Source: Squalus acanthias (lineage: Eukaryota). From it: a stretch of 64,000 nt of DNA. Within the stretch, counting starts at the first letter, position 1. Each line of letters begins with the position of its first letter. The translations under genes and the position numbers were made by a program. The stretch lies in the NCBI GenBank assembly GCA_030390025.1, contig CM059431.1:126358001-126422000 (forward strand), written 5' to 3'. Below are positions 1 to 64,000 of this stretch, one piece after another. The notes beneath the pieces were generated by a model. The model was given only the letters and a program-made list of their open reading frames with translations, was not told where the DNA came from and ran no database searches.

Positions 1-303
1 AGCACATAGCGGTAATTCAAGTCAGTGGGCCGCACAGGACCTTCTGTCCCTTAATGGTATTCACAACAGTTACCCTGTAGTCAATGAGTGGAGAAGCTAC
101 ACGTAACCTTATTTTGAACGAATGCATTGAGACACGTTGAACTATTTACCTGACTTATTCATCCATACACAGAATAGATAAATTGAACTGATGTGGGGAA
201 TAAGTATTCTCAAAGCTAGGACCACATGGGTACAAATAGTTCAATAATTTATTTAAATAAATATGGGAATGACTCTCCACAAAACAATTTTCTTAACTTA
301 AGT

Positions 304-411
304 CTTCCCTACATTACAACAGTGACTACACTTCCAAAGTACTTTATTGGCCATAAAGCGCTTTGGGACGTCCTGAGGTCATGAAAGGCGCTATATGAAC
401 GCAAATTCTTT
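304..411 (+). mobile_element. 3' tail of a Deu-domain SINE / L2-type element (AmnSINE1/SacSINE1-like tail)
   Basis: Sequence ...acttccaaagtactttattggccataaagcgctttgggacgtcctgaggtcatgaaaggcgctatat...(tctt)n matches my recollection of this tail. The (TCTT)n end resumes after 10609. Confidence 0.55.
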
Positions 412-1720
412 GGGGGGAAAATTCGGTTGCTTTGCGTCTCCCGTTAGCGCAAAGCAACTAGTGCCCGGGCGCGGCAATGTTTGCGCCGCTCACAAAATCG
501 ACCAGACATTTTGCGGCGGTGCTAAGCACTACCGCCACGATGTCCTGCGCCCGCAGATCGTGACATCAGTCGAGCGTGCAACGCCCCGGTAGCGCCCCGG
601 ACCGGATATTGAGTGGCGCCCCCTGCCTTACCACCTGCCGCTAGCAACGACAGGTTGAGGGGAGCGTTTGGCAGTCAGAATGGGACTGGGGGAGCGCTAT
701 TTAAAGGCGACCGCTTCCTACCTATTTTTGTCGTCGACATTTTTGCACCATGCATTCTGAGAGAGAGAGAGACTTCTGGAGAGATTCAACGCTGTGTGAA
801 GAAGTTTTGGGTACTGAGTATCAATTTGCAGGTTCATTTTAATTTTCCCTTCCTTGCATCGAAGTAGAAGAGACTTTTTGGGCTGCGCTCTGAGCTCTTT
901 CCCTGGGCCTCTCAATTTTTCTTTCCAGCAGAATTGATGTACAGGTCTCTCCAGGCCGAGATTCAAGGCTGCAATGAGCAGGGTGTGAATGGAGAGCAAG
1001 ATCGACCCTCCCCTTTAAGGACTGGCCGGCGCCAGTGTGTCTCTGTTCCATTGCTGACTGACATCACATGAGCTTCGCCAGCGCTCTGAGGTAGCGCCTC
1101 GCTCCTCGGCGTTAGCGCCTGTAGAATTCGCAATATATCGCGATTTTATTAATAAGGAGAAAACACAGAGTCTCGTTCAAACAGCTTTTATTTCAGCAGA
1201 ATACTGCCAGGTTTTTTCAAAGTGGACACAAGCAGCCTGTAAAATGGCCGCCGCACCTCGTGACAGAACATTCTAGACTTTTCGACAGGCAGACAAGATG
1301 GCGTTCCAATAAACATTTGTGCAAGATCGATTAAGATTCAGCACAGTGAAGATAATACACGAGACATTATGGGTTTACAGTATACACATAAATACTGAAA
1401 TCGGTCTCCCAGGTACGAATGAAAGCTATTGTACCGAGTAATCAGGGGCCCATCCAAAAGACATTAATATGTAAAATCCCAACGACTCTACGATGAGAGA
1501 GCCGTTAGCAGGTAGTTATACAAAACACTTGGAAGCCCCAAAACCCCTCCAGGGAGAACACCGACCGATTTAACAATGGGAGAAATATTAACAGGTACTC
1601 AGACATTTACGAGTAGCCCCGAAACCCATTAAGAACGGAGATCACCCATACAAGACATTTGAGCGCCAGACCCTTACAAAAGAAAGGACATTAAGGTTGG
1701 GCGGGAAACGGAAGATTTTG

Positions 1721-1732
1721 TACTATAATTAC
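1721..1732 (+). promoter_or_regulatory. Candidate LTR TATA box (TATAAT) followed by a pyrimidine-rich initiator region
   Basis: tactataattac lies ~25-30 nt upstream of a pyrimidine-rich stretch. A tataatt motif is also present in the solo LTR (~34385). YY1-like aaaatggccgcc and aagatggcg motifs lie upstream (~1241, ~1296). Confidence 0.45.
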
Positions 1733-2514
1733 AAGCTCCAACCGTCCATCTTTCTCTTATTCTCTTATCCGATCGACTCGTAACCTCGTGGCTGCTCCTG
1801 CGTTTTGACTCGTAGTCTGGTTCCTGTTTGCCTGGTGCCTTTTTGAAAAAAGACTGTTGAACTTTCTGATCCGTTCGGATCTACCTCGTGTGGCGTAACG
1901 AAGACCTATGTTGGTAACTGGCAGCGGAACCAAAGGCCCGAGATGAGATGAGATGAGATGAGATGAGATGAGAAGAGAGGAAGACCATACTCATCGCCAC
2001 GGTCAGTAAATCCCGACCGCGCCTTGAGGTCGAATAGCCAAGTTTTCCTTGCCAGGAAGACTTCTTTGAACTTGCAAGAACGGTTCATCATCGATGATAT
2101 TGACTGAGCTGTGAAACCTGCTCGGAAAAGTACCTGTTAAACCAACCAACACAGATCTTCATCACAGCAGACGGTCCAGCCTGCTAGCCGGAGCAGAAGC
2201 AAGTAAACAAGTGGGACCAGGAGATCTCCTGACCGACACGTGGGTGCTGCGGTGAAAAACATCCGATCAGCTATTCGGAATTTCTCCGAGTTATCACGAG
2301 TGGTGAGCATGAGTCTCGAAATCCTACGAATCTAGTTAGGACAGATATTGATAGGGGAGGGTTTAAGTATTAAGGATACTTGTAATGTGTGCCCCTATTT
2401 ACGGTGTGTCGTTCGTTCCTCGTTTCCCTAGGATCAGCTATATAACTGCTTGTAAGATTGTACTGTCATTAATCTGTGCTTATGACATGTATTTCATAAT
2501 CTTAAATATCATGC

Positions 2515-2520
2515 AATAAA
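2515..2520 (+). terminator. LTR polyadenylation signal AATAAA (functional copy expected at 10212-10217)
   Basis: AATAAA late in the LTR; the solo LTR has one in a comparable context at 35276-35281. Confidence 0.55.
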
Positions 2521-2773
2521 GATTTTCCATTTCGTACCATTCAACCGAGTCTACATGAGTTTCATCTCCATTACTGCTCTCGCATCTAAGTCCAGTGTCT
2601 AGAACCGTAAGGGCGAGTGATTCGAACCACTCACAGGTGTGTCTAGTGCTCCCAGACTGGCTGGAGACCAGAACAGGCAACAAGGCCTAAACCCGCACTG
2701 ACATACAGGCTGCACAGAGCCGCGTGAATCTCACAGGCTGCGAGACACGCAGGGTCAGAATCCCTTACAGAAA

Positions 2774-4582
2774 ATGGTGACCGCGGCAGGACACTGGCAG
2801 CGAGAGGGTAGTGTGTTAGACTTTGGAATGACTGTACGAAATGTTATGCAGGAAAAGATAGCAGATTATGTGTTCGGAAAGGTTAATCTAACTAAGAAAT
2901 GGATAAGTGAATTGTTAGCGGATAAAAGCCCGCTAGAGGCAGCCGAAAGGTGGACAGATAGTAAAGAACATATAAAGACACTCGAGAAAGCAGTCTGGCT
3001 TATGTGTTACAAAAGGCAGGTTCAGATTTCAAACCAGACCATTACAGCGCTAGTAGCTCGAATCAGTCATTTAGAGGGAGAAATGGATGAGAAGGTTTCT
3101 GGAGGGGAAATGCTCATTAGGAATTTAAGTGCGTTGCACCAAGAACGCCAGGAAATCTCCAGTCACCATAAAACAAGGATAGATTATCTCGAGTGCCAGG
3201 TCACTGAGGCAAAGTTAAATGAGAGCAGGTTAAAGGAAAGATGTGCCCGCCAAGCTGCCCAGATAAGAACTCAGGAAGAGAGCTTAACGGGGGTTAGGGC
3301 GGCATATAAGTTGGCCCTTGAGGATAAGTTTCAGGGAGCCGATCATAGCGCCTGCCAAAAAGAGATAGAGCACCTCAAAAAGGCCGTGAACAAAGCGCAC
3401 GGCATGGTGTGCCTTATCAGTCCGTCAGCACACCAGCCGCTAGTAAGTGAGAAGTTTAAGAAATCCCCACCAAGTAAAGCAGAGGAAGTAGTAGCCACTG
3501 CGCCCTCCGCGCCACCCAGCTATTCGGAAACCTGGGTTAGGGAGGAAGCAATGGAAGAAACGAAAGAGCCCATTGAGAAAGAAGTGGAAAAGGGACCGTT
3601 GTATCCAGTAACGGGTATTAAAAGGGGCCCAAACAGAAACGGTGGGGAAGAACCAGGGGATCTCCTCGGACAGCTTGTGTTGCCTCACAGCTCACACCAG
3701 CTGAGAGCTATGATAAATCACGTACGGAAGCTGACCGAGTCAGACGACCCTTCCGTACATTTCAGAGAAGTTGAGCAAGCCGCAGCCATTAACGGCTGCG
3801 ATGATGGGGAAACAGCAAAAATGCTGCTGTTCTCATTAGACAGCTCGGTCCTTCAGTGTCTCTCAGGCGAGAGCAAGAGGGGAACCAAGACTTATGAGGC
3901 ATTAAAGAATGAGGTCCTGGAAGTGTTGGGGGCGAACGATGAAGGTCCGTTTGCTAGAGTGGGACAGACAGTGCAGATGGAGGGAGAACCCCCGAAGGTT
4001 TTTGCCGACAGGCTGTGGCCAGTATATGAGCGCAGCTGTCTAGGTGCGCCCGAACGCGAAGATGTGGAAGGCGCCGGTTTAGCTCATTGGCTTAGGTGCA
4101 TAATAGCCAACAGTTTACCAGCCGTCAGAGAGCAGGCAAAAGCATGGTTTGATCCCAATGACCCCAACATTACGGAAGAGTCGGTCTTGAATCGACTCAC
4201 GTTAGGATATCGCAATATAAGGGGTATGGCAACACGTCCCCTTAAGGGAAAAGTACATGAGGTACGACCCGCAGCCCCGTATCAAAGAGAGTGGCATCAG
4301 GAGGGTAATCGCGCCCCACAGGCAAGTAATGCTTGTTACGGGTGTGGGAAGACAGGGCACTGGCGCAAGCATTGCAGGAACCCTTGGAAAGATTCCAAGG
4401 ATAAAAATCCCGCGGTCCGAGCCCAGGCGCCTGTCCCGGCTAGGGAAGCTAATGCACCCACCCCTCCCGACGACCTCGAAGTAGTGTTAGGAGCCATGCG
4501 CAGTTTATTGAGTGCACATGGAAAGGTGGCGGTTGCAACCGGCCCCGTAGGTGCCGCAGGACCGTCTAATAGTACCCAATGA
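2774..4582 (+). CDS. gag: Gag polyprotein (coiled coil, late domains, capsid-like region, CCHC zinc knuckle)
   Basis: 602-aa intact ORF. PSAPPSY at 3503-3523; capsid-like QMEGEPPKVFADRLW; CYGCGKTGHWRKHC at 4334-4375. The true start could be a downstream Met. Confidence 0.92.
   Translation: MVTAAGHWQREGSVLDFGMTVRNVMQEKIADYVFGKVNLTKKWISELLADKSPLEAAERWTDSKEHIKTLEKAVWLMCYKRQVQISNQTITALVARISHLEGEMDEKVSGGEMLIRNLSALHQERQEISSHHKTRIDYLECQVTEAKLNESRLKERCARQAAQIRTQEESLTGVRAAYKLALEDKFQGADHSACQKEIEHLKKAVNKAHGMVCLISPSAHQPLVSEKFKKSPPSKAEEVVATAPSAPPSYSETWVREEAMEETKEPIEKEVEKGPLYPVTGIKRGPNRNGGEEPGDLLGQLVLPHSSHQLRAMINHVRKLTESDDPSVHFREVEQAAAINGCDDGETAKMLLFSLDSSVLQCLSGESKRGTKTYEALKNEVLEVLGANDEGPFARVGQTVQMEGEPPKVFADRLWPVYERSCLGAPEREDVEGAGLAHWLRCIIANSLPAVREQAKAWFDPNDPNITEESVLNRLTLGYRNIRGMATRPLKGKVHEVRPAAPYQREWHQEGNRAPQASNACYGCGKTGHWRKHCRNPWKDSKDKNPAVRAQAPVPAREANAPTPPDDLEVVLGAMRSLLSAHGKVAVATGPVGAAGPSNSTQ
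2775..2791 (+). promoter_or_regulatory. Primer-binding site (tRNA identity ambiguous: Trp/Leu/Ser-like)
   Basis: TGGTGACCGCGGCAGGA starts 5 nt after the 5' LTR; TGG complements the tRNA CCA end. Confidence 0.6.
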
Positions 4583-5728
4583 CTAGAGCCCACGCAGCCT
4601 GCCTACCTGTGTCCTTTTAAAAGACACGCACAGGAGGGGGTCTGCGGTGAGGAGGCCAGGTTAAAAGAGCAGGCCTTGCGGGAGGAGAACGCCCGCTTAA
4701 TAGGGAAAATAGATGGGCTGGAAGGGCAGCTTAGAGAGCAGGCCCTGCGGGAGGAGAACGCCCGATCAATGGGAAAGTTAGACGTGCTCAGGCTAGAAGC
4801 GCAGCTTAGAGAGATAAAAGCAGCCTGCAGGGTAGCCAAAAGCCGGGAGTATGAGGATGTAAACCAATGCAAACTGTACAAGCCAGGTGCGCAAGGGAAA
4901 ACCACAGGGGTAAACCCCGCCAGTGGGGAAGCACAGCCCCAGGTAGGACCACAAGGCACACAGGCAGGCAAAGCAGCTTGCATCAGGGGAGGGGACATCC
5001 TGGAAGATCATGAAGCATTTTTCTGGGGTTGGGAGTCAGATGAGGGAGAATTCCGGGAACTCGAGTCAGATGAGGATAGTGATGAAGACGAGTGGTTTTG
5101 GAGGAACGGTCCCGTTTTAGATATAGGGAGAATACGGGCTGCAGATAGAGATCTACACAGGGTGGACACACAAGCTGCAGGTCCCGAGGACAGGAGGGAG
5201 GAGCTAGGGGAGGCGGGGCCAGCCGCTGTGGGAGCACAGGGAGTGACGGTGAGGACCCCAGAGACAGAGCCCTCCGCTTTGAACGTCCCGTCCTCGGGGG
5301 AGGCAGAGATCACGAGTGAAGGGCCGCCTGCTGGGCCGAGCAGGGCGGAGCCACAAACTGCGAGCCCCGAGGTTAGGGAGGCGGAGTCAGCGGAGGCGGA
5401 GCCACCGACTGTGGTGGAACCCCAGGTCGTCCCGATGGAAGTCTCGGAACCCGGTCCGTCAGTCACGGAACCACCGCCCATGGCAACTCCCCGTAGGTCA
5501 AGTAGAGAACCCCAGCCCAGGAGGATGTGGTCATGTCCCCAGACTGCCCCAAGGCGTAGACTTAAGGTTAAGGCAACCCAGATACAGCCCGGCCCCATCG
5601 CAGCAGCAACAGGCTGCGGCAGATCAGAGGAAGGAATCAGTGCAGCAACAGGCTGCGGCAGATCAAAGGGAAGGGTCAGTGCCCTCCCACCGTCGGGAAG
5701 AGCTCGCAGCAGCCTTCTCAGAATTTAA
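4583..5728 (+). CDS. In-frame post-gag ORF (probable Gag readthrough extension); coiled-coil + acidic + Pro/Glu-rich; occupies the pol position
   Basis: After gag TGA the frame stays open (CTA GAG CCC ... TTG CGG GAG GAG at 4676 ...) until TAA at 5726-5728. No DTG/DSG protease, YxDD RT or HHCC/DDE integrase motifs. Confidence 0.7.
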   Translation, partial: LEPTQPAYLCPFKRHAQEGVCGEEARLKEQALREENARLIGKIDGLEGQLREQALREENARSMGKLDVLRLEAQLREIKAACRVAKSREYEDVNQCKLYKPGAQGKTTGVNPASGEAQPQVGPQGTQAGKAACIRGGDILEDHEAFFWGWESDEGEFRELESDEDSDEDEWFWRNGPVLDIGRIRAADRDLHRVDTQAAGPEDRREELGEAGPAAVGAQGVTVRTPETEPSALNVPSSGEAEITSEGPPAGPSRAEPQTASPEVREAESAEAEPPTVVEPQVVPMEVSEPGPSVTEPPPMATPRRSSREPQPRRMWSCPQTAPRRRLKVKATQIQPGPIAAATGCGRSEEGISAATGCGRSKGRVSALPPSGRARSSLLRI

Positions 5729-6017
5729 AGGGGCCGCCCTGAGAACGGGCGGCACTGTATAGTAATAAGTTTTAAGTTTTAAGTTCATAGTTCAAGGTTA
5801 AGTTTATAGTTTTAAATCAGGTTAAGTTTGTAGTTTAATTCTAACAGAAAACGGTAAAATGATGGGAGCTTTAGAGATAGGTTTAGTTAAAATTTATTCA
5901 GCGAACGTTGAAGTTTACGTGAGGCGAGGTCAGGGGACCCGCTCACCCTTCACAGAAGCCAGAGACTCTTGCGAGGCTGGCTACCTCATTCTATCTGATC
6001 ACAGGAACCAAGGAAGG

Positions 6018-8365
6018 ATGGAACGAATTCTAGTATTGCTCGCGGCAATCGGATGTGGATTGGCCTATCGAGGCCGCACCAAGGATGTCGTGGTGTTTGG
6101 ATGTTCCGGGGACACGGCCCCCATCGCGGTGGATGGGACCGGAAGACGGGAGGCAGAGGAGACCAGCACCTATTTCCACAAGGGAAGGTGGCCAGGATGG
6201 CTGGGAACGAACTCAACGGAGTATTCTAGCACATCGGGGTTTGCCTACAAAGAGACTTCTTTAATGTGCCCCAAAGTAAGGATCATCGCACCCAGGATCA
6301 GCGTCACCGTCGGCAAATGGATTTGTTTGACTTGTAGTGGGAATGTCCCATTGAGCCGATGGTGGTGGCTGCGAAAGCTGAGCAAAACTATGAGGAACTC
6401 TTCGGTCGAGTGGGAACGACTGGGTAATAATACCCATCGGACAATTACGGGGACAAACGGACAAGTGAAAGTCTGTTGGGACAAATGGTGGGAACCGGAC
6501 GAGGGAATTTATGTATGTATGTGGGGGTCAAAGTACGTTTGCCCCAAAGGCATCTCCATATTTTTCATTAATCAATGGCAGGATAACGGACAGGGGATGA
6601 GGTGGGATGCGAGCACCAGGGGGTGCGGAGCCCCATTCTCCCCGATCCCAGTAAATGCCACTGAGCTCATTACGCGCCCACGCAAAGCCCCGCCCACAAT
6701 TCCGGTGGTTCTAGCTGAGGAAGAAGGGTGCCCTAAAACTAGTAAGGGACCCGGGAATGGTTTGGTACTGGTCCCCACAGACCAGATACTATTTCAGGGG
6801 GTACATTACGCGGTGGCCTCGGTGATTTTAAATCTCACCGAGGTGCGGTTACCAGAGTGGTGCCCCAAAAAGACGGAACAGTTGTATCAGGTCCTGTTGA
6901 CCAAGATGTTCAGACAATTTTACGAATTCGATTTCGCGGAAATTGATAAAACAAGTTTGTACACCGCACCACAGGAAGTTTTGGATCAAGTAGGGAGGCA
7001 AAGAAGGGGTTTGGTGAACGATGCGTTCACTGCTTTTAACACGGGTACATCTGTGGTCAACGCTCTAGACAGTGTGGAGCTGCAGACCCAGATTAATGGT
7101 CTAAAAACGCAATTTAATGACATTCTAACAGATGAGAATAAAGTGGTAGGGTCGGGTCTACACGAGGACCAAGCCATGACTCTCCATTTAAAGGAAATTA
7201 TAGCAGAGTTGGAGAAACATGCAAAGACGGTAAATGCCCTGATTAGGGAAGATCGGAATGCATCCAATCAAGCTGCGCAGAACGAGGTATGCTTTACGGG
7301 GCGTGGTTACTGGGCGAGGGCCGCAGTAATTTGGAGGATTTAAAACAAGGTTTGGTCCCGTCCTGGATAAGTAACAAACACCTGCGGGCGCTCCACCCTT
7401 TTCAGAACGCATTAAGTCCGTGCCAGCTCAGGCTAGCTTCAGAAGCTTACCCAGTCCCCGTGGACTGCGGACGATCAAACCATACTATTATGGGAATAGT
7501 ATTACACATGCCGGTTTTGGGCGACACAGCAAAGCCCGCCCCGGTGTATCGGGTAGAGAACATTGGTGTCATTCAGGGGGGAGCCCACATTCGTTATGCA
7601 GCGGTTCCACCTTACGTCATCCGCTGGGAGCAAACGATGACAGGTACAGATCTCTCTGGTTGTCGTGGCAGGGGAGCACACATAATACTGTGCCCCCAGC
7701 ACTTGAATGCCTTTTTAACACCACAGTGCGGGTTCAGAACGACTGGCGCCAAGTCCATGAATTGCACCATGGAGGCAATGGCACAAGATCATGTGCCTCC
7801 GCAGGTAGCATACATCGGGGGTGGAACATATTGTGTTACCACTGCAGCGCAACACTACCAGCATGGAAACCGTAGCCGGTGTCCGGTGAGTGACAGCAGT
7901 TTCTGTTTTAAACCCAGGGCGGAAGTTCAAGTAGCACAACAGCGAATCATCCCAATCCCTGAACCATCCACTGTTCATCTCACAGTAAAAGAGAATTTCA
8001 CCGACTTGCAGCGATTCGTCGCGCATTTCGGATACCTCATTCCCCCTCTCCCTGAACACCTCACCAAGCTTTTAAAAGCCGTCGCGGTATCACAGAAACA
8101 TTTTTACACATTAGAACAGAAAACTGTCGAAATAGGAACAGACATTGTGGATATAGTAATTCCACCGTGGTGGAATCTGTTCACCAATATTGAAGTGCCT
8201 TCATGGATCAGAATAGCCTCCCACATTTTAGTCGTATGTCAAGTGTTTATTGTAGTGTACCTATTGGTCGTACATTGTAAAAGAGACAAACGCCTCACCA
8301 AGCATGAAAACACGGGAGAATGGCGAGAACGTTACGTGCGCGTGCACGAAGAAAGCACCGTGTAA
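6018..8365 (+). CDS. env: Envelope glycoprotein: signal peptide, Ig-like domain, furin-cleaved class I fusion protein, TM, short tail; one -1 frameshift between 7247 and 7343
   Basis: MERILVLLAAIGCGLA signal peptide; LTC...W...DEGIYVC Ig signature; RQRR|GLVNDAFTAFNTGTSVVNAL then heptads; Cys-rich region and TM (WIRIASHILVVCQVFIVVYLLVVHC) in ORF 7289-8365; ~782 aa if rejoined. Confidence 0.85.
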
Positions 8366-8805
8366 TCGGATAATGGCGTCATTCCCGCTCGCCACGTGCG
8401 CCGCGGAAGTTTGTACTCGATCATGATTTTCAAAGATTGTAAATACGTTTGGGAACTCGACATGTTTTAAGAGTTGGTGTTGATTATTTTGGTGATGGTG
8501 TTACAGTTAAAAATGATTGTTTGGTTTTGGGTTTGTTTTTCCTCTCCCTGAATAAAAGATGAATATACAGGTGATACGAGAGGCATCGGCCTGGTTACGC
8601 CGGGAAGGAAAACAAGTGGTGTAAGTTTAAGGGCAAATAAAGGCCCACGGTGATATAAAATGTAATTTTCTTGGGAAATAAGGACGACACATAGACCCTA
8701 GCTAGGTTAAAATTATGGGATTAATTTGCTGGATTCGGAGAGAAATCGAGATAATATTGCTCACCACTATGATTTTTGATACGATAAGCGGAGTTATTCG
8801 CATCA

Positions 8806-8816
8806 ACGGGAGGGAC
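8806..8816 (+). promoter_or_regulatory. Polypurine tract
   Basis: acgggagggac immediately before the TG of the 3' LTR. Confidence 0.7.
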
Positions 8817-10466
8817 TGTAGAATTCGCAATATATCGCGATTTTATTAATAAGGAGAAAACACAGAGTCTCGTTCAAACAGCTTTTATTTCAGCAGAATA
8901 CTGCCAGGTTTTTTCAAAGTGGACACAAGCAGCCTGTAAAATGGCCGCCGCACCTCGTGACAGAACATTCTAGACTTTTCGACAGGCAGACAAGATGGCG
9001 TTCCAATAAACATTTGTGCAAGATCGATTAAGATTCAGCACAGTGAAGATAATACACGAGACATTATGGGTTTACAGTATACACATAAATACTGAAATCG
9101 GTCTCCCAGGTACGAATGAAAGCTATTGTACCGAGTAATCAGGGGCCCATCCAAAAGACATTAATATGTAAAATCCCAACGACTCTACGATGAGAGAGCC
9201 GTTAGCAGGTAGTTATACAAAACACTTGGAAGCCCCAAAACCCCTCCAGGGAGAACACCGACCGATTTAACAATGGGAGAAATATTAACAGGTACTCAGA
9301 CATTTACGAGTAGCCCCGAAACCCATTAAGAACGGAGATCACCCATACAAGACATTTGAGCGCCAGACCCTAACAAAAGAAAGGACATTAAGGTTGGGCG
9401 GGAAACGGAAGATTTTGTACTATAATTACAAGCTCCAACCGTCCATCTTTCTCTTATTCTCTTATCCGATCGACTCGTAACCTCGTGGCTGCTCCTGCGT
9501 TTTGACTCGTAGTCTGGTTCCTGTTTGCCTGGTGCCTTTTTGAAAAAAGACTGTTGAACTTTCTGATCCGTTCGGATCTACCTCGTGTGGCGTAACGAAG
9601 ACCTATGTTGGTAACTGGCAGCGGAACCAAAGGCCCGAGATGAGATGAGATGAGATGAGATGAGATGAGAAGAGAGGAAGACCATACTCATCGCCACGGT
9701 CAGTAAATCCCGACCGCGCCTTGAGGTCGAATAGCCAAGTTTTCCTTGCCAGGAAGACTTCTTTGAACTTGCAAGAACGGTTCATCATCGATGATATTGA
9801 CTGAGCTGTGAAACCTGCTCGGAAAAGTACCTGTTAAACCAACCAACACAGATCTTCATCACAGCAGACGGTCCAGCCTGCTAGCCGGAGCAGAAGCAAG
9901 TAAACAAGTGGGACCAGGAGATCTCCTGACCGACACGTGGGTGCTGCGGTGAAAAACATCCGATCAGCTATTCGGAATTTCTCCGAGTTATCACGAGTGG
10001 TGAGCATGAGTCTCGAAATCCTACGAATCTAGTTAGGACAGATATTGATAGGGGAGGGTTTAAGTATTAAGGATACTTGTAATGTGTGCCCCTATTTACG
10101 GTGTGTCGTTCGTTCCTCGTTTCCCTAGGATCAGCTATATAACTGCTTGTAAGATTGTACTGTCATTAATCTGTGCTTATGACATGTATTTCATAATCTT
10201 AAATATCATGCAATAAAGATTTTCCATTTCGTACCATTCAACCGAGTCTACATGAGTTTCATCTCCATTACTGCTCTCGCATCTAAGTCCAGTGTCTAGA
10301 ACCGTAAGGGCGAGTGATTCGAACCACTCACAGGTGTGTCTAGTGCTCCCAGACTGGCTGGAGACCAGAACAGGCAACAAGGCCTAAACCCGCACTGACA
10401 TACAGGCTGCACAGAGCCGCGTGAATCTCACAGGCTGCGAGACACGCAGGGTCAGAATCCCTTACA
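8817..10466 (+). repeat. 3' LTR
   Basis: Copy of 1120-2769; the only difference I spotted is T1675 vs A9372. Confidence 0.97.
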
Positions 10467-11051
10467 CGCCTTAAGAGAGGTGTGTAGTGCCTGATTTAGC
10501 GCTGCAATCACCTCCAGGGGTGATAGAAGCCAAGTTTGCAGTCGGAGGCTAAACTTTGCGCCCAACCGATAATTGCGTCCCAAACGGGGCGATACCGAAT
10601 TTCCCCCCCTTTCTTTCTTATTACCAGTATAGATTTGTAGATGTCACAATCCATAGGTTAATGATCAGCACAAATAGTGATTGAAACCCAACAGGCAGAA
10701 TGTGTATATGTGTATAATTAATTAACACCCACCACTTTGACCAGTATAAACTTTATAGAGCTTGGGAAATGCATGCACTGGAATTAACCTAGCTTCAGTC
10801 CAAGGTTTTTGAAAAATTTGCCTACTACAGGGATTTTGGAAATTTTTGCACAATGGTTAGCCACTTGAGATGGCTGAGTGAGAGGCAGATATTTTTATGT
10901 CATTGTGCTGGTGACATTGTATGTATGGTGATTGCTAGTGAAGACAGGAAACCCTGTTGTGTCTAAGATGTTGCTAACATAGAATGACCAGAGGACCCAT
11001 TCCACAGAACTCTAAATGTCCAATAATTTTAAATAAAGAGAACACCCTGTA

Positions 11052-11143
11052 AGGAAATAGCACTCTATTTTAATCATTTGAGTTTTATTTTTCATGAAGA
11101 TGTAAAATAAAACTCAAATGATTAAAATAGAGTGCTATTTCCT
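11052..11143. repeat. Perfect 40-bp inverted repeat with 12-nt spacer
   Basis: 11052-11091 is the exact reverse complement of 11104-11143. Confidence 0.95.
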
Positions 11144-12339
11144 ATCAACTTTCATCAGGAAGGGACACAATAATTGCGTAAACTAAATGTGTTGATTATT
11201 GCATTTGTATGAAGTTGCTAACCCAATGTTGTCTAAAATTGGTCCACCAACCAACAGTTTTCCCTTTAATGTGGTAAGAGATAAGTGAGTTGCGAAGAAA
11301 ATGTACTATTTGAATGAATATTTTTCTAACAGGATGTAGTATTGAAACAATCGTGTTCAAAAAATTTACATTAACAGCTTGAGCTCTAAACCTTTTGATC
11401 TTGTTGTTACTTTGAGTCTCCCTCTGATGTATTCCTTTAAGCACAATGAGCACGTGCTTATCGCTGTAGAAAATTGAGGATTGCCAGACTGATTGAAAGA
11501 TGAGAGGACGCAGGGTGAGTCCATCTGTCAACTAGTCTATTCCTATTTCCTACACATGTACAAGAGTGTCACTGCCAATCAATCATACCATCAAAACACT
11601 GAGAAAAATCTTATTCATTTTTTGAAGCTTTTTTATGTAGCGAAAATGGGTTGGGACTTGTGTGATGCAACACATTGCCTGGTTCATGAAGCTATCCTTG
11701 ATACGTTAAAATATCTTTAAATAATTTTGAAAGGATGACCGGGAGTAGAATTGTTAAATGTGTACATTACAAAACTTATGGTTCTTCATTTACAGCAAAA
11801 TCTCAAAGAGAAAGAGTCCCTTTTCCTTCAGCCGAAAATGCTTAAGTTACAACCAGCAAATATCAAACTTATTACAGCCTGTGTATTTTTTTTTGTTGGC
11901 AAGACTGTTATGATAAAGTCCGCATAGCTGGACCAAGAAATTCGATCGCGTTTTTGGACATGGCGGGTGCCGTTCACACGCACATATCGCACCGGAATTA
12001 CGCCACCCGCTGTATTGGCACCCCATAGTTGTCCAGGGCGAGCAAAAACCTCATTATAATATTAAAGTAAGGGTCTTACGCTGCTTGTAGGACCCTTTCA
12101 TGAAATTGGTATGCCTCAGCACCTGAATTGCCATGTCATAAACTCACCCAACAAATCATGCAGTCAGCAAGGTCCCTCTATGAGTGCTATTTAAAGTGCT
12201 CATCCCCTCCATACAGGTTAGTTGTTTATTTGTCCTTTCAACTTCTGGGACCTTGCCTGGTGAGCTTGTCTGCAGAAAAACTGACGTTTGTGTTCTGGGG
12301 ACATGCCTTGCACAGAGTTTATTTGCCTTATGCGAGCTC

Positions 12340-13420
12340 CATTAGATCTTCCTTTGGGGTTGGAGGAGGAGGAGCAGCAGGATCAAGAAGACTCCAGAGA
12401 GCAGGAGCAACTGGGAGAAGAGGGGGGGGAGGAGGAGGGCACTGCACAAGGAGCCCTACCCACAACACGTCTTCAGGCAACACTTATGCTATCTCAATCT
12501 GATGAAGGAGCAATGTGTGAGGCTACTGCGCTTCAGCAGGGAGGCTGTAACTGAGCTCTGTCACCTGCGGCAGACACAACTGAAGCCCCAAACCAAGCCA
12601 TGGACAGCACTGCCTGTGGTTGCCAAGGTCACCGTAGCCCTTAACTTCCATGCCACAGGCTCCTTTCAGGCTGCAGCAGGTAATGCCAGTGACAGCTACC
12701 AGTTTGCTATATGCTGCTGCATAAGGGAGGCTTTCTACTCCACGTGGAATAACTAAATCTCCATCCCCATGGACCAAGTGAAGTAGGATGAGAGGGCACT
12801 AGGTTTCGCCAGCATTGCACGGTTCTATAGACTGCACACATTTTTTTGCATGCTCCCCATCAGCAGCTTGTCATTGTTATGAACAGAAAGGTATAACACT
12901 CTCTTAGTGTACAGCTTGCATGCGACCACAGGTAGCGAACAAAGGTAGCGAACAACATGGCAGCATCCATGATTCATTCATCCTGCGCCAGTGCTCTATC
13001 TCACCTCCACTTCAACCAGCCCATCAATTTGGAAGCTATCTACTTGGCAATAAGGTGTACCGCTTGGTTCATGACTCCTATCTGGAACTGTGGCACAGAG
13101 GCCAAGCTGGCCTACAATGAGAGTCATGCTGCCAGAAGAAACCTCATTCAGCAGATCATCGACATGCTGAAACAATGGTTCTGCTGCCTGTACCATTCTG
13201 GAAGAGCTCTGCAGTACACCCCTAATGGTGTCTCCAAATTTGTAGTGGTGTGCTGCAACTTCCATAATTCTGCCATGCAGATGGACCAGCCCTTACCACC
13301 ACCTGGGCAGTAACAAATGGAGGAGGAAGAGAAGGGAGAGCAGGATTAACATCACCCACCAGACCTGCTAGCTGCCAGAGCTCTCAAAGAACAACTGATA
13401 GATGAGTGCTTCAGCTGAAT
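12340..13420 (+). pseudogene. Decayed Harbinger DDE transposase (HARBI1-like), part of an element starting near 11930
   Basis: Fragments CVRLLRFSREAVTELCHL...LPVVAKVTVALNFHATGSFQ, HGSIHDSFILR, YNESHAARRNLIQQIIDMLKQWFCCL, with stops and frameshifts. Confidence 0.8.
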
Positions 13421-13720
13421 GATCCCTCCCCTCCCCAATACATGAACAGTCATGGTATCCATAGAATCACGGCCCTCACAGCTACTATCTGAATGTGCTC
13501 CTAAAGATAAAATTCATGGGTGTTGCACTTACTTTATTAAGAACCTTATGACCGACACCAATTCCAGAAAAAAAGTTTGACTACAATAACTCAGTTCAGA
13601 TTTGGTAATAGTTAACTTGCAGAATTTAGAATCACTCTTGTGCAAACCCTTAGTGTCTGTCTTGTGTGCTCGTTTAACTATCCTATTGTTCTTATGCAGT
13701 GTATTCCCAGTGGCAAAAGC

Positions 13721-14828
13721 TTTTTTTATTTGTTCATGGGACGTGGGCGTCGCCGGCAAGACTAGCATTTATTGCCCATCCCTAATTGTCCTTGAGGAGG
13801 TAGTGGTGAGCCGCCTTCTTGAAGCGGTCCCATGCGCCTGCTGCCCTTGTCCTTCTAGGTGGTAGAGGTCGTGGGTTTGGGAGGTGCTGTCGAAGAAGCC
13901 TTGTCGCGTTGCTGCAGTGCATCTTGTAGGTGGTACACACTGCAGCCAAGGTGCGCCAGTGGTGGAGGGAATGAATGTTTAAGGTGGTGGATGGGGTGCC
14001 AATCAAGCGGGCTGCTTTGTCCTAGATGGTGTTGAGCTTCTTGAGTGTTGTTGGAGCTTCACTTATCCAGGCAAGTGGAGAGTATTCCATCACACACCTG
14101 ACTTGTGCCTTGTAGATGGTGGAAAGGCTTTGGGGTGTCAGGAGGTGAGACACTTGCTGCAGAATACCCAGCCTCTGACCTGCTCTTGTAGCCACAATAT
14201 TTATGTGGCTGGTCCAGTTAAGTTTCTGGTCAATGGTGACTTCACCCTCAGGATGTTGATGGTGGGGGATTCAGTGATGCTAATCCTGTTGAATGTCAAG
14301 GGGAGGTGGCTAGACGCTGTCTTGTTGGAGATAGTCATTACCTGGCATTGTGTGGCATGAATGTTACTTGCCACTTATCAGCCCAAGCCTGAATGTCATC
14401 CAGGTCTTGCTGCATGTGGGCACAGACTGCTTTATTATCTGAGGAGTTGCGAATGGAACTGAACACTGTTCAATCATCAGCGAAGATCCCCATGTCCGAC
14501 CTTATGATGGAGGGAAGGTCATTGACAAAGCAGCTGAAGATGGCTGGGCCTAGGACACTGCCATGAGGAATTCCTGCATCGATGTCCTTGGGCTGAGATG
14601 ATTGTCCTCCAACAACCACAACCATCTTCCATTGTGCTAGGTATGATTCCAGCCAGTGGAGAGTTTTCCCCCCTGATTCCTATTGACTTCAATTTTACTA
14701 GGGCTCCTTGATGCCACACTCGGTCAAATGCTGCCTTGACGTCAAGGGCAGTCACTGTCACCTCCCCTCTGGAATTCAGCTCTTTTGTCCATGTTTGGAC
14801 TAAGGCTGTAATGAAGTCTGGAGCTGCT
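13721..14828 (-). mobile_element. 5'-truncated CR1-group (CR1/Crack/Daphne-like) LINE, RT C-terminus and 3' end
   Basis: ALDVKAAFDRVWHQG, ...KKAAHHYLLKDN and an A-rich tail; same family as 18031-20522. Confidence 0.88.
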
Positions 14829-15789
14829 GAAAGCAGCTGTAATTTGTCAGGTAGATTGTATAAGATGAGATAGAAGTGAGAAGAGAAAAAGTGGCAAGAT
14901 GTGACGAAACCCTGTGAGCAGCCTCCTCCAGCCTTTCCAGTTGCCACAAATATGACTCGTCCCCTGCCCTTCTTGTCAGGGACCTGCTGCTCCAGTGGCA
15001 ACGGAATATGTAAGCAGCTTGTCCTCCGTCATGTTGTGTGACATCTTGTCCTGCAAGAAAGAATAGAGTGTGTTAGTGAAAGCCTCGTGAGGTGTTTTAA
15101 GAATGTGCCTGACAGGGTCAAATAGAGTGGATGTTGTGTGAAAAATGTCAGCAAGGTGAGAGTTCTAATAGTACTGAGAGTAGGAGTGGCAGAATGTGTG
15201 CGTATCAGGTTATCTGTGGTTATGAAAACTCTTTATCAAATATACACTTCAATATCTGGTTCAACTGAGAGGGACCTCAGAGGAAAAGATTGAAATACAC
15301 AATTCAGCTGAACAGGTTCTCTAAATTCCAGGAGAGTATTTAAAGAGTCAAAACAAGAAAAAGTGTGGATCTACAGCAGGCACCACAGTGATCAACGGAG
15401 CAGTCACTGAACATTTATCCTTTATTTTAGGGCACATTGATGCAGTTATTGTTAACTGCCATTCAGATTATTGTCATATTGAGAAAGAAAATGACTAACG
15501 GTGGTTGTCCAGCTCAGGAAGATGCTGATTCATTGAGGGTCTATCTAATTTGTGCTTTATCTTAACCTCCTCTTTCATTTAATCTCTTTCCTGAATAGTT
15601 TATCTTTTCCATAAATGTCTTCTATTTAATTTTGGTGTTTTTATTCCTCTTATACTGTGGTGGTAATGATACGATTAGAGGCTGCTGTTGTGGAAATATA
15701 AGGAACTGCATAGACAGAAATCATGGCACTATGGTGTCTCTAATGGGAAAAATGGCTCGAATTGCATTACAAATGCTGAACCATACAGT

Positions 15790-16648
15790 GAGAGGTGACC
15801 AAAAGTTTGCTCAAAGAGATAGGTACGAAGAAGGCCTTTTAAGTCAGAGAGAGAAGTAGAGAGGCAGAGAATTTAGGGAATCAGTTCCTAAAAGTAGGGT
15901 CAAGGCAGCAGAAGACCTTGCCACCAATGGTGGGAAGAAGAAAGAGGGGATATATGGAATGTAAGAATCAGAGAACTGAAGGGTGCAGGGAGGATACAGG
16001 TCTGGAGGAAGTTGTAGAGGCAAGTTGGGCAAGGCTGTGGAATGATTTGAAGATAAGAATGAGGATTTTAAAATCAATGTGTTGGTGGACGAGGAACCAA
16101 TTTGGGTCAGTGAGGATGGGATGACTGGAAAACTAGACTTAGCATGGAACATAATGCGTGTGGTGGAATTTTTAATGAGTTGGAGTTTATGGGCTGGATT
16201 TTCATAGACCCGTGGAGGCGGGTTTGGAGGCGTGTGGGGGGTTAAAATTGTGAAAAGTGGCGGGCGGACCTGATCCCACCTCCATTCCAGCTCCACGCAA
16301 TTTTGATGAAATCATGTGCAGTGGTCCCGTCTCCGTCCCGCCTCCAAGAGGCGGGAGAGGCCATTAAAGCCCTTAACAAGCCCTAAATTGGCTCTGTAAT
16401 GCCATTTTGAAACGTTTTAGCTAGTTTAACCCTTTTCCCATGTGAAGCACGCCTGATCTGAAACACGCCAGTGAAACCTATGGGAGCAAAAGTGGATAGC
16501 TGACTATCAGCTGCAGGTCCACTATTACAACGGAGATGTGATGAAGGTAGTAGTAGTATTAGGTCTGAAAGTCGCCTCTGATGCTGCTGCATTGAATGTC
16601 TTCAGAGACTGCCTGGCCTTTGCTGTGAGAGGACCTAGATGCAAAAAA

Positions 16649-16693
<45 letters not shown>

Positions 16694-17205
16694 TCTCCCC
16701 TCTCTCTCTCTCTCTCTCTGAGATGCTGCTCATTTTGCATCCAGGTCCTCTCACACCAAAGGCCAGGCAGTCTCTGACCTGCAATGCAGCAACAATGATG
16801 ACATCATCAGAGGTGACTTTCAGACTGAAAACACTAATTGGTTCATGGGTTCCCACATGCTGGGAACTCAATTGCCCAATTAAGTGAAAATTGCATCAAT
16901 CTCCCACATCCAATTGCAGTCGGGTGGATAACACGAAATGCGGATGACACGAACCCAACCCGCCCCAGTATCAAAATCCAGCCCTATGTGTGGGTAGAGA
17001 ATATGAGGCCATCAAGAAAAACATTGGAGGAACCTAATCTAGAGTTGACAAAAGTGTGAATAAGGGCTTAAGTGATTGTAATAGGTGATGTAGGGGCTGA
17101 GGCAGATGATATTACAGAGGTGGAATTAAGTAGTCTTGGTGATGGAAAGGATATGGGGTCTGAAGCATAGCTTTGGATCTGACAAGATGCTGATGTTTTG
17201 CACTT
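15790..17205 (-). mobile_element. Old L2-like LINE 3' fragment, interrupted by the MITE at 16191-16984
   Basis: Minus-strand HKLQLIKNSTTRIMFHAKSSFPVIP... resembles L2 RT C-terminal KLQLIQNSAAR; the sequence continues across the MITE. Confidence 0.6.
16191..16984. mobile_element. Harbinger-type MITE with internal (CT)n
   Basis: TIR gggctggatttt/aaaatccagccc; 3-bp TSD TAT; inverted homolog at 26304-26969. Confidence 0.88.
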
Positions 17206-18030
17206 CCGAGCAAGTTATCCACCTCCTATTAAAAGCATAACAATACAGCACTTGTGTTCTTGTTTATGTTGTTTTCTCTCTGGTTTTCGATTCACATGAT
17301 ATTCTAGAACTGTGAGATGGCAATTGCTCATCTGTTATTAAGAGGCTGAGAATTGTAACTTTCCTGGATTTTCCAATCGGCACACCTTTAACACCTGTGG
17401 TAAGCCAAAATAGATTATGGCTCATGTTAAAGTAATGGCCTAGACTGCTCTCTCCTATTACAGATTCACTCTACTAATCATTTGTAGCAGTAATCCAATG
17501 CTTGGTTGTCACCAATGTACAAAGTCTTTATTTTAGAGGGTCCATTTGGGCTTTCATTTATCATTAGGTTCGTTTAAATTTTGGGGTTTAGGTGTAACTT
17601 AAAACTATGGAATCATTAAAGTTATGAAAGGATGGATTCCAGGGTGAAAAATAACATGAATTGAAGAATTTAAGAGTTGAACAAGAGAAACTACATAGCA
17701 TGTATAGGAAATGCAACATCACCACTTCATTCTTGGAGACTTAGAGCTAGAAATTCGTGGCCTTAGTGTCACTCTGTAGCACCATTAAATGGTGCTAAAA
17801 CGGCGGCTGCTGCTTTTTGACCGGCTGCTGGCAGTTCCAGCGGAGTCCGCGGTTTTCATCCCTACCTTTGCACTGCCGGTAACTGGCAGCTCCATCCCCA
17901 ACAAAATGGCGCATTGTGACGTAAATCGGCATGCAACGCCGAATTTACGTCACAAGCATGAACTTTGACCCTAGCGCTGAATTCAGTCTGACAGTAACGA
18001 TGTCTGCAGCTCTTAAAGGGACACACGCAC

Positions 18031-20522
18031 CACTTGGAAGAAGCACTGAGAGTAGCAAGGGCACAGAATGTAGACATGATGGGGACTTCAATGTTTATCA
18101 CCAAGAGTGGCTCGGGAGCACCACTACTGGCCGAGTCCTGAAGGACATAACTGCCAGTCTGGGCCTGCGACAGGTGGTGAGTGAACCAACAAGAGGGAAA
18201 AACCTACTTGACCTTGTCCTCAGCAATCTACCTGTCGCAGATGCATCTGTCATGACAGCATTGGCAGCAGTGACCACCGCACAGTAATTGTGGAGACAAA
18301 GTCCCATCTTCACACTGAGAACACCCTCCATCGTGTTGTGTGGCACTACCACCGTGCTAAATGGGATAGATTCAGAACAGATCTAGCAGCTCAAAACTGG
18401 GCATCCTTGAGGCGCTGTGGGCCATCAGCAGCAGCAGAATTGTATTCCACCACAATCTGTAACCGGCATATCCCTCACTCTACCATTACCACCAAGCCAG
18501 GGGACCAACCCTGGTTCAACAACGAGTGTAGAAGAGCATGCCAGGAGCAGCACCAGGCGTACCTAAAAATGAGGTGCCAACCTGGGGAAGCTGCAACACA
18601 GGACTACATGCATGCTAAAAAGTGGAAGCAGCATGCTATAGACAGGGCTAAGCGATTCCACAATCAACGGATCAGATCAAAGCTCTGCAGTCCTGCCACA
18701 TCCAGTCGTGAATGGTGGTGGAACATTAACAACCAACGGGAGGAGGAGGCTCCAAGAATATTCCCATCCTCAATGATGGTAGAGCCCAGCACATGAGTGC
18801 AAAAGACAAGGTTGAAGCGTTTGCAACCAACTTCAGCCAGAAGTGCCGAGTGGATGATTCATATCGGCCTACTCCCGGGGTCCCCACCATCAGAGAAGCC
18901 AGCCTTCAGCCAATTCGATTCACTCCATGTGATATCAAGAAATGGCTGAGCGCACTGAATACAGCAAAGGCTATGGGCCCCGACAACATCCCGGCTATCG
19001 TGCTGAAGACTTGTGCTCCAGAACTAGCCGCACCTCTTGCCAAGCTGTTCCAGTACAGCTACAACACTGGCATCTATCCGACAATGTGGAAAACTGCCCA
19101 GGCATGTCCTGTCCACAAAAAGCAAGACAAATCCAACCCGGCCAATTACCGCCCCATCAGTCTACTCTCAATCATCAGCAAAGTGATGGAAGGTGTCATC
19201 GACAGTGCTATCAAGCGGCACTTACTCATCAATAACCTGCTCACTGATGCCCAGTTTGGGTTCCGCCAAGACCACTCAGCTCCTGACCTCATTACAGCCT
19301 TGGTCCAAACATGGGCAATGGAGCTGAATTCCAGAGGTGAGGTGAAAGTGACTGCCCTTGACATCAAGGCAGCATTTGACCGAGTCTGGCATCAAGGAGC
19401 CCCAGTAAAACTGAAGTCAATGGGAATCAGGGGGAAAATACTCCACTGGCTGGAGTCATACCTAGAACAAAGGAAGATGGCTGTGGTGGTTGAATGTCAA
19501 TCATCACAGCCCCAGGACATCGCTGCAGGAGTTCCTCAGGGCAGTGTCCTAGGCCCAACCAACTTCAGCTGCTTCATCAATGACCTTCCCTCCAACATAA
19601 GGTCAGAAATGGGGATGTTCGCTGATGACTACACAGTGTTCAGCGCCATTCGCAACTCCACAGATAATGAAGCAGTCCATACCCGTGTGCAACAAGACCT
19701 GGACGACATTCAGGCTTGGGCTGATAAGTGGCAGGTAAAATTCGCGCCACAGAAATGCCAGGCAATGACTATCTCCAACAAGCGAGAGTCTAACCACATC
19801 CCCTTGACATTCAATGGCATTACCATCGCCAAATCCCCCACTATCAACATCCTGGCGGTCATCATTAACCAGAAACTTAACTGGACCAGCCACATAAATA
19901 CTGTGGCAGCAAGAGCAGCTCAGAGGCTAGGTATCCTGCGGCGAGTGTCTCACCTCCTGACTCCCCAAAGCCTTTCCACCATCTACAAGGCACAAGTAAG
20001 GAGTGTGATGGAATACTCTCCACTTGCCTGGATGAGTGCAGCTCCAACAACACTGAAGAAGCTCGACACCATCCAGGACAAAGCAGCCCGCTTGATTGGC
20101 ACCCCATCCACCACCTTAAACATTCACTCCCTCCACCATCGGCGTACCGTGGCTAGAGTGTGTACCATCTACAAATGCACTGCAGCAACTCGCCAAGGCT
20201 TCTTCGGCAGCACCTCTCAAACCCGCAACCTCTTCCACCTAGAAGGACAAGGGCAGCAGGCACATGGGAACACCACCACCTCCAAGTTCCCCTCCAAGTC
20301 ACACACCATCCTGACTTAGAAATATATCGCCGATCCTTCATCGTCGCTGGGTCAAAACCCTGGAACTCCCTACCTAACAGCACTGTGGGAGTACCATCAC
20401 CACACGGACTGCAGCGTTTCAAGAAGGCGGCTCACCACCACCTTCTCAAGGGCATCTAGGGATGGGCAATAAATGCTGGCATTGCCTGCGACGCCCTGAT
20501 CCCATAAACGAATAAAAACAAA
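18031..20522 (+). mobile_element. CR1-group LINE (endonuclease C-terminus + RT), frameshifted
   Basis: PTRGKNLLDLVLSN, PWFN, NYRPISLLS, QGSVLGP, FADD; tail aataaaaacaaa. Confidence 0.92.
18793..20319 (+). pseudogene. Non-LTR reverse transcriptase (ORF2 fragment)
   Basis: 508-aa ORF with RT motifs; separated from upstream and downstream ORF2 parts by frameshifts. Confidence 0.9.
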
Positions 20523-20650
20523 GGTAAGTTTGAATTTAAGGTTTTGGACTGGTGGCTTACTGCAATAGATGTGAAATGTTTTTTGAGTATGTAGGGAGTG
20601 CTGCTGGGCGCTTGCAAGGTCTCAGATGGTAAATGAAGGCCTTTGAGAAG

Positions 20651-20770
20651 ACAGAACATGCTGCAAATACTCAGCAGGTCACGCAACATCAGTGGAGAGA
20701 AAAACATAGTTCACGTCTCAGGTCGAGACGCTTCCTGACCAGCTGAGTATTTCCAGTATTTTATGCTGTC
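20651..20770. repeat. Short palindromic repeat, probably a Penelope-like terminal fragment
   Basis: Imperfect inverted arms aaatactcagc.ggtca / tgacc.gctgagtattt; family assignment from memory only. Confidence 0.4.
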
Positions 20771-23700
20771 ATTTCATATTTACAGCATTCACTTGCAGAG
20801 GGAAGAGGAAGACACAGAAGAGGAGGAAGTAGAAGGAAGGATGCACCCCAGACAGCTCCTTTGTGGCTGGGATATCTGGGATGGAATCATTTTGCCTCCG
20901 GTCCCAGTGACCACAACCCCAATTCCCCTTTCAACATTTGTCCCACACCTTACCTCCCACCTGTTACTGACCATCACAACGTCCTCTTGAATGCTGAAAT
21001 AAAAGCCACCACAAAGCAAACTTTCCAATCCACCTATATATGTCTATCCATTCAAAGTGACATCAAGAAAACAACTCATCACCCTTATGCATTCTCTTAG
21101 TGACTGTCTTGTGTGTGCCTTTGCCTAACTACTGATGTCACGCAGTGCTACCACAATGGCTGCAGCATGGCTGGTGGAAGGCTGCTGACTTTCAGTGGGG
21201 AACACTGCAAATGTCCTTGCTGGCTGACCTCAAGGAGCTGGTGGCTGGGAGTGTCAAATCAATCTTCTTCTTCTTCACTCTCCTCTTCCTCTTCTTGGTC
21301 ACCCACTGGCTGGGCAGGCTGCATTTCTTGGGTGTGTGAAATTAGGAAGCCACAAGGGTGGAGTTGTGCTGATGGGAGGGCGGGAAAGCATGAGGTGTAT
21401 GCCAGAAGGAGGATAAAGTATGAGAATACCAGCATCTTCTATCCTTTCAGCCCAGCCGCTGGTCAAGGGCTCAGCCATGCCCCTGCCAAGAATGGTCTGC
21501 TTCGTCTCCTCCAAGGGGGTGAGATGAGGCTAGGAATGGGAGATGTGCCTTGTGATTGATGCATATTGATGGTAGGTGAGTGACTAGGGCTGGGGGTTGT
21601 GCATTGAGGAGTGTGTGAGGCTAGTGGTGCAGTTGGTAGGAAACGGCTTTTGAAGATGCATTCACTGACCTTGACCAGTGGCCTGAAGTCATAAAGCTTC
21701 TTTGGACACTGGAGCCAGGCTGTGGGGCAACACTGCTGGCAGTGACAGCCTCGATGATGTACTCCCACATTGTTCTTTCTGGAGGGCCTCCTGGCCCCTG
21801 TGGGTAGAGGGCCTGTCTTGCAGTGTTGACCCCCTGCACAAAGCTGGAGTGCTGCACGCGAGACCCTGGGTGCCCCTTCCCTGGCTTGCTGAGCCAATTT
21901 TGTTCGTGCTGAGGCATTTTTCCATTTTTTTGAGGTTAGGAAGGTAATTCAGCTTTAAAAGCTGAATATTCACATTTGGGACTTCTATTTAATGTTAAAT
22001 ATTTTTTTAAAAGGCAGAAAGGGCTGAAAACTGCATTGTTTCACTTCATTTTAATTTGTATTTCTTCAGTGTGCATGGCCCCTTTAATTCTCAGACCGTT
22101 TCATCGCCCACAATTCCTTGCAAGCTCCACAGCTTCGATTCCAGAGACTGTGTGACGCTCTAAGCCACACCTGGAGAGAAACGTTGTCTCGGATGCCTCC
22201 AGCAACACCACCAGGACGGCATTGCATGGAAGGTAAGCGTTGCACCAACAATCTCCTGCCCCCCCAGACGAATTTTGCCCTGTTAGCTTTGCGGCCATTT
22301 TCAGCGGCTGTTAGCTCCAGTTGCCGGTGACACCGACAACTTTACTGGCGAACACTAATATTTCCCACTTAATTCTTTCTTTTGTGCCTTTTGGAGAGTT
22401 ATGTAGATTATATTCCCTATTGTGGGCTGAAATTGGAAGACTGAAGTTGCAAAGGCAGAAAGATGAAAAGGAGAACGGCAGAAAGATAAACCGATGCAGA
22501 AGTACTCAATGGTTTATCTATAACAGATGAAGTTCCAAGGTATTTGGTTTAGAAGGAGAGTATGGAAATATATAAGCATTGTAATAGAACAATAATAGAT
22601 TTTAATTGTATATAAAGAGTGGATATGGTGGAGCTTATTTATAAAGAGAAAATATTTCCTCTAGGATGTCTAGAGTCAATAATTGCGCAAGTGAGTGGTA
22701 AGTTTTGGTTGAGATGTAAGATAGTTCCAAATTGAAATGCATATTTTGCTATTATGCTTCTGTTGGAGTAATGCAACAAATTAGCACAGATAACACTGAG
22801 GAGTTAAAATCCAGTCAGGGAATTTTCATTCAGTATGGGGCTTCCCTTAAAAAATGTTTTCAATACCTTTAACTAAAAATGTTCTTCAGAACCTATTGAG
22901 AAGTTTAGAAAAAAAATCTTTATATTGAGTGAAAAATTCTCTGCCGCAAACTGTTGTTGAAGCAAAATCCATAAGCAATTTTTAAAAGAGAATGAAATAT
23001 TTCTTGAAAAAGAGGAATAGAAAAGGGTATAGGGAGCAATTAGAAGAATGGATTTTGACTGGGTAGTCCATGAGAAAAACACTCACATAGACTTGATGGG
23101 ATAAATGGCCTGTTTCAGTGCTATAACATGCTATGATTCTTAAAAACTTTCCTGCACCATTGAATACTTTAGCCCTTCATGGGCTTAGGGATCATGGAAG
23201 AAAACCTGGCAGTGGCTCATGTCTGGATTTTAAAGAGATCTTCAGAAGGTGAACATTTTGGCTTGAGGAAATGGATTTGAAATGCAACTTAATTCTGAAG
23301 ACTTAAAAAAAATATGGGGAGGGGTCATGAGGATAACTAACCCAAAACCGGCTTTGCTGGACTGCACTTTGCACCTCCAGTAATTAGTAAAAATGCTAGG
23401 ATTTTACAAAGACATTACAAGACTGAATGTGGAAATGCTCAAATATTTTCCCCTATTGACAGGAGTTGATCATTTGTTCAGCCGTTAAAGTAATAATCTA
23501 CTGAATACATTGCTCATAGTGAAGCAAATAGACAACACAGTTTGGTCAACGTTAGAATGAAAAGTTTTTTGGGGTATTATTTTTTCAAAAGTTAGAATGA
23601 GGAATAAATTGAAGAGAAAACGCTCTTTTCCTCACAGCTTAGAAATTACTGTTGTGTTAGCTACGGATGCATAGCTCACTCATATGAAATTCCTCGATTC

Positions 23701-26303
23701 ATTATTTTAATGGCATGGTAACCAATTTATGTTGAATGGGTTAATGACTGTGAAAATATCACGTGAATACATCAAGTGTTCGCATGCGAACATTTGCAAC
23801 AGTCATTTTCAAACCTATGGGGGAGATTTTCCCATTGGAGGCGGGTTGGAGGTGGGTTTCGGTTTGGGTGGGTTCCAAACCCGCCTCCACTGTCAGGTGG
23901 AAAACATTTGCGATTTTCCCCTAATTGGCCAGTTGATTTCAGAGGTGTGGGTTCCCCTGGGAAAATTAGTCTTTTGGGACTGAAACTCGCCTCTGCTGAC
24001 GTCACTTATCCAGCTTCATTTAAGGGCTGCTTGCTGCCTTGGCTCATTCCACTGGTTTTTGGTCGATTCTGCACCACCTCCAAACTTTTATCTCATTGAA
24101 GAATGGCCAGCTCCAAGGCAAGTGCCTCCCTGAGGTTCTCGGATGAGACGCTGGGTATCCTGGTTGAGGAGGTGAGAGCTAGCAGGGAGGTGCTCTTCCC
24201 CTCATCTGGGAGGAAGCGCTCTCCCAAAGAAACCAAGGCTGTGTGGGTCCAGCTGGCAAGGGATATAACCTTCAGATCTGTGTGCAGCAGGACATGGCTG
24301 CAGTGCCGTAAAAGGTTCAATCACCTTGTAAGATCAAGCAAAGTGAATATACCATCAGCTTGACCCTCCTTCTGCTCCCCTTCTCCTCTCATCACCAGCA
24401 CTCTGCATTGTCAACCTCCTCCTACATATCCCACTTTAACCTTCCAACCCTTGCACCTTTACCATCCTTCTCACTCTGTGAACCCAATCACTTCACGATT
24501 CGACAATGTTGCCCTCACACTCCCTTTCAATGTTATGCAATGACAACGACTAACAACGCACAGGGAGGGCCCTTGGACATGGAACCTCACTCCATCTTTG
24601 TCTCCTTCTAAGCATCTATGCTCTGGACTCTCTACACTCACTCCATCGTTCTCACTCCAACTCCACTTGTCTCCCCCACTGCAGGAAAAGAGAGCCCACA
24701 ATAGAAGGGAAAGGGCGAAGATTGGAGGAAGGCCACCTTCTCACCCAGGCTGAAGAGACAGCCCTGGACATTGCCGATGCAGCGGTGGAAGTGGAAGTGG
24801 GGGACGGACAGACGGGCAATGCAGACCAAGCTGGTGACAGAATAGTTTTGCGTCTCTCTCATTTACTTCTTCTTAGGCAGTCCCTTGGAACTAAGGATGA
24901 CTGCTTCCACACTAAAAATGAGTTCTCAGGTGACTGCTAAGTCCAATGCGGGACCTACAGTCTCTGTCACAGGTGGGGCAGATGATGGTTATAGGGGCAG
25001 GTGGGTGGGGTGCTTGGGTTGACAGGCGCTCCTTCCGCTGTTTGTGCTTGGCTTCCACTTGCTCCCGGCGAAGAGTCTCGAGGTGTTCGGCGCCTTCCCG
25101 AATGCTTCTCCTTCACTTTGTGCGGTCTTGGGCCAGGAATTCACAGGTGTCGGTGGGGATGTTGCACTTTTTCAAGGAGGCTTTGAGGGTGTCCTTGAAG
25201 TGTTTCCTCTGCCCACCTGGGGCTCGCTTGCTGTGTCAGAGCTCCGAGTAGAGCACTTGTTTTGGGAGTCTCGTATCAGGCATGCGGACGATGTGGCCCT
25301 TCCATCTGAGCTGATTGAGTGTGGTCAAAGCTTCGATGCTGGGGATGTTGGCCTGAGTGAGAACACTGACATTGGTGCGCCTATCCTGCCAATGGATTTG
25401 CAGGATCTTGCGGAGGCAGCGTTGGTGGTATCTCTCCAGTGCTTTGAGATGCCTGCTGTACATGGTCCATGTCTCTGAAGCATACAGGAGGGCGTGTATC
25501 ACTACTGCTCTGTAGACCATGAGCTTGGTGCTAGGTTTGAGGTCCTGGTCTTCAAACACTCTCTTCCTCAGGCGACCGGAGGCTGCACTGGCACACTGAA
25601 GGCAGTGTTGGAATTCGTCATCGACGCCTGCACTTGTTGACAGTAGGCTCCCGAGGTATGGAAAGTGGTCCACATTGTCCAAGGCCTCATCATGCATTTT
25701 AAAATCTTTTCTTGCTCTCGAGTTCTGTTGCTGTTTCCAGATCAGGAATGCCTTGTGCTTGCGGCCTTATTACCTCCTGGATCTCCTGGTCGTTCTAGTC
25801 GAACCAGTCTTGCTGTTTCCTGGTCGAATGACCGAGCGTCTCTTCACAGGTGCTGATTATGGATGCCTTGAGTGCAGACCAAGCGCTGTGGACACTCTGG
25901 GCTCGATTTTACCAGACCCAAGGAGGCAGGTTTGGAGGCGTGTGAGTTGTCAAAATCGCAAAAAATGGCGGGTGGGTCCGATCCCGCCTCCATCCCGCCT
26001 CTGAGCAAATTTCCCACATTTGTGGTTTCAGACCCCATTTCCATCCCGCCTCCAAGAGGCGGGATAGGCCCTTAAGGCCCTTAACAACAAGTTAATTGCC
26101 TCTATAATCCCATTTTGAGAGACCTTTCTGATTTTAACACATTTCCCCCATCCTGCACATCTCCTCTGGAACACGCCAGTTAATCTGATGGCCTCACAAG
26201 CTGCAGCTCCACCATTAAAAAGGAGTTTTCACTGATGATCATTTGCAAGTGGCAGAACTTTGTTTTCTCAGGTCTGGGGGAACTTTAAGTAGGCATACTC
26301 TAT

Positions 26304-26969
26304 GGGCTGGATTTTGATACTGGGGCGGGTTGGGGTCGTGTCATCCACTTTTCGTGTCATCCACCCGCCTGCAATTGGATGTGGGAGATTGATGCGATTT
26401 TCACCTAATTGGGCAATTGAGTTCCAGCATGTGTGAACCCATGACCCAATTAGTGTTTTCAGTCCAAAAGTCGCCTCTGATGATGTCATCATTGCTGTTG
26501 CATTGAAGGTCTTCAAAGACTGCCTGGCCTTTGCTGTGAGAGGACCTGGATACAAAATGAGCAGCAGCAGCCCTACGTCTGCTCCCAGATATTTTTACAC
26601 CACCACTCCCAGATATGTTTTCTCCACATAGCCATCCATATATGCATCCCCACAGCCAGCCATCCAAATGTGCTCCTGCCAGGTTTCACATTCGTGGTTC
26701 AGAACAGGCGTGCTTCACATAGAAAAAGAGTTAAAATCACAAAGGCCTTTCAAAATGGCATTATAGAGGCAATTTAGTGCTTGTTAAGGGCCTTAACAGC
26801 CTATCCCGCCTCTTAGAGGTGGGACGGAGTCGGGACCAGCAGACACGATTTAATGAAAATTGTGTGGAGGCGGGATGGAGGCGGGCTTGTGCCTGCCCGC
26901 CAGTTTTCGCAATTTTAACCCCCCACACGCCTCCAAACCCGTCTCCACGGGTCAATGAAAATCCAGCCC
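26304..26969. mobile_element. Harbinger-type MITE (family of 16191-16984, inverted)
   Basis: Same gggctggatttt TIRs and internal homology. Confidence 0.85.
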
Positions 26970-27462
26970 ATCGTTGTGGAAGTTTGGAGCCTGACACCCA
27001 TCTCTAGGGTGACCTTCTGGGAAACCCCTCTCCGCACCTTGACTGAGCACTTCCTTAACTGAGGTATATACCAGAAGCATAGGCACCATTTATTTCCTTT
27101 CCTCCTGGACATCAGATTCGGACGAAGACCAGCTGCGGCAGCAGCAGAACCCAGAACAACAGCACCACCAACAGCAGCAGCAACAACAGGAGCGCCAAGC
27201 TGCTGCTCACCCACCTGAAGTTGCACAGGCCAGAAGGCGCCAGCGCGCGACCACATTGCTGCACGGGATGCAAGGGACGCACTCATTTTAGCCAGATTTG
27301 CTTAGCCTGCACAATCAAACACATTTGCCTCGCACCTTCTTACCAGAGCATCGACAATGGACAAGAACCTACGGCTTCCTATCATTCTGACCACAATACT
27401 GACAATTGCAAGTCGCCCTAAGCCCTCAATGTGAATGTCCCATTTGCGAAATGGCATAGGCC

Positions 27463-27580
27463 ACAACATAGAAACATAGAATCTAGGAGCAGGAGTAGGC
27501 CATTCGGCCCGTCGAGCCTGCTCCACCATTCAATACGATCATGGCTGATCATCCAAATCCAGTACCCTGTCCCTGCTTAA
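27463..27580 (-). mobile_element. CR1 LINE 3' tail fragment
   Basis: acatagaaacatagaatctaggagcaggagtaggccattcggccc, a typical reverse-strand CR1 3' end. Confidence 0.65.
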
Positions 27581-27589
27581 TCCCCAAAG

Positions 27590-27895
27590 TACACATATCC
27601 CACCCTACCCCCGTAACCCCACGTATTTAATTCCCCCTAACATATCCCAACCTATCCCCATAACCCCACATATTTAATACCCCCCTAACACTAAGGGTCA
27701 ATTTATCATAGCCAAATCAACCTAACCCGCACATTTTTGGACTGTGGGAGGAAACCGGAGCACCCGGAGGAAACCCACGCAGACACGGGGAGAATGTGCA
27801 AACTCCACACAGACAGTCACCCGAGGTCAGATTCGAACCCGGGTCCCTGGTGCTGTGAGGCACCAGTGCTAACCACTATGCCACCGTGTTGCCCT
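27590..27895 (-). mobile_element. tRNA-derived V-SINE (HE1-like)
   Basis: A box tggcatagtgg, B box ggttcgaatc, V-domain gtgtggagtttgcacattctccccgtgtctgcgtgggtttcctccggg. Confidence 0.88.
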
Positions 27896-30800
27896 TCAAC
27901 AGTTTGCCTAGAAATCTGTTTATTATAACAATTCAAGGATGGCTTGTCAAAAATCAATACAACAGAACACCCAAGTGACTACCCTTGTGACTACTTGTGA
28001 TTTATCTTCCTCTTACGCATGCTTCTATGTGATGCTTCCCCTGTGGCTTCAGCAGATGTGGAGGCCCCTTGCTCACTTTCTTGCTGCTCCTGTCTTGACA
28101 CCTTTGGCGGGCATCGTTTGGGGTTGCGAACCTGTGAGGGCTCAGCAACAGTCTGCTACTCCTGCGGCTGTGCTGGGGCTGAGACGACCATCTCAGTTGG
28201 GTGAGGACTCTGGTGGGGCTCTGACCGAGGGCTTTGCAGTGGCATGGTCGTGTGAGTGCTTGGAGAGGAGCCCCCACTTCCTTGTTGTCTGCCGCCAACA
28301 TCCCTCTCATGGGTCAGCCCCACTTCAGAGCTAGCAAGTGGCTGGACAGCACCTTGCTGCACTGCAGGGGGTCTGTGAGGACCCGTTTCTGCACTGAAAG
28401 TCCTACTCAAGAGGACTTCCATGAAGGTCAGGTTTGTTTGCTCAATAGCTGACCATCGCTCCTCCAGAGATGTCATTCTATTCTGAACAATTACCATGTT
28501 TTCATACCCGGGTGACTAAACTCCTCCATGGCCATAGTCCTCCTCTCCTCTACCGTAGCCATCCTCTCCTCTACGGTAGCCAGCCTTACCAGGGAGTAAG
28601 CCATCCTTCCACGGAGGTTGCCATCCTTTCCGTGGTGATGCGTTCATGCGCCAATGCCTCCACCAAGGCTCTGCTCATGTTCGCAATGGTCTCCTCCATT
28701 CGCTCCACACTCGCAGCGACCCTGGAGACAAAACCTGCCAGAGACTCCTGCACCTGTTCCTGGAGTTCCAGCACCGCTCTCCTTCTGGATAAACCCAGAG
28801 GCACAGGGTCGACATGCAGCTGAGCCGAGCTGGCAGAGTCCTGCGCCCTCCGATGAGGACTCTCCACTGCTGTCCCTGTCTCCACCATCTGCTGATGCTC
28901 ACTTGTGAGCTGTGATACACCAGGTGACAACACTACTCTATCTCGCGAAGGTCCCACCGAAGTGTGAGTGTCTGCGCTGGTGCTGGGTGTGCTGAATTCT
29001 GCTGACGCTGCGCCCTCAGAGGTTGCAGCTTCCTCTGAGGAGTCTGGGGGCTCAGGTTGTTCCTCCTGGACAGTGGGGACGGGGGCTTTCGATGGTCCTG
29101 TGGGGGAGTAAAGGAAAGAGTTAGAGATGTGTGGTAAACGTTGCATGCACATTAAATTGTGCAGATGATAAGTCAATCTGTTCGAGCATCAGATTCATTA
29201 TCAGTCACTCATGCAATGTCAATGAGAGAGATACTAAACTATTCTGTCACCAGCTTGCTGTGATGCGCCCGTCTTTCCATCCCCCACTTGCGAATCGTCC
29301 TCCACTCCGACGATCTCCAGGGCCGCCTCCTCCGAGGTGGTGAGCTGGGCTACTGAGGGTGGCCCTCCTCCTGTCCTCGCTCTTTCCTTCTTATTGTGGG
29401 TTCTCTTTTCCTGCAATGAGGGACACAAGTGGAGTTTGAGTGAGAATGAAGGAGTGAGTGTAGAGAATCCGTAGCATAGATGCTTAGAAGGAGACAAAGG
29501 GCCCTCCCTGTGTGTTGTAAGTTGTTATCATTGCCTCACAGTGATAGGGCGTGTGAGGGCTGCATGGCCGAATAATTAAGTGAATGCGCCCATTGAGAGA
29601 GAGAGGGAATGGGTAAGAGTGCAGAGATTTAAGGGTCAAGTGGGATGTGGAGGAAGAGGTTGGCAAAGCAGAGTGCTGGTGATGAGAGGCGATGGGGATC
29701 AGATTGAGGGTGATGGGAATGTCATACCCTGTGTGGAGAAGGTCATGAAACTTCTTCCTGCACTGCAGCCAGGTTCTGCAGCACATAGAAATTGCGTTTA
29801 CCTCTTGGGCCACTTGCAGCCACACAGCTTTAGTCTGCTGGGGAGGCCTTTTCCTACCTGAGGAAGGGAAGAGCACCTTCTTATTTGCTCTTGCTCCCTC
29901 CACCAGATCTTGGAGGGAGGCCTCATCGAATCTTGGAGCACACTTTGGTCGACTGGTGGACATAGTTGCTGAAGGGACCACTCAGAACAATGGGCATAAA
30001 GTTTAAAGGCTGTAAAAGAAGCAAGGCTGCTTGCAGGCCTTAAATCCAACAGCATTGATGACGTCATCGGAGGCGACCTTCTGTATGAAAAGGCTCATTG
30101 GGCCAGGGGTTTCCACACGCTGGAAATCAAGTGCCCAATTAGGGCAAAATCGCACTTTTGTCCACTTCACATCGGAGTCGGGATCCTGACACGACGACCA
30201 CCTGACATGCCCCCAACCCGCCCCAATGGCAAAATCAAGTCCTCTGTGTCTCTGAATCACTGGGAGTCGTCAGGTTGGTTGTGAGGCGTAGGCTCAATAG
30301 GGCTTTCTTAGCAGGGTGTTTGAGTGCTCCAGCGTTGATTTTCCTGCGGCATTGCTTCTGTTGCCGCTGCTGTTTTGGGGCTACGTTGATGGAGATGAGA
30401 GAGTGGATTAGGCGGTGGTCTGTCCAGCAGTCGTCAGCTCCTGTCGTGGCATGGGTGATGTGGACGTCCTTGCGGTCTCTCGCTCGGACAATGACGTAGT
30501 CCAGCAGATGCCAGTGCTTGGAGCAAGGGTGTTGCCATGAAGCCTTGTACTTGTCTCTCTGATGGAACAAGGTGTTGGTTATGACAAGGCCATGTTCTAA
30601 GCATTTCGTTCGGAGGAGTGTACCGTTGGAGTTGGCTTTCCCTACCCCCTCTCTGCCGATCACACCTCCCCAGAGGTCTGTGTCCTTTCCAACTCTGGCG
30701 TTGAAGTCGCCAAGGAGGATCAGCTTATCGCCCGTTGGGACTCGGGACAGGGATTGTTCGAGGCTGGAGTAGAATTCCTCTTTGGTCTGGTCTGTTGCTT

Positions 30801-31439
30801 CCAGTGTTGGGGCGTACGCACTGATGACCGTAGCGCACAGGTTCTGGGCTAGGCTGAGCCGTAGAGTCATGAGTAGTTCGTTTATTCCACAAGGGGAGTC
30901 TCTGAGACGTTCAACTAGCTCATTTTTTATGGCGAAGCCTACCCCATGGAGGCGGCGTTCTTCTTCAGGCTTGCCTTTCCAGAAGAAGGTGTAGCCACCG
31001 CCTTGCTCTTGAGCTGGCCTTCCCCTGCCCGGCGGGTCATGCTTAGGGCAGCGATGTCTATGTCGAAATGTCTGAGCTCCCGGGCAATGATAGCAGTACA
31101 GCGTTCTGGTCTGTCGCTGTTGGGATTGTCCATGAGGGTCCTGACGTTCCAGGTCCCGAATTTCATTTTAAAGGGTGGAAGATGCCTGTGTGTGAATTCT
31201 TTTAACGTGCGGTGGCCGTTGCACACCAGCTACCACACGGGCTTGACAGAGCAAGATCTTGGTCCAATGGCAAGGGGATCCAAGACGATTGGAGACCAGG
31301 CTCTGCGACATCGGCCTAGCACACACACACAAACATACTCCTACTGTCCTCCTCCTTCCTTCCCGCAGGTCCTCTCTGCCTGGGTTTCATAGGCTGCAGT
31401 GTGGTCCTCCCGACCTCGCTGCTGGTCCATGCTGTGCCA

Positions 31440-32460
31440 CTCCTGGGCCTCGACGTCGCTGCTGGGCTCGTCCTTTCTCCTGGGCCTCGTCCTCGCTCCT
31501 GGGTCCCGACCTTGCTCCTGGGCCTCGACCTCGCTCCTGGGCCCCGTCCTCGCTCCTGGGCCTCGTCCTCGCTCCTGGGCCTCGACCTCGCCCCTGGGTT
31601 CCATCCTCTCCCCTGGGCCTCGTCCTCGCTCCTGGGCCTCATCCTCGCTCCTGGGCCCCTTCCTCGCTCCTTGGCCCCATCCTCGCTCCTGGGCCTCGTC
31701 CTCGTCCCTGGGTTCCGTCTTTGCCCCAGCGTCCCATCCTCGCTCCTGGGCCTCGTCCTCGCTCCTGGGCCTCATCCTCGCCCCTGGGCCTCATCCTCGC
31801 CCCTGGGTCCCATCATCGCTCCTGGGCCTCGTCCTCACTCCTGGATCCCGTTCTCGCCCCTGGTTCCCGTCCTCATCCCTGGGCCCCGTCCTCGCCCCTG
31901 GGCCCCGACATCGCTCCTGGGCCCCGTCCTCGCCCCTGGGCCCCGACATCGCCCCTGGGTCCCGTCCTCGCCCCTGGGCCCCGTCATCGCCCCTGGGCCC
32001 CGACATCGCTCCTGGGCCCCGTCCTCGCCCCTGGGCCCCGTCCTCGCCCCTGGGCCTCGTCCTCGCCCCTGGGTCCCGACCTCGCTCCTGGGCCTCGACC
32101 TCACACCTGGGTCCCGACCTCGCTCCTGAGCCTCAACCTCACTCCTGGGCCCCGTCCTCGCTCCTGGGCCCTGTCCTTGTCCCTGGGTCCCGACCTCGCT
32201 CCTGGGCTCGACCTCACTCCTGGGCCCCGTCCTCATCCCTGGGTCCCGACCTCAGTCCTGGGCCTCGACCTCACTCCTGGGCCCCGTCCTCATCCCTGGG
32301 CCTCGACCTTGCTCCTGGGCCTTGACCTCACTCCTGGGCCTCGACCTCACTCCTGGGCCCCGTCCTCGCCCCTGGGTCCCGTCCTCATCCCTGGGTCCCG
32401 ACCTCGCTCCTGGGACTCGAACTCGCTCCTGGGCCTTGAACTCGCTCCTGGGTACCGACC
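31440..32460. repeat. GC-rich VNTR, ~19-bp unit (cctcgctcctgggcctcgt-like), ~50 copies
   Basis: Direct inspection; produces spurious long ORFs in all frames. Confidence 0.92.
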
Positions 32461-33720
32461 TCCTTATAGCGTGTCTCCTTCTAGTGATTGTGTCCCGCGG
32501 TGTCTCCTTCCAGTGAGTGTGCAACGCGGTGTCTCCTTCTACTGAGTGTGCTTGTTTTACTCTGCTTGAGTGACTGAAATGGCTGCTGGTGTACATTATT
32601 AGAGTGCCACTTGCACATCTGCACTATTGCATGTGCATGCCACATTTCCATGAAATGTCGAAACCATGCCTTTACTCCCCCACAGGGACCATCCACAGAG
32701 CCCCCCCACCCACTGTCGATGAGGAAGAGGCTGAGCAGCAAGACTCCTCAGGGGAACCTGCAACCTCTGAGGATGCAGTGTCAGCAGATGTAAGCGCACC
32801 CAGCACCAGCGCAGATATGCACACCTCGGTGGGATGTTCGGGACATAGAGTAGTGTTGTCACCGTGTGTATCACATCTCACAGGTGAGCATCAGCAGGTG
32901 GTGGAGACAGGGACAGCAGTGAAGAGTCCTCGGCGGAGGTCACAGGACTCTCAGCTCTGCTCAGCTGCATGTGGACCCTGTGCCTTTGGGTCCATCCAGG
33001 AGAGCGGCGCTGGAACTCCAGGAGCAGATGCAGGAATCTCTGGCAGGTTTTGTCTTCAGGGTCACTGCGAGTGTGGAGAGGATGGAGGAGTCCATCTCTA
33101 ACATGAGCAGTGCCTTTGTGGAGGCAATGGCGCATGAACGCACCACCATGGAAAGGATGGCAACCTCTGTGGAAAGGATGGCTACCTCTGTGGTAACGAT
33201 GGCTACCTCTCTGGAAAGGGTGGCTACGGTAGAGGAGAGGATGGCTATGGCCATGGAGGACCTAAGTCGCCAGAGTCTGAAAAACATGGTGAATGCTCAG
33301 AATAGACTGACATCTCTGGAGGAGCGATGGGCAGCTATTGAGCAGATAAACCAGAGCTTCATGGAAGTCCTTCTGAGTAGGACTGCCAGTGCAGATACAG
33401 GTCCCCATGGCCCCCTGATGTGCAGCAAGGTGCTCTGAAGCCACATGCTAGCACTGAAGTGGGGCTGACCCATGAGAGAGAAGTTGGTGGCAGAGAATAA
33501 GGAAGTGGGGGCTCCTCTCCAAGCGCTCACACTTCCATGCAACTGTGTAGCCCTCGGTCAGAGCCCCACCAAAGTCCGCACCCAACTGAGATGGGCCATC
33601 TCAGCCCCTGTAACTGCCGCAGGATGAGCAGATATTTGGCGAGCACTCACAGGCTCAGAAACCCAGAGGACGCCCGCCAAAGGTGTCGAAGCAGGAGCAG
33701 CATGAAAGTGAGCGAGGGGC

Positions 33721-35433
33721 TGTAGGCTTCGCAAAATCCCCCAGAAACTCGAATAGAACCCTAAAAGGGGTGATTTTTGGATCTTAACACGAATTTGGAA
33801 TGGTGGGACCGAAATGAAGGAATTTGAGGTCAAAACCTCAGTTTTGGACATATTGAAAAGATCAAGGAAGAAAAGCCCTGAGGAAAATGACTTTGGATGA
33901 TACTATACCTTTTAAAAAGGGCCATTGGGTAAACCTGCAGTCACAGAAACACAGGCTGCGGGAAGGGGTGTGGTGAGGCAGTGGACAGCTTTTGGTAATT
34001 GGGACCAAATCAAGCTGTCTGCGAGATGTTTGCACTGCAATCAACCAAGGAGGAAGATCCTCATCCAAAACATCACAAACACATTCAAAAATGAATAAAC
34101 CAAGACCCTTTTGAAATCCCCAGGTCCAGACAGGATGCTGGAAGTCTGAAAAGAATTCCTAACAATAAAACTGCCAGTACACAGTTTCATAGCCCATCAT
34201 TCCATCAAAAACCGATTAGCCAAGTATCGACCGGAACAGTTTAACAAGCCCGCCAAAACCTAAGACAAAAGAAGGGTAGATTTGGCGCGAAGATAAGCAG
34301 GCCTCAACTGAAACCTAAATCACTTTAATGCGAAATCGATTAGTAAAACAGTTTTGGCGCGAAGAACACAATAGATCTGTACAGTATAATTGAGGGGCTA
34401 ATCCCCCAAGAAAGTTAGTTCAACACACACGACACGAGGGCGACACCAGAGCCAAGCAACAAGGAACGAGTCACAAGAAGAACCTTCGGAAGGCAGGCAG
34501 GCCTAAAGCCACGGGCAAGAAGACACGAGGAATCCGAGAGACACTGTGGTGGTGTCTCTTCAAGCCGTGCGGTTTGTTACAACACTATACTAAAAGTTAG
34601 TTCAAGGCTGTCCAGAGAGGCAGTTTAAAGTTAATAACAGTACCGAGGCACGCAAGGACAACACGCCACAGTAAGGGGGGGTCATCGACGGACGCGACTG
34701 GGGAAAAAGTTTCCCAACGCCTCACAGCAACCAAGGCCCCACGAACCAACCAACACAACGCCACCGACCAACCAGGTGCGAACCAGGCAGTCGAGACCAC
34801 CGAAAGACCAACACCAGGAAAAACCAAAGACACGCAAGTTTCCACGCTACAAACTATTCCTGAGTTACCCCTGGGTAAGATTTTTCCTTACAAACTCTAA
34901 ACCCTACCTCTAACGAAGAAAAATTGGGTACTCACCTGATAGATCCACATACGCACCTTACCGCATCAGCGGACAGACCCAAACTGACCTGGAGTGCAGC
35001 TGAAGTCTTCTACCACGTCCGGGGTATGGCAGGCCCCAACAACCAAAAACCCCAGTGAACCCCGAAATCGCGAAATACCTCAACTGTCAAGAACTGTCAT
35101 TTGGTGAGCATTATCCCTGGTCCTCTGGAATCGAACCTAGCTAGGCAGTGGGATTGGGAGGGATAAGGGGTTTTGTATACTGTAATTCTCCCTCGCCTGT
35201 ACCGTGTGTTCCCCAACCTGTGTTTAAGTATTCAGTATATTTTAAGATTGTTTGTGTTGTATTTACCTTTTCTTGAATAAAAGTCAAAGTTCTTTCATTA
35301 AAACCTGTTGACTACTGCACCTTTGTTCACAACCCCTAAATAAGTCCAAGGTCTAGAACCAAGGGAGTGGGAGCGATTCGAACCGCTCACTGAAGTCAGA
35401 GGTGAAGCTGATCCCACCACACCATCCCCTACA
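33721..35433 (+). mobile_element. Solo LTR (1713 bp) related to the LTRs of 1120-10466
   Basis: tgtagg...cctaca termini; TSD GGGGC (33716-33720, 35434-35438); shares ggtgagcat, AATAAA and tctagaacc...gattcgaacc.ctcac motifs with LTR 1. Confidence 0.85.
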
Positions 35434-35849
35434 GGGGCCTCCACTTCTGCTGAAGCCACAGGGAGAGCACCACGTAGGAGCACGCGTAAGAGAAAAATAA
35501 AGCATCTTTAGTCACAGGGGTAGGCAATTGGGTGATTGTTTCTGTTTATTGATGAAATGCCATCCCTGTGTGAATGTATTAAAATTAGGTGATGGCAAAC
35601 TGTTGGCGTGATGGCATCTGTTATTTCGGCTTAAGCAGCTCCGCATTGCGGGCTCGGCGACACTTGCGTGGTCAGGTTGGTGGTCAGAGTGAAAAGAGGC
35701 CAGAGATTCATGTCCATTGTCTATCATGTGTTAAGAAGGAGCCAAGCACATGTGCCACAATGGGCAACCTATGCAAATCTGGCCAGGATGAGTGCATCCC
35801 TTGCAACACGGGCAGCCACACGTGCTGCCACTGCTGCTGGTAGATGCAC

Positions 35850-36945
35850 CGGTCCTCCTCCTCCTCATCTGAGGAGGCTATGAACTGAGCCAGTTGCTCA
35901 TCAGGAAGCTGCAAGCCACGATGCTGTGCCATGTTGTGCAGTGCACAGCAGCCCACGACCATTCTGGAGCCCCTGGCTGCTGAATACTGCAGGGCTCCAC
36001 CTGATCTGTCAAGGCATCAGAATCGCATCTTCAGCAAGCCAATGGTTTGCTTGATGATGGACCTGGTCGAAATGTGGCTGGCGTTGTAGCGCTCCTCAGC
36101 CTCGTTAGCTGGCCTCCTGTTCGGCATCATTAGCCACTTCTTCAGGGGGTAGCCCTTGTCACCAAGGAGCCATCCATTAAGTTGGTTTGGCAGATTGAAG
36201 AGCGGAGGAACACTAGAGTTCCGCAGGATGAATGAGTCATGGCAACTACCACAGAACTTGGCGCAAATATGCAAAATCTCCTTCTTGTGGTTACACACCA
36301 GCTGTACGTTGAGGGAGTGGAAGCCCTTGCGGTTGACAAAGATAACTGGGTTGTGATGGGGTGCAGTCTATGACACCCTGCACCATTGGCAAGCCTGCCA
36401 TATTTGCAAAGCCAACTGAACGCGTGGTTACACTTGCTTGATCAATTGAGAAGTGGATGTAATTGTGCGCCTTTGCGTAAAGGGCATCGATAACCTGTGT
36501 GATGCAACTGTGGGCGGCCGACTGGGAGATGATGTCTGCTGATGATCCCTGGAAGGAGCCTGAGGCAAAAAAGTTGAGTGTGGTGGTGACTTTGACAGCC
36601 ACTGGTAAGGGGTGTCCACCCGTTCCTCTGGGCTCCAGGTGTTGGTGCAGCAGTGCGCAGATGTCTTCGACAACCTGTCGTGAAAGTCTCAGCCTCCTTT
36701 GGCACTGCTGCTCACTCATGTTGAGGAAGCTCATCCTCTGTCTGTAAACCCTGAGAGGGGGGTATCTCCTGGGGCGACGTGCTGCCATGCGCTGGCGCCT
36801 TCTGCCCTGTGCAGCATCAGGTGGTTGAGCAGGAGGTTGGCGCTCCTGCTGCTGTTGCTGCTGAGCTGCCTGGTTCTGCTGCTGCCGTGACTGCTCCTCA
36901 TCCGAATCTGAGGTCCATGATGAAAGGAAATAAATGGTTCCCATG
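35850..36945 (-). pseudogene. Harbinger DDE transposase of element A (frameshifted)
   Basis: [71 protein letters not shown]. Confidence 0.88.
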
Positions 36946-37619
36946 CTGCTGGCAGATACCTCCGTTGGGGAAGTGCTCAGTCCAAGCGGGGAGAGGGTTT
37001 TCCAAGGAGGTCCCACAGTTGAGAGATAGAAGCTGCAGCACCTCCGACTTCGGTAGGCCTGCTAAAAGTGCTGAAAGACCTGTGGAACAAAAGTTCTCCC
37101 ACCTGCAAATGATACCTGTTGAAAGCTCCGTTTTAATGGTGGAGCTGCTGCTGTGAGGAGGCCACCCACTTGTCAACCCGCCAGGATCAGCTGGTGTGGT
37201 TTAGGAGGGTCGTGCAACATGCGCAAAATGTGGCAAAATAACAAAGGCCTGTCAAAATAGGATTATAGAGGCCCTTAACTAGTATTTAAGGGTCTTAACT
37301 ACCTCTCCCGACTAATGGAGGCGGGACTGAATCGCATCCATCAAATCTGCCTCCGGCAAAATTGCGCGGAGACGGGTTGGAGGCGGGTTCCGAGCCCACG
37401 CTCACATTTTGCGATTTTCCCAACTGACCCACCTCCAAACCCACCTCCTTGGGGCTGGGAAAATCGCTGCCTATGTCTCAGGTGCTGTCCCTAACAATAC
37501 ACACTCATTCACTGATAATGACCTGTAAAGTCAGCTACTAGTGACAGTCATCTTAGAGTAATATGCAGGTATTGTATGTTTCTAACAGCCTGGCAGTCAG
37601 TAACTGAACATTACTGTAA

Positions 37620-38085
37620 CCTACATTCCACTTTGGTAGGAAGAATGGAAAAGCAGAATATTTTTTAGAAGGTGAGAGATTAGTAAATGTTGGGATTCAG
37701 AGGGATTTGGGTGTCCTTGTACACGAATCACAGAAAGTTACCATGCAGGTACAGCAAGCAATTAGGAAGACAATGGTATTTTAGCCTTCATTGAAAGGGG
37801 TTTAGAATATAAGAGTAAGGAAGCCTTGCTGCAATTATATAGGGCTTTGGTGAGACCACACCTGGAGTACGGTGTACAGTTTTGGTCTCCTTACATAAGG
37901 AAGGATATACTTGCCTTCAAGAGGTTGCAACGAAGATTCACTAGATTGATTCCTAGGATGAGAGGACTGTCCTATGAGAAGAGATTGAGTAGAATGGGCC
38001 TATTTTCTCTGGAGTTTAGAAGAATGAGGGGTGATCTGACTGAAACGTATAAAATTCTTAGAGGGCTTGACAGGGTAGATGCTGA
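37620..38085 (+). mobile_element. CR1 LINE RT C-terminal fragment
   Basis: LQLYRALVRPHLEYGVQFWSPY...RRMRGDLTETYKIL. Confidence 0.88.
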
Positions 38086-39109
38086 GAGCCAATCCGCTGG
38101 CAGGAGGTGGGTTGGCAATTTAAATATGCTAATGAGGCCTGAAGCCTCTACTTTATCCTGTTTTTTTTCAGGTTTAACTGCAGGCGGCCAGGGATCCCAG
38201 CCATCAGGATGCCGGTAGCTGCAGCGAGGTGGCCACAGCCTCAGGGAGCAATCCTGTGGGCCAGGAGGAGCAGGAGTGCTACCTCCTGGCCCCCCCAAGG
38301 TCCACCACCAGCAGTCCGCACCCCCCGGGGTCGGAGATCGGACCCCCCCCCCACCCGGGTCGGGGATCAGAACCCTCCCGGATCGCAACTGCTACCCCCC
38401 CGCTCCCGGGACAGGGATCAGACCCCTCCGGGGATCGCGACTCAGCCCCGGGGTCGGGATCGGACCCCTCCCAGGGATAGATCTCATTCCCCCCCCCTCC
38501 CGCCCTCTACCGGGTCTCCCCACACCATGCGGGTGGGAAATGGGAAATCCCAGGCCATGGAATACAATTGCTGCTATAAACAAAGCTCTTTTTTGACATA
38601 AGAGGATATATGTTTAGCAATCATTTACTAAAATGAAGAAGACTATATTTGGACTGTCAGCAATTTTATGCCCACCAATCTCATGTGGTAAAAGAAAGCC
38701 TAGACATAAACTAGCTTGGTTGATACCAACGCACATTTGCAAATTCCAATGCAGCTTAACAGTGCCAAACATTTTATAGCAGTAAACTAAAAATACCTTG
38801 CGAGCGACTTCTCATAAAAAAAGATTACAGCTAACATTAGGAAAATGTTAATGTTGTGCTCATTTTAATGAAGGCCTCGTCTTCTTAGCAGAAGTTCTGA
38901 GGTGGATGAAAAACAATAGGTTCAGAAGCACCATCACTATATGGAAACTATGACACAGCTCACTTAATTGGATCAACTCTCAGTTAATGAATTTCATTGA
39001 TGTTTCTCTGACAGCTTTAACAAACCATTTGCAACATCAAAAACAGGAGGAACCTTGATGACTATGTCGACCCATGCAGCTAGGCATTTCACCCACCCAC
39101 ATTCCCAAT

Positions 39110-42100
39110 AGTGGATACACCTTCTTCTGGAAAGGCAAATCAGAAGAGGAACGCCGTCTCCAAAATGAGCTAGTTTGGCGTCTTAGAGATTCCCCTTGTG
39201 GGATAAACGAATGCCCCGTGACCCTTCGGCTCACTCTACTCCGGAATCAATACGCTATGGTTGTCAGTGTGTACGCCCCAACCCTGGAAGCTACGGAGGA
39301 GGCCAAAGAGTAATTCTACTCCAGCCTTGAACAATCCCTGTCCCGAGTTCCAATGGGTGAGTAGCTGATTCTCCTTGGCGATTTTAATACCAGAGTTGGA
39401 AAGGACACAAACCTCTGGAGAGCTGTGATTAGCAGGGCAGGAGTGGGGAAAACCAACTCCAACGGAATCCTTCTCCTGACAAAATGCTTAGAACATGGTC
39501 TTGTCATAACCAGCACCCTGTTTCGTCAGAGAGATAAGTACAAGGCCTCATGGCAACACCCTCGCTCCAGGCATTGGCATCTGTTGGACTACGTCAGGTT
39601 CAAGCGAGGGACCGCAAGATGTCCACATCACCCGCGCCATGACAGGAGCTGATGACTGCTGCACTGACCACCGCCTAATCTGTTCCATTATCTCCATCAA
39701 CCTAGCCTCAAAATGGCGGCGGCAACAGAAACGCTGCCACAGAAAAATCAACGCTGAAGGCCTCAAAGACCCTGCAAAGAAAGCCCTATTCAGTCAACGC
39801 CTCACAGCTAACCTGACGACTCCCAATGAACCGGGGCCGCAGAGTGTCCATAGTGCCGAGTCTGCCCTTAAGTCCACCATAATTAGCACCTGTGAAGAGA
39901 CTCTTGATTACGCTACCAGAAAACACCAAGGGGGAAAATTTGGTTGATTAGCAACTCCCGTTAGCGCTTCTGGGAACTTAGCGCGCGCCGATTTTAACGC
40001 CGCTCGCGAAATTGACCAGTTGTTTTGCGGCGGTGCTGATCACTCCCACCACGATCTCCTGCGCCCGCAGATCGTGATGTCAGTCGAGCGTGTAATGCCC
40101 TGGTAGCACCCCGCACTGGATATTGAGTTGCGCCCCCTGCCTTAGCACCTGCCGCTAGGAACGACAGGTAGAGGGGAACGTTTTCAAGTCGGGAAGGGGC
40201 TGGGGGAGCGCTATTTAAAGGCGGGCGCTTCCTGCCTTTTCTTGTCGGCAAAAGTTTTGGTTTTAACGCTGTCCTAAGGAGTTTTGGCCTCAGCACCACT
40301 TTTGAGGTTCCTAAGTGCCAAGCTCTTTCCCTGGGCCTATCCTTTAGTGCTTGCAACACAATTGCTTTTGAGGTCTCTCCAGGCAAAGATTCAAGGCTGC
40401 AATGAGAAGGGTGTGGCTGGCTAGCAAGATGGTTTCTCCCCTTTAAGAACTGGACGGCGCCAGTCTGTCTGGCTTCCATGATAACTGGCATCGCCTGAGC
40501 TTCGGTAGCGTTCTGAGATAGCGCCTCGCTCCCTGACGTTTGCACCTTAAGAGAGGTGTGGAGTCCCTGATTTAACGCTCAAATCACCTCCAGGGGCGAT
40601 AGAGGTGAATTTTGCAGTCGGAGGCGATAATTAGCGCCGGGCGGTAAACTTTGCGCCTGGCCAATATTAACGCCCCAAAATGGACGATACCCAATTTTTC
40701 CCCCCAAGACTGGTTTGCTGAGAGTGACCAGGAGATCCAGGAGCTAATAAATCGTAAACGTAAGGCGTTTTTGAATTGGAAACAGCATCACAACTCGAGG
40801 GAAAGAAGACAGATTTATAGACAACTGAAGGCTTAGGTGCAACAAAACACTAGTGACCTAAAGAACAGATGGTGGGTGGAAAGAGCACAGGAGATCCAGC
40901 AACTAGCCGACAACCATGATGTGCGTGGATTCTTTAGCGCAGTCAAGACCATCTATGGCCCAAGCACCCAAAGACATATCCCGCTGAGAGCTAAGAATGG
41001 TGAGGTGCTCATCAAGGACAGAGAGGCAATCAGTGCCCACTGGAAGGAGCACTTCGAAGATCTCCTCAACCAAGACTCCGTCTTCGACGTGAGTGTTCTT
41101 GACTCCATCCCACAGCACGCTATCCGCCACTATCTCAGCACAATCCCAGTCTGGCATGAGGTTGAAAAGGCCATCTGACAGCTGAAAAACAACAAAACTT
41201 CCGGAGCAGATGAAATCCCCGCCGAAGTACTAAAGCATGGCGGAGAAGTACTCTTGGCCCGAATCCATGACCTTATCTCCCTTATCTGGAAGGAGGAAAG
41301 CATGCCAGGGGATTTCAGAGATGCCGTAATCATGACCATCTTCAAGAAAGGAGACAAGTCTGATTGCGGTAATTACAGAGGAGTTTCCCTTTTGTCTGCC
41401 ACAGGGAAAGTCATTGCAAGAATCCTCCTCAATCATCTCCTCCCAGTGGCTGAAGAGCTCCTCTCAGTCACAATGCGGATTCCGCCCACTAAGAGGCACA
41501 ATGGACATGATTTTCACTGTGCGACAAATCCAAGTAAAATGTATGGAGCAGCATCAACCTCTGTACATGGCCTTTTTTGACCTCACAAAGGCCTTCGACT
41601 CTGTCAACCAAGAGGGATTATGGAGTGTCCTTCTCAAATTTGGCTGTCCTCAAAAATTCGTTACCATCCTCCGTCTGCTCCATGATGACATGCAAGCCAA
41701 GATCCTTACTAACGGATCCATCACAAACCCAATACAAGTGAAGACCGGGGTCAAGCAAGGCTGTGTCATTGCACCAACTCTCTTCTCAATCTTTCTCGCT
41801 GCAATACTTCATCTCACCTCTAACAAGCTTCCCGCCGGAGTGGAGCTAATCTACAGGACGAACAGGAAATTGTTCAATCTCCATCGCCTTCAGTCCAGAA
41901 CCAAGATTGTCCCAACCTCTATTATTGAATTACAGCATGCAGACGGCACTTGCGTCTGCGCACACTCAGAGGCCGAACTCCAAACCATCGTTGACTCCTT
42001 CACTGAAGCATACGAGAGACTGGGCCTTACATTAAACATCTGAAAGACAAAGGCTCTTTACCAACCTGCCCCCGCCGCACAACACTGCCCCCTGACTATC

Positions 42101-42930
42101 AAAATCATGACAAGACCTTGGACAGTGTGGACCACTTTCCATACCTTGGGAGCCTTCTGTCAGCGAGGGCAGACTTCGATGATGAAATCTAACACCGCCT
42201 TCAGTGTGCCAGTGCAGGCTTCGGCCACCTGAGGTAAAGAGTGTTTGAAGACCAAGACATCAAACCCGGCACCAAGCTCATGGTCTACAGAGCAGCAGTG
42301 ATACCTGCCCTCCTGTATGCTTCAGAGACATGGATAACGTACAGTAGGCACCTCAAAGCACTGGAGAAGTATCACCAACGCTGCCTCTGCAAAATCCTGC
42401 AAATTCATGGGCAGGGTAGGAGTACCAATGTCAGTGTTCTCTCTTAGGCCAACATCCCCAACAATGAGGCATTGATCATGCTCAATCAGCTCCGATGGAC
42501 GGGCCACATTGTCCGCATGCCTGATACAAGACTCCTGAAACAAACACTCTATTCCAAGCTTCGCCACGGCAAGCGATTTCCAGGAGGGCAGAGAAAACGC
42601 TTCAAGGACGTTCTCAAAGCCTCCTTGAAAAAATGTAACATCCTCATCAACTCTTGGGAATCCCTGGCCCAAGGCCGCTCAAATTGGAGGAGAAGCATTC
42701 GAGAAGGCGCCGAACACTTTGAGTTTCTTCGTCGGGAGCACGCGGAGGCCAAGTACAAACAGCAGAAGGAGCGTAAGACAAACCAAGCACTACACCCACT
42801 CGTTCCTTCAACCACTACCTGCCCCACCTGTGGCAGAGTATGTACTCATTAGTCACCTTAGAACCCACAATATTGGAGTGGAAGCAAGTCATCCTCGACT
42901 CCGGGGGACTGCCCAAGAAGGAGGAGAAGA
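39110..42930 (+). mobile_element. Near full-length RTE-clade LINE pseudogene (EN + RT), interrupted by a MITE
   Basis: YTFFWKG, SVYAPT, NYRGVSLLS, QCGFRP, FFDLTKAFD, GVKQGCVIAP, terminal CPTC; multiple stops; GAA-rich tail. Confidence 0.92.
39930..40704. mobile_element. Harbinger-type MITE (uninterrupted sister of 412-10609)
   Basis: TIR gggggaaaatttgg / ccaatttttccccc; TSD CAA; removal restores RTE codons KHQDWF. Confidence 0.92.
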
Positions 42931-44846
42931 GTATTTACAGTGCTTTTGCCAGTAATAATTGGCTGCTCTATCACAACTTTGTTGGTAGCCTCAGGAGCAG
43001 AGGTATTGTGCTGGAATTACTGTATGTCAGTATGTATTCTTGGTGAGCTGGGCATTGGACACACATGGAAACCCATCACCATGATTAAGAGTATTCAAAT
43101 AAAGCAACTGAGAAATCCGCAATGGTTTATTGGGAGACACTCTCCCTGTTTTACCTGAGTCCAGTGATCTTAGGCACAGATTGGCAACTTTCAGCCAAGG
43201 CTTGAGGACCCTCACATGCACACAGGGCTACTGCTGGAGTTTCACCAGCTAAAATTGCGTGGAATAACAGCTTCATGCAGCAGGCCCCAAATTATAATAC
43301 TGTGGGCTGCAAGTTCCATTATTCACAGTTAAAAGTATTACCATCAGTGCTAATGCGATTTCTTTGTTGAATTTCTAGTAATTTTGCCAGCGGTGCATTT
43401 ACAACCAATTTTCATTTCATATTGGACATTAAGTAGCAGTGTTAATTCAGACCACCAGCCCAACTGAGAGCCGCTGCAGACCATAATAAGAGAATGTCCA
43501 GATGATAGTTACATGCTGAGGTAATTTTTCAGGACTAATTATGATGTTAATTTCTCTCAATCTTTAGGCCAAATTGGAAGTGGTCTGCACAATAAAGAGC
43601 TTTCTAAAAAATACTGTTATGATGATAAGTTACTTTGGAAATTGTGCTGTACAGTTAAAGTGATTTTTTAAGAAAATTACAACAAAAACACACCACTGTA
43701 ATTGTAGATATATCTTTTGCACCAGCAGGTACAATATATGCAAATATAGCTCGAGCAACTACAGAACATAAGCATATAAGAGGACCGATTTTCCTCTCTG
43801 GGCACCCAACAGGCTCAGCACACCTCGGTTCCACTATTCCTTTGGGCCATTTGCATATCCGAGGGACCTTCAGGCACAGGCCTCCCCTCCTGGCTGGGCG
43901 TTGCACATGCAGAACGGGAGCAGATGTGAGCACAGCTGGAGGCCTCTCAGGCCTGCAACAGTGAGCTCAATTCTATCTCCATGACAGGAATGCGATCTAA
44001 AGAGTGGCCGGCCCGTCTGCAAGTGGCAGCGAGGAGGCTGCTCCGATTTTAATGGCTGGGCCTCGTTAGCATGCCACCTGCCGACTTCCTGACCAAAAGG
44101 GCCGTGAAGTTGGCGGGAAGCACAGCTCGGAGGCTGCCGCCAGGGACCCATGGAAACAATCCCGGCACAAGGTAAATGGCTGCGAGGGCTCGGGGAGAGG
44201 AATTACGATCAGGGGGAAAGGGAGCCCGGGGTAGGGGAGGTGGAAGGTTTCCTTGTTGGGCTCAGAGGAGCACTCCTGCTCCTCCTGGCCGACAAGGAAC
44301 CATTCAAAAATTTAGAAAACTTACCTTTTCTGGCCCTGCCTCCTGTTCCCGACCATGGAAGCCAACACTGCCTCCCTGCTCAGATCTCAGTTAAAAATAG
44401 TCTTACCCAATAGCGTCACGCAATCTGCTTATTTAGAAAAGGCCTGGCTGGCTTCGAGCAGGTGTCCTTGACTCCTGCAATTTAAAATTGCTGTTATCCA
44501 TATTAGGGAGGGAATGGAACGGGTAAATTCCCTATTCCATTTTTAGTGCCCCCCCCCGCCCGATTTCTGCAAAGGTTGGGAATTAAAATTCCAATCAGTT
44601 CATTGGTACCCCAAGATTAGGGCCTTCTGCCTGCTGATCGAGATAAGCTTAAAATAGAGGAGACAAAGTCGAAAAAACAGACTCACCCTTCTGTCTTGAG
44701 CCTGCCCGCAGGATCCCTTCAGACATCTTGGTCAACAGGGGTCTGAGGGTAGATCATAGCACAGTTTCACTGGGTGTCCCTGTGCTAGGAAGCTCCGTGA
44801 ACATTGCCTGAGGAACTTGAGGAGGGAGGTTGGGAATGACCCTGTC

Positions 44847-45097
44847 GCAACACGGTGGCATAGTGGTTAGCACTGGTGCTTCACAGTGCCAGGGACCCGG
44901 GTTCGAATCTGACCTCAGGTGACTGTCTGTGTGGAGTTTGCACATTCTCCCCGTGTCTGCGTGGGTTTCCTCCGGGTGCTCCGGTTTCCTCCCACAGTCC
45001 AAAAATGTGTGGGTTAGGTTGATTTGGCTATGATAAATTGACCCTTAGTGTTAGGGGGGGGATTAAATATGTGGGGTTATGGGGATAGGATGGGATA
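44847..45097 (+). mobile_element. tRNA-derived V-SINE (HE1-like)
   Basis: A/B boxes and V-domain; near-identical to 27590-27895. Confidence 0.88.
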
Positions 45098-45578
45098 GAA
45101 ACATAGAACAGTACAGCACAGTACAGGCCCTTCGGCCCTCGATGTTGTGCCGAGCATTGTCCGAGACCAAGATCAAGCTATCACACTCCCTATCACTCTG
45201 GTGTGCTCCATGTGCTTATCCAATAACCGCTTGAAAGTTCCTAAAGTGTCCGACTCCACTATCACAGCAGGCAGTCCATTCCACACCCCAACCACTCTCT
45301 ATGTAAAGAATCTACCTCGGATATCCCTTCTATATCTCCCCCCATGCACCTTATAGTTATGCCCCCTTGTAACAGCTGCCTCTACCCGAGGAAATAGTCT
45401 CTGAACATCCACTCTATCTATCCCCCTCATCATCTTATAAACCTCTATTAAGTCGCCTCTCATCCTCCTCCGCTCTAAAGAGAAAAGCCCCAACTCCCTC
45501 AATCTTTCCTCATAAGACCTCCCCCCCAAACCAGGCAGCATCCTGGTAAATCTCCTTTGCACTCTTTCCAATGCTTCC
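45098..45578 (-). mobile_element. CR1 LINE 3' fragment
   Basis: [15 protein letters not shown]...RRRMRGDLIEVYKMM...TRGH and an atagaaacatagaa tail. Confidence 0.88.
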
Positions 45579-46217
45579 TTTATTACATTGTCCACTAGGC
45601 CTGCATCTACTGCAGGTGCATACAAGTTACAGCCATGGATGGAGCCCCAGGAAGTCCTGGGCAGCACAGTGCTGATGGAGATTGATGAAACATGTTTCTG
45701 CCCTTTTTACCTCTGATCTACATTTGGGGAACACCAATTCCCCCAGCACAGAACAGAGAAAAATCTATCATAAGACACTTTAGGATCAGGAAAATACCTT
45801 TAAGCACAACAGACCCATTTCTTCTTAGAAGATCAACCCAACCTACCCACCTTATTACCATATCCTGAGTCTGTTTCCTTTCCAGAATCACAACCAATTG
45901 TCTCTTCAGCTCATCCGTGCTATCGGCTTCATGAGCCGAGTCTCATAACTTATTGCACATCTCTATTACACTTTGGGTGAAAATGATTTATCTGGCCTCC
46001 CTTCTTACTCCTATATTCCCCATTTTTAAATTAAAATGCTGGTATTGAACACCTCACCAGAGTGAATAGTTTACCTGGATTATGTTTTTCTTTGAAATAG
46101 TGACTGAATCACCTAAAAGTCTTCTTTATCTTCCATGGAAAATAAGGCCACCTTCCTTAACCTTCCCACATACCTTAAATTGTTGATACTTGGAATTACA
46201 TTTGTTGCCTATATATT

Positions 46218-46961
46218 GGGCCGAAAATTGATCCCGGGACGCGAGAGTACGCACTGCATACTCTCGCGTATTCCCACTCCAATTGCCGGTTTTCTGCATG
46301 CCCTGCGCATGCGCTGAAAACCGGCAATTGCTCTTCCGAAAAGGGGGCGGGGCCGGAGTGCATCGCGTGCGCGCTACAGGCTGCGCGCACGCTGTGCACT
46401 TCATGCTTTGGACGCGCAGGTAAGTACTGAAGATTTTGGAAATGTAAAAAGGAGGAGTAAGACCCGCTTTTAAGAAGGTAAGTAGTGAATTAAGTATTTT
46501 TTTGAATTTTTTTTTACAGGTATATCTTTTTTATAGACTTTAAAGACAGGTAAGTTTATTTTTATAACTTTTTAAAAGATTTTAAATTTTTTCAAAAATT
46601 TAATTTTTTATTTAAAATGGTTAATTTAATTAACTATACTTATTTTATTAATGTGATGGTTTTTTTTTTAAATTTAATTGAGGTTTAGCTGTTATTTTGG
46701 GGGGGTGTAAGATTCATAAGTCTCTCAGCCATGCTGTGAGACTTATGAATGGAAGATGGTGTGCTGCCATTGGCTCTAACTGAGTCACGTGATCCCACAG
46801 CTCGCACGAATTAACTACGCCGCTGGGATACGCAAGCCCAGCACAGCTGATGTCTGGAACATCAATTTCGTGCGAGCTGGATCAGAAAAAGCATAAGCGA
46901 GGTGAGACATCGCGGGAAAGGCTTACCCCCGCGGGAACAGAGCGAGATCAATTTCTGGGCC
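46218..46961. mobile_element. Hairpin-rich MITE, copy 1
   Basis: TIR gggccgaaaattgat / atcaatttctgggcc; TSD ATT; homologous to 49135-49900 and 63271-64000. Confidence 0.85.
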
Positions 46962-46979
46962 ATTCTCTCAAGAAAACTA

Positions 46980-49900
46980 GGCCTAGAAATTAGGGGGTTT
47001 AGCGCCAGCCATTAAGGCCTGATTCGGGAAAAAAAAGCTGGCCACTGCACTTCCACCCACTGCCAACGGATCTGGTTGCGGTCGCCATTTTCGGCTGGGC
47101 GGCAGTAATACCAATGTGTGCACTCGCGATCATTAGGAAGATTCTGCAGATCGCGACATCAGTGAGTGTGCAATGCTCACTTGCCCCCTGATCTGCCATT
47201 TTGGAGTGCACCATTCCACTTACCGGCCTGGCTTAATTGCGACCAGCTGACCAAGTGTTGACAAGCAGGAAGGAGGCTCCAGCAGCGTTATTTAAAGGGA
47301 TCATCAGCAACAACTTGCAGCTGACATGTTTCTTCAGTTTGACTGGCAATGTGGAAGTTTCTGCAACTCTAGCAGCTTTATAAACCTCTTTCTAGGTCCT
47401 AAGGTAACAGGGAGTGTAGGAGCAAGGGGAGAACTTCATTCTTATTTCAAGGTTTCTGCTCACAACACTTGCTTACAGTCATGGGGGCTTTACTGGCAGC
47501 CCCCCTCGCGCTTGAATATCTTCGGGAGAGGGAGCAGAGGCAGCGAGGAAGAGGAGAAGATGCTCGCAGAGGGAGGAGAAGGAGGAGGGCCAGGAGAGCT
47601 CTCAACAGGAGGCCTTACCCACCTAGGGTCTTTAGAGAGCACTTCTCTTCTAGCCACTTTCTTCACCAGCGGATCTTTCCAGTCTGCAGCAGGAGACATA
47701 CCTAACATCTCCCAGTTCGTCATCCATTGCTGCATCCGGGAGGTCACTGAGGCTCTCCACACTAGGAGAAGGGATTACTCTGAGCCGAGAGATGCAGGAG
47801 GATCGTGCATGTGGCTTTGCCAGGATAGCGGGCTTCCCCATGGTGCAGGGTGCCATTTACTGCACCCACGTGGCTTTGCAAAGGCTACCACTCAGTTGTT
47901 GTGCAACCACGCACAGTGCATCCTGATGGTCAGTGCCTGCTATCCTGGCAGCAGTCATGATGCCTTCATCCTGCATCAGGCCGATGTGCTAGCAATCTTC
48001 CAGCCAGCACCTCAAAACCGAGGGTGGCTGCTCTGAGACATGGGCTATCCGCTCTGCACCTGGCTCATGACTTCCCTCCACAACCCCAGCACTCATATAA
48101 TGAGAGCCATGCTGCCACCAGGAACATCATCGAGCAGACCATCGGGCTGCTGAAGCAATGGTTCCACTGCCTTGACTGCTCAGGAGGAGCCCTCTAGTAC
48201 TCGGCAGAGCGGGTGTCCCATTTGGTGATCTGCATGCTCCACAATTTGGCCATCATGAGGCCGCAGCCCTTTCCAGCAGGGATTGCGGGACCACCTCAGG
48301 AAGAGGACGAGGGAGAGGACAAGGAGGAACAGGAAGAGGAGGAGAACGAGGAGGATGGGAGGAAGCAGGCAGCAAATCCCCCGTCGGTACGATCTGTTCA
48401 TGAACGCCTCATCAGACTCCGATTACAGTGAATGAAACACCAGATCTCCATTGCTCACCACATCCTCATCAACCACATCCCCATCGTACCATCCCTCTGT
48501 CACGGAATATCACAGCGTCCTCCTGGGAACAAAGCTGAAATAAGAGCCACCGCAAAACAAAGATTCCAAACAAAATTAATAACTTTATCAATAATCAATT
48601 CAGAAATACTATATCAACTAATCATCCTTGTGCAATCCCTTAGTGCCTATGGTTCGGGCGCCCTCTCCTGCTCTAGTGCTCCCCCAGTGACTGCAGCATG
48701 GCTGGTGGAAGGCTGCTGAGTTTCCGTGGGGGAGACTTCTGATGACCTTGCAGGACGACCTCAAGCAGCTCTGGACCTAGAAGGCCCAGCTGTAGACTGC
48801 ACCACCTCAGCATGGATGGCAGCAGTCTGGGCTGACTGGCTGACAGGCAGTGGCAAGGGCAATGGCGGAGCGGCAGTGGTGGGAACAGGATTGTTGTCAT
48901 CCTGAGAGAGGACAGCAGGGTCCTGCTCCACTGACCCACTACCGCTCCACCGGGGCAGCGCCTCAGCATTCCTAGCAAACTGCTGAAGCACAGATTGCTG
49001 GGCTGCTGTGACACCCTGCAAGCCCCATTTGACACTGGTAAACCCAGCCACGATAGCAGCAGTTTGATCTTGCATGGCAGCAAGCTGAGACTGCAGGACA
49101 GCGGTCTGTGCTTCTACTGCAGCACTAAGACAATGGCCCAAAAATTAGACCTAATACGCGAGAGTACGCACTGTGTACTCTCGCGTATTAGGTCCCGAAT
49201 TGCCGGTTTCCTGCATGCACTGCGCATGCGCGGGAAACCGGCACTTCGTGAATTGCAAAGGGGGCGGTTCCTAAGTGAACCGCGTGCGTGATACAGGTTG
49301 TGCGCACGCAGTGCACTTAGTTTTTTTTTCAGGTTTGAACGCGCAGGTAAGTGGTAAAGATTTTACACATAAACAAAGCAGGCGTAGGACCCCCTTTTAA
49401 CACGGTAAGTAGTTAATTAAGTGTTATTTTAAATTTTTTTCAACAGGTTTATCTTTTTTAGAGACTTTAAAGAAAGGTAAGTTTATTTTTATAACTTTTA
49501 AAAAGATTTTAAACTTTTTCAAAAATTTAATTTTTTGTTTAAAGTGGTTAATTTATTTAACTATAGTTATTTTATTAATGTGATGGCTTTTTAAAAAAAA
49601 ATTAATTGAGGTTTAGCTGTTCTTTTGGGGGCTTGTATTATTCATAGCTTTGACAGCCCTTGCTGTCAAAACTATGAATGAAAGATGGTGTGCTGCCATT
49701 GGCTCTAACTGAATCACGTGATCCCAGAGCTCGCACGAACTAATTGCGCCTCTGGGACACGCAAGCACTGCACGGTTGCAACAGGGCGAGGCCCTGAAAC
49801 TAAAGTTCGTGTGGGCCCCAAACAAAAAGGTAGGCCCGGTGTGGGATATCGCGGGGAATCCTTACCCCCGCGGGAACCATCGATGTTAAATTTCTGGGCC

Positions 49901-51545
49901 ATTGTGTCGCTTCCGCCTGTGCTGCAATGGCAGCCGCGACATCGCCCATTACACTCAGCACCATGTCTGGGTTGACACGGTCTCTCCTGGAGTTTTCCAT
50001 CATTTCCAGCCTGGAAAACATAGGATCCAATCTCTGCGCAAAGCCCCGGCCAATATTGGAGGTGGACTCCTCCATGCTCCTTGGCATTGCCAAGAGGCTC
50101 TCTGGCAGGCTTGCCATTGCACCTAGCAATTTGGTGTGCATGCCCATCACCCAACTTGCCCTCTGGGGAGCTGGCCCCCATGCTACCCTTTCCCCCTGGC
50201 CTTGCTGCAGCCCACTCATTCCCAGTGCCTCACTCTGTGCAGATCCCGCATCTATACTACCCTCTAAATTACGCGCAGTGCCAGTTTCTGAGCTGGTGTC
50301 TGTGAGTGTCAGATGCAGTGTTGCTGTTTCTTCTTCTTCTCCCCCCTTGCTCTTCTCCATAGCCTCGGAGACAGGCTCTGCTGCTGCTTGTTCTTGGTTA
50401 TCTGAAAGCAGGAAGGCACATGGGTTGGGTTGTGGTGGGGGTAGGGGGTGGGAGAGCAAAATATCCATGCATACTGCATCAGCAGCTTTTAAGTGAGAGA
50501 GATTGTGGGATGAGGGGTAAGTGAGCTGTGAGAAGAAGGATTAGGAATTAGCACACCATTGTTCTCCCCAAGGGCTTCAACCCCACCCGTTGCCACGGCC
50601 TCTGTGACTTCCCGTCCAATGATGTCGAGCACTCTCTCCTCCAGTTGACTCAAGGCTTGTGTCGCGGCTTGCCCCCTGCCTCTCTGCTGCTGCTGCCGGC
50701 GATTGTGCGCGACCATAGCCTACAAGAGAAAGGGAAGTGTGTGAGTGTGTGTGGTGCAATGTGTTTGGGTGTTGCGCCTGCAATTGCAGAATAGCTGTTA
50801 GTGTGTGCAAGGTTTGAGATGTGGGTGTGAGTGTTGCAGCAGTGGTAAGGTTGTGAGGGTAAATTGAAGCAATGTATATGAGGTCTGAGTGGTGATATGT
50901 AGAGATTGTTGGTAGGTGAATGCTGGGGGTGTGGTGCATTGAGCAGTGTGTGAAGCTTGTGGTGCAGATGGTGGGATATGGCATTTGCTGAAGCCTTCAC
51001 TCACCTTGACCTGCTGTGTGAGGATCAAGGACCTGTGGACCATGCTGTTGGCCCTCACGCAAGCAGATATTTCCTGCCACAGCCTTCTGCACATATTGGC
51101 CAATGACTTCTTACCGGCTTGCAGGCAGAGAACAGCCCACCTCCTCCGAACGGCCACCACCAGTGCGTCAAGAGTGGCTTCTAAAACCCGTGTTGCTCTC
51201 TCCCTCTGCTGCCCCTCAGCCATCTCTTCCTAATCAGTTCTGCTTGCAAGTGGCACTCCAAATGCAATGACAATGAGGTGCTGCTGCATCAAAGAACCTC
51301 CCCTTTAAGTAGTAGAGAAAACCTAGGCCAAACATGACTTGGAATTAGACTGCGCCCGATATTGGCCCACCAGTTGAGCATTCAGCCAATGAGCAGTGAT
51401 TTTAGCACTGAGATCAGGACTATAATCATGTAACTAAGCACTGAGCACGAATTTTGCATGCTACTTAGACCACTTTGATCTGGCGCAGCTAAATAGCGCT
51501 GGGCCATGACACCGCCCGTTTTCGGGCATATCCAATTTCTAGGCC
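46980..51545. mobile_element. Decayed Harbinger transposon (transposase + ~47480-48431; Myb/SANT gene - from 51223)
   Basis: TIR ggcctagaaatt / aatttctaggcc; TSD CTA; FFTSGSFQ, YPGSSHDAFIL; MAEGQQRERATRVLEATLDALV...W. Confidence 0.85.
49135..49900. mobile_element. Hairpin-rich MITE, copy 2, inside Myb exon 3 of the host Harbinger
   Basis: ggcccaaaaatt / aatttctgggcc termini; AAT/ATT flanks. Confidence 0.85.
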
Positions 51546-52877
51546 CTAGTATCTTTCCTAGGAATAGTTGACCAGAACTGTGCATGGTAGGATCTGACCA
51601 ATGCATTATACAGCAGCAATACACCACTATTGATTCATATTTAACCCTCTGCTTATGCAGCCAAGCATCTTATTTGCCTTTTGTTTAACTGCGGCTAAGT
51701 ACTATGTTGCAGGCTCAGCTTTATCCACTATACTACTAGATCTTTTTTCCTATCAGCAGAAGGTACCACTCTTTCGTATCACATTTACTCCTTTTTTTGG
51801 TTCCTTGGTCCCATTAATATTTATTGTACACTTATTCACATTGAACTGCATCTGCTATCTATTCCCCCTGTTACATAATAACCTAAATCTTCTAAATCTG
51901 GTCGCATTGTCTGCCTCTTATTTTGGTCTCATCTGCAGATTTGGAGATTTTGTTTATGATACTCTCATCCCCAGGCATATCTTGTTTTTAAGTCGATTTT
52001 CTATTTCGCATCTTACTTTACCTCCTATGACGTACGGGGCAGACTTTCCTTTTTTGCATTTAGGCAGAGCACAACGATTTATAACGGGATGGGGTTGAAA
52101 GGAAGTGCGCACACCTTCAGTGAAGCCCACCTGATTCTTTCATCCATTCATTTAAATAAACAGAAACTCATTCAGGCTCCATTGTGAGTGTGTGATATTC
52201 CCTGCCTGATTTTCCTCTATATGCTTTGCCCGAGAGGTTATTTGGCATCTAAATGCAAAAGAGAGTCTTTCCCTTGGATTTTTTCAAACGTTTTCATCCA
52301 TTAGCTTCCTCAAAATCATTTCAAAGAATTTTTCTAGAACTGGTATTAAACCTATTGGTTGATAGTTGCCAAGTATGCCACTTAACTTTAAAAAAAAATG
52401 AGGTTGTATTAGACACTTTGCACTCCTCAGGAATCTCTCCTGAAAGTAGTGAACTTAAAATAAGTTAATTAAAGCTTCATTAATTTCAGCCTGTACTTCC
52501 TTTATGTCTCATGATTTGGTAACAGGTACTTTTTAGAGCATCTAACTTTTCTATAAACATGTTGATACTTATATGTCCAGCAATATCGTAAATGAATGGG
52601 GAAAATTTTCCTCAGGTCGATATTTCTAGAGAAATCGAAGAAGCGTTTAAAAGAACACACAGGGTGAAATTGGTTTTTCCCCAGTAATGAATCGGCAGCC
52701 CGTTTTACAAAATGGCTGATTTTCTTTTCCATTGAAATCAATGAAAGTGGAGATTGAGCACAGCGTTAAACAAGATACCGACTCGCTGCAAGCACATTTC
52801 ACACTACTGGCAATTTTTCCTCCTCTTCATAGGTATAGATGAATGGAAAGTATGAATAACTATTTAATAATTCTTCT

Positions 52878-55830
52878 TTTATCTTTATTCCTTTATGGGA
52901 TGTGGGCGTCGCTGGGAAGGCCAGCATTTATTGCCCATCCCTAGTTGTCCTTGAAAAGGTGGTGGTGAGCCACCTTCTTGAACCGCTGCAGTCCGTGTGG
53001 TGAAGGTACTCCCACAGTGCTGTGAGGGAGGGACTTCCAGGATTTTGACCCAGCGACGATGAAGGAATGTAGATATACTTCCAAATCAGGATGGTATGGG
53101 ACTTGGAGGGGAACTTGGAGGTGATGGTGCTCCCACGCGACTACTGCCCTTTTCCTTCTAGGTGGTAGTGGTCGCGGGTTTGGGAGGTGCTGCCGAATAA
53201 GCCTTAGCAAGTTGCTGCAGTGCATCTTGTAGATGGTGCACACTGCAGCCACGGTACGCCGGTGGTGGAGGGAGTGAATGTTTAAGGTGGTGGATGGGGT
53301 ACCAATCAAGTGGGCTGCTTTGTCTTGGATGGTGTCGAGCTTCTTGAGTGTTGTTGGAGCTGCACTCATCCAGGCAAGTGGAGAGTATTCCATCACACTC
53401 CTGACTTGTGCCTTGTAGATGGTGGAAAGGCTTTGGTGAGTAAAGAGGTGAGATACTCGCTGCAGAATACCCAGCCTCTGACCTGCTCTTGTTGCCACAG
53501 TATTTATGTGGCTGGTCCAGTTAAGTTTCTGGTCAATAGCTACCCCTAGGATGTTGATAGTGGGGGATTCAGCGATGGTAATGCCGTTGAATGTCACGGG
53601 GCGGTGGTCAGATGCTCACTTGTTGGAGATAGTCGTTGCCTGGCACTTGTGTGGCGCTAATGTTACCTGCCACTTATCAGCCCAAGCCTGAATGTCGTCC
53701 AGGTCTTGCTGAATGCAGGCATGGACTGCATCATTATCTGAAGAGTTGCGAATAGCACTGAAAACTGCGCAGTCATCAGCGAACATCTCGACTTCTGACC
53801 TTATGATGGAGGGAAGGTCATTGATGAAGCAGCTGAAGATGGTTGGGCCTAGGAAACTGCCCTGAGGAACTCCTGCAGCGATGTCCTGGGGCTGTGATGA
53901 ATGAACTCCAATCACCACAACCATCTTCCTTTGTGCTAGGTGTGAATCCAGCCAGTGGAGAGCTTTCCCCCTGATTCCCATTGACTTCAGTTTTACTAGG
54001 GCTCCTTGTTGCCACACTCGATCAAATGCTGTCTTGATGTCAAGGGCAGTCATTCTCACCTCACCTCTGGAATTCAGCTCTTTTGTCCATGTTTGGACCA
54101 AGGTTGTAATGAGGTCTGGAGCCGAGTGGTCCTGGCGGAACCCAAACTGGACATCAGTGAGCAGGTTATTGGTGAGTAAGTGACGCTTGATAGCATGGTC
54201 GATGACACCTTCAATCACTTTGCTGATGATTGAGAGTAACCTGATGGGACGGTAATTTGCTGGATTGGATTTGTCCTGCTTTTTGTGGACAGGACATACC
54301 TGAGCAGTTCTCCACATTGTCGGATAGATGCCAGTGTTATAGCTGTACTGGAACAGCTTGGCTAGAGGCACGGCTAGTTCTGGAGCACAAGTTTTCAGAA
54401 CGATAGACGGGATGTTGTCAGGGTCCACAGCCTTTGCTGTATCCAGTGTGCTCAGCCGTTTCTTGATAAAACGTGGAGTGAACCAAATTGTCTGAATGCT
54501 GGCTTCTATGGTGGTGGGGACCTCATGAGGAGGCCGATATGGATCATCCACTCGGCACTTCTGGCTGAAGATGGTTGCAAACGCTTCAGCCTTGTCTTTT
54601 GCATTCACGTGCTGGACTCCACCATCATTGAGGATGGAGATATTCATGGAGCCTCCTCCTCCTATTAGTTGTTTAATGGTCCACCACCATTCACGACTGG
54701 ATGTGGCAGGACTGCAGAGCTTTGATCTGATCTGTTGATTGTGGAATCGCTTAGCTCTGTCTATAGCATACTGCTTCCGCTTTTTAGCGTGCATGTAGTC
54801 CTGTGTTGCAGCTTCCCCAGGTTAGCACCTCATTTTTAGGTACGCCTGGTGCTCCTCCTCGCATGCACTTCTACACTTAACTGGACCAGCCACATAAATA
54901 CTGTGGCAACAAGAGCAGGTCAGAGGCTAGGTATTCTGTGGCGAGTGTCTCACCTCCTGACTCCCCAAAGCCTTCCCACCATCTACAAGGCACAAGTAAG
55001 GAGTGTGATGGAATACTCTCCACTTGCCTGGATGAGTGCAACACCAACAACACTCAAGAAGCTCAACACCATCCAGGACAAAGCAACCCGTTTGATTGGC
55101 ACCCCATCCACCATCTTAAACAGTGTGTACCATCTACAAGATGCACTGCAGCAACTCACCAAGGCCTCTTCGGCAGCACCTCCCAAACCTCTTCCACCTA
55201 GAAGGACAAGGGCAGCAGGCACATGGGAACACCACCACCTCCAAGTTCCCCTCCAAGTCACACACCATCCTGACTTAGAAGTATATCGCCGATCCTTCAT
55301 CGTCGCTGGGTCAAAATCCTGGAACTCCCTAGCTAACAGCACTGTAGGAGTAGCTTCACCACACGGACTGCAGCAGTTGAAGAAGTCGGCTCACCACCAC
55401 CTTTTCAAGGGCAACTAGGGATGGGCAATGAAGACTCCCAGATCCCATAAGCAAATAAAAAAAAATCACTCCTTATTGAACCAGGGTTGGTCCCCTGGCT
55501 TGATGGTAATGGTCGAGTGAGGAATATGCTGGGCCATGAGGTTACAGATTGTGGTGGAATACAATTCTGCTGCTGCTGATGGCCCACAGTGCCTCATGGA
55601 TGGCCAGTTTTGAGCTGCTAGATCTGTTCTGAATCTATTCCATTTAGCACGATGGTAGTGCCACACAACACGATGGAGGGTGTCGTCAGTGTGAAGATGG
55701 GACTTCGTCTCCACAAGGACTGTGCGGTGGTCACTGCTACCAATACTGTCATGGACAGATGCATCTGCGACAGGTAGATTGGGGAGGACGAGGTTAAGTA
55801 GGTTTTTCCTTCGTGTTGGTTCTCTCACCA
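52878..55830 (-). mobile_element. CR1-group LINE (same family as 18031-20522), interrupted at ~54876-55466
   Basis: RT ORFs 53616-54794 and 52941-53597; endonuclease C-terminal part at 55467-55830. Confidence 0.9.
54876..55466 (+). mobile_element. 5'-truncated copy of the same CR1-group LINE inserted antisense
   Basis: LNWTSHINTVATRAGQRLG...HHHLFKGN plus A-tail; the host frame resumes at cactccttattgaacc. Confidence 0.85.
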
Positions 55831-56119
55831 CCTCTAAACTCCAGCCTCCCACTATCTCCTTTATGTGGAACAATCTTCTCTTCCACCATTTTCCCCGTTC
55901 TTTGATTAAAAAGATGAATGCCAGAATGCAATCTTCAGACTAAATTTATGGGAGAAAACAATGCCAAAGCACAGATATTGTGGGTTGTAGGAACTGAGAA
56001 GAAATATCCCAGGCACTTAGGCACAGTGCACTAATCTGCACTTGTCATTATTTGGGCAATGAATTAACAGCTATCATTCGCAATGCACTGCCAGCAGCTG
56101 CAGAGTCATTGCAGACATA

Positions 56120-57115
56120 GGCCTAGAAATTCAATAAAGCCCGAAAAGTTTAAATCCCGCTTGTAAAAAGAGCGCAGGCAGCACCGTTATTTTCGAGCTG
56201 CCTGCTGATTTAAATGAGCGCAGCGCAGAACCTACCGTGCAATGTGCTTTATCAGGCATTAAGATCAGCAGGAGGCCGAAGGTCGGGTCTAATCTATCTG
56301 TGCGGCGTTATCAGGAAATCGCAATTTATGAAAGTGAATTCCAATGTTTCCGGTTATGTTTCTCGAGCTTTGTAGGGTGACAGAGACGGTATGCAAGATA
56401 AATCAAAGCCTAAAAGTACACCAATCCGTCAGATTTTAAAGAATGCAACCTGCAGTTTAACTGAATTATATGTTTAATTCAACTGCTGACACTCTCAAAT
56501 ATTTAGCCGGCCAATTTGTCAACTACAGATATTAATTACAATTAAAGAGTCATCATTAACTGATTAAATAACTGCAATTTGGGTGGAACCCTTCTCGCAG
56601 CTTGAGGTTCCAAATACTTGAAGTTATGAAAACTCATGCTACATGTGCCATGAAATTTCTGACTACACCACCTAGTGCAAACAATGTCAAAATGATTTGA
56701 AACAGTGATCAGTTAAGAATGCAAACCTGTCACAGAGCCTGGGTACGGTGGGGCTGCCCACACTCTGCATAGTTATTGAAGACATCTCAGAGACCTACAG
56801 ATCTCCGCCGCTTTCTCCTGGGTCTACGCGCTGGCAAGGGCTGCACACACGGGCATGCTTTGGAGAGGGTGGTAAAAGGAGTGGCGACATCCAAAATCGC
56901 TCAGCATGCATCAATTCGGCATTGCACGCTGATCGACTTCACTCTCTTGATCATTAAAATACTTGAGGCGAGCACAGGTAACGGCAGCACTGCTGACCTG
57001 CCCAATATGGCAGCTGCCACATTCCACGCCGGAAGTGGGCGTGAAAGAGGCGGCTGTCATGTTTTTCCTCAACTCCAGCCTTAATTGCCACGCTAAAGGT
57101 TCCGATTTCTAGGCC
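56120..57115. mobile_element. Non-autonomous Harbinger-type element
   Basis: TIR ggcctagaaat / atttctaggcc; TSD ATA. Confidence 0.8.
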
Positions 57116-57687
57116 ATAGAATCATAGAATGACAAAGAGGAGGCCATTTGGACCATCAGGCCTGTGCCAGCTCTTTGGAAGAGATATTCAATTAGTCCCA
57201 CTCCGCTGATCTTTCCCCACAGCTATGCAAATTTTTCCCCTTCAAGCCTATTGAAAGTTACTATTGAATCTGCTTCCACCACGCTTTCAGGCAGTGCATT
57301 TCAGATCACAACAACTCGCTGCGTAATGTTTTTCCCCCTCATGTTGCCTCTGGTTCTTTTGCCAATGACCTTAAATCTGTGTTTTCTGGTTATTGATCCT
57401 TCTGCCACCGGAAACAAATTTTCCTCAACAAAAACCTTCATGATTTTAAACATCTCTTCAAATCTCCTCTTAACCTTCTCTGCTCTAAGGAGAACAACCC
57501 AAGCATCTGCAGTCTCTCCACGTAACTGAAATCCCTCATCTTTGGTAGCATTCTAGTAAATCTCCTCTGCACTCTCTCTAAGTCCTTGACATCCTTCCTA
57601 AAGTGTGGTGCCCAGAATTGGACACAGCTGGGGCCTAACCAGTGTTTTATAAAAGTTTAGAATTACTTCCTTGCTCTTATACTCTAT
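57116..57687 (-). mobile_element. Degraded CR1 LINE 3' fragment
   Basis: atagaatcatagaat tail and reverse-strand CR1 RT C-terminal sequence. Confidence 0.7.
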
Positions 57688-58254
57688 GGGGGAGAAATTT
57701 GGTACCTTAGCGCCTCCAGTTACTGCCTGGCAGGGGCACTAACAGGGTGCTGAGGCAGTAACGCCACGGCGAGGCGAATCCAGCGATGCACGCCAAATCC
57801 GGCACCTCTGTCGCGCCGCCGTTACAAGTTAGCGCCGGGGACTTCAGCGCCAGGCAGATCGTGATGTCAGTGAGCGTGCAGCGCTCACTGGGCACCCTAT
57901 CTGCGAAATTGATTATCGCCCCCTGCCTTAGCGCCTCGCCTCAACAGCGACAGGGAGAGGAGGCGTGAAGCCGTCGGTAGCCGTCTCCAGGGGCGCTACT
58001 TAAAGGGATCCTGAGTAATGAGTCGCAGCTCTCAGGTTAGTGATGTTTCACTGCTTCCTTGTCGGTTTGACATTGTGCAACAGTTCAAATCAGTCATTTA
58101 AGGTTGTTTAGTCCCCGGAGTGTTGTGGCTACTAAAAATTAGTTACATTTATTCTCACAACTGTTAGAAACTAAAGATGCCTAAAAATGTATATGGTTAT
58201 GTGATTAAAACTCTGACGTGAAAAATGCTGTGTTTAAATGGTTATGTTCGAATT

Positions 58255-58640
58255 GCAGATGGAAGAGAAAGAGAGAGCGAGCGAGCTTGTACTCACAGAC
58301 GGAGGAGAAAGAGAGAGAGAGCGAGCTTGTACTCACAGACGGAGGAGAAAGAGAGAGCGAGCGAGCTTGTACTCACAGACGGAGGAGAAAGAGAGCGAGA
58401 GCGAGCTTGTACTTACAGACGGAGGAGAAAGAGAGAGAGAGCGAGCTTGTACTCACAGACGGAGGAGAAAGAGAGAGAGAGCGAGCTTGTACTCACAGAC
58501 GGAGGAGAAAGAGAGAGAGAGCTTGTACTCACAGATGGAAGAGAAAGAGAGAGAGAGAGAGAGCTTGTACTCACAGATGGAAGAGAAAGAGAGAGAGAGA
58601 GAGCTTATACTCACAGATGGAAGAGAGAGAGAAAGAGAAG
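58255..58640. repeat. Minisatellite, ~40-bp unit (gagcttgtactcacagacggaggagaaagagaga...), ~9 copies
   Basis: Direct inspection. Confidence 0.92.
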
Positions 58641-59201
58641 GAGGCTCTAGACGAAAGGAAGAAGAGAATTGCTCACGTGTGTCAACCATCTGACCGATCG
58701 GATCGGTATCAGCTTCTTGCCACAGTCGTATGTTTTTGCTGTATAACTAATGTGTTATATTCCGTATTAAACTCTGATTAAACAAAGACACAAAAGTTTT
58801 AAATGAAGTCTTATATAAGTTAAGAGTTTTAAAAATAAATTTTTAAAAACGGGTTTTGACCATTTGGAGTAGTATAGCAACTGTGGGTGTGTACAAGGCA
58901 TATTTAGGTATCTATCTGTGAAAATGAAAGTTTAAAAATGAACTGTTTACGTTTCAAAAAGTTTTAAAGATGAAAATGAGTAAGTAAGTAAGTATGTATG
59001 TATGTATGTATGAATTTATGAAAATGTTACAGTTTTGGAAAATCAGCTAGGGCCGTGTGGCGGGTAGATGTGTTCCCAAGCTGATAGCGCACGTATCCCA
59101 CCATAGCCTGACCTGATTTTATAGCCACTCACTTAACTAAAGTTACTTTAACAACTATTTCCATTTCTTCATTAAACTTTCAGTTTGAGGAGGAAGCCTG
59201 T

Positions 59202-59696
59202 GTGAGAGAAAGATGCCCTTTTGCAATCGTCCTCCGTAACTCTGACTTATATGGCGTCCTCAACGCATTGCCTCCAGGATCCGCATGGATATTGGGCGAC
59301 AAGGGCTACCCGCTAAGACCATGGCTGATGACTCCCTACCGCAAGACCAATAATGAGGCTCAGGAGAGATACAACCAGGCACACGTGTCCACACGGCAAG
59401 TGGTGGAGAGGACAATTGGAGTTCTGAAATCACGCTTCCGGTGCCTGGACAGGTCAGGGGGGACCTTGCAGTATTCTCCTCAGAAAGTGGCAAAGATTGT
59501 GGTGGCCTGTTGTGCTTTGCATAACTTTGCCCTGCAGGAAGGACTGACCCTTAACGCTGCAGATGAACTACCTGCAGAAATGGAGGACGTGGACAATGCC
59601 AATGTGCCTGTGGGAAGGCATGATGGGGAAGAGCCAACTGCTGCTCAAAGTAAGGCTGCTCGGGAGCAGCTGGTAGCCAACACCTTCACGAGGTAG
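59202..59696 (+). pseudogene. Harbinger transposase C-terminal fragment
   Basis: [17 protein letters not shown]...YNQAHVSTRQVVERTIGVLKSRFRCLD...ACCALHN; N-terminal half absent. Confidence 0.88.
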
Positions 59697-59717
59697 TGTC
59701 GCCTTGTACCTCCCGCT

Positions 59718-59846
59718 CCCCCTCCCCCTCCCCCTCCCCCTCCCCCTCCCCCTCCCTCTCCCCCTCCCCCTCCCTCTCCCCCTCCCCCTCCCCCTCCCTC
59801 TCCCCCTCCCCCTCCCCCTCCCTCTCCCCCTCCCCCTCCCTCTCCA
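59718..59846. repeat. (CCCCCT)n-type polypyrimidine simple repeat
   Basis: Direct inspection. Confidence 0.9.
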
Positions 59847-60749
59847 CCAGCAAGGCAAATAAAGGTACAGACACAATTTAAAGTGAAACAGTGCTCTTTT
59901 ATTGCAGCATTACAGACTTCTGAGGTTCATTGTTGCTTTACATAGTTTATAACTTTTCAATGTTAACTAGCTACTTTTCAACTTTGTAAACAATCGTAAA
60001 CAGAAATAGGTTTTTTAAAAATTTGTTAACAGTTCTCAGTAACTTTTTTGCTTCGTTAATGCAGTAAAGACATTCAAGATGGGAAATAACTCTTTCCTAA
60101 ATGTAAACAAGTTTAAATGTTCAATTTGTTTTGTGAAAATAAACAATTTGAATTTTTATAAAGTGACTAAAGGCTGTACTTTTTCAATGAAAAGCTAACT
60201 TTCAGTTTCAGTGTCAAATATATATATAAAGAAAAATGTAAACATGTAAGTTTTAAATAAAACTAAAAATTAAACACTTGAAAAATTTAACCACAAATAA
60301 ACTATTCCTGAGGGTCAATGGATGTGCATTGTGGAACATGCAACACCCTAACGTCTCTTGCGCTTTCTTGATTGCATCATCGTTGGTGGCTCTTGGACCT
60401 GCACTGATTCTGCGCTGGGAGCAGGTAAGGTTGGTTCTGATGGAGTCACAGTAATTGCAGCAGAAATTATTCGCATGAGTCCTTCAAGAGACTCATTTAT
60501 TTTACTAAGCTGCACTTCCACATTGGGTTTCTGCAACAGTCCTTCAAGAGGACTCAGTAAGCAACTCAAAGCATTTCAATCAAGATGACATTAGCATTTT
60601 ATGAGACTTGCCTGGCTACAAAAGCCATAAAAATTTATGGGAGCATCTTGTGACTTCAGTTAACTCAGCTTAGCAAACAAACACTTTTTCAAGGCTTTTC
60701 ATTTTAAATGTTAAGACATTTTAACATTGACTTTTGTTATAACTATACA

Positions 60750-61004
60750 AACCTTCAGCGTTCGATATAAATCGCTGAATTTTTTGCGACATTGCTCAGC
60801 TGTACGTGGAATGGTCGAGGTTGCGCTCACACTTTGAGCAACCTCTTTCCACGCTGCCATTCGGCCTTTTCGCGGCGGCTTGGACTTCTGAGTTCCAATT
60901 ATCCGTGAACGTTTCGATTCTACCTCGTCAAGAAGTGTACGGAGATCATCATCACTGAAATTCTGTGTTCTTTTGATAAATTGGATAGTGCTGATAGCAG
61001 CCAT
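60750..61004 (-). pseudogene. Harbinger Myb/SANT-like gene, exon 1
   Basis: KRTQNFSDDDLRTLLDEV...AWKEVA...RTAEQCRKKFSDL followed by a GT donor. Confidence 0.8.
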
Positions 61005-61479
61005 TTTCGTTTGCTGATTATAAACAGTTAAATCTCTGAAAAAAATGATTTCTGTGCTTTTAAAACTATTTAAATTACTTTAAATCTCTTTGCAAATGTT
61101 TAACATTACTCAAATTATACTAAAAATCTTTAAAAGTTTACAAAACCATGCATTTAAATCCTACTTACTGCAAATTCCACCTAAAACAGTGAGAAAACTG
61201 TGTCTTCAGCAGCTGTACAATGGTTTCAGTGGAGAAAAAAATCGGGGGCGTGGCCTATGGAAAAGAGACCTTAATGGGCGTGTCTCAATATACCCACCAT
61301 ATTGGTTTGCACTCGAACCTGATTATTTAAAGTGACCAGAGATAGCCGTAACTTGGCTATTTCTAACACAACATATCAAAGTGCTACACTTGGTTACATT
61401 AATGCGGGCTGTACTGGAAGTCGACCTCGCCCTCCAGGATCTACTGCGGAGGGAGTGCAGACAGCGAGAAAGATTGTAA

Positions 61480-62583
61480 CCTGTGGCCAGAGGGAGATGG
61501 AGGGGCATCAGGGCTCTCAACAGGAGGCCTTACCCTCCGACGGTATTCCGACAGCACTTCTCCTACCTTCAATTAAGCGAGGAGCAGTGTATTAGAAGGC
61601 TCCGCTTCACCAAGGTGATGGTCACAGAGCTCTGCCACCTCCTGCAATCAGACCTCGAGCCTCAGATCAGGACAACCACAGCTCTCCTAGTGGCAGTTAA
61701 GGTCACCGTCACCGTCAATTTCTCCGCCAGCGAATCCTTCCAGTATGCAACAGGAGATACAGCTTAACATCTTGCAGTTCGCCATCCATTGCTGCATCTG
61801 GGAGGTCACAGAGGCTCTCTACAGTAGGAAAAGGGACTACATTTCCTTCCCCATCACCAGAGAGAAGCAGGACGAGCGTGCATGTGGCTTTGTCAGGATA
61901 GCGGGATTCCCCATGGTGCAGGGCGCCATTGACTGCACCCACGTGGCTTTGCGGGCACCGTATAACAATCCTGAGATCTTCCGTAACTGCAAAGGTTACC
62001 ATTCGCTTAATGTGCAGTTGGTGTGCGACCACACACAGTGAATTCTCAATGTGAATGCCCGCTATCCTGGCAGCAGCCACAATGCCTTCATCTTGCGCCA
62101 GCACTCTTCCAACCACCACGTCAAGCTTGTGACTGGCTGGTCAGAAACAAGGGCTATCCGCTCTCCACCTGGCTCATGACTCCCCTCCTCAACCCCAACA
62201 ATCCTGCCCAGCACTCATATAATGAGAGCCATGCCGCCACCAGGAACATCATCGAGCAGACCATCGGGGTGCACAAGGAATGGTTCCGCTGCCTTGACCA
62301 TTCGGGAGGAGCCCTCCAGTACTCAGCTGAGTGGATGTCCCATTTCGTCGATGTCTGCTACATGCTCCACAATTTGGCCATCATGAGGGCCCAGCCCTTG
62401 CCACCAGGGATTGCAGGACCACCTCAGGAGGAGGAAGAGGGAGAGGAGGAGGACAAGAAGGAAGAGGAGGAACAGGAAGATGAGGAGGATGATGACTAGG
62501 AGGAAGAAGAGGAGTGAGGGAGGAGGCAGTCACTCAATCGGCTTTCCGGAAGGGACTGCTTCATCAGACTGTGGTTCCAATAA
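61480..62583 (+). pseudogene. Decayed Harbinger transposase (family of 47480-48431 and 12340-13420); Myb exon 3 remnant follows on - to 63270
   Basis: [76 protein letters not shown]. Confidence 0.88.
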
Positions 62584-63270
62584 ATTAAACCCCGGATCCC
62601 CATTGCTCACCACATCCCCATCATTCCATCCAGCTGAAATGAGACACACCAGAAAATAATCCAAACTGAATTAATACATTTATCAATAATCAGTTAACAC
62701 ATATTTACAACAACAATATTAAGTTTTCACCCTTGTGCAATCCCATAGTGCCTCTCGATATAGTGTCTTTGCCTACTCTAGCGCTCCTACGAAGTGTGGC
62801 CCAGTGGCTGCAGCAGGGCTGGTGGAAGGCTGCTGAGTGTCCGTGCAGGAGACTTCAGATGACCTTGCAGGATGCCCTCGACCAGTTCTGGGCCTGAAAG
62901 GCTGGCTGTAGACAGCACCACCTCAGCATGGGCGGCAGCAGTCTGGGCTGGCTGGATGACAGACAGCGACAAGGGCAATGACAGATTGCCAGTGGTGGGA
63001 GCAGGAATGCTGTCATCCTGAGAGAGGACAGCAAGTTCCTGCTCCACTGACCCACTGCCACTCCCCCGGGGCAGCACCTCAGCATTCCTAGCAATCTGTT
63101 GCAGCACAGATTGCTGGCCTGCTGCGACACTGTGAAAGCCCCGGTCGACGGTGGTAGATCCAGCCATGATGGCAGCAGTGAGAGCTTGCGTGACATCAAG
63201 CTGAGACTGCATGAGAGCAGTCTGAGTTTGAATGGCACAACCATAGACTGCATTAGAGAATTAAGACATT

Positions 63271-64000
63271 GGCCCAGTAATTAAACATCGATGGTTCCCG
63301 CGGGGGTAAGGATTCCCCGCGATATCGCACTCCGCGCCTACCTTTTTGTTTGGGGCCCACACGAACTTCAGTTTCAGGGCCTCTCCCTGTTGCAACCGTG
63401 CAGTGCTTGCGTGTCCCAGAGGCGCAATTAGTTCGTGCGAGCTCTGGGATCACGTGATTCAGTTAGAGCCAATGGCAGCACACCATCTTTCATTCATAGT
63501 TTTGACAGCAAGGACTGTCAAAGCTATGAATACTACAAGCCCCCAAAAGAACAGCTGAACCTCAATTAAATTTAAAAAAAAGCCATCACATTAATAAAAT
63601 ATCTATAGTTAAATAAATTAACCACTTTAAACAAAAAATTAAATTTTTGAAAAAATTTAAAATCTTTTTAAAAGTTATAAAAATAAACTTACCTTTCTTT
63701 AAAGTCTCTAAAAAAGATAAACCTGTTGAAAAAAAATTAAAATAACACTTAATTAACTACTTACCTTGTTAAAAGGGGGTCCTACGCCTGCTTTCTTTAT
63801 GTGTAAAATCTTCACCACTTACCTGCACGTTAAAACCTGAAAAAAAACCTAAGTGCACTGCGTGCGCACAGCCTGTAGCACGCACGTGGTTAACTTAGGA
63901 ACCGCCCCCTTTGCAATACACGAAGTGCCGGTTTCCCGCGCATGCGCAGTGCATGCAGGAAACCGGCAATTTGGGACCTAATACGCAAGAGTACACAGTG
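63271..64000. mobile_element. Hairpin-rich MITE, copy 3 (inverted relative to copy 2; runs off the window)
   Basis: Reverse complement of most of 49135-49900. Confidence 0.88.

What the first reader, a model, noticed from the sequence alone, without database searches (positions are those of the whole stretch)
1120..10466. Young pol-less but enveloped LTR element (gag - readthrough ORF - Ig/F-type env): candidate helper-dependent retrovirus-like system
Seen: complete cis elements (LTRs, PBS, PPT, 4-bp TSD), an intact Gag with budding motifs and a nearly intact fusion Env, but no protease, RT, RNase H or integrase. The pol slot holds an unrelated open ORF rather than decayed pol. Knowledge: as I recall, lokiretroviruses (Wang and Han 2021) are retrovirus relatives whose Env resembles Mononegavirales fusion proteins, reported from lampreys, bony fish, amphibians and reptiles. 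Inference: this element keeps particle-forming and entry genes while borrowing enzymes from a helper, possibly as half of a complementing gag-env / gag-pol pair, in a probable chondrichthyan host.
Basis: partly seen in the sequence, partly recalled or inferred. Interest (0 to 1): 0.92.

Follow-up and report, generated by a model that had tools for sequence, protein, structure and literature searches.

The report
Pol-deleted enveloped retrovirus copy, amplified family
This is a very young copy of an endogenous retrovirus that has lost its enzyme gene but kept its shell and envelope genes. It belongs to a lineage of about a thousand such copies that must have spread using the enzymes of complete relatives in the same cartilaginous-fish-like genome.

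Summary
Window 1120-10466 is a 9,347-bp LTR provirus with 1,650-bp LTRs differing at 1 base. It has a 4-bp target duplication (CGCC), a PBS for tRNA-Arg(UCG), a PPT, an open gag with PSAP/PPSY/LYPV and CCHC motifs, and an env broken only by a private 4-bp deletion. No PR, RT, RNase H or IN is present.

It is not a one-off. The same genome holds full-length gag-pol-env relatives, 98-99% identical, in which 3,619 bp of pol stand where this copy has a 244-bp unrelated filler. The rest of the "post-gag ORF" is the in-frame C-terminal tail of Pol.

The pol-less junction occurs 1,107 times and the gag-pol junction 2,121 times. Seven of 8 pol-less copies examined have their own 4-bp duplications, so they integrated independently.

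Gag and env of pol-less copies show strong purifying selection (pN/pS 0.26 and 0.10). Pol-less and full-length copies are intermixed on the gag tree, which points to recombination.

Env has a paramyxovirus-F-like fold. Pol architecture and nearest relatives fit lokiretroviruses, which the founding paper does not mention in cartilaginous fishes.

Verdict: an amplified, trans-complemented, pol-deleted derivative, a new variant of a known kind.

The parts
1116..1119 (+). 5' copy of the 4-bp target-site duplication (CGCC)
   Evidence: matches 10467-10470
1120..2769 (+). 5' LTR (TG...CA, 1,650 bp). Candidate TATA box at 2439 and AATAAA at 2515; the U3/R/U5 limits are inferred only.
2775..2792 (+). 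Primer binding site for tRNA-Arg(UCG): 17 Watson-Crick pairs plus 1 G.U in this copy
2774..4582 (+). gag, open, 602 codons plus TGA. The start codon is not settled (ATGs at 2774, 2828 and 2846). Late-domain motifs at 3503-3523 and 3599-3610; CCHC at 4334-4375.
4580..4586 (+). gag stop in the context TGA-CTAG, a context reported to favour readthrough. It is conserved in 20 of 20 copies read.
   Evidence: passage of 10.1101/2021.04.18.440353
4583..4614 (+). gag-pol linker, homologous to full-length copies. It carries 4 differences fixed in 8 of 8 pol-less copies and absent from 12 of 12 pol-bearing copies.
4615..4858 (+). 244-bp filler that replaces 3,619 bp of pol (PR-RT-RH-IN). It keeps the frame and is predicted helical or coiled-coil-like. 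Its origin is unknown.
4859..5728 (+). C-terminal tail of the Pol ORF: the last strand of the integrase SH3-like domain plus a 280-aa acidic, proline-rich tail, in frame with the filler
6018..8365 (+). env, an F-like class I fusion glycoprotein. Signal peptide from 6018, RQRR cleavage site at 6996-7007, TM segment at 8204-8272. The frame is broken by a private 4-bp deletion at about 7288.
8808..8815 (+). Polypurine tract GGGAGGGA
8817..10466 (+). 3' LTR
10467..10470 (+). 3' copy of the target-site duplication (CGCC)

Best explanation
The element is a non-autonomous, pol-deleted derivative ('PL') of a full-length gag-pol-env endogenous retrovirus family ('FL', LTR spacing about 11.07 kb) in the same genome. 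The family is lokiretrovirus-like, with an F-fold Env.

A single ancestral event replaced 3,619 bp of pol with a 244-bp unrelated stretch. That event left intact the LTRs, the PBS, the leader and gag, the TGA-CTAG gag stop, the Pol C-terminal tail, env and the PPT.

PL RNA therefore keeps every cis signal needed for packaging, reverse transcription and integration. Protease, RT/RNase H and integrase must come in trans from Gag-Pol of FL copies expressed in the same cell.

Shown:
- the structure;
- the shared junction in about 1,100 loci;
- independent integrase-type insertions with 4-bp duplications;
- concurrent youth of PL and FL copies;
- purifying selection on gag and env;
- intermixing of PL and FL on the gag tree.

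Inferred:
- FL copies are the helper;
- PL and FL RNAs are co-packaged and recombine, which would explain both the intermixing and the selection signal in PL gag and env;
- spread involved Env-dependent reinfection of germline cells.
For: Structure. FL copies align to element positions 1-3495 and 3740-9347, with 3,619 bp between them. That insert is one 1,501-codon frame carrying gag-asp_proteas/RVP, RVT_1, RT_RNaseH_2, RNase_H, Integrase_H2C2 and rve.

Abundance. The PL junction 28-mer, allowing up to 2 mismatches, has 1,107 hits (control 0). The FL gag-pol 28-mer has 2,121 hits (control 0). All 40 of 40 scored hits of a 721-bp query span both PL junctions at 97-100% identity, on many contigs.

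Transposition. Seven of 8 PL copies have two LTRs and distinct 4-bp duplications (CGCC, CGTG, GATA, TTTT, GGCA, ACAT, GTGT). Their LTR-LTR mismatches are 1, 0, 2, 6, 9, 5 and 2. All 4 of 4 FL copies have 4-bp duplications, with LTR mismatches of 4, 9, 0 and 2.

Helper capacity. One of 4 FL copies read in full has gag, pol and env frames all uninterrupted.

Selection, pairwise among PL copies. pN/pS is 0.26 for gag, 0.10 for env, 0.63 for the Pol tail and 1.8 for the filler. Env segregating sites among the 8 PL copies are 69 synonymous and 25 non-synonymous, and 71 of 94 lie at third positions.

Intermixing. In a gag tree of 8 PL and 12 FL copies, the tree with the PL copies held together is rejected (delta lnL 108.8, p-AU 5.5e-64). 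Starred PL+FL pairs appear. A gag + tail + env matrix of 8 PL and 4 FL copies gives p-AU 0.0087.

Single origin. The filler is identical across copies, and 4 linked differences are fixed in 8 of 8 PL copies and absent from 12 of 12 FL copies.
Against: - No expression or particle data exist. No run on record as RNA was found.
- Trans-complementation is inferred from gene content, not shown.
- A pure parasite is not expected to keep gag and env under selection. The recombination explanation fits but is not proven. Ectopic gene conversion between genomic copies would also intermix PL and FL.
- With only 4 similarity-picked FL copies, single-gene tests did not reject a PL clade (p 0.064 for gag, 0.27 for env). 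Tests of gag/env incongruence were not significant.
- The sampled copies are few (8 PL and 12 FL, out of about 3,200) and were partly chosen by similarity to the window.
- Pairwise sums over copies count shared changes more than once.
Confidence: 0.85

Rival explanations
1. Mutualistic two-component system. PL genomes are selected to supply most Gag and Env (cis-preferential packaging or dosage), and FL genomes mainly supply Gag-Pol. On this view PL is a partner or satellite whose own gag and env are needed for its spread. This is.
For: - Strong purifying selection on gag (0.26) and env (0.10) among PL copies, even for private changes (0.29 and 0.15), while the filler is unconstrained.
- Env is uninterrupted in 4 of 8 PL copies and gag in 5 of 8.
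- PL makes up about a third of junction-bearing copies.
Against: - FL copies carry their own gag and env, so no complementation by PL is required.
- Intermixing of PL and FL on the gag tree lets recombination import selected gag and env into PL without any cis need.
- Half of the PL copies read, including the window copy, have a broken env yet still integrated.
Confidence: 0.12
2. The Gag readthrough product (Gag-linker-filler-Pol tail) is itself functional. It could interfere with or regulate helper particles, or be a host-co-opted restriction factor, and the frame-preserving replacement would then be selected.
For: - The replacement keeps the frame: 244 and 3,619 are both 1 mod 3.
- The ORF is open in 7 of 8 PL copies.
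- The TGA-CTAG context is conserved in 20 of 20 copies.
Against: - The filler gives pN/pS of about 1.1-1.8 (10 non-synonymous against 2 synonymous sites), and the tail 0.55-0.89.
- Frame retention has a one-in-three prior.
- The copies are too young for an open frame to carry weight.
- No homolog of the filler was found.
Confidence: 0.05
3. PL copies multiplied without reverse transcription (segmental or tandem duplication), or this locus is an assembly collapse.
For: Some PL copies stand in tandem arrays that share LTRs, for example three junctions 7.72 kb apart on contig C1.
Against: - Seven of 8 PL copies have different flanks and different 4-bp duplications.
- Hits lie on many contigs.
- Contigs from four other public runs bridge both junctions.
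Confidence: 0.02

Closest known systems
Lokiretroviruses (Wang and Han, Mol Biol Evol 2021, PMC7947760; passages and section 5 read)
   Same: - LTR-gag-pol-env layout.
- Pol with a degraded RNase H ('tether') plus a second RNase H.
- Env with signal peptide, basic cleavage site, fusion peptide, coiled coil and TM, related to paramyxovirus and pneumovirus F.
- Nearest named Pol relatives come from amphibians, coelacanth, ray-finned fishes and a lizard, which are the host classes of that paper.
   Different: - The Env here has no Pfam PF00523 hit even at E 10. The likeness shows only in the fold.
- The paper's main text never mentions cartilaginous fishes or sharks (0 occurrences).
- No RT tree with named lokiretrovirus references could be built here.
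- No smc-like gene was recognised.
BHIKHARI Bik-1 / Bik-2 of zebrafish (bioRxiv 10.1101/2024.03.25.586437; passages read)
   Same: Non-autonomous families described there as endogenous relatives of the lokiretrovirus clade. They have a Gag of about 600 aa with an N-terminal coiled coil, recent activity and near-identical copies.
   Different: - Bik-2 is stated to encode gag but neither pol nor env, and the Bik-1 consensus holds a single long ORF (Gag).
- The element here keeps env as well and lacks only pol.
- Its autonomous partner is 98-99% identical and present in the same genome.
Cattle ERVK[2-1-LTR] C-type / D-type elements (Nat Commun 2024, PMC10924933; abstract read)
   Same: An autonomous ERV together with abundant non-autonomous derivatives mobilised in trans. 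The authors propose these derivatives as 'parasite-of-parasite' elements.
   Different: - The D-type elements are described as lacking functional genes. Here gag and often env stay open and are under purifying selection.
- The retroviral lineage and the host class differ.
Mouse IAP I-delta-1, ETn/MusD and koala recKoRV (recalled, no paper read here)
   Same: Deleted or recombinant ERV derivatives that keep cis signals and out-multiply, or ride on, complete helpers. In recKoRV the internal region is replaced by foreign sequence.
   Different: - As I recall, those lose env or most coding capacity.
- None is a clean pol-only replacement that retains both gag and an F-type env.
Env-carrying Ty3/gypsy errantiviruses with F-type Env (Chary and Hayashi, bioRxiv 10.1101/2023.10.26.564294; abstract read)
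   Same: LTR elements with a paramyxovirus-F-like envelope and many near-identical copies. Baculovirus F proteins are among the fold hits here.
   Different: - That survey covers invertebrate metazoans.
- The Pol here has the added RNase H (PF00075) seen in its vertebrate relatives, not in the plant and invertebrate gypsy hits.

Membership tests
LTR provirus (integrated retrovirus or LTR retroelement) | Two near-identical LTRs ending TG...CA, flanked by a short target duplication | tested here: met
   1,650-bp LTRs with 1 mismatch; TSD CGCC
LTR provirus (integrated retrovirus or LTR retroelement) | A tRNA primer binding site next to the 5' LTR and a polypurine tract next to the 3' LTR | tested here: met
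   The PBS matches a tRNA-Arg(TCG) gene of this genome. The PPT is GGGAGGGA.
Non-autonomous, trans-complemented ERV derivative | Lacks RT and IN while autonomous relatives with the same LTRs exist in the genome | tested here: met
   No enzyme domains in the window copy. FL copies 98-99% identical carry PR-RT-RH-IN.
Non-autonomous, trans-complemented ERV derivative | The defective form itself has integrated repeatedly: same internal lesion, different insertion sites and duplications | tested here: met
   1,107 junction hits. Seven of 8 copies have distinct 4-bp TSDs.
Non-autonomous, trans-complemented ERV derivative | Mobilisation by helper proteins demonstrated | not testable with these tools
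   Needs expression or mobilisation data. No run on record as RNA was found.
Lokiretrovirus | RT groups with named lokiretroviruses, sister to canonical retroviruses | not tested
   No named reference sequences were available to the tools. Indirect evidence only: the nearest named relatives and the PDB matches (Ty3 1e-71, XMRV RT 9e-69, foamy PR-RT 1e-63) fit a position between gypsy elements and retroviruses.
Lokiretrovirus | Degraded RNase H (tether) between RT and a second RNase H | tested here: met
   RT_RNaseH_2 / RT_RNaseH at residues 465-597 and RNase_H (PF00075) at 645-788 of the FL Pol
Lokiretrovirus | Env with sequence similarity to fusion glycoprotein F0 (PF00523) | tested here: not met
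   No PF00523 hit at E up to 10. None of the 31 aligned relatives hits it; 1 of 31 hits Baculo_F at E 0.0011.
Lokiretrovirus | Env with the paramyxovirus/pneumovirus F fold | tested here: met
   Foldseek against PDB: hPIV3 F at 4.1e-10, then RSV, Langya and NDV F, probability 1.00. TM-scores are low (0.26-0.51) and rmsd high. The BFVD hits are listed.
Canonical foamy or epsilon retroviruses | Pol closest to those genera | tested here: inconclusive
   No named canonical retrovirus appears among the best 120 Pol relatives. The integrase's best PDB match is PFV IN at 3.9e-33. Env fold hits include WEHV-1 and WDSV Env and foamy gp130.
Retroviral Gag | Capsid fold plus a nucleocapsid zinc knuckle | tested here: inconclusive
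   A CCHC motif is present, with weak NC hits at E about 0.1. Language-model neighbours are Retrotrans_gag / Ty3_capsid clusters (0.92, 177 shared features). The single-sequence fold was too poor (pLDDT 41.6) to search with.

The most novel reading that the evidence does not exclude
A still-replicating, possibly infectious, lokiretrovirus-like virus population in cartilaginous fishes exists as two genome types. One is a complete gag-pol-env form. The other is a pol-less gag-env satellite that makes up a third of all insertions. The satellite keeps its own capsid and F-type envelope genes under purifying selection because it needs them in cis, or supplies them to the partnership. That would make it a natural two-component retrovirus rather than a simple defective parasite.
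Probability: 0.15. Interest if true: 0.8.

Novelty: new variant of a known kind. Interest (0 to 1): 0.58.

Why it matters
Defective ERVs that ride on complete helpers are known, but the described cases have lost env or nearly all coding capacity. Here a clean pol-only replacement has reached about 1,100 copies beside about 2,100 pol-bearing ones. Some copies have LTR pairs with no differences at all.

Gag and an F-fold Env remain under strong purifying selection, and there are signs of exchange with the helper lineage. This gives a natural system for three questions:
- what a helper-dependent retroviral genome must keep;
- how parasite-of-parasite dynamics shape ERV expansions;
- whether germline spread here is Env-dependent.

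It also places a lokiretrovirus-like family with a paramyxovirus-F-like envelope in a host group that the founding paper does not mention. The family is large: about 34 Mb, roughly 0.9% of the 3.7-Gb assembly, if every junction-bearing copy were full length. That figure is my arithmetic and is an upper bound.

Tried and rejected
- Origin of the filler. BLASTN and tBLASTx against the rest of the window and one FL copy found nothing beyond the flanks. A protein search of ORF residues 1-100 scored nothing at E 0.1 among proteins of 209-667 aa. Longer and shorter proteins were not searched.
- Sequence-level Env assignment. Pfam gave nothing. PDB gave nothing by sequence. A profile of 31 relatives had foamy gp130 as its best PDB hit, at E 0.022, which is not significant.
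- Gag fold. The single-sequence AlphaFold2 model had pLDDT 41.6, too poor for a fold search.
- Ig-like N-terminal domain of Env. Only weak hits, and the model has low confidence there.
- RNA evidence. No RNA holder is listed. The four runs laid are contigs of uncertain kind, so nothing can be said about transcription.
- Recombination tests with the first small sample. A PL clade was not rejected by gag alone (p 0.064) or env alone (p 0.27). Cross-tests of gag and env clades were not significant. Rejection came only with the concatenated matrix and with 8 further FL copies.
- An unbiased second sample of PL gag regions could not be fetched.
- Earlier scan notes: none exist for this genome or these words.
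- Literature. A full-text search for 'lokiretrovirus' together with cartilaginous, shark or Chondrichthyes found one paper, which mentions lokiretroviruses only as missed by its screen. A search on ERVs in elasmobranchs found nothing specific. Supplementary files of the lokiretrovirus paper, which may list host species, were not read.
Full report
OBSERVATION

The window holds a complete LTR provirus at 1120-10466. BLASTN of the two halves aligns 1119-2769 with 8816-10466, 1,651 bp with one mismatch (1675 T against 9372 A) and no gap. Read from the TG, the LTRs are 1120-2769 and 8817-10466 and end in CA. The four bases on either side are CGCC (1116-1119 and 10467-10470).

Five bases after the 5' LTR stands TGGTGACCGCGGCAGGAC (2775-2792). 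A pattern made of a T-arm plus the complement of this site has 402 matches in the genome against 0 for the control. ARAGORN calls the genes at two of these places tRNA-Arg (anticodon tcg). The gene read at L041 ends ...GAGTCCTGCCGCGGTCG. With CCA added, the site is an 18-nt PBS with one G.U position in this copy. Ten of the 11 other copies read there are fully complementary, and L045 and L047 each carry one other change. GGGAGGGA (8808-8815) precedes the 3' LTR.

The internal region has three parts.
- An open gag at 2774-4582, with PSAPPSY at 3503-3523, LYPV at 3599-3610 and CX2CX4HX4C at 4334-4375.
- An in-frame open reading frame at 4583-5728.
- An env from the ATG at 6018 to the stop at 8365, in two frames.

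Against two copies whose env frame is uninterrupted, the window lacks 4 bases at about 7288. This deletion is absent from all 11 other copies read at that point. Pfam finds no protease, RT, RNase H or integrase in the four ORFs. The one exception is the 'Ig' domain of Env, which rests only on hits at E 0.45-0.8 and a low-confidence fold.

WHAT IT IS

The genome that holds the window is 3.71 Gb in 3,882 contigs. The LTR query gave 40 of 40 scored matches at 97-100% identity. LTR pairs lie either about 7.7 kb or about 11.07 kb apart.

Four of the longer copies were fetched. They align to the window element over positions 1-3495 and from 3740 on. In place of element positions 3496-3739 (window 4615-4858, 244 bp) they carry 3,619 bp. 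In one of them this is part of a 1,501-codon frame with these domains:
- gag-asp_proteas / RVP;
- RVT_1 (E 7e-36);
- RT_RNaseH_2 / RT_RNaseH;
- RNase_H (1.5e-19);
- Integrase_H2C2;
- rve;
- an SH3-like integrase end.

That frame runs on into the sequence that the window has at 4859-5728. So 290 of the 381 codons of the 'post-gag ORF' are the C-terminal tail of Pol, in its own frame. The first 11 codons are the gag-pol linker. Only the 244-bp filler is foreign. It has no similarity to the rest of the full-length element and no protein relative among proteins of 209-667 aa.

Gag ends in TGA followed by CTAG in all 20 copies read. Pol is in the same frame, so Gag-Pol is presumably made by readthrough. 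UGA CUAG is cited as a readthrough-favouring consensus in a passage of 10.1101/2021.04.18.440353.

THE POL-LESS FORM IS A LINEAGE, NOT AN ACCIDENT

- The filler alone gives 40 of 40 scored matches at 99-100%.
- A 721-bp query across both junctions gives 40 of 40 matches that span it, at 97-100%, on many contigs.
- Exhaustive pattern counts with up to 2 mismatches give 1,107 places for the pol-less (PL) 5' junction and 2,121 for the full-length (FL) gag-pol junction. Both controls are 0.

Eight PL copies were read in full: the window, L033 and L043-L048.
- Seven have both LTRs and their own 4-bp duplications (CGCC, CGTG, GATA, TTTT, GGCA, ACAT, GTGT).
- Their LTR-LTR mismatches are 1, 0, 2, 6, 9, 5 and 2.
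- One lacks its 5' LTR.
- One sits inside the filler of another PL copy.

All 4 of 4 FL copies also have 4-bp duplications, with LTR mismatches of 4, 9, 0 and 2. Both forms have therefore been inserted by an integrase, over the same recent period.

State of the frames in the 8 PL copies:
- gag open in 5;
- readthrough ORF open in 7;
- env uninterrupted in 4;
- all three open in 2.

State of the frames in the 4 FL copies:
- one has all frames uninterrupted;
- one has a TAG five codons after the gag TGA;
- one has a frameshift in pol;
- one has a 1.24-kb insertion in the Pol tail and a 4-bp deletion in env.

Contigs of four other public runs, under four coded organism labels, bridge both PL junctions. 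They also show loose ends of the FL form. This rules out a mis-assembly peculiar to this genome. Whether these runs are RNA is unknown.

SELECTION AND EXCHANGE

Pairwise Nei-Gojobori sums among PL copies give pN/pS of 0.26 for gag, 0.10 for env, 0.63 for the Pol tail and 1.8 for the filler, where changes are few.

Counting segregating codons among the 8 PL copies gives the following.
- env: 69 synonymous and 25 non-synonymous changes, 71 of 94 at third positions. The ratio is 0.03 for shared and 0.15 for private changes.
- gag: 0.18 for shared and 0.29 for private changes.
- filler: 10 non-synonymous against 2 synonymous changes.

Most differences between copies thus arose in lineages where Gag and Env had to work, that is, before integration.

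A purely trans-complemented parasite should not need its own gag and env. The trees offer the simplest answer. With 8 PL and 12 FL gag sequences (8 of the FL taken in positional order, not by similarity), PL and FL copies are intermixed. Two PL+FL pairs are starred. The best tree that keeps the PL copies together is 108.8 log-likelihood units worse (p-AU 5.5e-64). A gag + tail + env matrix of 8 PL and 4 FL copies gives p-AU 0.0087.

Earlier, smaller tests were not significant. The junction itself looks single-origin: the filler is the same everywhere, and 4 differences in the 32 nt before it are fixed in 8 of 8 PL copies and absent from 12 of 12 FL copies. PL and FL genomes must therefore have exchanged gag and env sequence.

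Recombination in virions that package one RNA of each kind would do this, and it is the expected behaviour of retroviruses (established knowledge). Ectopic gene conversion in the genome cannot be excluded.

KIND OF RETROVIRUS

Env. The 783-aa natural open frame from one FL copy (P0001) has named relatives only in a skate (75% identity) and a sawshark (54-59%). It has 50 relatives in the 1.84-billion-protein library.

An AlphaFold2 model built on 31 sequences has mean pLDDT 60.8, with residues 235-650 mostly at 70-95. Its best PDB matches are paramyxovirus and pneumovirus F proteins: hPIV3 F at 4.1e-10, then RSV, Langya, NDV, PIV5 and Nipah F. Probability is 1.00, but TM-scores are low (0.2-0.5) and rmsd is large. 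The likeness is therefore one of local fold order, not of one rigid conformation.

Against predicted viral structures, the best matches are these:
- glycoproteins of invertebrate mononegaviruses (8.5e-14);
- a fish filovirus;
- walleye epsilonretrovirus Env (9.8e-12);
- baculovirus F proteins (9.4e-11);
- paramyxovirus F0;
- feline foamy virus gp130 (2.1e-4).

An RQRR site followed by a hydrophobic stretch and long helices, together with a C-terminal TM segment, fits a class I fusion protein.

Pol. It has the gypsy-type RT-linked RNase H remnant plus a second RNase H. Its nearest named relatives with the same Pfam set come from amphibians (43-46%), coelacanth (40%), ray-finned fishes, a lizard and catsharks (29-30%). 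After these come plant gypsy elements that lack the second RNase H. No named canonical retrovirus is among the best 120. PDB matches are about equally strong to Ty3 (1.4e-71), XMRV/MLV RT-RNase H (9e-69) and foamy PR-RT (1e-63).

All of this fits the lokiretroviruses of Wang and Han (PMC7947760, section 5 and passages). [quoted passage not shown] Their main text does not mention cartilaginous fishes.

Membership is probable but not shown. No RT tree with named references was possible, and the sequence match to PF00523 that they report is not found here.

Gag. Neighbours by protein-language features are Retrotrans_gag / Ty3-capsid clusters (0.92). Its fold could not be predicted with confidence.

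COMPARISON AND NOVELTY

Helper-dependent ERV derivatives are well known.
- Zebrafish Bik-1 and Bik-2 are non-autonomous relatives of the lokiretrovirus clade. Bik-2 is stated to encode gag but neither pol nor env, and the Bik-1 consensus holds a single Gag ORF (10.1101/2024.03.25.586437, passages).
- Mouse IAP I-delta-1, ETn/MusD and koala recKoRV are further cases (recalled, not read here).

What differs here:
- a clean pol-only replacement that keeps both gag and an F-type env;
- the signal of purifying selection on these two genes;
- the scale, about 1,100 copies against about 2,100;
- the host group.

I rate it a new variant of a known kind.

The bolder reading, that PL needs or supplies its own Gag and Env, remains open at low probability.

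LIMITS
- No expression data.
- Few copies sampled: 8 PL and 12 FL for gag.
- PL copies were picked among the best matches to the window's junction.
- Pairwise sums are not independent.
- The host is inferred only from the nearest named proteins.
- The supplements of the lokiretrovirus paper were not read.

Noticed in passing
window 18730-20319 (+), 30235-31167 (-), 41336-42043 (+), 53616-54821 (-), 59112-59696 (+): The rest of the window is rich in transposable elements. There are three RVT_1 ORFs, one endonuclease-RT ORF (LINE-like) and a DDE_Tnp_4 (Harbinger/PIF-like) transposase fragment. No host gene was recognised.
   Followed up: partly
G000 contig C26, about 38.99-42.22 Mb (L042 and the list): tRNA-Arg(TCG) genes, the primer tRNA of this family, stand in long tandem arrays with a period of about 1,623 bp. 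A tRNA-Ser(GCT) gene lies in the same unit. The T-arm plus acceptor pattern has 402 hits genome-wide.
   Followed up: partly
L040 (G000:C3:94123937-94129148): Two LTR copies lie 2,564 bp apart. They are separated by 916 bp of a satellite with a unit of about 35 bp, and there is no internal retroviral sequence.
   Followed up: partly
G000:C1:143657453-143673613: Three pol-less junctions are spaced 7.72 kb apart on one strand. This indicates a tandem array of pol-less elements that share LTRs.
   Followed up: no
L044 (G000:C2462:316098-325644): A pol-less copy is inserted, with TSD TTTT, exactly at the start of the filler of another pol-less copy.
   Followed up: partly
L038 8527-9768 (G000:C13): One full-length copy carries an extra 1.24 kb inside the Pol tail. 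The insert was not identified.
   Followed up: no
gag tree, loci L051, L053, L054, L055, L056: Five of the 8 positionally sampled full-length copies form an older subfamily made up only of FL copies. It is separated from the group that contains every pol-less copy by starred branches of 0.013-0.026 changes per site.
   Followed up: partly
protein P0040: A 5,014-aa protein in the public library has 16 stretches resembling Env residues 21-89 (E 7.7e-10). The N-terminal Env module may be a repeat domain shared with a host or other giant protein.
   Followed up: no
window 5859-6017: In-frame ATGs (MMGALE...) lie about 52 codons upstream of the hydrophobic MERILV start of env. One relative (P0006) has a 56-aa extension there. 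Env may therefore start earlier, with an N-terminal leader.
   Followed up: no

Follow-up and report, generated by a model that had tools for sequence, protein, structure and literature searches.

The question raised by this locus is what stands behind a leaky gag stop codon when the enzymes usually encoded there are missing, and why such a frame should be kept. The sequence UGA-CUAG is a well-established leaky stop context, and in the 64,000-nt stretch of DNA analysed here (the window) it ends the gag gene of a provirus. Defective endogenous retroviruses that match or outcompete their helpers are known; to our knowledge, only for the mouse element IAP 1-delta-1 is it understood why a frame derived from pol is kept. 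The present family, with around 1,000 junctions of the short type and 1,500 of the long type within a single genome, allows selection on the frame, selection on the protein and recombination to be separated statistically, and constitutes a natural test of the value of retroviral readthrough apart from enzyme production. A role of readthrough beyond enzymes is left open in the available part of a review on NMD (PMC9661723). The element comprises the following features:

1116..1119, target-site duplication CGCC, repeated at 10467-10470
1120..2769, + strand, 5' LTR of 1,650 nt, TG...CA
2774..4582, + strand, gag, 602 aa, with a long N-terminal helix (~aa 69-215), a capsid-like helical region and a CCHC knuckle
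2775..2792, + strand, primer-binding site assigned from the sequence, overlapping the gag ATG
4580..4586, + strand, gag stop TGA CTAG, leaky context, identical in long pol-bearing copies
4583..4614, + strand, start of pol, 32 nt (Pol aa 1-11), assigned by match to 20/20 long copies
4589..4654, + strand, predicted compact hairpin 3' of the gag stop, not significant against shuffles
4615..4858, + strand, replacement segment of 244 nt, coiled-coil, containing repeats of 69 nt and 75 nt, not in long copies
4859..5728, + strand, end of pol, 870 nt (Pol aa 1218-1506), holding the end of an integrase SH3-like fold and a non-enzymatic Pol tail
6018..8365, + strand, env-like gene with probable F-type ectodomain
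8817..10466, + strand, 3' LTR, with AATAAA at 10212-10217

The two LTRs differ at a single site over 1,650 nt, so that the insertion of this provirus appears to be very recent. The primer-binding site is presumably served by tRNA-Arg; tRNA genes were looked for within the 64-kb window, and none was detected. In this copy, the env-like gene is split into two frames, which overlap at 7247-7343.

The reading frame behind the gag stop

A preliminary description of this locus had proposed that gag ends in CAA TGA CTA G and that the same frame continues for 381 codons, giving a 984-aa readthrough product, and each of these points was confirmed (gag end at 4577-4586, 602 aa from the ATG at 2774, terminal TAA at 5726-5728). 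The TTG at 4676 is also present, as are the acidic Trp-rich patch, the Pro/Glu-rich tail and the duplicated coiled-coil unit, which consists of a 69-nt repeat (4666-4734) followed by a 75-nt repeat (4735-4809), both beginning with EQALREENAR. No enzyme domain was found in the extension, as its description as non-enzymatic implied. The notion of an ORF standing in the place of Pol had to be revised: the enzymes are gone, but the frame is pol itself, in which the region for protease, RT, RNase H and integrase has been replaced in frame.

From the stop onwards, this frame encodes Pol residues 1-11, an 81-codon coiled-coil replacement and the 289-aa Pol tail that follows the integrase, the end of pol (4859..5728) lying in the same frame as the rest of the extension. 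A foreign accessory gene behind the gag stop is ruled out, since pol accounts for approximately 300 of the 381 codons; the acidic patch and the Pro/Glu tail are normal constituents of the element's Pol. The element is, with hardly any doubt, a non-autonomous LTR-gag-pol-env provirus in which ~3.6 kb of pol have been exchanged in frame for a 244-nt coiled-coil segment. This short form has lost protease, RT, RNase H and integrase; it keeps the gag stop, the 11 codons with which Pol begins and the Pol tail of 289 aa. In ten copies with an open frame, the other two plus-strand frames of the tail hold 7-18 stops per 290 codons, indicating that the post-gag frame is open beyond chance.

The TTG at 4676, together with in-frame ATGs at aa 63, 285, 300 and 315, would offer starts for an accessory protein expressed independently, from one of these codons or from a spliced RNA, in which case readthrough would be irrelevant. 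This is very improbable, given that in nearly every copy the 31 codons preceding the TTG are likewise open, that the junction exhibits the same leaky context found before pol in long copies, and that the ATG at aa 63 is variable (T in copy L058).

Long copies as putative helpers

The long copies hold gag, a 1,506-aa pol behind the same TGA CTAG stop and an env-like frame beside LTR sequence. All 20 that were examined track the window through 4614 and then diverge, and 18 of them rejoin it at 4859. Because TGA-CTAG precedes pol in 20/20, it can be taken as the Gag-Pol junction of the element, which agrees with the earlier proposal that UGA-CUAG is its Gag-Pol expression signal. Genome-wide, ~1,081 short and ~1,489 long junction matches were counted. 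Pol is open to its end in 8/20 long copies, and a coding helper is present in the same genome. The Pol of these copies has a dual RNase H (tether plus RH), with RT_RNaseH at aa 497-602 and RNase_H at aa 650-793. Among 14 listed runs, four (from 4 studies, with 4 organism labels) have contigs that span the 4614 junction of the short form. This demonstrates presence and no more, two of the runs being only guessed to be RNA.

Stop context and RNA structure

Readthrough cassettes of the alphavirus type consist of UGA-CUA and an extended 3' stem-loop, according to the part of the article available (PMC3159437, Firth et al.). A similar arrangement is predicted in the long copies, with the difference that it is placed at a retroviral gag-pol junction. 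Their predicted stem-loop spans ~220 nt, begins a few nucleotides past the stop and has a z of -5.4 (0/100 shuffles), a value to be read against the other 18 pol windows, one of which reaches -5.5 and another -4.2. The short form has lost this long stem-loop and retains at most a compact, non-significant hairpin (z -0.3 to -1.5, with -2.4 in a 118-nt window only). In its predicted core, CCUGUG (4606-4611) pairs with CACAGG (4629-4634), a helix that recurs, with its 5' position unchanged, in the predictions for the long form and for 3 of 4 short types.

The retroviral stop contexts given in the accessible portion of a 2026 review are UAG, UGAAGA, UGACGA and UGAAGU, and not UGACUA (PMC13517186). 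In the portion seen of the lokiretrovirus supplement (PMC7947760), gag ends at TGA CTAG in Loki-Ofa and Loki-Pyo and at TGA CTG G in Loki-Bsp, and one further TGACTAG, probably from Loki-Cne, resembles a gag end; in the main text of the same paper, the terms readthrough, suppress and frameshift are absent. From the sequences, UGA-CUAG followed by a long stem-loop emerges as a candidate Gag-Pol signal of loki-like retroviruses, a proposal that was not found stated in the literature searched.

Conservation of the frame across copies

The TGA stop is retained in 815/818 short copies genome-wide, versus 810/818 for a 3-nt control, and among 79 parsed loci the context is TGA CTAG in 78 and TGA CTGG in one. 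The frame had been expected to stay open across copies, and a check for frequent stops and frameshifts bears this out: 51 of 59 short copies reach the usual end, while the breaks in the other eight lie at eight different places, each private to its copy. None of 268 shared substitutions creates a stop, against 10-12 expected. However, 247 of them fall in the tail, and the commonest tail type of the short form also stands behind the integrase in 997 long junctions, so the stop deficit may go back to Pol, from which recombination would have brought it into the short form. As the tail types are common to long lineages, most of the open-frame signal may indeed be that of Pol. In the insert alone, 0/21 shared substitutions make stops where ~1 is expected, a deficit that is not significant.

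The dN/dS below 1 anticipated for a coding extension was not observed in the tail, where it is 0.9-1.1 for shared changes and 0.58-1.10 over 21 pairs (dS up to 0.40), alike at ~1 in short and long copies; the enzymes encoded by long copies are at ~0.2. An overlapping gene does not account for the tail value, because the 159-aa +1-frame ORF at 5283-5762 does not hold together in other sublineages, its longest open stretch being 43-92 aa in 7/10 copies. In the insert the expectation holds weakly, with 30 nonsynonymous and 19 synonymous changes (p 0.016-0.086). Between the same copies, dS is 0-0.12 for inserts and 0.05-0.40 for tails, and the lower divergence of the inserts is read as a mark of tail swapping.

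The distances from stop to tail found only in the short form fall into five classes, all multiples of 3 (351 nt, n=43; 342, n=4; 384, n=5; 339, n=1; 276, n=1), and one short copy carries an additional 69 nt. The -9 variant occurs in 4/12 short copies sampled, and the +33 replaced segment gives 422 motif matches, in the short form only. Copy L091, read as 70-nt pieces, lies 29 nt below its sister type, which is no multiple of 3. The number of repeat units ranges from 1 to 3 among short copies.

A good part of these data could be accommodated if the extension were a passive remnant, in which a chance in-frame replacement arose in a young family, the leaky stop travels with gag, the tail is refreshed from long copies, where selection on Pol keeps it open, and the fusion itself is idle. 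The tail dN/dS of ~1 in both short and long copies, the tail types held in common with long lineages, the far lower divergence of inserts than of tails, the single LTR mismatch in 1,650 nt and the fact that gain or loss of a repeat unit is in frame by construction all agree with this explanation. It is nevertheless somewhat unlikely, because the original join, the -9 and +33 changes and the repeat lengths of 69 and 75 are all in frame, exclusive to the short form and each expected by chance about 1 time in 3, and because the insert is under mild purifying selection.

Origin of the coiled-coil insert

A weak likeness links the insert to the end of the Gag coiled coil (Gag aa 145-187, up to a conserved AAY[KR] motif). 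A one-unit insert can be aligned to Gag without gaps, with 13/43 identities, and obtains 12.6 bits on a profile of three Gags, a value reached by 0/500 heptad-preserving decoys; with blastp, insert and a related Gag match at E=1e-4. On that profile the insert of the window copy obtains no more than 3.3 bits, a value that 6/500 decoys also reach. No match to skate Gag was obtained, and the insert scores 62-80 against P0059, where reversed sequences are near-equal (58-63). Since reversed sequences come so close and the window insert scores low, coiled-coil convergence is possible. The predicted complex of insert and Gag coiled coil scored 0.00, which is informative neither way.

An origin from pol or from the element's own gag DNA was rejected (no DNA match; 48/300 shuffles equally good), as was an inverted pol head as the source of the insert start (not significant; 152/2,000 shuffles, 12/534 element windows). 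Six candidate donor elements, checked as 70-nt pieces, all proved to be short-form copies, so that no donor was found among them. For the extension as a whole, Pfam returned one weak coiled-coil match below the cut-off, phmmer against 1.84 billion proteins one match, to the tail only, and ESM Atlas a best score of 0.81, which is chance level. The tail motifs GKxACxRGG, RRSxxxPQP and AATGCG also occur in the tail of an independent Pol, with 34% identity.

The Gag-like coiled coil, the E=1e-4 match, these recurring motifs and the 30:19 ratio in the insert would fit a sequence-specific Gag-X protein, the reading nearest to that of the preliminary description, in which a second Gag-like coiled coil and Pol-tail motifs allow co-assembly with helper Gag and the replacement or recruitment of helper Gag-Pol. 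This is unlikely, more so than a passive remnant, considering the low score of the window insert, the failure to match skate Gag, the near-equal reversed sequences, the drift of the tail amino acids (dN/dS ~1) and the inconstant repeat number. More doubtful still is the combined proposal that the satellite rebuilt pol as an enzyme-free decoy, in which a readthrough-dosed Gag fusion with captured Gag coiled coil and Pol tail would take the places of Gag-Pol, and that this cassette spread over several gag and tail lineages to ~1,000 copies.

A possible enzyme-free Gag-Pol mimic acting in cis

The explanation tentatively preferred here, by analogy with mouse IAP 1-delta-1, is an enzyme-free mimic of Gag-Pol that would be made by readthrough and help its own RNA in cis. 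The short-form RNA would make Gag, and a few per cent of ribosomes would pass UGA-CUAG, as is inferred for long-copy Gag-Pol, yielding a mimic terminated by Pol's native stop codon. Enzymes would be supplied in trans by long copies, which would also recombine with the short form. Translation of the extension, or the nascent fusion, might then favour its own RNA through stability or particle entry, and selection would bear mainly on the open frame and not on the amino acids. In favour of this explanation stand the retained stop, the private nature of the breaks, the lack of stops among shared substitutions, the in-frame length classes of the short form and the free drift of the tail amino acids.

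According to the part of the source available, IAP 1-delta-1 is a highly successful non-autonomous element with an internal deletion, which requires helper enzymes and carries an in-frame ORF derived from gag and pol, whose fusion product is reported to act in cis (PMC6466679). There, the deletion takes parts of gag and pol and leaves one fused ORF; here, in contrast, gag is complete and retains its stop, the fusion is predicted to arise in minor amounts by readthrough, the gap is spanned by a new coiled-coil segment, and the element has kept an env. NMD can be muted by readthrough under 1%, as stated in the portion seen of PMC9661723, but an NMD version of this mechanism is weakened by the fact that, with readthrough, the distance left to the poly(A) signal would still be ~4.5 kb, compared with ~5.6 kb without it. 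A literature search for defective retroviruses with a readthrough gag fusion, a pol deletion and a coiled coil returned no like case, that of IAP having been found otherwise.

Relationship to lokiretroviruses

The element may be described as lokiretrovirus-like with a probable F-type Env, its membership being unproven. With lokiretroviruses, as described in the available part of Wang and Han (PMC7947760), it has in common the LTR-gag-pol-env order, tether plus RNase H, a probably F-like Env and a coiled-coil Gag N-terminus; it differs in the 289-aa Pol tail and probably in its host, a cartilaginous fish. The chondrichthyan row of that supplement, in the portion seen, gives 3 genomes with 0 positive.

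In free RT trees, the element groups with a frog Pol and one other Pol, nearer to an epsilon/gamma-like set and with P0009 outside; P0009 was called loki-like by eye from the portion of that supplement seen, and the RT tree holds no named reference. Constraining the element together with P0009 was not rejected (p-AU 0.29 in a quick LG+G4 tree), and in the IN tree it groups with P0009 and P0007 (SH-aLRT 89, unstarred). The best named integrase match is 'NYNRIN-like' at 42%, a name assigned automatically.

The top ESM Atlas match of Env is 'Fusion glycoprotein F0' (PF00523 88%, score 0.93, 207/256 features), and Env has a basic cleavage site, RQRR. Pfam found no PF00523 in it at E<=10, no Env homologs were found among longer proteins, and its fold model is unusable (pLDDT 33.6). 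The Gag model is of low confidence (pLDDT 48); its top Foldseek rows are the MLV, HIV and dArc capsids, and the capsid-fold match is weak (MLV CA, best E=0.048).

A further likeness exists with zebrafish BHIKHARI (Bik-1), which, in the part of the source available (PMC12067270), is recently active, loki-related and pol-less, with an intact coiled-coil Gag and a need for complementation in trans. In Bik-1 there is one Gag ORF and no helper has been identified, whereas the element described here keeps the readthrough frame and an env gene and shares its genome with an abundant helper.

Provirus and the frame behind gag

The feature belongs to an already known kind, the non-autonomous ERV that keeps a frame derived from pol. 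Its gag frame continues open for 381 codons beyond the stop, up to 5728. When the sequence was re-read, the preliminary description of this extension proved correct in its counts, in the repeat and in the compositional patches.

1120-10466, provirus with two 1,650-nt LTRs that differ by 1 base, and a 4-nt target duplication
2774 (ATG), gag, 602 aa, terminating in CAA TGA CTA G

The closest named relative of Gag is a skate sequence (52%). The unusually long 1.65-kb LTRs hold a (GAGAT)n microsatellite at 1943-1972 and 9640-9669. Elsewhere, the window contains units of 19 nt and 40 nt arrayed in tandem (31350-32500 and 58216-58693) and is otherwise filled with many dispersed repeats.

Origin of the extension

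The extension was compared with pol-bearing copies (the long form), sampled from 73 Gag matches as the first 20 that end one residue before the end of the window's match. All 20 match the window through 4614 and then diverge, and the match resumes at 4859 in 18 of them; gag ends in TGA CTAG in every copy and is followed by pol, which is open to its end in eight. One of these Pols (1,506 aa) comprises protease, RT, an RH-like tether, RNase H, integrase, an SH3-like end and 289 further residues, the tail, which are near-identical to residues 93-381 of the window's extension. According to this alignment, the extension of the window's copy, which represents the short form, is composed of Pol residues 1-11, an 81-codon replacement (the insert) and Pol residues 1218-1506. 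The frame had been described as non-enzymatic, which agrees with the lack of any enzyme domain there in Pfam, and as standing instead of Pol, which is not supported. The feature is thus less exotic than initially proposed, most of the ORF being Pol's own tail, and the in-frame replacement, the kept stop and the high copy number make it testable.

The 3' breakpoint of the replacement sits inside the final motif of the integrase fold. Related Pols (from frog and two other sources) stop soon after this motif, and a tail homologous to the one here (34% over 276 columns) is present in P0057, an independent fragment, indicating that the tail is a lineage-specific Pol extension that was non-enzymatic already before the deletion. 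Another in-frame internal loss of pol is seen in the long copy L018 (1,295 aa, with a normal end).

The insert matched neither the long element nor the window as DNA, and none of three libraries as protein. There is a weak resemblance to Gag aa 145-187, where the long helix ends: a one-unit insert copy aligns to Gag without gaps (13/43) and outscores all 500 heptad-preserving decoys on a profile of three Gags, on which the window's insert scores lower, with 6/500 decoys as high. Skate Gag gave no match to the window's insert, and reversed-sequence controls scored high against the comparison protein P0059. The insert has about an even chance of having been captured from a diverged gag.

Putative readthrough signal

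In alphaviruses, UGA-CUA followed by a long 3' stem-loop stimulates readthrough, and deleting the loop raised it, according to sections of PMC3159437. In the long form, the 230 nt 3' of the stop fold as a rod (-98 kcal/mol, z -5.4, 0/100 shuffles as low); an equally stable fold occurs in one of 18 other pol windows, near pol nt 2761. In copy L010, the rod-like stem-loop (~220 nt, spanning pol nt 5-221 counted from the gag stop) is a candidate for stimulating readthrough in the long form. The short-form replacement eliminates its loop and 3' arm; in three of four short-form types the same CCUGUG can pair with a new CACAGG, in a predicted fold without statistical significance (z -0.3 to -1.5).

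In the part of the lokiretrovirus supplement consulted (PMC7947760), at least two gag genes end in TGA CTAG (two verified against Gag protein ends) and one in TGA CTG G; a term search of the paper's text found no mention of readthrough. Readthrough in the long form is strongly inferred from the position of pol, which is in frame and lacks an initiation codon upstream of the protease. For the short form, predicted readthrough is plausible.

Copy numbers and stop retention

Copies were counted as motif matches with at most one mismatch unless stated, and reversed-pattern controls gave 0. Potential helpers are abundant, with 1,489 long-form integrase-tail junctions. Short-form 5' junctions number 1,081, the window's own 3' junction type 308, and a variant 3' junction, 33 nt longer (copy L070), 422 at up to two mismatches. 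The extra peptide of L070, AGAVACLKGG, resembles the tail motif AGKAACIRGG and, loosely, GMVCL of Gag.

TGA directly precedes the exact short-form head in 815 of 818 cases (three control bases are kept in 810/818), so no sizeable lineage lacks the stop. One short copy, in the region of C2:83663991, does lack it, since a 949-aa frame crosses the junction. Expression of the frame by independent initiation, without readthrough, is very improbable. The cassette is found on at least two gag lineages. Copies L078, L083 and L091 are a more diverged short-form type with another gag end, which in L078 is TGA CTGG, with a single repeat unit.

Frame conservation and amino-acid drift

Sixty short copies were collected: the eight best DNA matches including the window, 20 selected for identity of the insert, 20 through the 3' motif and 12 through the 5' motif alone. 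L049, retrieved without its stop, has an open frame of 398 codons counted from the head motif and was set apart from the remaining 59. The frame is open to its usual end in 51/59, three of these to the end of the retrieved stretch. The other eight are broken at different places by four stops, two 1-nt shifts, one duplication and one foreign insertion. Among 268 changes present in at least two of the 51 open copies there are no stops, where 10-12 would be expected (P 4e-6 to 3e-5), and indels common to several copies add up to multiples of 3.

The preliminary description had asked whether the ORF stays open across copies with dN/dS below 1; it is open in most, and the ratio is about 1 for shared changes in the tail (N:S 181:66, dN/dS 0.94-1.10; single-copy changes 110:60, 0.63-0.74). 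Pairwise dN/dS of short-copy tails is 0.58-1.10, at dS up to 0.40. The tail amino acids are therefore nearly free of constraint. A sequence-specific fusion protein of Gag with this extension, the reading closest to the one first suggested, is unlikely. The insert gives N:S 30:19 (p 0.016-0.086). In long copies, N:S is 29:47 for the enzymes (~0.2) and 19:7 for the tails (~1). Gag of seven short copies has shared changes of 17:14 and private breaks in five, its single-copy counts being inflated by one rearranged copy.

Tail exchange with the long form

Between the same short copies, inserts differ far less than tails; the window's tail is ~98% identical to one long lineage, and the commonest other short-form tail type starts behind integrase in 997 long junctions. 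Tails have thus been swapped between the two forms, which indicates that their RNAs meet during replication. Because of this exchange, conservation of the tail frame may stem from Pol, as would be expected if the extension were a passive remnant without function, a reading we consider rather unlikely. Less of the in-frame evidence is peculiar to the short form. It comprises the original join, both repeat units (69 and 75 nt) and the spacing from stop to tail, which keeps the frame at 351, 342, 384, 339 and 276 nt in 43, 4, 5, 1 and 1 copies, respectively. Two single copies are out of frame (duplication or insertion), the anchor is missing in three others, and one copy known from pieces only is off by 29 nt.

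Proposed mechanism

We tentatively favour, at somewhat less than an even chance, a model in which a few per cent of ribosomes would read through the short-form gag stop, the product would be an enzyme-free Gag-Pol mimic, and this mimic or its translation would benefit the element's own RNA in cis. The IAP 1-delta-1 gag-pol fusion works in cis, according to part of PMC6466679. One possible route to the cis benefit would be NMD escape: according to PMC9661723, which leaves open whether viruses exploit it, UPF1 is displaced by readthrough below 1%. Against this route, ~4.5 kb would still be untranslated after readthrough. A literature search, whose coverage excluded most subscription papers, returned no description of this provirus and none of a pol-less ERV that keeps a readthrough frame.

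Family placement, env and genomic arrangement

RT trees join the element to a frog Pol, between the loki-like sequence (labelled by eye) and epsilon/gamma-like ERVs, and in the integrase tree the element clusters with that loki-like sequence. One analysis used the 47 of 52 sequences that passed a coverage filter and the other a chosen subset of 25-27, both without named foamy- or snakehead-related references (clades Tu and Huo, in part of PMC6001957). Neither the RT nor the integrase test rejects a loki clade (p-AU 0.29 and 0.54), and the element is called loki-like as a description, membership being unproven.

In language-model features, long-copy Env is similar to paramyxovirus-type F (0.93), with no such match by Pfam. 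The N-terminal part of env in the window (6018-6700) holds an Ig-like motif, DEGIYVC; Pfam Ig_3 gives E=0.47 on a long-copy env. Within 5985-6020, a pyrimidine-rich run ends in CAG (6004), 14 nt upstream of the probable start ATG of env (6018), and is a candidate splice acceptor.

Element copies lie ~7.7, 10.4 or 11.5 kb apart at C1:143.65-143.67 Mb and on contigs C264 and C3465, a spacing that suggests tandem arrays with common LTRs, some of them perhaps mixing short and long units.
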